This document shows positions 1 to 64,000 of a stretch of DNA of 64,000 bases, piece by piece (within the stretch, counting starts at the first letter, position 1; each line of letters opens with the position of its first letter). Source of the stretch: Octopus sinensis (taxonomy: Eukaryota). The translations under genes and the position numbers were made by a program. The stretch lies in assembly GCF_006345805.1 (NCBI RefSeq), contig NC_043022.1, forward strand, positions 17,670,001 to 17,734,000, read 5' to 3'. Below the pieces are notes generated by a model. That model did not search any database and had not been told where the DNA came from. It saw only the letters and a list, made by a program, of their open reading frames with translations.

Positions 1-939
1 ACCCTTTCCCCTCCCCTATCTTTGTGGTATCCTGCAACCTCCTTTTTTCTCCTTTTCCTCACTATACTCACTCACCACTTCCTCAACTTCTCCATCTCCT
101 CAAAACTTCTTCTAATCTCCCCACTCATTCCTTTTTCTCCTTCAGTGACTCAGAATTCCTCTCACCCCTAGTCTATTGCTCCCATCCTGTCCCTTATCCT
201 CACACCGTCCGTCCATACTCGCCCTTATGATATATTATAACCTCAGACAACCCCTACACAAGCAATCCATCACTTGTCTTTGCCCCCATATTTCTCAATT
301 CTTCCTTTCCCCTGTTCCCTTCCATATTATTACCCGCCCCATTACTCAACGACTCCCTTACTCTCTCCCTTCACCACCATCTTATAACAACTATTAATCT
401 ATTCCTATAAAATATGATTTTGAAATTTATTGATTTTTTCCAATGATAAAGTTCGAAATTTCTGGAAACTATTGTAAACCAATCTTTTTTTTTATTTTAT
501 AGAGAGTGAATTCACGAATTTTAGTTTAGTTTGATACAAAAGCGATGACGAAACTCTCAGCTCTTGATTCGCTTACATAATTTTTACAGTTGATTAGGGG
601 GGGGGGATGTATATTCGGAGATCCGTTTATTCTTACCTGTTGTCTTTTAAGAAGCAGAAAGTTCTAGGAGGAGTGGATTCCCAGTTCCCTCGCTCCCTCC
701 CCTTTTAGTGGCTTCTTACGACACGCTGGGAATACGGCGACTGAATTTTACCGGACCCCCCCCCCCTCCAGTCGCAGGGTTGGGGTGCTAGTTAGCCCCT
801 AGCTGGGACCATTACAAGTTCTACCACTCTGGGCCAGAATGGACCTGGGAACAATATTGGATAAGAGGTCGTTCTACACTCCTCAAACCCTGAAACCAGG
901 GCCCCAGGCTTCTGCTACCGGGTGTAGTTTAGAGTCATA

Positions 940-1290
940 CAAGGGAGCGGATGGTAAGGAGGGTGATGAAGGCAGCAGAACCAGAGGCAGACCTCGGTTT
1001 GTGTGGATGGATGGAGTGAGGAAAGCTTTGGTGGTCAGAGGTGTTGGAGTGAGAGAGGCAAGAGAGTTTATAAATGATAGGAAAACTTGGTGAGTGTTTG
1101 TGGACGGATGAGTGAATTGATATTGCTCAAAGCAGTACGGAACCAGCATGATGCGGCGGGGGTAAACCAACATATGTTATCGGTCCCCGCTGCTAACATC
1201 ACGGGTTGCGTTGAGCTGGGAAACGAATGGAATGCCTGGTGTGTGTCTTATATGGCTACCCGCTCCTAAAATAAATTGGGAATAGGCTTG
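940..1290 (+). mobile_element. 3' fragment of an RTE-like LINE
   Basis: GSRTRGRPRFVWMDGVRKAL...DRKTW is the typical RTE C-terminal RGRPxxxWxD motif, followed by 3'UTR-like sequence. Confidence 0.6.
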
Positions 1291-1569
1291 GGTATATATA
1301 TTAAAAAATCTTATTACGTATTAAGGTGTTTTTTCTGGTTGCTCTATCACGCGCGCGCGAGCACACACTCACACACACACACATACGCACATGCGCGTGA
1401 GCGTACACATATACACACACGCTATAGTTCTTCGTTTCGTTTTAATATTCCTGGTTTTTGCACAAACCACCTTCAGTCCTCCACTTCCATCCCAATTCTC
1501 TGACCTTCCATTCGACTCCGATCCTCTTCCGCTGTTTCTTGTTTCTCTTCTCTCAAACTCCTGCTCAAA

Positions 1570-1710
1570 ATGTCGTTACTTAACCAAGTATACAACGCCT
1601 TGTTTCGACGAACATCGACATTTGCATTGACCGTTATATGTGGTGCCTTCTTATTCGAACGGATCGTCGACGAAGGCGGAGACTACGTCTTTGCTCGAAT
1701 GAATCAAGGA
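1570..1710 (+). CDS. UQCR10: Cytochrome b-c1 complex subunit 9 (QCR9), coding exon 1
   Basis: MSLLNQVYNALFRRTSTFALTVICGAFLFERIVDEGGDYVFARMNQG matches the QCR9 signature (LFRRTSTFALTI..G..FFER..D.G). Phase-0 donor GGA|GTAAGT at 1711. Confidence 0.96.
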
Positions 1711-2322
1711 GTAAGTAAAGAACCTCGTCCACGCTTTTTCATTTCTCTCCCGAAATATTTCATCAAATATTTATTTAGTCTTCATATTTCATTTAAATAA
1801 CATCAAAAATGTATAACAAGGATTTTAAATTCACTGTGAAATCTTTTACTTTTAATTAATGAACTTCAGAATCAAAATATTTTAGTCAAGGTCAAAATTG
1901 CTTTTAATCTTGAAATAAAATAAACATTTCTAAATTCTGTTTCGTCAAATAAATATTAAATATACCAGCAAGAAGATATTATTTCAGAAATACTTATTAG
2001 TAGCCCTGTCTTAGTTCGATGGTTATCTTTTTTTTTTTAAATGTTTCAATATTTTCCAGAAAAAACTTATATTCATTGTAAAAACTTAACATCGGTAATG
2101 AAACTGACTTTATTGTATTACATTGGAATAAGGTGTCTAGATTTATAAATATATTATAGGAATTTATTAGGAAATTAAACGTTTAATTGTTTTGGGATCT
2201 GTGTACATCTATATCACATACACACTCACAATATATATGTGTGTGTATGTATATTTAGGCGTTACTCCAGCATAGCCGCATTCAAATGATTGAAACAAGT
2301 AAACGAGTAAAGAGTATATATA

Positions 2323-2363
<41 letters not shown>

Positions 2364-2382
2364 CAAAGAGAGAGAGAGAGAT

Positions 2383-2697
2383 AAGAGCCACCACATTTCC
2401 TGATAGTGTCAATGCCCGTTGGCACCGGCACCTGAGGCCTCGCCAAAGTTATTCTGATCGCCAGGAGACAAATGTTAAAGTGAATATCCTACACTGCTAA
2501 CAGTATTTGGAATATATGTAAAGGGTGTGTGTGCGTATATATGTGTAGACATACATACACACACACCTTTACATGTATTCTACATACTGTTGCATTGTAA
2601 TACTTGTCTCCTGGTGATCAGAATGACTTTGGCACCGCCCTCAGGTGGTGGTGCCAACGGGCATTGACACTATCATAAATGGAATGTGGGAGTCTTT
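2383..2697. mobile_element. Foldback/MITE-like near-perfect palindrome in UQCR10 intron
   Basis: Left arm ccacatttcctgatagtgtcaatgcccgttggcacc... is the reverse complement of right arm ...ggtgccaacgggcattgacactatcataaatggaatgtgg. Pairing continues to the centre. Confidence 0.75.
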
Positions 2698-5600
2698 TTG
2701 GCCCATTTTGTAACATGGTTCTCTATTTCTTCATTCTTTTCTTCTATAGAATCACCACATCAAGCTGGCTGCAGCTGTAATCACCCTTAATCATGCAGTT
2801 CCCAGTTTTATCAACGGATTTATCATAAATCTCCTTTTCTCTTCAGTTAATGAATCCCCATCCTTCTGTCCTTAACTTCAATGTATTCCTCCTGCCATTC
2901 TGCACTGCTATCCTCATCTTTCATTCCAGTCTGACTGACCAAATTCTTCTTCTCAATATATTCCATGATAACCTCCTTCATTCAGCTGCCACTTCTTTTG
3001 CAAACTGCAGTCTGTTTTTTTATTTTCATGCTTTTATATATACACACACACACACACACACACATATATAAAATCTCTGAATTGATAATGTTCATATGAT
3101 GAACCAGGATGATATTTCTGTGAATTATCTGTGAAACCTACTGGCAAGTGCAGTTTCCTATCCAGGAACTGTCCTAAGTGAGTGATTTTAGGCCATTGTT
3201 CCTAAGTTCTTCTTGGTTAGAACAGTCCTTGGATAGGACTAGCTCTCACTTAGCCTCTGTGGAGATCTAAAACAAAGTTTCCCACTCTCAGGGCCAACTT
3301 TTATAGGATCCAAAATGCATAATGCAGGAACAGGTACCTGCACGTTGAAGTTCATAGTGACATTCAGTGTAGGTATTTACCAGTGTTGGTGTCTTTGCAG
3401 TGAAAGTGATAGATCCAGTAAACCCCCAAGGCACTCACTACTTTCCCCAGCTGCCAGATATGAACTCTGTTGGAAACTGCCTTCAATCTGATTGTCACAT
3501 TGTTTTTCTCTCAGGATGTTATGTAATCAAATAGCCACATGGCAGCAGGCTGGTTGTTAAGTGCCAGAGAATATCCATCATAATGAAGCTGCACATTATC
3601 TCTGGGACCCACTGCTGCTTTGAGTTTCCCTACAACAGCCCCCACTTACTATGTATGTCTGTAGGGAGTCTAGTAAGAGTTTTAATAGGGAAGAGATTCT
3701 GTATTCTCACACTAGACTGGTTCCAAGTTTATCATCCGGGCTTAATTAACAGTGTTGAGCAATAAGCTTTACTAAGGTAGTATTGAACTAGATGTTTCTA
3801 CACTATCATATACTCACACTCATCCCTACATTGCTTTCGATACAAGATATTCTCTTGATCAATTAAAGACCAGAGATAATAACTTCAGTGTGTCTTTATG
3901 ACAAACAGATGTTCAGGCCTATCAGTTGAATGGGTCACTGTTTTGGCCCCTTGGTGTAAGCAACCTTATTTCACTGACATTGCTGATACTTTTTGAAATG
4001 GTATCAACACAACAACTTTCTATTTTTCTAAACTTAATGTTGCAACTTTGATGTCTTTAGAAACACCTTTGCATAAGTTCCATTATAGTTGACATGTAGA
4101 CAGGTGTTGCTTTGTTCCCTTTCACAAGACAATTAGCTCTAATTACCCAGCAAGGTCTTTGTATGTTATCAATATAATTTTCATTATAATGAGGTTTATT
4201 TCTTAATTATTATTTTCATCTGTTGTTTTATGGAATTCTGCTCAGTTTAATTTTGCTTCCAACGAAACCCTTTCTTTAGTCTAAGAAACATTTTAGACTG
4301 TCTCAATAAAAGTATTATTTAGTCTTCATATCATTTTTTACATTGTATTAAGGACTTCCTGGATAATTCTTGTTAAACCCCATAAACATGTTTTCTGAAC
4401 TGCCTCTAACCCCAAATTACGATCAAGTTTTTCAAGGTTTGCTCCCAAATTCTTTGTCACTACTCAAGGTCCCAGTAATAACTGGCAATATCATGACCTT
4501 GTTAACTTTTCTGTTCCAACACTTGGGGACTTCATCCATCAAAACTCTTCTTTTTCCTTTTTCTCTTTCTTATAAATGTCTTTAATGTCCTGTCTGTTCC
4601 ATTTTTCTTTCAGTTTATTTAGGAAAGTCCCTCAACAACCTCACTACAAGGTTGGTAGAATAAAGAACTAGGATCAATTAATCAACCACCCCCTCCTAAA
4701 TGGGTGGCCTTGTGCCTATGTAAGAAATGCTAATCATTGTTCCAGCTTTCTGGGTTCAAATCTCACCAAGGTCAACTTTGCCTTTCATTCTTTCAGGTTT
4801 GATAAAATAAAGTGACAGTCCACAACTGGAAATTTTGAAGATTCAGACTAGACATCTTGTCATATTTCTTCCAGTTCTTTACATTCTGAGTTAACATCAT
4901 TATCTGGTCTTTGGGTACCTTTAAATGACAATCACTCTGTTGCAAGCATTCAGGATGGGCCCTTGGTTTGAGATAACCTCTTCCTACTTCCCATTACCTT
5001 GGAGGCTCTCAACAAATAACTTCTGGCCTTCCCTTGATGAAATGATAAAAATAATATATTTATGTATATTTCTGTTGAAAAATGTCATAACACAGTGGCA
5101 CCTTGCACAAGTGTCTTCTTCTATAGCCTTCGACCGACCAAAGTCTTGTGAGTAGATTTCTTAGATGGAAACTGAAAAGAAGCCCATCTATATATTCATG
5201 TGTCTGCATTTGTCCCCCACCACTGCTTGACAACTGGTGTTGATGTATAAAAAATATGAATACTGAGGTTGATTCATTCAACTAAAAGTTCTTCAAGTTG
5301 GTGCCCCAGCATGGCCACAGTTTAATGACTGAAACCAGTAAAAGACAAAAAACTTTTGGGGTTTCCTTCCTTTAAAAGGTTATGGATTTATTTCTCTCTT
5401 AAATAATTAAAAAGTCTTTCACTTAACAGTTAGAAGCCACACACTGTTCATGCATTTCATGTGTTGGTTGTTCCAAGTGTTGCAGAGGAGAAACACTTCT
5501 CTCTCTTCCTTGTTTGACTTTCTTTTTGTTTATGAAGATTTTTACCAATCTAAAGACATTTGTTCCTAAAGGAAATATCATTATTAGGAAAATACTTTGA

Positions 5601-6182
5601 GACCATATCTCAATTGTCTTCAGCTTCATCCACTGAGTTAAAAATTTCATTGATATCTAGCCATAAAGGCACAAAATCTCATTTAGCAATGTGTTGAGGA
5701 TTTCAGAGACATTCTTCAGAAAGAATCCAGGACACACATGTTCCATTGTCAGATGCAAGGAACAGACTTGTGTAGTGTACGGTAACTCAACCAAGAGAAG
5801 AGTCTCTACACACTTTTATTACATCTGTTGTTCAAATAAAATGTCTTTATCCAAAGGAATGTTCTTATAGATGTCAGAGTGAAGTCCATTTTTGAAAGTT
5901 ATATTCAATAATGTTATATTAAACGATACAAAGGGAGAATATATGTTATGATTACACGAAGAGGTCCAGATCTGTCATTTGCTAGAGACATAACATCACA
6001 AATGCACTAATTATATTTATCATTATTAATTTTGATGATTGATAATATACAAGGGTTTGTTCATAATTAGGGAGAGAAAGGGACTTCAGATGTCTGATAG
6101 AAATGGGGGAGAAACACTGACAAAACCGTTTTTTATTAAATCATTTAAGAGTTATTTTAATATCAACTTGGTTATATTTCAG

Positions 6183-6245
6183 AAATTATGGCATCAAATC
6201 AAATATAAATATATGGAAACACAGGAAGATGGTGATGACGAATGA
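6183..6245 (+). CDS. UQCR10: Cytochrome b-c1 complex subunit 9, coding exon 2
   Basis: Acceptor ttatatttcag|AAA TTA TGG gives KLWHQIKYKYMETQEDGDDE*, matching the conserved KLWKHIKHKYE C-terminus. In frame with exon 1; total 67 aa. Confidence 0.94.
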   Translation, partial: KLWHQIKYKYMETQEDGDDE

Positions 6246-6439
6246 TGCCAATGCTTGATTAATACTGAATATGTTTGAGATGAGAACTGTTGAATAGCAA
6301 GTTTCTTTCTGTGACTTATTTATTCTTCACCTCCTTCCATGTGAAACATCAAAGAAATGGCTGGAGAAAGGAATTTGCAGAAGAAACAAAGAATTGTATT
6401 TAAGAAACTTTTGGAAAAGTAAAAAAAAACACAATATGG

Positions 6440-6445
6440 AATAAA
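6440..6445 (+). terminator. Candidate polyadenylation signal of UQCR10
   Basis: AATAAA about 195 nt after the stop codon, followed by U/GU-rich sequence. Confidence 0.5.
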
Positions 6446-6544
6446 AAGTAAAACTGAAAAATAATAAGTTTGTTGGTTTTTATTTATATGTATTTATATT
6501 GATTTGTTTTTGTAGTTATTAAGAAGATGTAATTGGAACTTTGA

Positions 6545-7361
6545 TACATGGTCTGATTAATAAGTTTCCAGACTGTTGCTATAGTAACAAAGCTAAAGCA
6601 TGGAAAGTGAAGCCACTTGGCATGGATTCACTTTGAACTCTGCTGTGCATTCACACTAAGTTTTAACATTGTAGCTCACTTCTGCTGTTTACAGCAGTGC
6701 TTGGAAGTAAGGTGTGTAGCATGCAATTGTTGCATTAACCATGACAGAGGAATTTGAATAGAGAATCTGCATCAAATTTTGCCAAAAGTTTGGCAATATC
6801 TGCTCAGAGGCCTACATAAAGTTTTCAAAAAGTTTTCATTGTTCTCGACACAATCCAGATATCTTTTTGGTCAGCTGAAAGCAGTTTTACCACAAACTTG
6901 GCAGACATGCATCTCATACCCAAATATTCAGGGATAATGGACTGAACTGAACCGTAACTAATCTGCACATCCTTCAATAACTCACTGATGGGGATTCGAC
7001 AATTTCCCCTCACAGCTGCGATGTTTTTCTCAATTCTGCTGGTTGTGGGTCTCTCAATATCAAAATTTTTATGGCCATCTTGGAAAAGTCTGAACCACTC
7101 ATGCTCTTTCTGCAACATTGCGTAGGCCTCTGAGCAGGTCTTGCCATGACAACTTTCTTTGTCATGGTCAAAGCAACAATCACATGCTACACACCTTCCT
7201 TCCAATCACTGCTGTGAACAGCTGAAGTGAGCTAGAATGTTAAAACTTAGTGCACATGCACAGCAGAGTTCAAGATCAATTTGTGCCAAGTGGCTTCACT
7301 CTGCATGTGTTAGCTTCATTACTATGGCAACAGTCTGGATACTTATTGATCAGACCTTGTT
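6545..7361. mobile_element. Non-autonomous mariner derivative with long inverted arms
   Basis: The termini (catggtctgattaataagtttccagactgttgc / gcaacagtctggatacttattgatcagaccttg) are inverted repeats next to TA. The minus strand encodes a mariner HTH remnant (HEWFRLFQDG..ISYGSVQSII..LGMRCMSAKFVVKLL). Confidence 0.85.
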
Positions 7362-10329
7362 AGTTTCATTAGATCCCTCCTTGGGCCTTCATCAACAACT
7401 ATAAATCTATTCTGAAGTATGGTATTCTTCTTACTGCAATCAGTCATTGGACAAGATGTTTTTAAGTTTTTATATCCGTTCCATTATTTTGTTTGGTATT
7501 TATTTTATAAATATCAGAAACAGGGAAAGAAAAGTCAGTTTTGCCATGAAAGAACATTATCAATACAAGGCATTTTTGTTCAATGTTTTTTTTTCCCCAC
7601 TGTTGCATTCAGCCTCCAAGTATATAAATACAGATGAGATACACTGAATGAAGTTAAAATATACTTTCTAAATCCTTCGCTGGAACTTAAACCAATGGAA
7701 AACACTTTTCTTATTCTTCTCACACACAGGAAAACCAAAAGAGAATAACATGATATACTTACATCTGTTTTGTTTGGATTTTGGAAGCTTTAAAGGCTAC
7801 TTTAACTGCATAAAATTCATCTTAAACGTTTATAATACTCTGCTATTATCAAATTCATTCTATGTCTGCTTTCTATGCTGTTAGAGCCTGAACAAATCAT
7901 CACAATCCTAGCTGGTTCTTGTTCAGAGTTGGTGCATTTCTACATGGGACAGGGAACCACATCCCCCTCATATGGTTACATATCCTTCTAGTTACTAACC
8001 ACTTACCTGAGTGTATTGGGTTGCATTTTATCATGGCACTAGCACTAGAGACAGCCATTACACAATGCCTTGAGTCTGGCTGTCAATAATTATTGAAAAA
8101 TATGTAAAAAAAAATCTAAATAAATATTAATCTTGAATGCTCTGATATAGACACAAGACTATATTAGTGTTTCTACATACGGGAATAGGATGCAGGTGCC
8201 GAGGCTGTAATGATTATAAAGTAAAATATAAGATTGAATATTAAAAGAAAATGAGAGATTCATTTAGTTCTTTACATTCATTGTTGAGCTTGTCTGTGAA
8301 AATAGTCTTTTCTCTGTTGATCCTGATTGCAGTACATCAGTGATGGTGCCACATAAAAAGCACTTAGTCCACTTTGTATAGTGGTTGGCATTAGGAAGGA
8401 CATCCAGCCATAGAAACGACATCAAAACAGACAATGGAGCCAGGTGAGCTCCTCTCAAACCATCCAACCTATGCCAGCATGGAAAAAGGATGTTAAATGA
8501 GGATTATGACAGTTGTGTGTAGCAACCACATTCCAGATGTGGGTGCAGTTCTTTATTGAGGGCTCCACTTGAGACTCAAAGAGTGTCAGCAGCTATTGGG
8601 GTCTCAATTATTTTCTGGCTCTGAAGTGAAGGGCCAACCTTTGGGATGCAGTCTTAGCTATGTTCATGTCTTTAGTGATGGTAAAGTCCATCATTTGCAT
8701 CCAAAACTAGTGTTTCCACTCTTTTATTTCTGTTATTGTTTTTTGTACTTAATAGCAAAAGATCCCACCTTCCTTAAACAGAAATGTTTTACTTCCTGCA
8801 CTAACATTTACTCAATCCATCTGGTGTTTGTCTCTTCACAATTAATTTGCTCCAGAAAGCAAGCTTCTGAGAGCCACATTAATTCTATTTGACTATTCTG
8901 TTAGTCTGATCTGTTTAAAAAGCAACCAGATTTTCCCCTGAATTGTGACCTACCTTATTGGATAAGGAAGTGAAACAGTGAATAATGTAGTTAGTACCAG
9001 ATACACTATAGCTAAATAAGAGGCAGGATGGTTGCAGATGGAGAAACTTTGATCGGAGTTGCCTAGGGACAGAAACAACTACATCAATGGATATCCTTAT
9101 ATTTTAGGCTCTAATGACCCCACTCTGGTGCTCATACATACTTTCATATCACATCTGCCTCAGTCAACCTTTTCCTTTCAAGCTGTGACAAACCCAGCAG
9201 AATGGCAACAAGTTACAATAACAGACACACATACACTACTGTTACCCCGAGATGCTAGAGATAGCAGCTATATCACTAGCATTCAAAACGACAGTAGTGA
9301 CTGGCTGACCATAGTAAATATTATGTTGAAGAATAACTTGGAAATTTACAATTTTAATGAGAAAATTAGATTATTAACGATGAACAAGATAGAGGCAGTG
9401 ACACGTTCGACCAATGCGCTAGAATTAGCAGCTGAATTTCTTGTTAAAATTATAATTCCAACGGTTTTGTATTTGGTTTGCAAGATTATTGATATGAATT
9501 CGTGTGTTGACACACATTTTGTAGTGTCTTGGGAACGCACAGGTACAATTGCACTTCTTTATTGTTATTCAGTTGGTTAAATATCGAACCAAATAACTGA
9601 TCGAGCGTAAAAAATCAATTGGTTGTTTGTTTGTCAAAGTTCTTTCGTCGCCGTTTTGTAACTTCTCTTACTCCAAAGTTTTTTGTTATTATTGGCATAA
9701 GGACTCTCTCAAGATGTCAAAGAATTTTGTCGTTAAAATTTACCAAAATTCACGGAGAATTTAATAATTTTAACATGTGATATAGCTGCTATTTCTAACA
9801 TATTTCTAGTACGTGCGTATATTACATGTTTGCGTGTGTCGCTGTTGCATTCACTCTGGTTTGAGGTGAAAGAAAGAAAAGGGGGAAATGATGATATTGG
9901 AGGGTATGAGAGCTCTTGCTCCAACTCCTCAACCCCAAAAGTATAACCTGTATGCGATGTATTTTATTTTAAATGGTTGTTGAAATCAAAGAGAATATTA
10001 AAATAAGGAGTAAATCCAATAAATAAGAGGAAAAAGACGGGAATGAAGATGAGAGGTTTTAGACATACTAAGGGAGAAAACTCGTATGGATATGAAAAAA
10101 ATTATTGGAAACCTAAAATGTTAACATTTAAAAAATATTAATTATTATCCCAGTTGTATTTGTTTGATAATAGTATTGCTCTAAATTTGTGGGTTGAAGC
10201 TGAGTAATTATATCGTGGAAGAGAATAAAAGTCAATGCATGAGTAATTTTCAATAAATAATACAGGAGTATATGTGGTTTAAAAGTATACCATTTGTGAG
10301 AAAATAAAGATGAAATTAACATCAGAGAT

Positions 10330-11143
10330 GCTTTTTCGACGCGCAGAAATGGCAGGAGCTACTCAGAGGCATTCCAAACTCTTCTGAATTCATCACAATG
10401 TCCGAAATCCTTCCATATCTGTCCTCAGCCAGTTGTTTAGATGGGTCTTAGAGTCTTTGGTATTGCCATTATTCTTAAAGGTACAATTATAATTCTTCTT
10501 AAGACATCGAACTCCTTTTTCTGGATTGCTGGAATCTCAGACCCCTGAATGTTTCCATATCAAACACCGAGATCTTGCAGAGATCTTGAACTTCATACAT
10601 GACCATGTAACCATCTCAAGCTCAATGTCTGCTGTGTTCTTTGGATTGGTGGTATCATGATTGTTATGTCATCCACGAAAGACTTGCGGACCGGGTACCC
10701 TGTGATATCAATTTCTGAACCTCTCACTTCCTTTCCTACAAGTCCAAGCCGTATGTTCATGGCTGTCACGAATGGAACCACGAAAATTGTACAATATGCC
10801 ATCATGATCTTTTCTAGTTTCAGCCATTTAATGCTGATATTTCCCGCGGTGAACCTTATTTTCAACGAATCCATGTGCGACAGTACGATTGACTACTGCT
10901 GATAGTATTTTCATGTAGTTCACTGCATTTTGGATTACCTGGTGGGACTGGTTGTTAATGTATGTTCGAGGCATCCACAATAGCCACCCCACCATGACAA
11001 ACACGGCCAACATTTTTGGAAACTCGTGTCGATACAATCGTTAGCGAGTAGATATGTCGTTAATCATTTAGCAAAGATAGATCGACATTTAATAAAAAGA
11101 TCTCACGAAACTGATCAAGTCCTCATGAGCCTTCAGCGAGTGT
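10330..11143 (-). mobile_element. Decayed HERO-like (R2/NeSL group) non-LTR retrotransposon, C-terminal part of RT
   Basis: Minus-strand remnants with stops and frameshifts: TLAEG..LDQFREIFLLNVD, LTTYLLANDCIDTSFQK, YCTIFVVPFVTAMN, KSFVDDITIM, WSCMKFKISARSRCLI. These follow the order of the HERO RT motifs as I recall them. Confidence 0.8.
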
Positions 11144-14100
11144 CCCGAGCTAAGGCTCACGTGCCAAGGCTCCCGTACCAAGGCTCCCGAGCCAAGGCTC
11201 CTGTGCCAAGGCTCCCGTGCCAAGGTTCCCGGGCCAAGGCTACCTTGCCAAGGATCCCGAGCCAAGGCTCCCGTGCCAAGGCTCCCGTGCGAAGGCTCCC
11301 GTGCCAAGGTTGCCGGGCCAAGGCTTCCTTGCCAAGGATCCCGAGCCAAGGCTCCCGTGCCAAGGCTCCCGTGCCAAGAATCCCGTGCCAAGGCTCCCGT
11401 GTCAAGGATCCCGTGCCAAGGCTCCCGAGCCAAGGCTCCCGTGCCGAGGCTCCCGGGCCAAGGCTCCCATGCCAAGGCTCCCGTGCCAAGGCTCCCGTGC
11501 CAAGGCTCCCGTGCCAAGGCTCCCGAGCCAAGGCTCCCGTGCCAAGGCTCCCGTGCCAAGGCTCCCGGGCCAAGGCTTCCGTGCCAAGGCTCCCGTGCCA
11601 AGGCTAAAGTTCCAAGGCTCCCGTGCCAAGGCTCCCGTGCCAAGGCTCACGTGCCAAGGCTTCCAGGCCAAAGCTCCCGTGCCAAGGCTCCCGTGCTAAG
11701 GCTCCCGTGCCAAGGCTCCCGTGTCAAGCCTCCCGATCCAAGGCTCCCGTGCCAAAGCTCCCGTGCCAAGGCTCCCGGGCCAAGGCTCCCGTGCCAAGGC
11801 ACCCGTGCCAAGGCTCCCGTTCCAAGGCTCCCATGCCAAGGCTTCCGGGCCTAGGCTTCGTTGCCAAGGATCCCGAGCCAAGGCTCCCGTGCCAAGGCTC
11901 CTGTTCCAAGGCTCCCGTGCCAAGGCTTCCGGGCCAAGGCTCCCGTGCCAAGGCTCCCGTTCCAAGGCTCCCGTGCCAAGGCTCCCGGGCCAAGGCTCCC
12001 GTGCCAAGGCTCCCGTGCCAAGGCTCCCGTGCAAAGGCTCCCGTGCCAAGGCTTCCGTGCCAAGGCTTCCGGGCCAAGGCTTCCTTGCCAAGAATCCCGA
12101 GCCAAGGCTCCCGTGCCAAGAATCCCGTGCCAAGGCTCCCATGTCAAGGATCCCGTGCCAAAACACCGTGCCAAGGCCCCGAGCCAAGGCTCCTGTGCCA
12201 AGGATGCCGAGCCAAGGCTCCCGTGCCAAGGCTCCCGGGCAAAGGCTCCTGGGCCAAGGCTCCCGTGCCAAGGCTCCCGTGCCAAGGCTCCCGTGCGAAG
12301 GCTCCCGTGCGAAGGCTCCCGTGCCAAGGCTCCCGTACCAAGGTTCCCATGCCAAGGTTCCCGTGCCAAGGCTCCCGTACCAAGGCTCCCGTGCCAAGGC
12401 TCCCGGGTCAAGGCTCCCGTGCGAAGGCTCCCGTGCGAAGGCTCCCGTGCCAAGGTTCCCGTGCCAAGGCTCCCGTGCCAAGGCTCCCGTGCCAAGGCTC
12501 CCGGGCCAAGGCTCCCAGGCCAAGGCTCCCGTGCCAAGGCTCCCGTCTCAAGGATTCCGAGCCAAGGCTCCCGTGCCAAGGATCCGGAGCCAAGGCTACC
12601 GGGCCAAGGCTCCTGTCTCAAGGATTCCCAGCCATAGCTCCCGTGCCAAGGATCCCGAGCCAAGGCTTCAGTGCCAAGGCTCCCGGGCAAAGGCTCCCGG
12701 GCCAAGGCTCCCGTGCCAAGGCTCCCGGGCCAAGGCTCCCGTGCCAAGGTTCCCGTGCCAAGGCTCCCGTGCCAAGGCTCCCATACCAAGGCTCCCATGC
12801 CAAGGTTCCCGTGCCAAGGCTCCCGTCTCAAGGCTCCCGTGCCAAGGCTCCCGTGCTAAGGCTCCCGTGCCAAGGCTCCCGTCTCAAGGATTCCGAGCCA
12901 AGGCTCCCGTGCCAAGGATCCGGAGCCAAGGCTACCGGGCCAAGGCTCCCGGACCAAGGCTCCTGTCTCAAGGATTCCGAGCCATAGCTCCCGTGCCAAG
13001 GATCCCGAGCCAAGGCTTCAGTGCCAAGGCTCCCGGGCAAAGGCTCCCGGGCCAAGGCTCCCGTGCCAAGGCTCCCGGGCAAGGCTACTGTGCCAAGGTC
13101 CCCGTGCCAAGGCTCCCGTGCCAAGGCTCCCGTACCAAGGCTCCCATGCCAAGGTTCCCGTGCCAAGGCTCCCGTCTCAAGGCTCCCGTGCCAAGGCTCC
13201 CGAGCTAAGGCTCCCGTGCCAAGGCTCCCGTACCAAGGCTCCCGTGCCAAGGCTCCCGTGCCAAGGCTCCCGTGCCAAGGCTCCCATGCCAAGGCTCCCG
13301 TGCCAAGGCTTCCGGGCCAAGGCTTCCTTGCCAAGGATCCCGAGCCAAGGCTCCTGTGCCAAGGATCCCGGGCCAAGGCTCCCGGGCCAAGGCTCCTGTG
13401 CCAAGGCTCCCGGGCCAAGGCTCCCGGGGCAGGGCTCCCGGGCCAAGTTCCCGTGCCAAGGCTCCCGTACCAAGGATCCCGGGCCAAGGCTCCCGTGCCA
13501 AGGCTTCCGTTCCAAGGCTCCCATGCCAAGGCTCCCGTACCAAGGCTCCCGTGCCAAGGCTCCGTGCCAAGGCTCCCGAGCCAAGGCTCCCGTGCCAAGG
13601 CTCCCGGGCCAAGGCTCCCGTCTCAAGGATTCCGAGCCAAGGCTCCCGTGCCAAGGATCCGGAGCCAAGGCTCCCGTGCCAAGGCTCCCGGGCAAAGGCT
13701 CCCGGGCCAAGGCTGCCAGGCCAAGGCGCCCGGGCCAAGGCTCCCGTGCCAAGGATCCCGAGCCAAGGCTCCTGTGCCAAGGATCCCGGGCAAGGCTCCC
13801 GTCTCAAGGCTCCCGTGCCAAGGCTCCCGTGCCAAGGCTCCCGTCTCAAGGCTCCCGTGCCAAGGCTCCCGTTCCAAGGCTCCCATGCCAAGGCTCCCGT
13901 GCCAAGGATCCCGTGCCAAGGCTCCCGTTCCAAGGCTCCCGAGCCAAGGCTCCCGTGCCAAGTCTCCGTGCCAAGGCTCCCGAGCCAAGGCTCCCGGGCC
14001 AAGGCTCCCGTCTCAAGGATTCCGAGCCAAGGCTCCCGTGCCAAGGATCCCGAGCCAAGGCTCCCGTGCCAAGGCTCATGGGCCTAGGCTCCAGTGCCAA

Positions 14101-17100
14101 GGCTCCCGTGCCAAGGCTCCCGTACCAAGGCTCCCATGCCAAGGTTCCCGTGCCAAGGCTCCCGTCTCAAGGCTCCCGTGCCAAGGCTCCCGTGCCAAGG
14201 CTCCCGTGCCAAGGCTTCCGGGCCAAGGCTCCCGTGCCAAGGCTCCCGTTCCAAGGCTCCCGTGCCAAGGCTCCCGGGCCAAGGCTCCCGGGCCAAGGCT
14301 CCCGTGCCAAGGCTCCCATGCCAAGGCTCCCGTGCCAAGGCTTCCGGGCCAAGGCTTCCTTGTCAAGGATCCCGGGTCAAGGCTCCCATGCCAAGGCTCC
14401 CGTGCCAAGGCTCCCGTGCCAAGGCTCCCATGCCAAGGCTCCCGTGCCAAGGCTTCCGGGCCAAGGCTTCCTTGCCAAGGCTCCCGTGCCAAGAATCCCG
14501 TGCCAAGGATCCCGAGCCAAGGCTCCCGTGCCAAGGCTCCCGAGCAAAGGCTCCCGGGCCAAGGCTCTCGTGCCAAGGTTCCTGTGCCATGGCTCCCGTG
14601 CCATGGCTCCCGTGCCAAGGCTCCCGGGCCAAGGCTAACGGGCCAAGGCTCCCGTGCCAAGGCTCCCGTGCCAAGGCTCCCATATCAAGGAGTCCGAGCC
14701 AAGGCTCCCGTGCCAAGGATCCGGAGCAGAGGCTCCCGTGCCAAGGCTCTCGGGCCAAGGCTCCCGGGCCAAGGCTCCCGGGCCAAGGCTAACGGGCCAA
14801 GGCTCCCGTGCCAAGGCTCCCGGGCCAAGGCTCCCGTCTCAAGGATTCCGAGCCAAGGCTCCCGTGCCAAGGCTCCCGGGCCAAAGTTCCCGTGCCAAGG
14901 CTCCCGGGCAAAGGCTCCCGTGCCAAGGCTCCTGGGCCAAGGCTCCCGTGCCAAGGTTCCCGTGCCAAGGCTCCCGTGCCAAGGCTCCCGTGCCAAGGCT
15001 CCCGTGCCAAGGATCCCGAGCCAAGGCTCCTGTGCCAAGGATCCCTGGCGATGGCTCCCGGGCCAAGGATCCCGTGCCAAGGCTCCCGTTCCAAGGCTCC
15101 CGGGCCAAGGCTCCCGGGCCAAGGCTCCCGTGCCAAGGATCCCGAGCCAAGGCTCCAGTGCCAAGGATCCCGGGCCAAGGCTCCCGGGCCAAGGCTCCCG
15201 TGCCAAGGCTCCCGTGCCAAGGCTCCCGGGCCAAGGCTCCCGGGCCAAGGCTCCCGTGCCAAGGCTCCCGTGCCAAGGCTCCCGTTCCAAGGCTCCCATG
15301 CCAAGGCTCCTGTGCCAAGGCTCCCAGGCCAAGGCTCCCGTGCCAAGACTCCCGTGCCAAGGCTCCCAGGCCAAGGCTCCCGTGCCAGGGCTCCCGGGCC
15401 AAGTTCCTGTGCCAAGGCTCCCGTACGAAGGCTCCCGGGCCATGGCTCCCGTGCCAAGTCTCCCGGGCCAAGGCTCCCGTGCCAAGACTCCCGTGCCAAG
15501 GCTCCCAGGCCAAGGCTCCCGTGCCAAGGCTCCCGTGCCAAGGATCCTGTGCCAAGGCTCCCGTTCCAAGGCTCCCGAGCCAAGGCTCCCGTGCCAAGGC
15601 TCCGTGCCAAGGCTCCCGAGCCAAGGCTCCCGTGCCAAGGCTCCCGTTCTAAGGCTCCCGTGCCAAGGCTCCCGTGCCAAGGCTCCCGGGCCAAGGTGCT
15701 GTGCCAAGGCTCCTGGGCCAAGGCTCCCGTGCCAAGGCTCCCGTGCCAAGGCTCCCATGCCAAGGCTCCCGGGCCAAGGCTCCCGTGCCAAGACTCCCGT
15801 GCCAAGGCTCCCAGGCCAAGGCTCCCCTGCCAAGGCTCCCGTGCCAAGGCTCCCATGCCAAGGCTCCCGGGCCAAGGCTCCCGTGCCAAGACTCCCGTGC
15901 CAAGGCTCCCAGGCCAAGGCTCCCATTCCAAGGCTCCCGAGCCAAGGCTCCCGTGCCAAGGCTCCTGTGCCAAGGTTCCCATGCCAAGGCTCCCATGCCA
16001 AGGTTTCCGGGCCAAGTCTCCCGTGCCAAGGCTCACGGGCCAAGGCTCCCGTGCCAAGGCTCCCGTGCCAAGGCTCCCGTGCCATTGCTCCCGGACCAAG
16101 GCTCCCGGGCCAAGGCTCCCGTGCCAAGGATCCCGAGCCAAGGCTCCTGTGCCAAGGATCCCTGGCCATGGCTCCCGGGCCAAGGCTCCCGTGCCAAGGC
16201 TCCCGTGCCAAGGCTCCCGGTCCAAGGCTCCCGTGCCAAGGCTCCTGTGCCAAGGCTCCCGTGCCAGGGCTCCCGGCCAAGTTCCCGTGCCAAGGCTCCC
16301 GTATCAAGGCTCCCGTGCCAAGGCTCCCGTGCTAAGGCTCCCGTGCCAAGGCTTCCGTACCAAGGCTCCCGTGCCAAGGCTCCCGGGTCAAGGCTCCCGT
16401 GCCAAGGCTCCCGAGCCAAGGCTCCCAGGCCAAGGCTCCCGTGCCAAGGTTCCCGTGCCATGGCTCCCGTGCCAAGACTCCCGTGCCAAGGCTCCCGGGC
16501 CAAGGCTCCCGGGCCAAGGCTCCCGTGCCAAGGCTCCCGTATCAAGGATTCCGAGCCAAGGCTCCCGTGCCAAGGATCCGGCGCAGAGGCTCCCGTGCCA
16601 AGGCTCCCGGGCCAAGGCTCCCGGGCCAAGGCTCCTGGGCCAAGGCTCCCGGGCCAAGGCACCCGGGCCAAGTCTCCCGTGCCAGGGATCCCGAGCAAAG
16701 GCTCCTGTGCCAAGGATCCCGGGCCAAGGCTCCTGTGCCAAGGCTCCCGGGCCAAGGCTCCCGTGCCAAGGCTCCCGTGCCAAGGTTCCCGGGCCAAGGC
16801 TCCCGGGCTAAGGCTCCCGTGCCAAGGCTCCTGTGCCAAGGCTCCCGTGCCAAGGCTCCCGGGCCAAGTTCCCGTTCCAAGGCTCCCGTACCAAGGCTCC
16901 CGAGCGAAGGCTCCCGTGCCAAGGCTCCTGTTCCAAGGCTCCCATGCCAAGGCTCCCGTGCCAAGGCTCCCGGGCCAAGGCTCCCGTGCCAAGGCTCCCG
17001 GGCCAAGGCTCTGTGCCAAGGCTCCCGTGCCAAGGCTCCCGGGCAAAGGCTCCCGGGCCAAGGCTCCCGTCTCAAGGATTCCAAGCCAAGGCTCCCGTGC

Positions 17101-20100
17101 CAAGGCTCCCGGGCCAAAGCTCCCGTGCCAAGGCTCCCGGGCAAAGGCTCCCGGGCCAAGGCTCCCGTGCCAAGGCTCCTGGGCCAAGGCTCCCGTGCCA
17201 AGGTTCCTGTGCCAAGGCTCCCGTGCCAAGGCTCCCGTGCCAAGGCTCCCGTGCCAAGGCTCCAGTACCAAGGCTCCCGTGCCAAGGCTCCCATGCCAAG
17301 GCTCCCGTGCCAAGGATCCCGTGCCAAGGCTCCCGTTCCAAGGCTCCCGGGCCAAGGCTCCCGGGCCAAGGCTCCCGTGCCAAGTATCCCGAGCCAAGGC
17401 TCCTGTGCCAAGGATCCCATGCCAAGGCTCCTGTGCCAAGGCTCCCAGGCCAAGGCTCCCGTGCCAAGACTCCCGTGCCAAGGCTCCCAGGCCAAGGCTC
17501 CCGTGCCAGGGCTCCCGGGCCAAGTTCCCGTGCCAAGGCTCCCGTACGAAGGCTCCCGGGCCATGGCTCCCGTGCCAAGTCTCCCGGGCCAAGGCTCCCG
17601 TGCCAAGACTCCCATGCCAAGGCTCCCAGGCCAAGGCTCCTGTGCCAAGGCTCCCGTGCCAAGGATCCTGTGCCAAGGCTCCCGTTACAAGGCTCCCGAG
17701 CCAAGGCTCCTGTGCCAAGGCTCCGTGCCAAGGCTCCCGAGCCAAGGCTCCCGTGCCAAGGCTCCCGTTCTAAGGCTCCCGTGCCAAGGCTCCCGTGCCA
17801 AGGCTCCCGTGCCAAGGCTCCCATGCCAAGGCTCCCGGGCCAAGGCTCCCGTGCCAAGACTCCCGTGCCAAGGCTCCCAGGCCAAGGCTCCCGTTCCAAG
17901 GCTCCCGAGCCAAGGCTCCCGTGCCAAGGCTCCCGTGCCAAGGCTCCCATGCCAAGGCTCCCATGCCAAGGCTTCCGGGCCAAGTCTCCCGTGCCAAGGC
18001 TCACGGGCCAAGGCTCCCGTGCCAAGGCTCCCGTGCCATTGCTCCCGGGCCAAGGCTCCCGGGCCAAGGCTCCCGTGCCAAGGATCCCGAGCCAAGGCTC
18101 CTGTGCCAAGGATCCCTGGCCATGGCTCCCGGGCCAAGGCTCCTGTGCCAAGGCTCCCGTGCCAAGGCTCCCGGGCCAAGGCTCCCGTGCCAAGGCTCCT
18201 GTGCCAAGGCTCCCGTGCCAGGGCTCCCGGGCCAAGTTCCCGTGCCAAGGCTCCCGTATCAAGGCTCCCGGGCCAAGGCTCCCGTGCCAAGGCTCCCGTT
18301 CCAAGGCTCCCATGCCAAGGCTCCCGTGCCAAGGCTCCCGGGCCAAGGCTCCCGTGCCAAGGCTCACGGGCCAAGGCTCCCGTGCCAAGGCTCCCGTGCC
18401 AAGGCTCCCATGCCAAGGCTCCCGGGCCAAGGCTCCCGTGCCAAGACTCACGTGCCAAGGCTCCCAGGCCAAGGCTCCCGTGCCAAGGCTCCCGTGCCAA
18501 GTTCCCGTGCCAAGGCTCCCGTATCAAGGCTCCCGGGCCAAGGCTCCCGTGCCAAGGCTCCCGTGCCAAGGATCCGGAGCAGAGGCTCCCGTGCCAAGGC
18601 TCCCGGGCCAAGGCTCCCGGGCCAAGGCTCCCGGGCCAAGGCACCCGGGCCAAGGCTCCCGTGCCAGGGATCCCGAGCAAAGGCTCCTGTGCCAAGGATC
18701 CCGGGCCAAGGCTCCTGTGCCAAGGCTCCCGGGCCAAGGCTCCCGTGGCAAGGCTCCCGTGCCAAGGTTCCCGGGCCAAGGCTCCCGGGCTAAGGCTCCC
18801 GTGCCAAGGCTCCTGTGCCAAGGCTCCTGTGCCAAGGCTCCCGGGCCAAGTTCCCGTTCCAAGGCTCCCGTACCAAGGCTCCCGGGCGAAGGCTCCCGTG
18901 CCAAGGCTCCTGTTCCAAGGCTCCCATGCCAAGGCTCCCGTGCCAAGGCTCCCGGGCCAAGGCTCCCGTGCCAAGGCTCCCGGGCCAAGGCTCCGTGCCA
19001 AGGCTCCCGTGCCAAGTCTCCCGGGCCAAGGCTCCCGTGCCAAGACTCCCATGCCAAGGCTCCCAGGCCAAGGCTCCCGTGCCAAGGCTCCCGTGCCAAG
19101 GATCCTGTGCCAAGGCTCCCGTTACAAGGCTCCCGAGCCAAGGCTCCTGTGCCAAGGCTCCGTGCCAAGGCTCCCGAGCCAAGGCTCCCGTGCCAAGGCT
19201 CCCGTTCCAAGGCTCCCGTGCCAAGGCTCCCGTGCCAAGGCTCCCGTGCCAAGGCTCCCATGCCAAGGCTCCCGGGCCAAGGCTCCCGTGCCAAGACTCC
19301 CGTGCCAAGGCTCCCAGGCCAAGGCTCCCGTTCCAAGGCTCCCGAGCCAAGGCTCCCGTGCCAAGGCTCCCGTGCCAAGGCTCCCATGCCAAGGCTCCCA
19401 TGCCAAGGCTTCCGGCCAAGTCTCCCGTGCCAAGGCTCACGGGCCAAGGCTCCCGTGCCAAGGCTCCCGTGCCATTGCTCCCGGGCCAAGGCTCCCGGGC
19501 CAAGGCTCCCGTGCCAAGGATCCCGAGCCAAGGCTCCTGTGCCAAGGATCCCTGGCCATGGCTCCCGGGCCAAGGCTCCTGTGCCAAGGCTCCCGTGCCA
19601 AGGCTCCCGGGCCAAGGCTCCCGTGCCAAGGCTCCTGTGCCAAGGCTCCCGTGCCAGGGCTCCCGGGCCAAGTTCCCGTGCCAAGGCTCCCGTATCAAGG
19701 CTCCCGGGCCAAGGCTCCCGTGCCAAGGCTCCCGTTCCAAGGCTCCCATGCCAAGGCTTCCGTGCCAAGGCTCCCGGGCCAAGGCTCCCGTGCCAAGGCT
19801 CACGGGCCAAGGCTCCCGTGCCAAGGCTCCCGTGCCAAGGCTCCCATGCCAAGGCTCCCGGGCCAAGGCTCCCGTGCCAAGACTCCCGTGCCAAGGCTCC
19901 CAGGCCAAGGCTCCCGTGCCAAGGCTCCCGTGCCAAGTTCCCGTGCCAAGGCTCCCGTATCAAGGCTCCCGGGCCAAGGCTCCCGTGCCAAGGCTCCCGT
20001 GCCAAGGATCCGGAGCAGAGGCTCCCGTGCCAAGGCTCCCGGGCCAAGGCTCCCGGGCCAAGGCTCCCGGGCCAAGGCTCCCGGGCCAAGGCACCCGGGC

Positions 20101-23100
20101 CAAGGCTCCCGTGCCAGGGATCCCGAGCAAAGGCTCCTGTGCCAAGGATCCCGGGCCAAGGCTCCTGTGCCAAGGCTCCCGGGCCAAGGCTCCCGTGCCA
20201 AGGCTCCCGTGCCAAGGTTCCCGGGCCAAGGCTCCCGGGCTAAGGCTCCCGTGCCAAGGCTCCTGTGCCAAGGCTCCTGTGCCAAGGCTCCCGGGCCAAG
20301 TTCCCGTTCCAAGGCTCCCGTACCAAGGCTCCCGGGCGAAGGCTCCCGTGCCAAGGCTCCTGTTCCAAGGCTCCCATGCCAAGGCTCCCGTGCCAAGGCT
20401 CCCGGGCCAAGGCTCCCGTGCCAAGGCTCCCGGGCCAAGGCTCCGTGCCAAGGCTCCCGAGCCAAGGCTCCCGTGCCAAGGCTCCCGGGCAAGGCTCCCG
20501 GGCCAAGGCTCCCGTCTCAAGGATTCCGATCCAAGGCTCCCGTGCCAAGGCTCCCGGGCCAAAGCTCCCGTGCCAAGGCTCCCGGGCCAAGGCTCCCGGG
20601 CCAAGGCTCCCGTGCCAAGGCTCCTGGGCCAAGGCTCCCGTGCCAAGGTTCCCGTGCCAAGGCTCCCGTGCCAAGGCTCCCGTGCCAAGGCTCCCGTGCC
20701 AAGGCTCCAGTACCAAGGCTCCCGTGCCAAGGCTCCCATGCCAAGGCTCCCGTGCCAAGGATCCCGTGCCAAGGCTCCCGTTCCAAGGCTCCCGGGCCAA
20801 GGCTCCCGGGCCAAGGCTCCCGTGCCAAGGATCCCGAGCCAAGGCTCCAGTGCCAAGGATCCCGGGCCAAGGCTCCCGGGCCAAGGCTCCCGTGCCAAGG
20901 CTCCCGTGCCAAGGCTCCCGGGCCAAGGCTCCCGGGCCAAGGCTCCCGTGCCAAGGCTCCCGTGCCAAGGCTCCCGTTCCAAGGCTCCCATGCCAAGGCT
21001 CCTGTGCCAAGCCTCCCAGGCCAAGGCTCCCGTGCCAAGACTCCCGTGCCAAGGCTCCCAGGCCAAGGCTCCCGTGCCAGGGCTCCCGGGCCAAGTTCCC
21101 GTGCCAAGGCTCCCGTACGAAGGCTCCCGGGCCATGGCTCCCGTGCCAAGTCTCCCGGGCCAAGGCTCCCGTGCCAAGACTCCCGTGCCAAGGCTCCCAG
21201 GCCAGGCTCCCGTGCCAAGGCTCCCGTGCCAAGGATCCTGTGCCAAGGCTCCCGTTCCAAGGCTCCCGAGCCAAGGCTCCCGTGCCAAGGCTCCGTGCCA
21301 AGGCTCCCGTGCCAAGCTCCCGTTCTAAGGCTCCCGTGCTAAGGCTCCCGTGCCAAGGCTCCCGGGCCAAGGTGCCGTGCCAAGGCTCCCGTGCCATTGC
21401 TCCCGGGCCAAGGCTCCCGGGCCAAGGCTCCCGTGCCAAGGATCCCGAGCCAAGGCTCCTGTGCCAGGCTCCCGTGCCAAGGCCCCGGGCCAAGGCTCCT
21501 GTGCCAAGGCTCCCGTGCCAAGGCTCCCGGGCCAAGGCTCCCGTTCCAAGGCTCCTGTGCCAAGGCTCCCGTGCCAGGCTCCCGGGCCAAGTTCCGTGCC
21601 AAGGCTCCCGTATCAAGGCTCCCGGGCAAGGCTCCGTGCCAAGGCTCCCGTTCCAAGGCTCCCATGCCAAGGCTTCCGTGCCAAGGCTCCCGGGCCAAGG
21701 CTCCCGTGCCAAGGCTCACGGGCCAAGGCTCCCGTGCCAAGGCTCCCGTGCCAAGGCTCCCGTGCCAAGGCTCCGGGCCAAGGCTCCCGTGCCAAGACTC
21801 CCGTGCCAAGGCTCCCAGGCCAAGGCTCCCGTGCCAAGGCTCCCGTGCCAAGTCCCGTGCCAAGGCTCCCGTATCAAGGCTCCCGGGCCAAGGCTCCCGT
21901 GCCAAGGCTCCCGTGCCAAGGCTCCGGGCCAAGGCTCCGTGCCAAGGCTCCCGGGCCAAGGCTCCCGGCCAAGGCTCCCGGGCCAAGGCTCCCGGGCCAA
22001 GGCACCCGGGCCAAGGCTCCCGTGCCAGGGATCCCGAGCCAAGGCTCCTGTGCCAAGGATCCCGGGCCAAGGCTCTGTGCCAAGGCTCCCGGGCCAAGGC
22101 TCCCGTGCCAAGGCTCCCGTGCCAAGGTTCCCGGGCCAGGCTCCCGGGCTAAGGCTCCCGGCCAAGGCTCCTGCCAAGGCTCCCGTGCCAAGGATCCCGA
22201 GCAAGGCTCCCTTGCCAAGGCTCCCTGGCCAAGGCTCCCGGCCAAGGCTCCCGGGCCAAGGCTCCCGGGCCAAGGCTCCCGTGCCAAGGCTCCCGAGCGA
22301 AGGCTCCCGTGCCAAGGTTCCCGTGCCAAGCTCCCGTGCCAAGGCTCCCTGCCAAGGCTCCCGGGTCAAGGCTCCCGTGCCAAGGTTCCCGGGCCAAGGC
22401 TCCCTGGCCAAGGCTCCCGGCCAAGCTCCCGTGCCAAGGATCCTGAGCCAAGGCTCCCGGCCAAGGCTCCCGTTCCAAGGCTCCCGTACAAGGCTCCCGT
22501 GCCAAGGCTCCCGTGCCAAGGCTCCTGTTCCAAGGCTCCCGGCCAAGGCTCCCGTGCCAAGGCTCCCGGCCAAGGTTCCCGTGCCAAGCTCCCGGGCCAA
22601 GGCTCCCGGCCAGGCTCCCGTGCCAAGTCTCCCGGCCAAGGCTCCCGGCCAAGGCTCCCGTGCCAAGACTCCCATGCCAAGGCTCCCGGGCCAAGGCTCC
22701 CGTGCCAAGGCTCCCGTGCCAAGGATCCTGTGCCAAGGCTCCCGTTACAAGGCTCCCGAGCCAAGGCTCCTGTGCCAAGGCTCCGTGCCAAGGCTCCCTC
22801 CCGAGCCAAGGCTCCCGTGCCAAGGCTCCCGTTCTAAGGCTCCCGTGCCAAGGCTCCCGTGCCAAGGCTCCCGTGCCAAGGCTCCCATGCCAAGGCTCCC
22901 GGGCCAAGGCTCCCGTGCCAAGACTCCCGTGCCAAGGCTCCCAGGCCAAGGCTCCCGTTCCAAGGCTCCCGAGCCAAGGCTCCCGTGCCAAGGCTCCCGT
23001 GCCAAGGCTCCCATGCCAAGGCTCCCATGCCAAGGCTTCCGGGCCAAGTCTCCCGTGCCAAGGCTCACGGGCCAAGGCTCCCGTGCCAAGGCTCCCGTGC

Positions 23101-26100
23101 CATTGCTCCCGGGCCAAGGCTCCCGGGCCAAGGCTCCCGTGCCAAGGATCCCGAGCCAAGGCTCCTGTGCCAAGGATCCCTGGCCATGGCTCCCGGGCCA
23201 AGGCTCCTGTGCCAAGGCTCCCGTGCCAAGGCTCCCGGGCCAAGGCTCCCGTGCCAAGGCTCCTGTGCCAAGGCTCCGTGCCAGGCTCCCGTGCCAAGTT
23301 CCCGTGCCAAGGCTCCCGTATCAAGGCTCCCGGCCAAGGCTCCCGTGCCAAGGCTCCCGTTCCAAGGCTCCCGTGCCAAGACTCCCATGCCAAGGCTTCC
23401 GTGCCAAGGCTCCCGGGCCAAGGCTCCCGTGCCAAGGCTCACGGGCCAAGGCTCCGTGCCAAGGCTCCCGTGCCAAGGCTCCTGCCAAGGCTCCCGGGCC
23501 AAGGCTCCCGTGCCAAGACTCCCGTGCCAAGGCTCCCAGGCCAAGGCTCCCGTGCCAAGGCTCCCGTGCCAAGTTCCCGTGCCAAGGCTCCCGTATCAAG
23601 GCTCCCGGGCCAAGGCTCCCGTGCAAGGCTCCCGTGCCAAGGCTCCGGCCAAGGCTCCCGTCCAAGGCTCCCGTGCCAAGGCTCCCGTGCCAAGGCTCCC
23701 GGGCCAAGGCTCCCGTGCCAAGGCCCCGGGCCAAGGCTCCCGTGCCAGGGATCCCGAGCAAAGGCTCCTGTGCCAAGGATCCCGGGCCAAGGCTCCTGTG
23801 CCAAGGCTCCCGGGCCAAGGCTCCCGTGCCAAGGCTCCCGTGCCAAGGTTCCCGGGCCAGGCTCCCGTGCCAAGGCTCCCGTGCCAAGGCTCCTGTGCCA
23901 AGGCTCCTGTTCCAAGGCTCCCGGGCCAAGTTCCCGTGCCAAGGCTCCCGTACCAAGGCTCCCGGGCGAAGGCTCCCGTGCCAAGGCTCCTGTTCCAAGG
24001 CTCCCATGCCAAGGCTCCCGTGCCAAGGCTCCGGGCCAAGGCTCCCGTGCCAAGGCTCCCGGGCCAAGGCTCCGTGCCAAGCTCCCGTGCCAAGGCTCCC
24101 GGCCAAGGCTCCCGGGCAAAGGCTCCCGGGCCAAGGCTCCCGTCTCAAGGATTCCGATCCAAGGCTCCCGTGCCAAGGCTCCCGGGCCAAAGCTCCCGTG
24201 CCAAGGCTCCCGGGCCAAGGCTCCCGGGCCAAGGCTCCGTGCCAAGGCTCCTGGGCCAAGGCTCCCGTGCCAAGGTTCCCGTGCCAAGGCTCCCGTGCCA
24301 AGGCTCCCGTGCCAAGGCTCCCGTCCAAGGCTCCCGTACCAAGGCTCCCGTGCCAAGGCTCCCATGCCAGGCTCCCGTGCCAAGGATCCCGGCCAAGGCT
24401 CCCGTGCCAAGGCTCCCGGGCCAAGGCTCCCGGGCCAAGGCTCCCGTGCCAAGGATCCCGAGCCAAGGCTCCCGTGCCAAGGCTCCGGGCCAAGGCTCCC
24501 GGGCAAGGCTCCCGTGCCAGGCTCCCGTGCCAAGGCTCCCGGCCAAGGCTCCCGGGCCAAGGCTCCCGTGCCAAGGCCCGTGCCAAGGCTCCCGTTCCAA
24601 GGCTCCCATGCCAAGGCTCCTGTGCCAAGGCTCCCAGGCCAAGGCTCCCGTGCCAAGACTCCCGTGCCAAGGCTCCCAGGCCAAGGCTCCCGTGCCAGGC
24701 TCCCGGGCCAAGTTCCGTGCCAAGGCTCCCGTACGAAGGCTCCCGGGCCATGGCTCCCGTGCCAAGTCTCCCGGGCCAAGGCTCCCGTGCCAAGGCTCCC
24801 GTGCCAAGGCTCCCTGCCAAGGCTCCCAGCCAAGGCTCCCGTGCCAAGGCTCCCGTGCCAAGGATCCTGTGCCAAGGCTCCCGTTCCAAGGCTCCGAGCC
24901 AAGGCTCCCGTGCCAAGGCTCCGTGCCAAGGCTCCCGTGCCAAGGCTCCCGTTCCAAGGCTCCCGTGCTAAGGCTCCCGTGCCAAGGCTCCCGGGCCAAG
25001 GTCCCGTGCCAAGGCTCCTGGGCCAAGGCTCCCGTGCCAAGGCTCCGTGCCAAGGCTCCCAGGCCAAGGCTCCCGTGCCAAGGCTCCCGTGCCAAGGATC
25101 CTGTGCCAAGGCTCCCGTTCCAAGGCTCCCGAGCCAAGGCTCCCGTGCCAAGGCTCCGTGCCAAGGCTCCCGTGCCAAGGCTCCCGTTCTAAGGCTCCCG
25201 TGCTAAGGCTCCCGTGCCAAGGCTCCCGGGCCAAGGTGCCGTGCCAAGGCTCCTGGGCCAAGGCTCCCGTGCCAAGGCTCCCGTGCCAAGGCTCCCATGC
25301 CAAGGCTCCCGTGCCAAGGATCCCGGGCCAAGGCTCCCGTGCCAAGGCTCCCGTGCCAAGGCTCCCGGGCCAAGGCTCCCGTGCCAAGGCTCCCGTGCCA
25401 AGGCTCCTGTGCCAAGGCTCCCAGGCCAAGGCTCCCGTGCCAAGACTCCCGAGCCAAGGCTCCCGTGCCAAGCTCCCGTTCTAAGGCTCCCGTGCCAAGG
25501 CTCCCGTGCCAAGGCTCCCGTGCCAAGGCTCCCGTGCCAGGCTCCCGGGCCAAGTTCCCGTGCCAAGGCTCCCGTATCAAGGCTCCCGGGCCAAGGCTCC
25601 CGTGCCAAGGCTCCCGTTCCAAGGCTCCCATGCCAAGGCTCCCGTGCCAAGGCTCCCGGGCCAAGGCTCCCGTGCCAAGGCTCACGGGCCAAGGCTCCGG
25701 TGCCAAGGCTCCCGTGCCAAGGCTCCCATGCCAAGGCTCCCGGGCCAAGGCTCCCGTGCCAAGACTCCCGTGCCAAGGCTCCCAGGCCAGGCTCCCGTGC
25801 CAAGGCCCGTGCCAAGGCTCCCGTACCAAGGATCCGTGCCAAGGCTCCCGTATCAAGGCTCCGGGCCAAGGCTCCTGTGCCAAGGCTCCCGTTCCAAGGC
25901 TCCCATGCCAAGGCTCCCGTGCCAAGGCTCCCGGGCCAAGGCTCCCGTGCCAAGGCTCACGGGCCAAGGCTCCCGTGCCAAGGCTCCCGTGCCAAGGCTC
26001 CCATGCCAAGGCTCCCGGGCCAAGGCTCCCGTGCCAAGACTCCCGTGCCAAGGCTCCCGTGCCAAGGTTCCCGTGCCAAGGCTCCCGTGCCAAGGCTCCT

Positions 26101-26256
26101 GTGCCAAGGCTTCCGGGCCAAGGCTCCCGTGCCAAGGCTTCCGGGCCAAGGCTCCCGTGCCAAGGCTCCCGTGCCAAGGCTCCCGTGCCAAGGCTCCCGG
26201 GCCAAGGCTCCCTGGCCAAGGCTCCCGTACCAAGGATCCCGTGCCAAGGCTCCCGT
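11144..26256. repeat. GC-rich 14-bp satellite/minisatellite array, consensus CCAAGGCTCCCGTG, ~15.1 kb, ~1080 monomers
   Basis: Direct reading of uninterrupted head-to-tail monomers with recurrent variants (cccggg, cccgag, cccatg, cctgtg, ggatcc). Sharp junctions at 11144 and 26256. Confidence 0.98.
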
Positions 26257-26830
26257 TTCTTCTTCCAGATAGAATGTAAAAATCTTGCTAGACTCTAGAC
26301 GGTTCGGGCAGATTTTGTAAACTCCATATGTGGTACCAGATGGCCCTGGGGCAGATTCTGGTTGAGCTTTTATCACCACTATCTTGATTTCGTTGATAGT
26401 GAATTTTGACATGTTGAAAGGCGTTTGAGGTCTGAGCGTTGGCTGGGAAAGAACAATTTCTCAATGGAATATTTCTTCAGGGGTCACCGTGCTTTCTGCT
26501 GCACTGTTCGCTACCGCTTCCATGGAACATAGCCACTTGCTTTTTGGTTTTCTGAGATGGTCAGCTGTGGACTAGAAGAAATTGTTTTAAAAGGCTTTCA
26601 AGGCATTCGCCCAGCCTCTCTCTTTTTCTGGAATTATTCTTACACATGAAGCTGGAGCAGGTTTCTTCATAATTCAGAGCTAAGCTCATTACCTGCTTCT
26701 TTTGAACTTTGCTTCATCTGTCTTAACTCTTTTCTCAATTCTACAATCTGACATTGCCCCACCTACCCCGGGACCAATAACCATCGTCGATCTGGTCAGA
26801 TACAATTCTACAATTTAATTATAAGTAACA
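26257..26830 (-). mobile_element. Decayed HERO-like retrotransposon, pre-RT region and RT N-terminus (same element as 10330-11143)
   Basis: Minus strand IVELRKELRQMKQ, HGDP*R, PQTPFNMSKFTINEIKIVVIKAQPESAPGPSGTTYGVYKICP, then IWKKK at the satellite junction. Matches KARxxSAPGPSGxxYxVYKxCP. Confidence 0.82.
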
Positions 26831-27492
26831 GTAGAATTTGAGCTCATTTCATTTGACTATACTCCTGGAAAGCGCAAAAGTGGGAGGCTTCTTCGTTTTG
26901 TGCTTACAACTGAAAATAATGATGTTTCTGTCAGTGATGTGTGAACATTAAACCATGCAGTTGCCCACTTTTCCATCTTCCATGGCTATAGTCAGATGAA
27001 ATTGCTCCCGCTAAAGCATGCTCGCAGGTTGAAAGGGTTAAGCGAAATTATTTGCAACAAAAATGTCTGTTAATTTGAAGTAAAAGTCTTTTTCCCCAAT
27101 GTTATCTGGGACTACCTTTTTAACACAGTAAGATATGAGTTGACTGCTGTTTCTAGCGGGTTCTTAATTAGCTCACTGTGATTAATGTTGTTCATTATGT
27201 TAAAAAATAATTAAATTACTAAGGTTAATTATTCCGAGATGCCATTCCAATGAAATGCCATAGTTAAGTTGATGTTCATATGTTCACGACAACATTGCTT
27301 TAATTATGAAACCTCATCAGCGAATCCGTGACAAATACAAAATTGGCGGAAAACGAAACAGTTTGCTCTCCACTAAAGAAGGTACAAAATACAAGCATCG
27401 TGGTTAATTGATATTTTCATCTTTCGTCTCAAATGTTTTTAATTGTTTTCATTTAACGAAACATCGTTGTTGTTTCTAAATATCTAGTAATC

Positions 27493-27619
27493 ATGGGGAA
27501 ACGATATTACTGTGACTTTTGCGATAAATCTTTCGCAGATCTACCGAACAACAGGAAAAAACATATAAATGGAAGTCTTCACCAAAGGATGAGAAAGCAA
27601 CATTATGATGCGTTCAGAG
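27493..27619 (+). CDS. ZMAT5: Zinc finger matrin-type protein 5 (U11/U12 snRNP 20K), coding exon 1
   Basis: MGKRYYCDFCDKSFADLPNNRKKHINGSLHQRMRKQHYDAFR is a U1-like matrin C2H2 finger closely matching the ZMAT5 N-terminus. Phase-1 donor AG|gtttcg at 27620. Confidence 0.95.
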
Positions 27620-28882
27620 GTTTCGTTTTTGATTTTTATTCATCCGTTTCCCTTAATCCCTTAATCCCTTATATATTTCGCATAACAAACTTATAACTTC
27701 CCCCGAAACTGCTGGCCTTGTGCCAAAATTTGAAAGCACCATTTTGTATAAATGTGTTGTTGTTTTACATCGAAGTGGTGGGGCAAAATGAGTAACTTCT
27801 GATTTCTTGTTATTTTTCCCCTGTTTGTTTGAAATCATTACATTTGCAAGTATTGCATCATTATATTGTGCTCTTGCATTATTTTGAAGAGTAAATATTA
27901 GTCAGCATAATTGATGTTGAAGTTGAGAGAGTCCGAAACAGTCAGGTGGCAGGCCCACTTTTTTCAAAAACTTTTCCCTCAAATTTGGCCGATTGTACTT
28001 GAGGTTGCTAATAAAATATCTGGATAATTTTTGGTGTTTAACAATCAATATTCTTTTCTCTATTGGATTCCAAGCCAACCCCCCCCCCCCACTAATATCT
28101 AGTTTGATCATTTTCAAGTTTCAAAACATGATGTCTAAAACGGGGTAAAATGAGTAATGTCTAATTACAATAATTTCTTTTAACTGCATGGTACATGAAT
28201 CTATCGGTAAGACTCTCCAGCAAATCGTGAAGACGATACAGAGAATAGTCGATGCTGAGTTTGTTTTTCTTTTAGTCGAATTTAGTTAATTTCATATAAT
28301 GTGCCGTTTTTCCCTGATCCTCTTTCATTGACCTAGATATTTAATTTAATTTAATTTTTTTTGTTTGTTTTTTTTTGCATTTCTCATCTTTCTGATGTCT
28401 AGGGATAGGTATTGATGTGTATGAAGCTGTTTTCTGGAGAATTGAAGCGGCAAATTCACATTATCTTGTCTTACTCATTTTGCCCCAGTCAAATCCGTCT
28501 TTTATATGTTCAAAGACAACGGCAATAATTTTTTGAAATAGTGATCAGATTGTTATAATGCATTCAGGGAAGACCATTTGCTTAGCTGATATAATTTTTG
28601 GAAGCTAGTATACATATGCAAATAATATATTTTGTCTCAGCCAAAATGCAGTAAAAACATCTTTTGCCCCACCCCCTATATGTAGATGTAGTTCATTCCA
28701 TCGAAGTATATATCTTTATATAGTGACGGAAATGAGTTGGAAATCATTTAGAAAGAACTACAGATTATTTTAGGCTTAAATACTTGCATGCTTTGGTGTA
28801 GTTGAGATAACAAATGAGGTAGATGGCTGGATTGTTATATTTTTAAAATTTTATGTTATATTTCAATTTGAACATGGAACAG

Positions 28883-28945
28883 ATGCAGAAAGTATTCTAG
28901 CAGAAGAAGCTCATAAAATACCTTGCAAACAACTTTTGAGAACAG
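28883..28945 (+). CDS. ZMAT5: ZMAT5 coding exon 2
   Basis: acag|AT GCA... gives DAESILAEEAHKIPCKQLLRT (human [21 protein letters not shown]). Donor AG|gtaatt; 63 nt, phase 1-1. Confidence 0.92.
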
Positions 28946-29489
28946 GTAATTGTATTTTGCTCTTGCTAAATAGTATAATACTGTCTTGTATAAAATTTGT
29001 GTGTGTGAATATTCTGATCAGTAAGACACCTGCTTCTGACCCTCTCTCACACTTTACCCTATTGACACTTGGCACAAAGCTACCACTTCCCTTTAATGTA
29101 ACCCTGCCAAAGGGTCTTGTCTTGCGATTAAATACTTGTGCTATAAGGAAAGCACCCATTCTGTAAAGTGGTTGGTGTTTGGAAGGGCATTGAGCCATAG
29201 AAACCATGCCAAAACAGACGTTGGAGCTCATTGCTGTCCACTGGCTTGTCGGATCTTATGGCCAGCATGGGATACAGTCATTAAATAATAATGATGATGA
29301 TTGATGATATATATATGTATTAATTTCGGCTCAGGCATGGCTGTGTGGTTTCAGGTTCAGTCCCACTGCATGGCACTTTGGACAAGTTTCTTGCTATAGT
29401 GTCTGGCTGACAAAAGCCTTGTCAGTAGATTTGGTTAGACAGAAACAAGTGAAAGATGCCTGTTTTATATTTATATATCATCCTCATTG

Positions 29490-30240
29490 TTTAACGTCTG
29501 TTTTCCGTGCTGGCATGGGTTGGACGGTTTGACTGCAGTCTGAAAAGCCAGTGGCTGCACCAGGCTCCAATCTGATCTGGCAATGTTTCTACAGCTGGGT
29601 TTCAGCTAAGTTAACCCTAAAGCCCTTCAATTCTGGTCCTTGCTTCCACACGCTAAACTTCGTCTCTAGTTCTAGCAGTGACTCAGCTATTAGAGCAAGG
29701 TCATCAGCATAGAGGAGCTCCCAGGAGCAGCTTGTCTTGAATTCCTTTGTTATTGCCTGGTAGACTATGATGAATAAGAGGGGGCTGAGGACTGATCCTT
29801 CGTGAACCCTTACTTCTACCTGAAATTCTTCACTAGTTGCCAACCCTCACCTTACTAATAGCATCCCTGTATAGGGCTTGTACAGCTCTTACCAACCACT
29901 CATCTATCCCCAGTTTCTGTATTGACCACCAGATAAGGGATCAGGGAGACTCTGTCAAAGGCTTTCTCCAAGTCAGCAAAAGACAAGTACAGAGGTTTAT
30001 CTTTGGCTAGATATTTCTCCTGCAGCTGTTTTACCAGAAATATAGCATCCGTAGTGCTTCCGCAAATTGCATCTCATCTAGGCTACCTCTCTCCCTATGG
30101 ACTATGACCCTCTCTGTAACTTTCATCACCTGATCCAATAATTTGATACCCCTGTAGTTATTTCTATCTAAAGCATCACCTTTACCTTTGTAGCAGTTGA
30201 CTATGGTGCTACTACACCAGTCATTGGGTATGACTCCTTC
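29490..30240 (-). mobile_element. RTE-like LINE RT fragments plus 3' tail in ZMAT5 intron 2
   Basis: IPNDWCSSTIVNCYKGKGDALDRNNYRGIKLLDQVMKV; VHEGSVLSPLLFIIV; WELLYADDLALIAES. Confidence 0.88.
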
Positions 30241-30249
30241 ATATATATA

Positions 30250-31480
30250 TATAGGGCATGGTGAATAAACTGTCATCTAAATTACACAAAATTGAAAATA
30301 ACACTGACATCTCATTTTAACATATATTTACCAAAATTACTTTAAAATGTCTTGAAATACTAAAGAGTAAATTTATTCAATAAAATCACCATTGGCCTCG
30401 ACCATGGCCTCCAGACAACTTTGGAATCTCCTGCAACTCTTCTGGACAGTCTCCTTTAAGTTGGTGAATGCTGCCATAATCCTTGCCTTCATCCTTGGTG
30501 TTACAAGGAGTTTTGTTGGTCTCTCACTCAACTGCACCCTACACAAAATATTCAAGGTGTTGTTTAAGACCTGTTGAGGCAAGTGAAATCGAAATCAAAT
30601 TCAATGACTGGCATCCGTGCTAGCGGAGCACAAAGAGCACCATCCAAGCATGATCGTTGCCAGAGCAGCTAACTGGCTTTCGTGCCAGTGGCACATAAAA
30701 AGCACCATTCGAGTGTGATTGTTACCAGTGTCGCCTTACTGGCTCCTGTGCAGGTGGCATGTGAAAAACACCATTTAAGTGTGGCCATGCCAATACCACC
30801 TGACTGGCCTTCATGTCGGTGGTACGTAAAAGCACCCACTACACTCTGAGAGTGGTTGGAGTTAGGAAGGGCATCCAGCTGTAGAAACTCTGCCAGATCA
30901 AGATTGGAGCCTGATGCAGCCACCTGGTTCGCCAGTCCTCTGTCAAATCGTCCAACCCATGCTAGCATGGAAAGCAGATGTTAAACGATGATGATGATGT
31001 TGCAGTGTGGGGAGTTATATGGCCAGATGTTAGGGATGATGTGGTCACAGAAATTGTCTGACAGCCATGACTGGGGTCTCCTGCTTGTGTGGCATAGTAC
31101 AAAGTCCTGTTGCTTGACATAAAGTCTTCCAGCAGCCACCTTCTTGACCCAGGGCAGCACTACCTCCTCCAGGCACTTGATGTAGGCCTCTGTGTTGAGT
31201 TTGAAGCTGTGTGGGAAGATGAATGGAGGCATAATGTCACCATCATTAGTGATCACTCCAAACACCATGATGTTGACTGGATGTTTGATTTTTGTCACTC
31301 TCAGCACATGTCCTCAGATTGAAACCCAAACACTCTGAAATGTTTGTATTAGAGCTTCCAGCGCAAATGCCAAGCAATACAGCATGTCGTTTCCAATTTT
31401 CTAGCAGAGGGAATTGTGTCATGGTGCTATATTTCTCACAGATGGTGCCCAACTGACCCTACTATGCTGTGTAGTTGACA
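30250..31480 (-). mobile_element. Decayed Tc1/mariner-superfamily (maT/DD37D-like) transposase, interrupted by an RTE 3' tail
   Basis: KHPVNIMVFGVITNDG..YIKCLEEVVLPWV..QQD..CHTS..WPYNSP (30995-31310) and C-terminal KARIMAAF..CRRFQSCLEAMVEANGDFIE (30373-30560). Confidence 0.8.
30600..30990 (+). mobile_element. RTE LINE 3' tail (very abundant family) inserted in the transposase remnant
   Basis: Hallmark gagtggttgg..ttaggaagggcatccagctgtagaaac...ccaacccatgctagcatggaaa...(gat)n. Related copies at about 8330, 29130, 33960, 40250, 41120, 44340, 48180, 48600, 57270, 60170 and 63600. Confidence 0.8.
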
Positions 31481-31807
31481 AAATCAAAAACAAACAGTGC
31501 GCATGCGTTAAATTAAAATATATATATACAATACATGTATAGCATCATAGTTTTACATTTCTTTTCCATATATGTATGTATGTTAGTGTGTGTATTTGTG
31601 TCTCCTTGTCTTGACATCATCCTACCTTCATTGTCAGCAAACATAAGCATCATACAGGCTATATCGTTAATTTGTAATTTTCCATTAATCCATTCCTGAC
31701 CATTGTTTGAAGGAGTAAGGAAAATTAAAAAGACCATAGTAAGCATGCTGTAAAGAAGCTAAACAAGACTTTATTTTTATTTTTGTTTTACTTTGTTTTT
31801 CTTTTAG

Positions 31808-31882
31808 GAACATGCAATTTTGGCCCAAATTGTCGATTTTCTCATTTAACTGCTGATACACGCTTAGAGTTGGAAATGGAGA
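31808..31882 (+). CDS. ZMAT5: ZMAT5 coding exon 3 (completes CCCH finger)
   Basis: cttttag|GA ACA TGC gives GTCNFGPNCRFSHLTADTRLELEME (human GQCDFGSNCRFSHM). Donor A|gtaagt; 75 nt. Confidence 0.93.
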
Positions 31883-32039
31883 GTAAGTGTAACCTTGTGA
31901 TATTCTTCAGATGCTTGCAGATGGCAGAATAATTGGTATCAGAGAAAGAAAAAAAACCTTGCAATATTTTATTCCATCCCTTTGCAAAGTAGCAAGCTGG
32001 TAAAATCATTTCATTAACTGGCATTTTCCTTGGTGTTCT

Positions 32040-32260
32040 AATATTTCTGCCAGAATAATCCTTTCTTCTGTAGGCATTAGGCCTGAAATTTTGTGGGGAA
32101 AAGGATAGAGCCAATTAGACCCTAGTACTTCATTGGTACTTTATTTTATCAATCTGAAAAGGATGAAAGGCAAAGTTGACCCCAGTGAAAATTGAACTCC
32201 CAACATAAAGGCAGACAAAATTCCACTAAGCATTTTGACCAGTATGCTAACGATTCTGCC
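32040..32260 (-). mobile_element. tRNA-derived SINE
   Basis: Reverse complement carries A/B-box-like head (gagctggcagaatcgttagc..gagttcaattt) and body ctttgcctttcatcc. Same family as 44110-44320 and 59734-59955. Confidence 0.7.
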
Positions 32261-32641
32261 AGCTCACTACTAATGATTATAGTAACTGGGTGTTAAGTAT
32301 CATGGAAAGAGATTCTGTGATCTTTGACAAGAGGTTGCAGTCCACTCTTACAAAATTAATCCAAACAAGTAAAATTGAAAGCTCTGAGAAGTAAAATAGG
32401 AAATAATAATAATAATAATTTCTTACATAAGCACTAGATCAGTAATTTGGGGTTATAGGGAACAGTCAATTACATTGACCCCCAGTACTTGAATGGTATT
32501 TTATTTCATCAACCCCAGAGGGAGAAAGGTAAGGTGGGGTGTCATTTCAGAATGTAAAAAGTCGTAGCTAAAAACTGCCTCATGTTTTTCCCTTTACTCT
32601 ACCAATAATAATAATATGTGCAACGTTTTTGTTTCCAAATT

Positions 32642-32860
32642 TTAACCCTTCAGTATCTAAACCAGCTGTATTTGGGCAAAATAGTCTCCCTGTTTTATGG
32701 CCAGATCCAACCTCTCACACCTACCCTACAATGTTAGTCTAAAAAAATATATAGGAACATAATTGAAATGTCAAGGCTACAAGATGATGCAGAATAAATT
32801 CAAAACAATGTGAATAAATAAGCATTACATTTGATAGTTATTTCAATGCTAAAGGATTAA
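32642..32860. mobile_element. TTAA-flanked MITE (piggyBac-like ends)
   Basis: Begins ttaacccttcag and ends atgctaaaggattaa. Internal sequence is homologous to 50565-50908. Confidence 0.6.
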
Positions 32861-32961
32861 AGAATTTTGGGTAATTAAAAAAATTTTTTTAATTTCTTTT
32901 TTCATTTTAAAAATTTGGTGATCAAACAATGTCCTTATTTTCTCTTATTTCCCATTTACAG

Positions 32962-33206
32962 TTTGGGCAAAGAAAGAAGAAGCGAAACAGAAACTTCTAG
33001 AACGAAAGAGATCAGCAATTGCTCCTACTTTTGAAGATTGGTTAGAGAAAAGGGCCAAACGCCCAAAGAAAAAAGTACTGCCAACAATGGCCCTTCCTGA
33101 GTGGACTCTACCCCCTCAACTACTCTACTTACCTTCAATCCCATTATCATTACAGCCTCCCCAAGTGGAAGATTTTAAGAGCATACCTCGCATAGACTGG
33201 GGTTGA
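32962..33206 (+). CDS. ZMAT5: ZMAT5 terminal coding exon 4
   Basis: cccatttacag|TT TGG gives IWAKKEEAKQKLLERKRSAIAPTFEDWLEKRAKRP...PRIDWG*, with conserved EDWLEKRAKR and terminal WG. Exons sum to 510 nt (169 aa). Confidence 0.93.
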
Positions 33207-35279
33207 GTGCATGGATTGTGTGTATATATATATATGGGGATGACATCATGTATATAGCAATGTGTGTGTGTGTGGATTGTATATTATATATGGCTGTGTA
33301 GGGGGTTTTTTTGTGATGGAATCTGTATCAACTGAGTAAAGATTAAATCCACTGCTGACATATTAGTAAGTCTTGTCTTCTGTCTATTCTTCAATGAGAA
33401 ATCTATTTGGTTTCTCCTGTGTATCAATTATTTGTTAGTTTTTCTCAACCAGAGGGATTTTTCAGTTGATCTATCAAGAGACAGAGAAAATGTAGTCGTG
33501 ATGTTCATACCTTTCCCTTTGAGTGTTAATGATGTAAAGTGAATTCATAGAGTTATAGCTGGGTGGTTAAGGAGTTTGTTTGCAACTCTGGGTTTCTGGG
33601 TTTGATTCCACGTTGGACAAGTTTCTTCTGTCATAGACTTGCATTGGGCAGAACTTTAAAAGTGGGATTTAGTAGACAAGAACCATGTAGAAGCTGCCCA
33701 TTAAACATATTCACACAGACATACATTCACATAAATGTAGGATAGATGTAGAAGCATAGCTGTTTGGGTTAGAAATTTGCTTCTCAACCACATGGCTTTG
33801 GGTTCAATCCCAGTGTGTGGCGCTTTGGGAAAGTGTCTTCTACCTAAGCTCCAGGGCTATCAAACCTTTGTGATTTGGTCTAATTGGTGGAAACTGAAAG
33901 AAGCCTGTCATGTGTGTATAAGTGTGTGAATATGTGTATGCTTGTACCTCCTTGTGCTGACATTTAGTGAATGCTGTTGATGAACGTCTTTCAATTCCAA
34001 TATTCTGCAAAAACATGTCTGGCCATGGAGAAACATTAAGACTGGCTGTAGAAAATCTGCCTTGGTGAACTCCATCCAATCTACACAAGCTTGGAATGAG
34101 TGGACATTTAAAATGATGATGATGTCCAGTCCACTGTATGTGTTTGTGTGTGTTTGCACAAATGCAGGCATTTATATTTTTAGTTCCTCACGTTTTTTGT
34201 CCTCAGACGTCTTCACTCTTTCGTATACCAAAAATATAAGTGCTTCCACCATCACATGCTTTGGGACTTTACACACACACATGTAACACCATTGTATATC
34301 TGTTCACCCCCACCCCCCACACTGGCCTACACCAATTACACACAAAGTCAAAGGAGTCTCCTACATCCACATACAGTCACACTGTCTGCCTAACAATTAC
34401 ACACATCTCCCCCACCCCACTCAAACTAACCAATGCTACATTTTCACACTTCCCAGTACACCCCCCCACACACATACATATCCTCCTCCTCCTCCACCAC
34501 CCTTACTAGCTGCACAAACACTGACTTATACACCTACACATCTACCCCATCCCCCTTATTGACTTCCCTTTCCACATTATAACAGCATTCACCCTTGGCT
34601 TTTAGCGCTTTTCTTTCCTCCTCTCCCCTTCTTTAATTAATTAACAGACATTTTTAATATTCTCTTTTTTTTTTTCTCTCTTGCTGTCTCACTCTCCCCC
34701 CTCCTTCTCTGTTATATTTTTGAAGAAGGTCTACTCTCTGAAACCTCCTCCATATTCACATCAAGCATTGAACAAATACCTTATTTGCTCTGTTTTTTCC
34801 TTCTTTCTTTTTAACTGACATGAGTGTGCACGAACACCTATGCATGAATGTGTGTATATATTATCTAGGGTATTTTGTGTGTTTATATATATATATAAAT
34901 AATATCAAACACCCATAGACAAGGTATGTGTATTGCCAGTCCATGGGTAGGCACGAGAGAAAATGTTCTCATCAATTCGCCTACAAGTGTAAAAACGCGT
35001 ACAAGTCACAAACGAGCAAGACAACGGACAGCAGGTTGTGCTGCATTAAACTGTTCATCGATCTCTCTATCCGTCTATCTGTGCTTGTGTGTATGTATTC
35101 ATTTATGTTTGCAATTGTATCTCTATGAAGATTGAAACTATAAAGGGAGATAAACTTCTTTCGTGTTAGATTCAGTTAATTCCCCTGCCTCAATAATTTC
35201 TCCAACAGACGGGCGACGGTTTTAACTTTCTTTTGTACTCAAGATGGCTGCAGGTTTATATATATATAAAGACCGTCTT

Positions 35280-35590
35280 CAGTCATAAATGACCATGGGA
35301 TTGCACCCCTAGAAAGTTCCCCTCTTAGACACAAGGTTGTTTATGGAAGACCAGCAGTCGCCCATGCATACCAACCTCCCTTCTCTATGCCACCAATGTT
35401 ATCCAAGACAAAGGCCGATACAGCTTGGCACCAGTGATGTTGCAACTTATTTTTCTACAGCTGAGTGAACTGGAGCAATGTGAAATAAATATATCTTGCT
35501 CAAAGACGCAACACACTTCCTGGTCCAGGAATCGAACTCACTACCTCATGATTGTGAGTCCAAGCTCCAACCACTGAGCCATGCACTTTC
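35280..35590 (-). mobile_element. tRNA-derived SINE
   Basis: Reverse complement starts with tRNA-like head gcatggctcagtggtt...gagttcgattcctgg followed by a SINE body. Related to 39100-39400 (+) and 62010-62280 (+). Confidence 0.6.
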
Positions 35591-36149
35591 ACAATAAAAA
35601 AAAAACATTGGCAGTTTCATATATATGAAATTATGTGATTCTTAAAACTCTAAAGACATGCTGAAACATTATCAAATCATTATAGTAACATACTAAGAAA
35701 TATTAACTTAATTTAAAAAATTGAAAACTATTTTAAAATTTTAGCAAAATGAAAAGTATGATATATTTAAAAATAGGAAATAAAGCAAAAAATAGGTTCT
35801 GCTATTACTCAATTCAATAAAGTCTCTAAGAAATTAAAACACAGATTGGTAAAATATAAAATTTTAGCAACAAAACCAAACTTTGTAATATTAAATGTTT
35901 ATGTTAAAAATATAGTAAATTTTTTTGTAAGGAAAGAAATTGTAATATAAAGCCAAATGTTAAACTAAAATTCAGGTTTAAATATTACAGAGAGTTCTAG
36001 GTCAAACTAAAAGCTTTGTAAAATCTTATCTTTTTTAAAGAAACTTTATATTTTCATCCAAATAAATAAAATATTTTATTGTACAAATTTTTCATATAAC
36101 TTTGCTTTTAATTTAACTTTTATCCTAAATTTTTTGTTTTAATTTTTTT

Positions 36150-38150
36150 CAGAGCTTTTTACTCCAAGTGGGCCTTACACGTGCCTTATCTTTTGTTCAC
36201 ATATTTGTTTTGTCCACTGCACTTCAAATAATTTGCAAAGAAACAGAAGTATCTTGAATATATTCCATTTGGATTCGTGTCCCTCCAAAAGGGCGACACA
36301 GAAGTCCCCCAGTGTGTGATATGTTACAAAACTTTGAGTAATGATAGAATGCAACCCTCACGCTTGGAACACCACTTGAGGACAACACATCCTGCTCTTG
36401 CAGACAAACCCAAGATGGTAGTGGAGCATTTTGGCAACAAACTTCAATGGTAGTTGAGGCTTCCTCTGAGATTGCCATGTTGATTGCAAAAAGCAAGAAG
36501 AGCCATAACATCAGAGAATCTCTAAATAAAACCAAGTCTACTCCATGCAGCAGAACTCGTTCTGGGGAAAAGACAGTGCAAACAAGCTTTCCCAGATTTC
36601 ACTATCAAATGATACAGTCAAGGGAAGGATCGACAACTTAACTCAAGACATCAAAGATCAAATTCTCAACCAAGTAAGAGATTTTCCTGTTTTTGCCATC
36701 CAATGTGACAAAACGACTGACATCGCTCAGTGTTCTCAGCTTCTGGTATTTGCTTGATTTGTGCCAGGCAACTGTGTAAAAGAGGAAATGTTGTTCTGTC
36801 AGCCTATGGATAGTTGTACAACAGCAGCAGCTATTTTTTGTGATGTATCAAGCTTCTTTCAGGGAAACTAACTTTTGTGGGATTTGCTGGTAGGGGTGTG
36901 CACTGATGGAGTTCCAGCCATGCTTGGTCTGCAGCCTGGATTCATTACTAGAGTGAAAGAAAAAAAATCCATCTGTTGTAGGTACACACTGCATACTTCA
37001 TCGTGAAGCCTCAGCATCCAGAACCTTCCCTACTGAAATGAGAAATGTTGTCAACTTTGTTAAACAGTCGTCTTTTCAAACGGTTGGGTAAAGATATGGA
37101 ATCTGAACATGAGGCATTGCTGTTTTACATGAGCATACGATGGCTATCAAAGGGGAACATGCTTGGACAGCTTTATGAACTATGAGAAGAAGTAGCAATA
37201 TTTCTAGATTTGCAGCAGAAGGCAGATCTCCATGACAATTTCCAATCTGAAGACTTTCATGTATCTGTAGCTTACCTGGTGGACATCTTCAAAGTGTTGA
37301 ATGCTCTCAACCTTAAACTGCAAGGGGAAAAGCATTGACATTCTCACACACCACAACACCATTTTAACCTTCATGGCCAAACTCAAGCTCTGGAAATGTC
37401 AAATTCAGCAGGGAAATACAACCAGTGTTAGCTACTTAGATTCTGCTTTCACAGTAACCTTGATTCTGAGTTAAAGAAACAAATAATCACCCATCAAACT
37501 GACTTGAAAACAGAATTCATCAGATACTTCCCAGATATAGATGAAAAGCACAAAGCTTGGAAATTCATCAGGAACCTGTTTCAATGTAAAATCCCTGATG
37601 TTTTGGATGAAGTACAAGAGGAGTTTTTTGAGCTGAAGTTCAACTCCCAGGCTAAGGAAGACTTCAAAGAACTGGATCTTGAAACGTTCTGGATCAAGTA
37701 CCTTCCTGTTTACCTTTTGATCTCACATTGGGCTCTTCGGATTTTAGCTATGTTTGGATCCACATATCTTCATGAAGCTGCATTTTCCATGCTTGTTGCT
37801 GTCAAGACCAAGTACAGAAACAGGTTGAACATTGAAAGGCACTTATGTTGTGCATTCTCTGGCATTCAAGATCTTGTAGCTACAAAGCAGTGTCAAGTGT
37901 CACACTAATAATGTGACGAATTCATTTTCAAAAAAAATTTTTTTTTTTGCTAAGAAGCAGTGTCAATTATCTCACATTTTGTATAATGTGACTAATTCCT
38001 ACTCAATAGAAAGACTAAAATCATATTTTAGATTTTATTTAAAATCTGGTGGGGAATTTTATTCATAGATGCAAGTGGGGGGGGGTGCATGGAGGGAAGG
38101 ACAAATTCCTAGGGGAGGAAGTGTGGTAGTAAAAAGGTTAAGAACCACTG
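36150..38150 (+). mobile_element. Decayed hAT (Buster/Charlie-type) transposon, 5'-truncated
   Basis: FAIQCDKTTDIAQCSQLLVF, CTDGVPAMLG, HCILHREA, RWLSKG, FGSTYLHEAAFS..KTKYRNRLN with many stops and frameshifts. Right TIR ggttaagaaccactg ends at 38150, followed by nnnTAnnn (gtttagat). Confidence 0.9.
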
Positions 38151-38593
38151 GTTTAGATTGGTTTTTTTTAATTCAACTCAATGAACCTTGCTTCCAAGTT
38201 GGCATCAAATGGGAAACAGCAAATATGTATGTTCAGTTAGAATACTTTTTTTTTTCTCCTGTGTTTTTCACTTTAGATATCAAATTTGTCTTTTTCAGTT
38301 GTGCACTTTATTATTCCGGTTCTCTTAGTATAAAATAAATAAAGCCACTTTGTGTATGTGTGTATATATAAATACACACACACTTATGTAACTATCTAAG
38401 CTCCACCACCACCACACACAGGCACGTGTATCTATGTACCTGTATGGCTCATAGTATCAACTTTATACCGGGTTAAGTTTAGTTATATCTCTTCGTATAC
38501 AAAAAAGAATTTTTCTTATCCTGAATTTCAAAAATTTTTTCTGTATTTCAGGCATCATGAGTATGTCAGCCATTCTCTTCCTCCTCCCCCCCC

Positions 38594-38660
<67 letters not shown>

Positions 38661-39099
38661 CCGTTCTAGACTTTAGTCCCTGAAAAGCAATTTCGTCCCA
38701 ATAGCCATCAGTTTTGAAACTTTGCTTTCTCTGTGTATTTATAAAATGTTTTACTTTTAGAAGAAGCACGACACATTTGAGTCCTTTCATGCCTCAGTGG
38801 GCTTTTTTAACCTCTGGATTAAAGCAGTCATAATGTATTATATACACACATTTGTATATATCTATTAATGCTTGTATACACATATATGGGCAGACAAAAA
38901 TAAACCAAGTGACTCAGCAGTTATCTTGTTAAGATAAAAGAGCAGCTAAAAATGACTGACAAAAAGTATATTTAGGTAGTAAAAACAGTGTGTAACTCGT
39001 ACTTTGCTATGGGATTGGTAATATATTCACCCTGTTAATGAAAGATACAAGGTTCAATTTCAGTCAGGAATTCTGTTGCTCTTTTCTATCTCAAATAGA

Positions 39100-39400
39100 G
39101 ATGGCTCAATGGTTAAGATATTTGACCATAATCATAAGGTCATCAGTTCGATTCCTGGTTGTGTGTTGTGTCCTTGAGCAAGACACTTTATTTCAAGTTG
39201 CTCCAGTCCACTCAAATGATAAAAATGAGTGGTACCTGTAATTCAGAAGGGGCCAGCCTTGTCACATTCTGTGTCCCACACTGAATCTCTCTGAGAACTA
39301 CGTAAAGAGTACACATGTCTGTGGGGTGCTCAGCCACTTGCACGTTAATTTCACAAGGAGGCCATTCCGTTGATTGGATCAACCGGAACCAACAGACCAT
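39100..39400 (+). mobile_element. tRNA-derived SINE
   Basis: Head gatggctcaatggttaag...agttcgattcctgg followed by SINE body. Confidence 0.65.
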
Positions 39401-39789
39401 CAATCACATTGAAAATCTTAATCGTTAATTCATTCTTTTCTTGTTTTCTTACAGCTGTGAACTGAACCACGCAATTTATCTGCTTAGAGATCAGCTGAGA
39501 CATGCCATTTTAGAACTGAAATAACATGTGTGTTTTTCGCTACATGTTCTCTCTCTATCATGTAAGTTAATAATAGAAACGCAGTGAGTCAGTTTGTCTT
39601 CAATGACATAAATCATTTATTGTTAACAGGAACAACAATATTTTCAGAACTTGTTTGCTTTCTTTTCAATTGACTCAGATTACACACCAATGACTTTGTA
39701 AGCAATTATCTTTCACTGACGAAGGCTCAACATCACTGAAATGTCAAAGCAACTATTGTCAGCCTTGTACATGATTTATAATCATACAT

Positions 39790-39836
39790 ACATGTATGTG
39801 TATATGTTTGTATGTGTATGTGTGTGTGTGTGTATC

Positions 39837-39867
<31 letters not shown>

Positions 39868-39876
39868 ATATATATA

Positions 39877-39927
<51 letters not shown>

Positions 39928-40045
39928 GTATATATATATATGTATATGTATATATATGTATATATATATATGTATATATATGTATATATATATATATATG
40001 TGTATATATATATGTATATATATATGTGTATATATATATATAAAT
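39790..40045. repeat. Compound (TG)n/(TA)n microsatellite
   Basis: Direct reading. Similar tracts occur at about 2320, 38600, 43290-43640, 54240-54430 and 56930-57175. Confidence 0.9.
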
Positions 40046-41305
40046 GGAACAGAAATGCAATAGAGGACAACAAAGACATTTGGACAGATAGACAATACAA
40101 AGGCGAACAAGAGAAACAACAATTAGAGGGACACCTGTTTCTATCTCTCTGCCTCAATATAACCTTTTGTCATCTGACACAAGGTCACCTCCTCCAATGT
40201 CCCCTCCCCTCTCAAAAGAATTTTTTGTCTCGCAAGTTACTTGGTGACCCTCTCAGTGCAGGTACCACTTAAAGAGCATCCAGTCCACACTGTAAAGTGG
40301 TTGGCATTTGGAAAGGCATTTAGCTGTAAAAACCTTGCCAAAACATGTAAAAAGCACTCAGTCCACTCTGCTGAGTGGTTGGTGCTAGGAAGGGCATCCA
40401 GCTGTAAAAATCTTGCCAGAACATTCACAGAAATCTGGTGCAGGGTTCTGCCTGGCCAGCTCCTGTCAAACCATCCCACATGCCAGCGTGGAAGGCGGAC
40501 ATTAAATGATGATGATGACGACGATATGTATATATATATATATATATATATAAATGATAGAAAGTGGAATGAATGACATTCTGCATTAGAATCACTACAA
40601 TTGTTTCGACACATTTTTACACCTGTAATACATTGGTGTGATATTGTGTAATCATCGTCATCCATCCTGGATCTAAAATGCTCCTCTTCAAGTGATTGTT
40701 TAGATAAATCCTTTGTAAAATCCTGCTGTCATTTTACTCAGTGTGAGAATGAACACCCAAAGTGATGTGTCATTTTCGGCAGTTTACAGACAAAACTAAA
40801 TCCCTAGATATAGTGACAAATAAAAATACAATTATAATGAAAATAAAACACAGAAACAAAGAAATAGGCAAAAAAGGTGATGTTGGCTACACTAACATAG
40901 CTGAAGTGTGTGCGGCCCTTCCATTTGCCGCCCCCGGAGAACACAAAAAACACATATTGCCTATAACAGACTCAAAAGTGGTGCCTCCCCCTCCCTTGCT
41001 ACATTAGTGATTGGCTATAAATTACAATTCTGTCTTGATGGTCAGATTATAAGAAACAAATTACAAAACAAAATGAAAAATAAAAGTGTGCATATATATA
41101 TATATATATATATATGATTCAGTGCCAGAATGGTTGGCATTAGGAAGGGCAGCAACCAGCTGTAGAAACCTTGCCAGATCAGACTGGGGCCTGATGCAGC
41201 CTCCTAGCTTGCCAGTCCTCAGTCAAACCGTCTAACCCATGCCAGTCTGGAAAACGGATATTAAACAACGACAATAATGATATGCAAGCATCAATAAATA
41301 TAAAT

Positions 41306-41336
<31 letters not shown>

Positions 41337-42059
41337 AATATATTTGGATAAAAATATATCCCAAAAAGAAGCACACTCTAAACGTTAGAGCAGCAGTGCT
41401 TTTATAGGAAGTTAATGGCTGCAGATTACCTCTTTTCAAATTGGAGCTTATTTATATATAAATAGTTATATATATATATACACACATATATATACACTCT
41501 CTCAACCAGCACCAAGATGTGATAGTCAAAATGTGTGAAAAATCCTAAATGTCAAATTTCATTTTTAATTCATCTGAAGAAAACAGTTTTTTTTTTTACA
41601 TGATATAATTATCGGAAAAAAATAACATGCCTGAAACAACTGTAGTGAACATCAGCCCATCTGTGATATTATTTATACAGCACCAATACTCGGAACCTTC
41701 CCTGCATTGGATTTTAAGCCTACAATGGACTGTGGATTGCATGCCAGCGTATGTTCTTGGGTGATTTTACATGTACATTGGGTGTATTTGGTCTGTGCTT
41801 GTGAACGGATGTAGAACTGGAAGGAGAAATCCATATTTACTTTCGTACATAGGTGGGTATCCATGCATACAGTTAGTGCACCGGTATGCTATCCCCAACT
41901 CTACCTTGGTGTCTTTCTTATTAAAAGAGATTCTATTGGATCCTGAAAATGATAATTATATATAAAGGTGGTGCTCCTGCATGGCCACAGTCAAGTGACT
42001 GAAACAAGTGAAAGAATATATATCTTTATGATGGACTCTCTCAGCAAAGATGTGCCACG

Positions 42060-43240
42060 CGTTAGGTGACAAAAGGGGGACAAGAACAGATCCCTGCAGT
42101 ACACCAGATGACATCTCATAGGGTGAAGAATGCATAGGGCCATAGAACCGTGACTACCTCTTTTTGGTTGAGAATGAAGGACTCCAACCAGTTAAAAAGA
42201 TCATCTTTCACACTCATTGCAGAGAGTTTTGCCATAAGCCTTTTATGTGGCACAGAATTAAAAGCCTTAGCAAACTCAAGGTAAACAACATCCATCAATG
42301 ACCCGGGTGATGTTTTCAAGAAACTCAATAAGTTTATCACAGCAGCTCGAGTCAGGGATAAATTCAAATTGTGAGGGCTAAGGCTGTGAGAATTCCAGAA
42401 GTTCCAGAATGTTTCTCTAACTCAAGTTTCCATTAGTTTGGCAATGCAGCTTGTAGGACTGACTAGACAATAGTTGAGAATCGACGACGTGTGGTCGCCC
42501 TTTTTGAGCAGAGGAATGACACTGGCAGTTTTTCACTGTTGTTAAGACAGAACTGAAAGAAGAGTGGGAACTGGTGCAGGAGGAAGTACCCACCACGTTT
42601 GAAAGGCAGGTATGTAACATCATCAAAACCAGGAGAGGCACAGTTGTGCTTATTCTTAAGGTGACGTCGCAGCATTGCAGGCGTAAATTCCGAAGTTGTT
42701 ATGGATTTTAGTGTCAGAGGTGGTGGAAATGGTATGTTTTGGTTTTCAACAGTAAAAATGCCTGCGTAGTATTCAGCAATGAGTTCTGCGCATTCTTTGG
42801 GATCATCAGTAATCTGGTTTGTGTGGGGATTGCGAAGAGGAACAACTGAAGAGTGAGGTCTGCTTTGAATGTACATATTTCCAGAACACCTGGCTGTCAG
42901 GGTCAGTTGCTATGTGCTGCTCAAATTCAAGCTCTGCCTTTTTTATCACCTGCCCGAGATGGTTTGATTGTTTATTGTGTTTTTTCCTTTTTATGTCTGA
43001 TTTATGCAGTTTGTGTTCCCGTTCAGCATTATGACGTTCTTTCCTGGCAACTCTAACTGCTGCAGTCTCCCAAGTTGTACTTTTGGGATGTTTTTTTGTG
43101 CTTATGTGGGACTGATGCTGTACATGCTGTCGATATTGAGTTCAGGATGTTCTGAAGTAGAGTGTTCACAACTTCAGAGTCGTAAAATTCCAGCCAGTTT
43201 GGGCATTGTAGCTTGGTGAAGTAAGAGTTCCAGTCAAAGC
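42060..43240 (-). mobile_element. Decayed CR1/L2-like LINE (EN end and RT)
   Basis: Minus strand VVYLEFAKAFNSVPHKRLMAKL..LFNWLESFI, SGVLQGSVLVP, NCASPGFDDVTY. Confidence 0.82.
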
Positions 43241-43282
43241 GAGCAGTTTGAGATGGCTCTGGTTTTTGTTACTGCCCATGCA

Positions 43283-43325
<43 letters not shown>

Positions 43326-44109
43326 TCATACATATAGATTTGTATTTATATAGGAATATATGTTTATTATATGAATACATTTATATATATATAGACATAT
43401 ATATGTATACATATACACATGTTTGTATGTATATATATATATGTGTGTATATATTTATATTTTATATATATATTTATATTTTATATTTTATCTAGTTTCA
43501 GCTCACGATATATATGTGCATATGTATATAGTGTGTGTGTTTATATTCACATACATACACACACATGTACAAATATGCACATACATACACACACTCGAAC
43601 AACCACCCACCTCTACACACACACACACACACACACATTGCTATCTTGGGTAATCAGGATAATCAAACATTTTCTATGCTCATAAATGGTGATGTGAACT
43701 TCAATCTTGGACCCTTTTTTTTTTTGTAAGTGTCCCAGTTTTTTTCTTGTCTGTGAAACATCAGACAATCACTGATCAGATTTTAACCCTGATTAAATGA
43801 AAACTGTGAATCAAAGTTAAATCGAGAGAGGATGATTTAATTGATTGAATTGATAATGTGTAAAATGGGGGCAGAAAAGGTGGGGAGGGGTCTGGTTTGG
43901 TTTTCCTTCCTTTTTAGTATTCTTTTTTTTTACAGAGTAGTTAAGAAGTCAGTTCTGTTGTCACCCTGATCTTGAGGATTAATCCCACACTGTGGAACTT
44001 CAGATAGATGTTTTCTGCTATGGCCTTGGGCTGACCCTGGCCTTATGGGATTAAGGAGGGAAACTGTTTGCTAGCTTCACATATCATCATCATTATTGTC
44101 ACCACCAAT

Positions 44110-44320
44110 GGCAAGCTGGCAAAAACTTTAGCACGCCGGGCAAAGTGCTTAGCAGTATTTCGTCTGTCTTTATGTTCTGAGTTCAAATTCTGCCAAAGTT
44201 GACTTTGCCTTTCATCCTTTCAGGGATGATATATTAAGTATGACCATCTGCATACTGGGGTCGATCTAATCGACTGGCCCCCGCCCTAAAAATTTCGGGC
44301 CTTGTGCCTCAAGTAGAAAA
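44110..44320 (+). mobile_element. tRNA-derived SINE
   Basis: ggcaagctggcaaaaactttagcacgccggg...gagttcaaattctgcc...ctttgcctttcatcc. Confidence 0.72.
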
Positions 44321-45589
44321 CATCATTGACACCACCACCATCATTGTTTTTAATGTCCACTCTCCCATGCTTGTATATGTTAGATGGAATTCATTGTGGT
44401 GGATCTTATGTGACTGGATGCCTTTCCTTCTGCCAACACTCACCTGTTTCCAGGCAGGATAATATTGTCCACCATGGCCAGACATGTTCTGTACAGAAGA
44501 CTGGCCTTGAAGAACACTGCTTGTATGACGGGGATGCTTGTTTACAATTGTTGTACCATGTGAAGAGAAAGAAGCTTCAGCACGTGAAGAAACACACACA
44601 TATCGTGTGTGTGTGTGCATTCGCTCCAATATAAAAGATTAACATTGTAAGAAAAGTGTTGCTGTTGCTGAGGTCTATCAACTTTAGCATCCTGCGTAAA
44701 ATGCTTTGCAACATTTCAACTGTTTTTACATTCCTTGTTCAAATTCTGCCAAGGTCAACTTTGCTTTCTGTCGTTTTGAGGTCAATAAAAAAAAGGACAG
44801 CAACAGCAACACTTTTCTTACAATTTCCTTTCACTGGGAATCCTACACCCCCTCCCACTCCAATTCCTTCCCTGGTTCCTTTTCTTTAGAAGCAACTCAG
44901 AGTAGTTTTGCAGCTGTGACCCCTGTAAAAACTGGAGCCACCAGGGACACCAACATATTTCGCTTTTCATCTCACTTGGTCAGTGTCTTTCAGAGACAAT
45001 GCCAGGGAAGGAATGCTTAATAAACAAGGATGAAAGGATTACCATTTTATTTAACCCTAACCAATTTTCACCTCTTGCAGACACCATTTTGGCATTCAAT
45101 AAACAGTTCTTTTACAGTAAACAGCTGTTAATAGTGAGACTAGATAATGGCAGCTGGTTTTCTCCTCCTTTTTTACTATTACTACTACTACTACTACTAC
45201 TACTACTTATAATAATAATAATAATAATAACGATTTTCTTCCAATCTGTCCCTATGAAAACCTCTTGTACCTGATACAGGAAAGGTTACATTCCAGAGAT
45301 TACAATTTCCCCCTTGAGGCCCAGAAAATACTTCAGTTCTGGTCCAGTGGTGACTTAATCTCCAGTAAGGTCCACAATGAAGCATTAGCGTTCCCGCACC
45401 TGGGATGGTGGTGTTGTTACTCATACAAACCTCATAGACAAATCATCACAAAGATTCCCTCATCAACAGACCCTAACCCTTGCTCCATACTCTCTTTACT
45501 CTGTCATTATTGCAATAACTTCTGCACTTCTCACCTAATTAGATGTATAGCATTAGCAGTGTTAGCTATAGTCTGGTCACCCATATAGT

Positions 45590-46070
45590 CAGTCAGGTGA
45601 TACACAAAGGCGTCATACCCAATGACTGGTATAGCAGCACCATAGTCAACTGCTACAAAGGTAAAGGTGATGCCTTAGGCAGGAATAATTACAGAAGCAT
45701 CAAGTTGTTGGATCAGATAATGAAAGTCACAGAGAGATGCAGTTTGGGTTTGTGCCTAGGAGAAGCACCACTGATGCTATATTTCTGGTAAGACAGGTGC
45801 AGGAGAAATGCATAGCCAAAGATAAACTTATGCATCTGGTTTTCATTGACATGTAGAAAGCCTTTGACAGGGTCCCCTGATCCCTTATCTAGTGGTTAAT
45901 GCGAAAACTAGGGATAGATAAGTGGTTAGTGAGAGCTGTACAAACCATGTACAGGGATGCTGTCAATAAGTTGAGGGTTGGCAACGAGTATAGTGAAGAA
46001 TTTTGGGTAGGGGTAGAAGTCCTCCAAGGATAAGTCCTCAGCCCCCTCTTATTCATCATAGTCCTGATGT
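45590..46070 (+). mobile_element. RTE-like LINE RT fragment
   Basis: IPNDWYSSTIVNCYKGKGDALGRNNYRSIKLLDQIMKV, followed by FIDM*KAFDRVP-like and VLSPLLFII remnants. Confidence 0.85.
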
Positions 46071-49049
46071 ACATCTTCCATCGGTAAAGTAACAGCTTTC
46101 ATTTCAAAACTTGATCAAGTATTGTCAGATCTCAAATTCAAGCTGCAGGATTTGTCAGAGACCTTGGCATGGAGCAAGAACGATTGTTGAATAATATCCA
46201 TATTATCTGTTGGTTATTGTTGGATGATGTTTGCTTCTGACAGGATCCTATGGAGAAGATGCCTGAGGACTCTATCCCCATGACTGTCTCAGGAGTAATG
46301 GCTGAAGAAAATGAGTGAATGGATTTGACAATTTATTCATTCATAAACCTAAAACATGTAGGAACCTCAAGAAATCATAACAATCAGTGCAGACTTTGAC
46401 TTGTTTTATTAACTCTGTTAATTCTGTAGAGGACATTAAAAAGTAAAATCCTGACAATTCTTGTCTTCACTTTAGCCTCCATTGAGGAGTTCTATTGATC
46501 TCCGTTGGATGGGTCAATGGCCTGATACCATCTGTTTTGTGTTCACATGAATTGTAAACATTCTTAGATTTGACCTTGTCATATTTTTGACCCAAATAAA
46601 ATTCCCACCAAGTCTGCATTACACAGACCCATATTTCTTTCTTACTCCTAACTGTTCAATTGGCCCCATTCATGGCCACATGTCTGGCTTGTGTCTCCCA
46701 GCAACAATAAGTTTTTAAGACTGTTCTTGATTTCTTTTGCTTTTCAGTTATTAAGTCCAACCATTTCTGTTTGAAGAAGTGACCTAAGTGAATGTATGAA
46801 GTATTGAACAACCAGCTTATGGAGTCTTATTACATACTCTGCTAGATATAAAACATCTTAACATCTGGAAATGTTTCCTGAGATAGACTAGCAGTTTATC
46901 CAGAGTAGATTTATCTCTCATCTCCTTAAAACTATGAAACTAGAAGGAAGCCTATTCATATTTAAATGACATTTACATTACTTTCTCTGATTTCCATAAT
47001 AATACTCTTGTTTACAATACTTTGTAAATCTCAGATTGCCTTGCCCTAAATAGTTTTATGGCCTCTGGTTTACAAGGAAGAAAAACGTGAGTTTATGACA
47101 TTCAAAAACAACTTCAAGGATACTTATGATATGCATGATCTAAATGGCTGCAACCGTAAACTGAAAGCAGGTTATAGACTTAACTTGCAATAAGCTTACC
47201 TTTACTCTATGACCGTCACCTGTCAAACAAGAATTAGATAACAATTATCAAGTTGAAGTGAATTATGTCATTTAAAATACTTTTAACTTTCAGAAAAACT
47301 GAATGAATGAGTCACTTGAATCTTCGCAGTTGATTACAGCAACGATAGGATAAAATTTCATTGACATTTAAAATAGGTTTTTATATGTGCTACATCATTA
47401 ACACGTTAAATAAATCAGGTGTTTTTGGTTAAATTACTGATAGATATCACCAATGTATATTTGACTTGAATCTGTAATTATTTTGTCTTGTTCCATGATG
47501 AATAATAAATAAGAAAACCACGAGTGAATGACCAAATGGTTCAAGTGATTCTTTGTTGAAATCAAGTGCTACAGATCAGATTCTCGAACAAGTCATATTG
47601 TACTATTTGCATAAGGTCATTCTATCCTATTGTTGTTTCAACCTTCTTTACCTGGAGCGGTGGTAAAAACGGAGAAGGGCGTAAACATTTTTTCTTTACA
47701 GTTGGATGGTTTTGAAGATTATATCACTATGGGGAATATATCTAATCCAGACGACATGAATAGCTAAGGTGGAAAGATATATAAATATAAAATTTTATAG
47801 TATCATCACTCTGTCTTATATATATAAAAAAAAACAAGATCATTTTACTAAATCAAAAATATTAAATTCACAATTTTAATTACAAGAGAACTTTTCTAAC
47901 TTTATAACATTAACAATAATTAAGTTTGTATGCAAGAGTTGATTCCACTACAAAGATCCATTGATTAGGCTGCCTGTCTTGGTACATTAGCTATGATAAT
48001 GAGAGACAGCAACGAGTTGAATGTCGTAATTGCATCAGGGAATATGCAGTTCAGTGAGTTTGTTTAGTTTGGTAGATTTAGGGTTGGAGAAACATTCGAT
48101 CTATGTATTGATTTTTAATTGAATATTTTATCTTTCATATCAACTGCTATGTGTATGTGTGTACACATACATACCACCATCATCATCTTCCTTATTTAAC
48201 ATCCCATTTTTTCCATGCTTGCATGGGTCAGATGGAATGTGTTGAAGATTTTCCACAGCCCTTCCTGTTGCCAACCCTCACCTGTTCTCAAGCAAAGTAA
48301 TCTTTCTTCATAGCTAGACATGATTTTCATGGCACCACCCTCTCTGTATGAAGGGGATTCTTATTTACAACCATCACATGATGTCAAGACAAGGATACAC
48401 TCAAACACATGGCACATAAAAAGCACCATTCAAGCATGGTCAATGCCAGTGCTGCCTGACTGGTCCCGTGCCAGTGGCACATACAAAGCACCATTCAAGT
48501 GTGACTGTTGCAAGTGCCATCTGACTGACTCCCATGCCAGTGGCATGTAAAAAGCATCATTCAAGCGTGGTCGATGCCAGTACCACCTGACTGACCCTCA
48601 TGCTGGTGGCATGTAAAAAGCACCTACTACACTCTTGGAGTGGTTGGCGTTAGGAAGGGTTTCCAGCTGTAGAAACTTTGCCAGATCAGTTTGGAGCCTG
48701 GTGCAGCCCTCAGTCAAACTGTCCAACCCATGCCAGCATGGAAAGTGGATGTTAAACGATGATGTCCGCTTTCCATACTGGCATGGTTGTGAATTAGACA
48801 ATTCCACATTAACTGCCACATCCTAAACCTTTTGAACTTCATCCAAGAAAAAAAAAAATCCAGAAATCTTTTCAACGGATAAACCTTCATTCACCAACCC
48901 AGTTTGATCATTTCCTCACTGATCTGCTGTGATCTTTCCTTTTGTGTTCGCCCATATAAACTTCAAAAGGGGTCTTCTCTGGCAAACTTACCACTTGTAT
49001 ACCTCTCCTTGCTAAAAGTTACTTGATACAAACATGGTCTGAAGGTCGT

Positions 49050-50150
49050 TGGTCTGGTCTGTGATGGTGACTGGTCGAGTTGAGGAATGAAAATAGATTT
49101 CTTGGGTTGCATGAAAGAGTCACTGAACAACATCCACGAATATTTAACAGATTTTATTATTGAACTTAAAGAAAAACTGTTGGCCTTTTACAGATATAGC
49201 AATTTCAATAATTACAAACTTGGAGAGAGATTCTGCCTGGCGTTTACAGCAACCTGCAGTATGCCCAATACAACTGGAAACATTTGTGCTATATTCATGG
49301 TGATGAAGGTTCCTGTCATCTATCTGTGCCATCTGTCTTAGCTGCTTTCTTCAGTTGTCTAAAAGTGCTTGCTGAATGGTTTTTATAGGGAACCAGAAGT
49401 CAAATTCTAGAATGTTTGAGAAAACTTGCCCATGCCATTGCTTCACACTGATTGGTCAGTTAATAGACTGATCACTTGAAACTATGGTGATTTGCTTGTG
49501 ATGTCTGACCACACATCCAGGGATTTGGTTTTGAATCATTACCATTCACTCTTATATTCTTGCTTCTCCTGTATTGCATCCATTCTATTCAGAAAGAAAA
49601 TGACACATTGTTTTTCTTAGATAGGAATCCCATTTGAAGAGAGATTTTTCTTATCTGTTTAATGCTACAGGAAAAGAAAGACTGGGCAGTGATATTATCG
49701 GTCTTGGTGATTCATTGCTGGATTTACTAACTCTTTTGAGAAAATTTGGTATTATTAGACATGGGTAAAATTTAGACAGTCAAAATCCCAGAAAGTGTCA
49801 CAGAAACAAGTTTTTGAAGATTAACCTCAACCAACTTTATCCATTTGATAGATAAAAAGAAGCTTTCTTTCTATCTTAACCAACAATGTATCATGGATCT
49901 TGAGTGGCTGCCAGGTTGTTGTATATGGAATTTAGCTGGATATAACGATTTCCTTCTCAGTTATTTTAATGTCACCCAAAGGAGTGTGGAAGCATGGTTG
50001 AGTGCCCGGGGCTATTATTCCACACACTCTCTTGTCCTGAAGGACAACCTCTCTATTACTGAAGGCCCAAACACATCAACATGCAGTTGGGGTCTGGTGA
50101 GTCCAACATCCGAAATGGGTCTAGAGTTTGCTTAGAACATGGCATACTTT
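49050..50150 (+). mobile_element. Possible highly decayed DIRS-like retrotransposon RT/RNase H
   Basis: Scattered remnants in plausible order: FMVMK, GFESLPFTL, FFLDR (YLDD-like), LLTLLRKFG, QQCIMDLEW..WN. Weak, by-eye similarity only. Confidence 0.28.
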
Positions 50151-50311
50151 CACTCACCAATGGACTACTTATGGTCGAAGCCTAACTCGTATCCTCTTTT
50201 GAATTTTTTAAAAATAGATAAAACTGCATTTGCTTCTCAGAACTTGATGTATATATACTGACCTTTACTTAAACTCTTGTATAACCTCAAACACCCTGTT
50301 TTTACCCCTAG

Positions 50312-50355
50312 CTTAACCAATCTACAACGGTATGAGAAAACAACAAACACTGCTC
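50312..50355 (+). CDS. Candidate penultimate exon of an unidentified gene
   Basis: Strong acceptor cctgtttttacccctag| and donor CTC|gtaagt. One frame is open over the whole exon: LTNLQRYEKTTNTA (phase 2-1). Confidence 0.4.
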
Positions 50356-50564
50356 GTAAGTAGTCTTTCATGTTTAATCGCTTTTACGTTTATTTAAAAT
50401 AACACCGTTTTTCATTGACCCCAGGCCATAAGACAAAATCAAAATCTTGATTTTTGCCTTATATACTTCTAGAGTTGATAAACTAAATCTCAGGCAAGAA
50501 CAATCAACTATAACCTGCTCCTATAAATATGTGACCTTATGTTAGTCTGACAAGGAACATTTAT

Positions 50565-50908
50565 TTAACCCTTTGACATTTAAAACGGTCATACACAGCC
50601 CAAACATTCTTCTTATTTTATGTTCAAACTGACCAGCTCTAGCCTCCCACACTTACCCTACAATGTCACTCTAAAAATAAACAATTACATCATTGAAATC
50701 CTGTACCATTTTAAGATATAGGGACACTAGGCAATTTCCCTGGGGTAGCATAGATCTAGGGGCATTGATTTGCCCAGGGGGTTATAATGCTAAAATGGAC
50801 GGCCCTGTTGAAATCTCGCATCTACAAAATAAGGCATGATTAATTCAAAACAATGTGAATAGATAAGCCTTACATTTGACAGAGCAATCTGAATGCTAAA
50901 AGGGTGAA
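50565..50908. mobile_element. TTAA-flanked MITE, second copy, carrying a 107-bp nested insert
   Basis: ttaaccctttgacatt...aatgctaaaagggtgaa. Insert 50701-50807 is flanked by duplicated ttgaaatc. Confidence 0.6.
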
Positions 50909-51081
50909 ACTTTACTCAACACGTGTCAGTAATTTAGGTGAGTCTACAAAGCAGAGTGTATTACTCTTCCTTTCTCATCTGACTAATAAACAAAATAAAA
51001 ATGAATATTTTGTGAAGATTTTTCTTGTATGGGGTTAGGGTATGAATTAATTTATTTTTAAACTGACCTCTTTTCTAACAG

Positions 51082-51116
51082 GTATTTCATACCTGAAGCA
51101 TATAGTCAAATCGTAG
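51082..51116 (+). CDS. Candidate terminal exon of the same unidentified gene
   Basis: Branch-like ctgac plus ctcttttctaacag|. Joins the previous exon in frame to give RISYLKHIVKS*. Confidence 0.38.
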
Positions 51117-52005
51117 CCTCTATGTCTCTAATTATATGGTTTGCAGAAATATGTTGGCTAAACTCTTTTTTTCCTTACCACAATAATGCAGAAGCTACGA
51201 TTTATTCACAGTTGTTGTGTTGAACAGAATCAACTGCTTGAACTTTCAATGAAAACAGATTTATGAATTGGTGACCATCTCTATTGAATGTTTTTACTAA
51301 AAAAAACATTGGTCTTTAATCCCAAACCTAGACGAACTAAGTATCATGTTTGAAAATATAATACTGTGTACACCGAGATTTGAATCCACGATCTAAGGCT
51401 AGAATACTCCAATACAGATATCCATTTGGCCGTTATACTTCTATATAGCAACGGGGATGGAGACGAAAAATGGTTGCTTTCCCCTCATCTTAGATAGAGG
51501 AGATGTTGCGAGGGTCATACTTTTCATATGAACATTAAAAGACATAAGTAAATTATACGTAAAGGCCTAGCAGACCAGCCAGGAGCACAAACTGCCACAT
51601 CAACGACCAAGGCTTTCATGTACTTCGTAGACATTAGAGATACATTTGACGAAGAACCATCGTTTGTACAGCTGAGCAGAAAACTGATTGTTTGATTATT
51701 GCTCTTCAATCTCGACAAATCTTATGTCCAAACGCACTCCAGTTTTGGCTATCCTGTCTTTTTCAGGCAGTTTATTTAGTGCCACATCAGCGAACGTATC
51801 CTTTCTAAATGTTTATATGGATGTGATTAAATGAAAATGTTGGCTGCTATTTCTAGCAGGTCGAACGACCATGCATTGACTTTGTTTTTTCGAGGGACTT
51901 TATTTAATCGACCATGGAAGAGCATAAAAAGTGAACTTCAGATACAATTAATAATAATGGTTAATTATTACTGGCTGCACAAATGAAGTAATGTGGTGTT
52001 CATGC

Positions 52006-52143
52006 CTTTCCGAAGGAGATCATCATCGTTAAGTGAAGCAGGTTTTCCCTCGGCCACTGTCCATGCCTTGTTAAGACCCTGGTCAGGGTTTTCACTGGAC
52101 AAATCGACTTCAACTGTTCTTCCTGTCATCCAAGGAAGATTAT
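52006..52143 (-). CDS. Candidate exon of an unidentified minus-strand gene
   Basis: 138-nt open frame DNLPWMTGRTVEVDLSSENPDQGLNKAWTVAEGKPASLNDDDLLRK in a locally less AT-rich patch. Requires a GC donor (AAG|gcatga). Confidence 0.28.
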
Positions 52144-53364
52144 CTTATGGAATCTATCCGTCCCCTATGTCCTTCTTTATTTCAGAAGGTTAGCTCTGAT
52201 TGAAGCTAAACAACAGAGCCATCTTTAGCAAGTTGAAGGACAATTTAAAGGTGAGAAGGTAGAGCCCAGTATATCACTGGTATTATTTATTTGACCCGGG
52301 AAAGATGAAAGGCTAACTTTACAGTATATCACTAACAACAATAATAATTTGCAACAATAACTAATTTCTAATAAATAATAAATATAATCATTAAAGGAAG
52401 ATCTTCGCCAAAACATTTGGGCGCCCATCGTCGACTCTGCCCCCTTTACGTCTCCCCCTTTCTCTCTCTCCATTACCTTTATCCTCCTCCTCCTTCTCTT
52501 CTAATACCTACTTCCTCCCCTTCACTCTCTATCTTTCGCTCATACGTCCTCCCTCTCCTCCTCACTATTATACACACATACTCTATACACACCTCTCTTC
52601 CATATACACACCTCTCTATACACACTTCCCACTCTATCTCATGTCCTCCTCTCTCTCTATTCTGCACTTGAGTTATTTCTCTTCCTTCTCTCTCTCTCTT
52701 TTGCACTCTTACCAAACACAATATCTTACGCACATTCCTATTTCTTAGCCATTATCCACTCTCTCTCTCTCTCTACTCAATTCAACAACTATACACTCGT
52801 TTATTCACTCCAGCACCTTCATCTTATTCTTCGACTTTTGGTCGTCAACACAACCACATTTAAGACTGAATGTTGTCAGCACACACAACACCACCAAACC
52901 AACACACACAATTAACAACTATTCTTCCCTCCTTCCTTCCTTTTTACTAAACGACAGCAGAAGTCGATTTATTACAACTCTAAACCATTTCTAATAACTT
53001 TAACTATTATTATTACTTTTACCAATTAATATTAACAGTCGATTTACCAACAGCTTGAAGATAAAATGTGAAAGAGAAGGCGTGGACCAATTTATTAGGT
53101 GCAAACAACACACCACACACATATACAGACCTGTGTATATATATATATATACATGTGTCTGTGTGTGTGTATATATATGTGCGCGCCCTGTATTGGTTAA
53201 GTTTGAGAAGCCATCAATTAAGAAGTGGGGGAAAGAAAATGTGGAAGAAAAACGAAGTAGGGGAGAAGAAAAGTAAATGAGAAAAGTGTTTAATAAAGAA
53301 GCTAAAAGGGGAAGAGCAGAGGACGGACGGAGAAAAAGTGTGAGGTGAGGTTTATCTGTGAGTC

Positions 53365-53372
53365 TATCGATA
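53365..53372. promoter_or_regulatory. DRE-like palindrome TATCGATA in the putative LPCAT3 promoter
   Basis: Exact TATCGATA about 690 nt upstream of the ATG, at the start of a repeat-rich 5'UTR-like stretch. Function in molluscs is only inferred. Confidence 0.3.
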
Positions 53373-54053
53373 AGAAGAGAGGGGGAAAGAAAAAGCTTAG
53401 CCATTTGTCGGGGGTGAGAGTTGTTTAAGTAAGAGGCAAGAGAAAAAAGATTGAAAGCAAATCTGTGATAAGAAGACCATTCGAAGAGGTAGTAATACAA
53501 TAATAACAAGAAGAAGAAGAAGGCGGCTAGTAATATTGATAATAATAATAATATTAGTGATACCAGTGGCACGGTCGTCACTCGATTCTCTCTGCCGACA
53601 ACAGGAACCAGCACACCGACACCGTATTGCAGCAACGACCATCATCAGTATTTCACCAATAATAATAATGATTTAAAGGTTGCTGTGGTGAATGGTGGTG
53701 GCACGTTGTTTAGAAGGAAGCTAACCACATTTATAAAGCAACTAACCCCATAAAACACCCCCACAAAACATTAATCTAGATCTTCCCTCCATCTCTTTCT
53801 GAAAGGCTTCCTTTGTCGTTTCTACCTTTTTAATTTTTTTTTCGAATAAGACAGAAATTTCTAATTGGGAAAGAGAAAAAAAAAACAAAAGCAAAGCAAC
53901 ACCACATCTCTACTAATATCACCAGTACCACCACCACCACCACCACGAATATTATAACAGCAATACTAGTTCCAAAAGCAGCAGCACCACTACTAATACA
54001 CCAGCAGCAGTAATAATACCAACAGCAACAACCACAACAGTAACATCAACAAG

Positions 54054-54186
54054 ATGTCTGTAAGTGATGGTGGAACCTGGGCCAAAGTGTCGGAGGTTTT
54101 CCGAGGGGACAGTGCCGTCAAAGCCCTGGCCAGTGGAGTCGGAGTCCCGGATGATTCCGTGCGGATGTTTCTATCACTTTTGGCTG
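54054..54186 (+). CDS. LPCAT3: Lysophospholipid acyltransferase 5-like (MBOAT), coding exon 1; downstream exons not found in window
   Basis: MSVSDGGTWAKVSEVFRGDSAVKALASGVGVPDDSVRMFLSLLAG resembles human LPCAT3 LATSLGASEQALRLIISIFLG. Phase-1 donor G|gtaagt at 54187. Assignment rests on this exon alone; other MBOAT paralogs are possible. Confidence 0.75.
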
Positions 54187-54321
54187 GTAAGTGCACACAA
54201 TCCACCTTCTTTTAATCTACCTTGTTTTTCTATTATGTGTGTGCGTATATATATATATACACACGCACACATACATACATGTCTTTTCTATACTTTCTTT
54301 TGTCTATCAATACATTCTTAT

Positions 54322-54361
<40 letters not shown>

Positions 54362-56139
54362 TTGCATGCACTTAAGTACGTATTCTATGTATATATCCAA
54401 TGTATATTGCGTGTGTGTATATGTATATATATATAAGATATGAATGTATGTCTTGGTTCGCACGTTGGAATTTACGACCAAGAGAGGGGCTTAACTCAAT
54501 ACCGAAGTGTAATTATTATTTCAGTCGGTTCCTGTTGCTCGACTTTTGCCAGTCTCCTCTCTGGTCACCAGAATCAGATGAATGTCAGCATTATAATAAA
54601 TACATTCATTTATTTATTGTGGTGGATACACGAGGTTTCTCGCACACTGAGGTTGCGACAACTCGACCCTAATATGTTCTTATTTAGCTCCATGTTAGCC
54701 CTGGTGAAGCATACCTATGGCAAAGACATTCCATGAATGACCGTCCTGACTTTTCTTTATATCAAGGACTGACATCGGGAAAAAAAAAAGAAAGGCAAAG
54801 CCGACCCCAGTTCGAAACTCGGAAACTTTGGGCACCAAACCGTTGGCGCCCATCGTCCTCTTGTAGAGCAGATAACATTGCTCGACATGTTATCAGTGTT
54901 GGCCGACAATAGAAACAATTTACTAACATTATTGCATTCGTGTTTTTATTGTAGAGCAACACAAATAAAACCGAGCTGGCGGCAACATGTTGCTTGTGCT
55001 AAACACTTCGTCTCCGTCTGCTGGGAAACGAAATCATTTCAGCGCTCAATCTTTGGGTCGCCTGCAACATTTGGACCCCTAAACCTTCGTAAGGAGCAGA
55101 AACTTTGAACATTTACATGCCCATTCCTGATTGACATGCTAAATCGAAACATATGCATATAATACAGTAAATAAATAAATGTGTGTGTGTATATATTATA
55201 TATATATATATACACACACACATACACACACACACACACACATTTATAAAGAGGGAGACTGTAGTTCGCTTGACCCGCTCGGAGTAATTGTTAAATCTCC
55301 CTAAAAAGCACACCTTACCATCTTTAAAAATGGGGCTCATTGGATAATGTAGCCATAGATAATACTGTCTGAACACAGGACCAGGTGACACACATCTGAG
55401 TTGAGGGTTACGCACAACCTGTCTATATTTTCTCTCTGCTTGTGGACTCAAGAGGATGTCCATATTTTCCTGGTTACCTCCAACTTCGTAGTTCTCTTGT
55501 CACTGTACATGTTTGCCAGAGACAAGATTTTCAGCTGCCACTGGGTCAGTATGCTTGGTACTTATCTCAAAAATGTGTATAAAAACATATTACCCCATTT
55601 GGTGTAGAGGGATATATATAATCAACCGAACCTGATCACTGGTTTATTTACTCGACTTATTTTAATGACTAGGGAGATGAGAGAAACATTCCCGGACAAT
55701 TCGATGCCCCACCCAAGAAAAGGAGCAATGGTATTTACAATTAAGAAGATTGAATTTGGGGGTAGCAAGTGACAGATTTGTAGGGTAATTTGAGCTTTTG
55801 ATGTTGTAGAGCAGGAGTTCACAACCGGACTCTACATGTCCCTTGAAGGTTCATACGAAATTTCGTAGAGAAAAATAGGAATCAAAGGGGTTTGTAGGTT
55901 AAAAATGGTTGAGGTTCACTGCTGTAGAGTATTATTAATTGGACCCAAATAATGTGTGATAACAGTTAAAATGGCTTTATTCACATTCGTTGGTCAATAA
56001 ATCAGTGAAGCTGTGAGGAGGTAGGTTTGACCAGCATAAAATGGACATAGGATATTAGGCTTCAGTTTGAAAATATTCTGTGTTTGTATATGTCAGTATG
56101 CGAAGAGGCGTTAAATGAAATAATTATATATATATATAT

Positions 56140-56930
56140 ATCATCATCATCGTTTAACATCTGCTTTCCATGCTAGCATGGGTTGGACGGTTCAACTGGG
56201 GTCTGGGGAGCCCGAAGGCTGCACCAGGCCAGTCAGATCTGGCAGTGTTTCTACAGCTAGATGCCCTTCCTAATGCCAACCACTCCGAGAGTGTTGTGGG
56301 TGATTTTATGTGCCACCGACACAGGTGCCAGACGAGGCTGGCGAACGGCCACGATCGGATGGTGTTTGTTACGTGCCCACAGCACGGAGGCCAGTCGATG
56401 CGGTACTGGCTACAGCCACGTTCGGATGGTTTTCTTATGTGCCACCGGCACTAGTACCACAAAGATACAAATTCCATTGATGTTCATCTATTTTGATTTG
56501 GTTTGATTTTCTCTTGCCTCAACAACAGGTCTTCACAAGTGTCACAAGAAGGAAGGTATGCACAGGTGGACTGACTACGTCCCAGGTCGGGGCCACGGGT
56601 TATGGCCTCACTAGTCTTGCCGGGTCTTCTCACGCACAGCATACTTCCATAGGTCTTGGTCTCTAGTCATTTCCTTGGTGAGACCTAAAGTTCGAAGGTC
56701 GTGCTTCACCACCTCGTCCCAGGTTTTCCTGGGTCTACCTCTTCCACAGGTTCCCTCAACTGCTAGGGTGTAGCACTTTTGCACACAACTATCTTCAGCC
56801 ATTCTCGTCACATGACCATACCAGCGCAGCCGTCTCTCTTGCACACCACAACTGATGCTTCTTAGGTTCAACTTTTCTCTCAAGGTACTTACACTCTGTC
56901 GATTATGAACACTGACATTACACATTCATC
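56140..56930 (-). mobile_element. RTE-like LINE 3' end (RT C-terminus and tail)
   Basis: ERRLRWYGHVTRM..GRGRPRKTWDEVV, followed by the family 3' tail ending in (gat)n. Confidence 0.88.
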
Positions 56931-57105
56931 GGAGTATAGCATGCATATGTGTATTTATATATATATAGCATGCATATGTGTATTTATATATATATATAGC
57001 ATGCATATATGTATTTATACATATGTAGTACGTATATAGGTATATATATATAGCATGTATGTATGTAGCATGTATATATGTGTATATATATATAGCATGC
57101 ATATA

Positions 57106-57148
<43 letters not shown>

Positions 57149-57179
57149 GTGTGTATGTATATATATATATATATAAACA

Positions 57180-58190
57180 CACCGGCTCGACTGGCTTCCG
57201 TGCTGGTGGCACGTAAAATGCACCAACCTGACCGTGGCCGTTGCCAGCCTCGCCTGGCACCTGTGCAGGTGGCACGTAAAAAGCACCCACTACACTCACA
57301 GAGTGGTTGGCGTTAGGAAGGGCATCCAGCTGTAGAAACATTGCCAGATAAGACTGGAGCCTGGTGCAGCCTTCTGGCTTTCCAGATCCCCGGTCGAACC
57401 GTCCAACCCATGCTAGCATGGAGAACGGACGTTAAACCATGATGATGATATAAGATGCACCAAGTGTAAGCTATGGACACAAGAGGTGCAGCAATGTCAA
57501 AGGAAGGCAAACTGGGAAGATAGTTTTTGTAATTGGCAGATGCTCAGGAGCAATAAACACTGAAAATGCTCTGAGACCAACTTCCGCCACATTCCAGGGA
57601 GAAAAACTAGAAATAGTTGATAGCTTCCGTTACCTAGGTGACCAAGTCAGTAGTGGGGGTGGTTGAGTTGAAAGTGTAACTGCTAGAGTAAGAATAGCCT
57701 GGGCAAAATACAGAGAGCTTTTACCTCTGCTGGTGATAAAAGGCAGACTGTATGACGCATGTGTACGAACAGCCATGCTACATGGCAGTGAAACATGGGC
57801 CGTGACTGCTGAGGATATGCGTAAGCTCGCAAGAAATGAAGCCAGTATGCTCCGATGGATGTGTAATGTCAGTGTTCATACTCGACAGAGTGTAAGTACA
57901 TTGAGAGAAAAGTTGGACCTAAGAAGCATCAGTTGTGGTGTGCAAGAGAGACATTTGCGCTGGTATGGTCATGTACTGTGGATGAATGAGGAGAGATGTG
58001 TGAAGAAGTGCCACTCCCAAACAGTTGAAGGAATCCGGGGTAGAGGTAGATCCAGGAAGACATGGGATGAGGTGGTCAAGCGTGACCTTCAAATGTTGGG
58101 CCTCACAGATGCAATGATGAAATCTCGAGATCTCTGGAGATATGCTGTGACTGCGAAGACCCGACATGGTGAGGGTTGGTGATGAAAGGA
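57180..58190 (+). mobile_element. RTE-like LINE 3' tail plus RT C-terminal fragment
   Basis: Tail at 57180-57450, then GRLYDACVRTAMLHGSETWAV..LRWYGHV..GRGRSRKTWDEVV. Confidence 0.88.
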
Positions 58191-58749
58191 CATCCAAATG
58201 TAGCATGTCTTCAATAAACTCTGATGTGAACATTAAATGAATGATATATATATATGTGTGTGTGTGTGTATGTGTTTTGGAATGGTGAATCTGGCAGTGG
58301 ATAAAGCTACGAATTAATAAGATGTAAATATTGGGTTAAAAACAAGTTTTGGATAGAAAAAGTCAAAGGTTGTCTTTCTAAGTGCCAATATTTGCTGTCT
58401 TTCTGTCTAAACCAATATTTACACAATATTATTTTGTAGCTTTATCTACTTCAAGCTCCACCATTAAAAATGAATTGTTTTATGTCTCTCAGTTTCTAAA
58501 TTCTTATAATATAAGCAATATATATAAATATATATGAATGTAAGGTCCTTCTTGCTGAGGAATGTACCACCCAAAATAGGTTATTGGTTAGTGATTTCCG
58601 ATTTAGAACCAAAAAAGACTCAGAGATGCAAATCAATTTGGAAAAAGAAATGATGAAAGCTGAAAGATTCAGTGAATGGTGAGAAATTTCAAGAAATACC
58701 ATTTGAAGCATTTAACAAGAAAGAGAAAGAGGAGGAGGTGATATAACGT

Positions 58750-60170
58750 AGAGGAGAACTGGAAATTCCTTTGGGACAACTTGTTGAAGGTAGTGGACCA
58801 AATATGGAACTATTTCAAAGTTCCAGTCAGATCAAGGGTAATATAGTGGTGTAACAGTGAAGAGACAGACTTGGAAGGATTGGATGAGTGGTGGGGTTAG
58901 CAGAGAAATCTGACCCTGGCTAGAAGAGAAGTTTGGTAATGAGTCAATAAGTGAGGGGAGAAGCAACATGGAAGGGGTTTGCCAATGTTCTACAGCTTGA
59001 GGTGTTCTGGATTGCAAGACAGTGTGTCAGAGAAAATCAAGATGTTGTGGGATCGAAGCGTGTACAGATGGGACAATGGTACGTTTGTATTTGGTGATTC
59101 TGAAAGGGAAAATGCATGAAAGACTACTGAATGTGGAGAACGCATGGAAGCAGAAAAGTCTTTCTAATATAGAACCAACAGAAGGATCAGCTATCCAAGT
59201 TGACAAAGTATAATCAAGTAATTAAGGATATGAAAGCAGGGAAAGCCCCCTGGGCCATCAGATGCTTGAAATATCTGGTGGAGGGGACGTGGCTTAGTCA
59301 CGGGTACAGTTAATCAGGTTGTGCAGGAAGGTCCCATACTCAAGGACTGGTGTAGCAGCATCATAGTCAGCTGTTAGAGGTAACAAAGGTAAAAGAAATA
59401 CCTTGGAGAGAAGTAATTACAGAGGTATCAAATTTCTGGATCAGGTCATGAAACTTAGAGAAAGGGTTAAAGCCAGCCTAACTAATTAGGAAGAGAATTA
59501 ACCTAAATGAGATGCAGACTGGTTTTGTACCAGGGAGAAATACTATTGATACTCTCTTTGAAAATAAACTGCAGGAGAAGTATTTAGCCCTAAATACACA
59601 GCTGTACTTGGCATTTGTTGACCTGGAGAAAGCCTTTGACAGGGTTCCTTGTTGTCTTGTATGGTGAATGTTGTGAAAGCTATGGGTAGACGAATGGCTG
59701 GTGAGGGCTGCCTAAGACATGTACAAGGATATTTATTTCTTTATTGCCCATAGGGGACTAAACATAGAGGGGACAGACAAAGGGATTAAGTTGATTACAT
59801 TGGCCCCAGTGTATAACTTGTACTTATTTAATCGACCCCAAAAGGATGAAAGGCAAAGTCGACCTCGGCGGAATTTGAACTCAGAGCATAAAGATAGACG
59901 AAATACTGCTAAACATTTCACCCGGTGTGCTAATGTTTCTGCCAGCTTACCTTCTTGTACAAGGATATTGTCAGTAAGGTAACAGCAATGAATATAGCAA
60001 TGAATTTAGTGTGCTGGTAGGAGTTCACAAGGGCTAAGTTCTCAGACCCATACTATTCATCAGTCCTCCAAGTGATACCAGATGAATTTAAAACTGGTTT
60101 CTTTTGGAAATTTCTATATGCTAATGACCTGGTTTGCATTGCGAAATCTGTAGTAGAAATAGAAAAGGAA
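58750..60170 (+). mobile_element. Decayed RTE-like LINE RT region interrupted by a SINE
   Basis: NYRGIKFLDQVMKL, LYLAFVDLEKAFDRVP, FLYANDLVCIA remnants. Confidence 0.82.
59734..59955 (-). mobile_element. Apparently complete tRNA-derived SINE with 14-bp target-site duplication
   Basis: tgtacaaggatatt at both 59720-59733 and 59956-59969. Reverse complement has A/B-box head and A-rich tail. Confidence 0.88.
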
Positions 60171-60519
60171 TTCCATGCCAGATTGGAGCCTGGTGCAGCC
60201 ATCTGTCTCACCAGTCCTCAGTCAAATCGTGCTAGCATGGAAAACGAACGTTAAATGATGATGATGATCCACAGTCACATCATGTACACCAAATAGAATT
60301 CCTACCTCTTCCTGTTTTTCTTACTGAGCACAACCATTTCTCTGATGGTAGGTGTCCTGTCTTTTTTCTACTTAGTAAAACTTTGGCCTTTGTAAAGTTT
60401 ACTGTGATGCCACTGAATTTTAAGAAAAATCTAGGTCATGAGCATATAGGAATTCTAATGGACAGCCTCTCTTAGATGCCTGTTATAGCTTGAAGAACTT
60501 TAATAAACAGGAGTGGTCA

Positions 60520-60830
60520 AAACACTTAATTGCACTGTAAACTCATCACTGAACTCCTTGCCAATTCTCTTCACTCTACCAGCTGCACAGCTCTCCCCAG
60601 CCTTTCCTCTACACCTAGTTTTCTTGAAGACCAGCAGACTACAGATAACGCTACTCTATCAAAGGCTTTCTCCAAATCAATAAATGTTTGGTAAAGAAGT
60701 ATATTCTTAGCTTCACATTTCTCTTGCAGTTGTCTCTCTATGGAAACAATATAAGTAGTATCATGGCCTTGTACAAATCTGAACTGCATCTCATCTGACC
60801 TGATTTGCTCTCTGCTAATACCGTTTTGTT
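60520..60830 (-). mobile_element. RTE-like LINE RT fragment
   Basis: MQFRFVQGHDTT..RQLQEK..FIDLEKAFDRV. Confidence 0.8.
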
Positions 60831-62553
60831 ATTATCAGAACTTGGTCTATATGTTTAATACTTATTTAGTTGTTTCTTTCCAAAACAACTCCTTTGCCTT
60901 TGCGGCAGTTGAAAACTAGACCACAGTGCCTGTCGTTGGATATCACACCTCACTAGTATCATATCCAATAACTTTAGACCAAAACCTCACAGCATTGTAT
61001 TTCAATGATGACATTGAATTATCAAAAGGTTTCATTCATTCATTCTTGCATTGTTGTTGTTATACATTTATAAGAAAAAAAGGGCCACAGAGAGACAGCT
61101 CTGATTGTGATTACCACTTTGGCCCCACGTGCTTCACCACCAATTTTCAAAAGGTGTTTTCCCTTGGTTATTAAAGGAGCTGCTCGTTATGCTCCCCCTT
61201 GCTGATAGCATGAATTACCCTTTTTTCCCCATTTTTGGCAACCTCTGTGTTGAATGCCCACTTTCTTTTTCTCCTTCTCCAGTAGGTATTTCTTCCTCTT
61301 TTCACACTTCCTAAATGTCCCTCTTTATCCTTGAGCCTTCCTTTTCCTTTCTCTCTCCCTTTCTTTCCTGACTGAGGGGGCATCAATTCACCCCACCCCC
61401 CTCTACAGTGTCCAAACAACCTAGCTTCAGCACTGATGACTTATATTTCTCAACTATAACTATTCTTTCATTAACCAATTCCTTATTATTAAATTAGCCA
61501 CAGTTGAGGCAGTGAGCTGGGGCAGAAGCATTAGCATGATGCCCCAAATGCTTGGCAGCATGTCGTCCAATGTCATTATGTTCTGAATTCAAATTCTACT
61601 GAGGCTGACTTTGCCTTTTATCCTTTCAGGGTTGATGTAATCGACTGACCCCCTTTCTCCAAATTGCTGGCCTTGTGTCTGTGAGAAAGGGTTATTAATT
61701 AGCTGCAGTGATTAACTTACTACCACATCCTTGGTCCTTGGAGTCACTCTAACAATTAGTTGCATAGATCAATATTGATTCATTGATACATATTGATCTC
61801 CCTCCCACCTACTCATATAAGCTATTTTGTTGAAAAGCAACAGATAATCTCACATTCAGTTATCTCTACTTGAGATCAACTTCTAATCTACTCCATCAGT
61901 TAGAGCTAACCTTCAAGAGTTCAAAATACACCCTGCTCATATCCTTTGGGTGGCAGTGGTTCCTGGGCTTAAAATCAACTTTTTGATAATCTGTGTATAT
62001 ATTCTGTGATGGTGTGTGGCCTCGTGGTTAGAGATTTACACTCAGGATCAGGATGCAGTTGTGAGTTTGATTCCTGGACTGAGTTGTGCATTGTATTCTT
62101 GAGCGAAACATTTCTTTTCACATTGCTCCAGTTGACTCAGCTGTAAGTGGGTGATGGTCCAGCTTCTGTGGGTAGGGGATGATAATGTTGGCTGCCATCA
62201 TTTGAAAGCTAAAATGATGCAACACGCATTGTGACTAGTGATGTATAACAACATCGGATGGTCTAGTCAATCATGATGTGTATATTTTACTAGCAGCAAT
62301 TCCCATCCTTGTGTAGGGTTTCAGAAAATGTCAGGAAAACTTACATAATCTAGGATCTTCTCCTTGGACGGATGTACCCTTGTCCAAAATTTCAAGTAGC
62401 TTGCTGCAAAACTGTGACCTTCAGAAACAAGTATAACAGATATTCACTTTTATATTTTAAGATTATATGAACAACTAAACACAAAAATAAGGCCAATAAT
62501 TTACATTCTTGGCATTCAAACTGATAACTAATCCACCAGAGACACCACCATTA

Positions 62554-62555
<2 letters not shown>

Positions 62556-62628
<73 letters not shown>
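62556..62628. repeat. (TC)n microsatellite
   Basis: Direct reading. Confidence 0.95.
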
Positions 62629-62631
<3 letters not shown>

Positions 62632-64000
62632 TTTCAGCCTTGGCTCTATTACTATATCTTTGGTGCAGGCCTTCTCACTTACCAGAAAACCAACACTTGT
62701 ATAACATCTGTACTCTCTTCTTGTCTCTTATAACAATGACCTCTTCTCTAAACATGCCAGCCATGACCCACACGTGGACAAACTTATAATACCCATTGTC
62801 GTCATCTTGTTTTGCTTCATATTAAGATTTAGCTGGCATTTACCTTCTTGCTTGTACGTTTACAGGAGATCTTGAAACTGTGACTTCAAAATAACATTAT
62901 TTAGTGTTCTTGTTGCTTACAGCAAAGAGATTTTATCATTCATTCTGACTTTGTTTCCATATATATTTTTCCCTAAAAAATATTGATGTGAAGAAATTCA
63001 AGCTGAACGAAATTTCCATCGACCTTACAAGTGTAGGTGGGCCCTACCTGCTATTTCTAGACTCTCCTATTTCTCAGATTATTTAAAAAACAATCTCGGT
63101 GACTCATGCAAGAAAGAATTTTCTTTAATGAAATATGTTTTCAGTCAGAAGTAGAAGTATACGAGATGTTGCCAGTGGTTTGAAAGGGAAGGAATTCTGG
63201 ACCAAGATTTCAAATCAGATAACCTGTTTCTATTATGTCTGATTGTGTAATGTGGCTAGGAAAATATAGACATGATTAAAGTCCAAGAAGTTTAAAGTCA
63301 ATCTGATCTTGATTGTATTCCTCTGCCCCACCTCACTATTTATATATATATATATAATATATATTTATTTTTTGCTTGTGTGGGTTTTATTATGTAAGTA
63401 TGAAAGCTGTGATGTTTTAGAGTTTTGAACTTCATACTTTCTTGAAAGATATCAATATTTGAAGGCTTTTATTTCCAAGAAGATAGACAGTTGACATTTC
63501 TTTTGTGTTTCTGGGACAAAAGCAGTATTAGTGAAACAATAATATCAGCAACAGTTTGTGTGGGTGAATGTGTACACACACACACACACACACAAATGCT
63601 GGTGCCACGTAAAAAGCACTCAGTCCACTCTGTAAAGCGGATGGTGTTAGGAAGGGTATCCAGCTGTAAAAACCATGTCAAATCAGTATAGTTTTGCACA
63701 GTCCTCTGGTTTACTAGCTCCTGCTAAAACGTCTGACCCAGCATTGAAGGTAGTTGTTAGATGATGATGATGATATATATATATATATATATATAGGAAA
63801 AATAGAAGTTAAAAAGGCATTGAGAATAGTTAAAATATATATTAATATATTTAAAGCTTTAATCAGTTTCCACTGATTTTCAAAAAGTTGAAATAGAAAG
63901 ATGTGGCTTATGTCGCAGCTGTTTTGCTTCTGACTAGTGTTTGAAGCTTGCCCTATTTTTATAGGGAGTTCGTGGCTCAAATTAGCATTTGTTTTGAATA

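What the first reader, a model, noticed from the sequence alone, without database searches (positions are those of the whole stretch)
11129..26270. A 15-kb satellite apparently born from 14 bp of a retrotransposon reverse-transcriptase ORF
Seen in the sequence: the two unique flanks of the array are consecutive parts of one minus-strand HERO-like RT. The right junction (minus strand) reads ATC TGG AAG AAG AAA | CGG GAG CCT TGG CAC GGG (IWKKK-REPWHG). The left junction reads ...GGG | ACA CTC GCT GAA GGC (TLAEG, then LDQFREIFLLNVD). Collapsing the array to one monomer plus the shared CGGG (18 nt) gives IWKKKREPWHGTLAEG. This has the same 11-residue IW-to-AEG spacing as the HERO RT motif as I recall it (IWRRGKxPxxWRxAEG). 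The Pro falls in register, and the conserved Trp position is GGG, one substitution from TGG. Inference: the monomer is not a foreign insertion. It is a tandem duplication of RT coding sequence at a 4-bp CGGG microhomology, later amplified about 1000-fold in place. Birth site, seed sequence and likely mechanism are all visible at one locus.
Basis: partly seen in the sequence, partly recalled or inferred. Interest (0 to 1): 0.88.

Follow-up and report, generated by a model that had tools for sequence, protein, structure and literature searches.

The report
Tandem array grown from retrotransposon codons
A 15-kb run of about 1,090 copies of a 14-base unit, lying between two octopus genes, grew out of six codons of a dead retrotransposon's reverse-transcriptase gene; it is a clean example of a known way that repeats arise from transposons.

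Summary
Window 11144-26255 is one uninterrupted array of about 1087 units of CGGGAGCCTTGGCA (minus strand).

The flanks are consecutive parts of one decayed reverse transcriptase (RT). The closest relative, P0001, aligns up to residue 243 on the right flank and from residue 242 on the left. Across 103 relatives the W-x5-P-x2-W-x2-AEG segment is a gap-free 16 residues in 101. The window restores that length only if the array is collapsed to one unit plus its terminal CGGG.

In that register the 18 nt match the closest relatives at 12-13 of 18 positions. That is the best of all 28 unit registers, though the runner-up scores 11. These relatives carry CTGG...CTGG where the window has CGGG...CGGG.

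Origin from RT coding sequence by a microhomology-flanked 14-bp duplication is therefore well supported. Later growth included block duplications of 0.5-1.5 kb that are 96-98% identical. Full-length relatives are non-LTR elements with a restriction-like endonuclease (RLE); the specific HERO assignment is untested.

Two points could not be tested: amplification in place, and absence of the 14-mer elsewhere in the genome. Tandem repeats derived from transposon coding regions are already documented, so this is a new member of a known kind.

The parts
11144..26255 (-). Tandem array of about 1087 units of 14 bp. The minus-strand consensus is CGGGAGCCTTGGCA and the plus-strand form is TGCCAAGGCTCCCG. 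GC content is 69%.
26242..26255 (-). First unit, contiguous with the upstream RT codons. It reads CGG GAG CCT TGG CA and is identical to the array consensus. Its first nine bases continue the RT frame as R-E-P, compared with L-E-P in the closest relatives.
11144..11147 (-). Terminal partial unit CGGG. It gives the 4-nt overlap (microhomology) between unit start and array end, and it occupies the codon that is TGG (conserved Trp) in relatives.
   Evidence: Relatives L001 and L006 have CTGG at both corresponding positions.
26256..26634 (-). Upstream part of the decayed RT fragment, ending in ARFLHSIWKKK. It contains at least one frameshift.
   Evidence: tblastn: P0001 residues 112-243 align to 26634-26247, 50% identity over 112 aa. 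Other relatives agree. Frames were read.
10476..11143 (-). Downstream part of the same RT fragment. It starts TLAEGS*GLDQFREIFLLNVD and runs through the RT motifs (IDTSFQK, GCLEHT, RFTAGN, FVDDITI). It has several stops and frameshifts, and the C-terminal endonuclease region is absent.
   Evidence: tblastn: P0001 residues 242-417 align to 11158-10740. Longer relatives reach about 10476. Frames were read.
17545..20497 (.). Two tandem copies of a block of about 1.44-1.5 kb inside the array, 98.2% identical. Random array segments are 86% identical.
14888..15708 (.). Array blocks duplicated elsewhere in the array. 14888-15531 matches 20580-21223 at 97.5%. 15158-15708 matches 17279-17829 at 96.0%. 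17030-17525 matches 20475-20970 at 96.2%.
27493..27618 (+). Context: ZMAT5 coding exon 1, 1.24 kb from the right edge of the array. Further exons lie near 28882-28953, 31807-31881 and 33030-33062.
   Evidence: Identical to Octopus bimaculoides A0A0L8I8X0 over its first ~65 residues, up to where that entry's sequence departs from the window's exons.
1582..6212 (+). Context: UQCR10 coding exons at 1582-1710 and 6183-6212. The array lies in the UQCR10-ZMAT5 intergenic interval.

Best explanation
A fragment of a non-LTR retrotransposon of the restriction-like-endonuclease (RLE) type lies on the minus strand between UQCR10 and ZMAT5. Inside its RT gene, in the short conserved segment W-x5-P-x2-W-x2-AEG, a 14-bp stretch (CNGG AGCCTTGGCN) was followed by a repeat of its own first four bases (CNGG). 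Replication slippage or microhomology-mediated repair between these two 4-mers duplicated the 14 bp in tandem. Once two or more copies existed, further slippage and unequal exchange enlarged the array to about 1087 units (15.1 kb). Point mutations, CpG transitions, 1-bp indels and duplications of 0.5-1.5 kb blocks then diversified it.

Shown: the array interrupts one RT between consecutive codons. One unit plus CGGG restores the family's invariant spacing and frame. That 18-mer is homologous to the relatives' codons. Block duplications exist.

Inferred: the slippage or microhomology mechanism of the first duplication, the order of events, and that all amplification happened at this locus. The array most likely has no function of its own.
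For: Flanks are consecutive in P0001 (residues up to 243 on the right, from 242 on the left) and in nine other relatives.

The family has 17,763 representatives at E<=1e-3. In an alignment of 103 of them, the 16-residue W...AEG segment is gap-free in 101, and the second Trp is conserved in at least 90%.

The window collapsed to one unit plus 4 nt gives IWKKKREPWHGTLAEG, also 16 residues. Pro falls at position 8, and E-P and TLAEG are identical to P0001 and P0006.

DNA comparison: window CGG GAG CCT TGG CAC GGG against L001 CTG GAA CCC GGG CTC TGG gives 12/18. Against L006 CTG GAA CCT GGG CTC TGG it gives 13/18. The register fixed by the junctions is the best of 14 rotations on 2 strands. The binomial P for at least 12/18 at p=0.25 is 2.3e-4.

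L001 and L006 have CTGG at positions 1-4 and 15-18, the same places as the window's CGGG...CGGG.

The first unit equals the array consensus. The 3'-most junction reads CTC GGG ACA, compared with CTC TGG ACT in relatives.

Block duplications are 96-98% identical against an 86% background. No copy of the 14-mer lies elsewhere in the 64-kb window.
Against: No copy of this RT family from the same genome could be examined. The relatives used are distant, about 42-50% amino-acid identity.

Both the unit and the relatives' codons are G/C-rich, so a wrong register still reaches 11/18. The nucleotide match alone is therefore only moderately strong.

The more distant relatives L003 and L005 match at only 5-6 of 18 and lack the 4-mer repeat.

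The one-copy progenitor allele was not observed. Genome-wide absence of the 14-mer was not tested. Array edges are not more diverged than the interior, so there is no positional gradient to indicate age.
Confidence: 0.8

Rival explanations
1. The tandem duplication, or a short array, was already present inside the progenitor retrotransposon or in another genomic copy. It reached this locus by retrotransposition, segmental duplication or gene conversion. On this view the repeat was born from the RT, but not at this site, and sister arrays exist elsewhere.
For: Expansion of short arrays carried inside transposons is a documented route to satellites. Nothing in the tools allowed a genome-wide count. 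A weak second RT-like fragment exists in the window at 42197-42358, so the family has other copies nearby.
Against: None of the relatives whose DNA could be read (L001/L002, L003, L005, L006) has any duplication at this site. A 14-bp duplication shifts the RT frame, so a carrier would not be autonomous. No 14-mer occurs elsewhere in the window.
Confidence: 0.1
2. A foreign minisatellite or satellite was inserted into the RT or replaced part of it, with loss of exactly the 18 nt of RT sequence. The resemblance of the unit to RT codons is then chance.
For: The wrong-register control reaches 11/18, so G/C-rich 18-mers can resemble each other by chance. An unrelated metagenome scaffold, L004, carries a 14-mer that is 11-13/14 identical to this one with unrelated flanks. 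This shows that similar units can arise independently.
Against: This model needs three coincidences together: a deletion of exactly six codons, an array ending on a partial unit of exactly 4 nt, and the junction register being the best match of 28. There is no target-site duplication. The first nine array bases continue the RT frame as R-E-P, against L-E-P in the closest relatives.
Confidence: 0.04
3. The array is real, but its length and internal block duplications are partly artefacts of long-read assembly. The 13-nt and 15-nt units and the 1.4-kb duplicated blocks could come from homopolymer errors or mis-collapsed or mis-expanded repeats.
For: About 16% of units are not 14 nt long (126 of 13 nt, 42 of 15 nt, 15 of other lengths). 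Several variants are shortened G, C or T runs, which is typical of long-read error. No reads were available.
Against: Many variant units recur within the 96-98% identical blocks, as expected of real inherited variants. Both junctions are clean and consistent with each other.
Confidence: 0.06

Closest known systems
Minisatellites and satellites derived from internal segments of transposable elements. Examples listed in Zattera & Bruschi 2022 (PMC9659126) are PROsat and Pvc20 from LINE-1 ORF2, chicken HinfI from the CR1 3'UTR plus partial ORF2, and about 7,276 transposon-derived human minisatellites. Reviewed in PMC12628747.
   Same: A tandem array arose by tandem repetition of a sub-segment of a retrotransposon, here inside the RT coding region. 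Microhomology-mediated duplication followed by unequal exchange is the mechanism the reviews propose.
   Different: The unit is very short (14 bp, under five codons) and the array is long (15 kb). The donor is an RLE-type non-LTR element in a cephalopod. Both junctions still sit inside the donor copy, so the seed can be read directly. Whether the repeat is present at other loci, as a true satellite would be, is unknown.
Minisatellite birth by replication slippage between short direct repeats that flank the future unit (the model of Haber & Louis 1998, cited from my own knowledge and not checked here).
   Same: The unit is bounded by a 4-nt direct repeat: CGGG...CGGG in the window and CTGG...CTGG at the same positions in the closest relatives. 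The array ends on that partial unit.
   Different: The progenitor allele is inferred from distant relatives and was not observed. Four nucleotides is at the short end of the microhomologies invoked in that model.
RLE-bearing non-LTR retrotransposons: the clades R2, R4, CRE, NeSL and HERO (Kojima & Jurka 2015, PMC4640811).
   Same: Full-length relatives of the flanking RT have an RT domain, a C-terminal CCHC zinc finger and an RPD...E...K nuclease motif. They have no Pfam hit to an AP-like (apurinic/apyrimidinic) endonuclease. One has an N-terminal Ulp1 protease, as in NeSL. The best solved-structure matches are R2 proteins.
   Different: The window copy is only an RT fragment, corresponding roughly to residues 80-630 of proteins of about 1,100 aa, and has no endonuclease part. 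Assignment to HERO rather than NeSL was not tested against reference sequences.

Membership tests
Transposon-derived tandem repeat (in-situ tandem repetition of an internal transposon segment) | Both flanks of the array are contiguous sequence of one transposon copy. | tested here: met
   P0001 residues up to 243 align to the right flank and residues from 242 to the left flank. Nine further relatives agree.
Transposon-derived tandem repeat (in-situ tandem repetition of an internal transposon segment) | The unit is homologous to the transposon sequence expected at the interrupted position. | tested here: met
   One unit plus 4 nt restores the 16-residue spacing that is gap-free in 101 of 103 relatives. 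Identity to L001 and L006 is 12-13 of 18 nt, the best of 28 registers with a runner-up of 11.
Transposon-derived tandem repeat (in-situ tandem repetition of an internal transposon segment) | There is no insertion signature (target-site duplication or foreign termini) at the array ends. | tested here: met
   Junctions were read directly. The only repeated bases are the unit's own CGGG.
Satellite DNA in the strict sense | Abundant in the genome, in long arrays, usually at several loci or in heterochromatin. | not testable with these tools
   No octopus genome or reads were available. Searches through the protein database and metagenomes found no other array, but those collections hold none of this array's reading frames, not even the window's own.
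Minisatellite | Unit of about 10-100 bp in an array of 0.5 kb to tens of kb at a single locus. | tested here: met
   14-bp unit, 15.1 kb, one locus in the window.
Minisatellite | Length hypervariability between individuals. | not testable with these tools
   Only one haplotype is available.
Origin by microhomology or slippage duplication | A short direct repeat bounds the future unit in the progenitor sequence. | tested here: inconclusive
   The array ends on a 4-nt partial unit (CGGG). The closest relatives have CTGG at both corresponding positions, while the more distant L003 and L005 do not. The progenitor allele itself was not seen.
RLE-type non-LTR retrotransposon (R2/R4/CRE/NeSL/HERO) | RT domain of non-LTR type. 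| tested here: met
   Homology to RVT_1-bearing proteins, E=4e-38. Family relatives hit RVT_1, and the best solved-structure matches are R2 proteins at E=1e-21. Pfam did not score the decayed window copy directly.
RLE-type non-LTR retrotransposon (R2/R4/CRE/NeSL/HERO) | C-terminal CCHC zinc finger plus PD-(D/E)xK nuclease, and no N-terminal AP-like endonuclease. | tested here: inconclusive
   These features are present in full-length relatives (CCHC followed by RPD..ELT..K; no Exo_endo_phos hit). They are absent from the window copy, which ends at about 10476 before that region.
HERO clade specifically | Placement with HERO reference elements in an RT phylogeny. | not tested
   No HERO or NeSL reference sequences were at hand. 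One relative has an Ulp1 protease domain, a feature described for NeSL and Utopia.

The most novel reading that the evidence does not exclude
The array is unique to this locus and to this octopus lineage, with a one-copy state in sister species. That would make it a datable, fully traceable case of repeat birth. In addition, the resulting 15-kb block affects regulation or chromatin of the UQCR10-ZMAT5 interval. The block is 69% GC, has one CpG per unit, and carries about 1,000 GCCAA motifs (GCCAA recalled from memory as an NFI half-site, not tested). It sits 1.24 kb upstream of the ZMAT5 start codon.
Probability: 0.05. Interest if true: 0.6.

Novelty: new member of a known kind. Interest (0 to 1): 0.33.

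Why it matters
Most transposon-derived satellites are recognised only by residual similarity between a consensus unit and a transposon. The locus where the first duplication happened is usually lost. Here the donor copy, the exact six codons used, the 4-nt overlap and the later block duplications are all readable at one locus. This makes it a useful teaching case for the microhomology-then-unequal-exchange model of repeat birth. It would also be a good target for comparative dating across Octopus species. It does not change the current understanding of how such repeats arise.

Tried and rejected
- Pfam on the frame-corrected window RT and on each flank separately found nothing. The copy is too decayed, so homology had to come from database relatives.
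- I searched the protein database with the peptides that the array encodes on both strands. The aim was to find the same 14-mer elsewhere. It returned only two unrelated repeats. The better hit, P0004/L004, is a 280-bp array of a similar 14-mer with unrelated flanks.
- An exact 28-mer scan of metagenome contigs found nothing.
- The route to orthologous loci through ZMAT5 failed. Only a UniRef entry without contigs exists for Octopus.
- The junction-spanning reading frame 25957-26412 is not in the contig collection.
- No higher-order repeat shows at lags of 1-60 units. Periodicity appears only as kb-scale blocks.
- Neither strand shows a hairpin signal (z = +0.87 and -0.53), and no G-quadruplex appears in the minimum-energy fold. 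DNA structure therefore does not explain the expansion.
- There is no divergence gradient towards the array edges.
- The window has no Rfam family and no tRNA.
Full report
**1. The observation.** Tandem Repeats Finder reports a single array at 11143-26256: period 14, 1087.4 copies, 85% matches. Read base by base, the array occupies 11144-26255 (15,112 nt). The minus-strand unit is CGGGAGCCTTGGCA.

A dynamic-programming segmentation gives 1087 units: 904 of 14 nt, 126 of 13 nt and 42 of 15 nt. Of these, 292 are identical to the consensus. There are 1184 edits over 15,108 nt, or 7.8%. Matches to the unit with up to 2 mismatches number 981, against 0.62 expected from shuffles. None lies outside the array in any rotation or on either strand.

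The array is 69% GC in a window that is otherwise 38% GC.

**2. The flanks are one reverse transcriptase (RT).** Both flanks are full of stops and frameshifts, and Pfam does not score them. A frame-corrected translation nevertheless finds P0001 (431 aa, RVT_1 domain, E=4e-38), P0002 and P0003.

tblastn of P0001 against the window maps its residues as follows:
- residues 112-223 to 26634-26305 (50% identity)
- residues 229-243 to 26291-26247
- residues 242-275 to 11158-11081
- residues 281-417 to 11081-10740

The right flank therefore stops and the left flank starts at the same residue of the relative. Nine longer relatives give the same picture. They show that RT homology covers only 26634-26256 and 11143 to about 10476. 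The copy is a fragment truncated at both ends.

**3. The test of in-situ origin.** An exhaustive search with P0001 finds 17,763 representative proteins at E<=1e-3. In an alignment of 103 of them, the segment W-x5-P-x2-W-x2-AEG is 16 residues without a gap in 101, and the second Trp is conserved in at least 90%.

If the whole array is removed, the window has only IWKKK|TLAEG, which is six codons short. If the array is collapsed to one unit plus its terminal CGGG (18 nt), the window reads IWKKKREPWHGTLAEG. This is 16 residues with Pro at position 8. The closest relatives, P0001 and P0006, read LWKKKLEPGLWTLAEG.

At the DNA level the 18 nt compare as follows:

| Source | Sequence | Identity to window |
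|---|---|---|
| Window | CGG GAG CCT TGG CAC GGG | - |
| L001 (locus encoding P0001) | CTG GAA CCC GGG CTC TGG | 12/18 |
| L006 (metagenome copy found with a degenerate junction pattern) | CTG GAA CCT GGG CTC TGG | 13/18 |

As a control, I compared all 14 rotations of the unit on both strands with these relatives. The register fixed by the junctions is the best of 28. The runner-up reaches 11/18, because both sequences are G/C-rich.

The nucleotide match alone is therefore only moderately strong. The binomial P for at least 12/18 at p=0.25 is 2.3e-4, and about 6e-3 at p=0.35. The case rests on three things coinciding: exact spacing, exact frame and best register. The more distant relatives L003 and L005 keep the spacing and the TGG codon but match at only 5-6 of 18.

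**4. Microhomology.** The array ends on a 4-nt partial unit (CGGG), so the inferred progenitor had CGGG at positions 1-4 and 15-18 of the 18-mer. L001 and L006 have CTGG at exactly these two positions. This supports a short direct repeat 14 nt apart in the ancestral sequence of this subfamily. It is the classic substrate for slippage or microhomology-mediated tandem duplication.

The first unit, contiguous with the upstream codons, equals the array consensus. The last full unit ends in GCT, so the junction reads CTC GGG ACA, compared with CTC TGG ACT in relatives. This is only a weak hint, because the T variant occurs in about 8% of units. There is no target-site duplication.

**5. How the array grew.** Unit-level autocorrelation shows no short higher-order repeat at lags of 1-60 units, and divergence shows no gradient towards the edges. 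Long k-mers recur at offsets of about 1436-1450, 2121, 3445, 3628 and 5692 nt. The identities of the duplicated blocks are:

| Block | Copy | Identity |
|---|---|---|
| 17545-19057 | 18985-20497 | 98.2% |
| 14888-15531 | 20580-21223 | 97.5% |
| 15158-15708 | 17279-17829 | 96.0% |
| 17030-17525 | 20475-20970 | 96.2% |
| random array segments (control) | - | 86% |

Later growth therefore involved duplication of kb-scale blocks. That fits unequal exchange rather than only unit-by-unit slippage.

Common variants include the CpG transitions TGGG... and CAGG..., together with a major A/C polymorphism at unit position 14. Neither strand folds better than shuffled controls, and no G-quadruplex is predicted. 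DNA structure gives no explanation for the expansion.

**6. What the retrotransposon is.** Full-length relatives carry an RVT_1 domain and a zinc-binding zf-RVT domain. Downstream they have a CCHC motif followed by RPD(L/I/V)...ELT...K, the PD-(D/E)xK restriction-like endonuclease (RLE) signature. They have no AP-like endonuclease (apurinic/apyrimidinic type, Pfam Exo_endo_phos). One relative has an N-terminal Ulp1/C48 protease. The best solved-structure matches are R2 proteins at E=1e-21, ahead of LINE-1 ORF2p at 2e-11.

This is the architecture of the RLE-bearing non-LTR clades R2, R4, CRE, NeSL and HERO (PMC4640811). 'HERO-like' is plausible, but I did not test it against reference elements. 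The window copy itself has no endonuclease part.

**7. Context.** UQCR10 exons lie at 1582-1710 and 6183-6212. ZMAT5 exon 1 lies at 27493-27618, and all are on the plus strand. The ZMAT5 exons are identical to the Octopus bimaculoides UniRef entry A0A0L8I8X0 over its first ~65 residues, up to where that entry's sequence departs from the window's exons. The right edge of the array is 1.24 kb upstream of the ZMAT5 start codon.

**8. What could not be tested.** I could not reach an octopus genome, other same-genome copies of the RT family, or the orthologous interval in sister species. The following attempts failed:
- The protein database holds no reading frames from this array.
- The Octopus ZMAT5 entry has no contig.
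- A 28-mer scan of metagenome contigs found nothing.

As a result, 'amplified in place' and 'the 14-mer occurs nowhere else' remain inferences. A 280-bp array of a similar 14-mer in an unrelated metagenome scaffold, L004, has unrelated flanks and is probably convergent.

**9. Comparison with what is known.** Two reviews state that satellites and minisatellites arise from sub-segments of transposons, including coding regions. Their examples are LINE-1 ORF2 giving PROsat and Pvc20, chicken CR1 partial ORF2 giving HinfI, and about 7,276 transposon-derived human minisatellites. They propose microhomology-mediated duplication followed by non-allelic recombination as the mechanism (PMC12628747; PMC9659126).

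This locus is a new member of that kind. It stands out for its very short unit, its long array, its RLE-type donor in a cephalopod, and the preservation of both junctions inside the donor copy.

**10. Verdict.** My confidence is about 0.8 for origin from the RT codons. It is lower for the exact first-step mechanism and for amplification strictly in place. Interest is modest at 0.33: the example is clean and traceable, but it does not add a new principle.

Noticed in passing
L004 2440-2717: An ENA metagenome scaffold carries 20 copies of the 14-mer TG(C/T)CAAGGCTAC(C/T)G. This is 11-13/14 identical to the window's plus-strand unit TGCCAAGGCTCCCG. It sits next to a 25-mer repeat, and its flanks are unrelated to the window. 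The similarity is probably convergent.
   Followed up: partly
window 26256-27493: The array ends only 1.24 kb upstream of the ZMAT5 start codon. It forms a 15-kb block that is 69% GC with one CpG per unit (911 CpG, observed/expected 0.51), in a region that is 38% GC with CpG observed/expected 0.37. A regulatory or chromatin effect is conceivable but untested.
   Followed up: no
window 11081-11134: The window RT copy lacks about 8 codons between AEG and FREI relative to the family (AEGS*GLDQFREI against AEGCFVPKELNSTRLEQFREI). This is a second length change, close to the array.
   Followed up: no
window 42197-42358 (-): A weak second RT-like match (P0001 residues 312-365, E=0.004) may be another decayed fragment of a related element.
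   Followed up: no
window 40270-40424 and 48410-48624: Two short tandem arrays with 78-bp and 66-bp units both contain TAAAAAGCACC. They may come from one dispersed repeat family.
   Followed up: no
P0030 (relative, 1316 aa): One full-length relative combines an N-terminal Ulp1/C48 protease with the RT, a CCHC finger and an RPD...E...K nuclease motif. This architecture is described for NeSL and Utopia elements. The family may therefore sit nearer NeSL than HERO.
   Followed up: partly
L001 and L002 (assembly GCA_977066275.1): The closest relative, P0001, is encoded identically at two loci of one animal genome assembly. In both it lies next to LTR-retroelement genes, which suggests a recent duplication or recent activity there. 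The organism was not identified.
   Followed up: no
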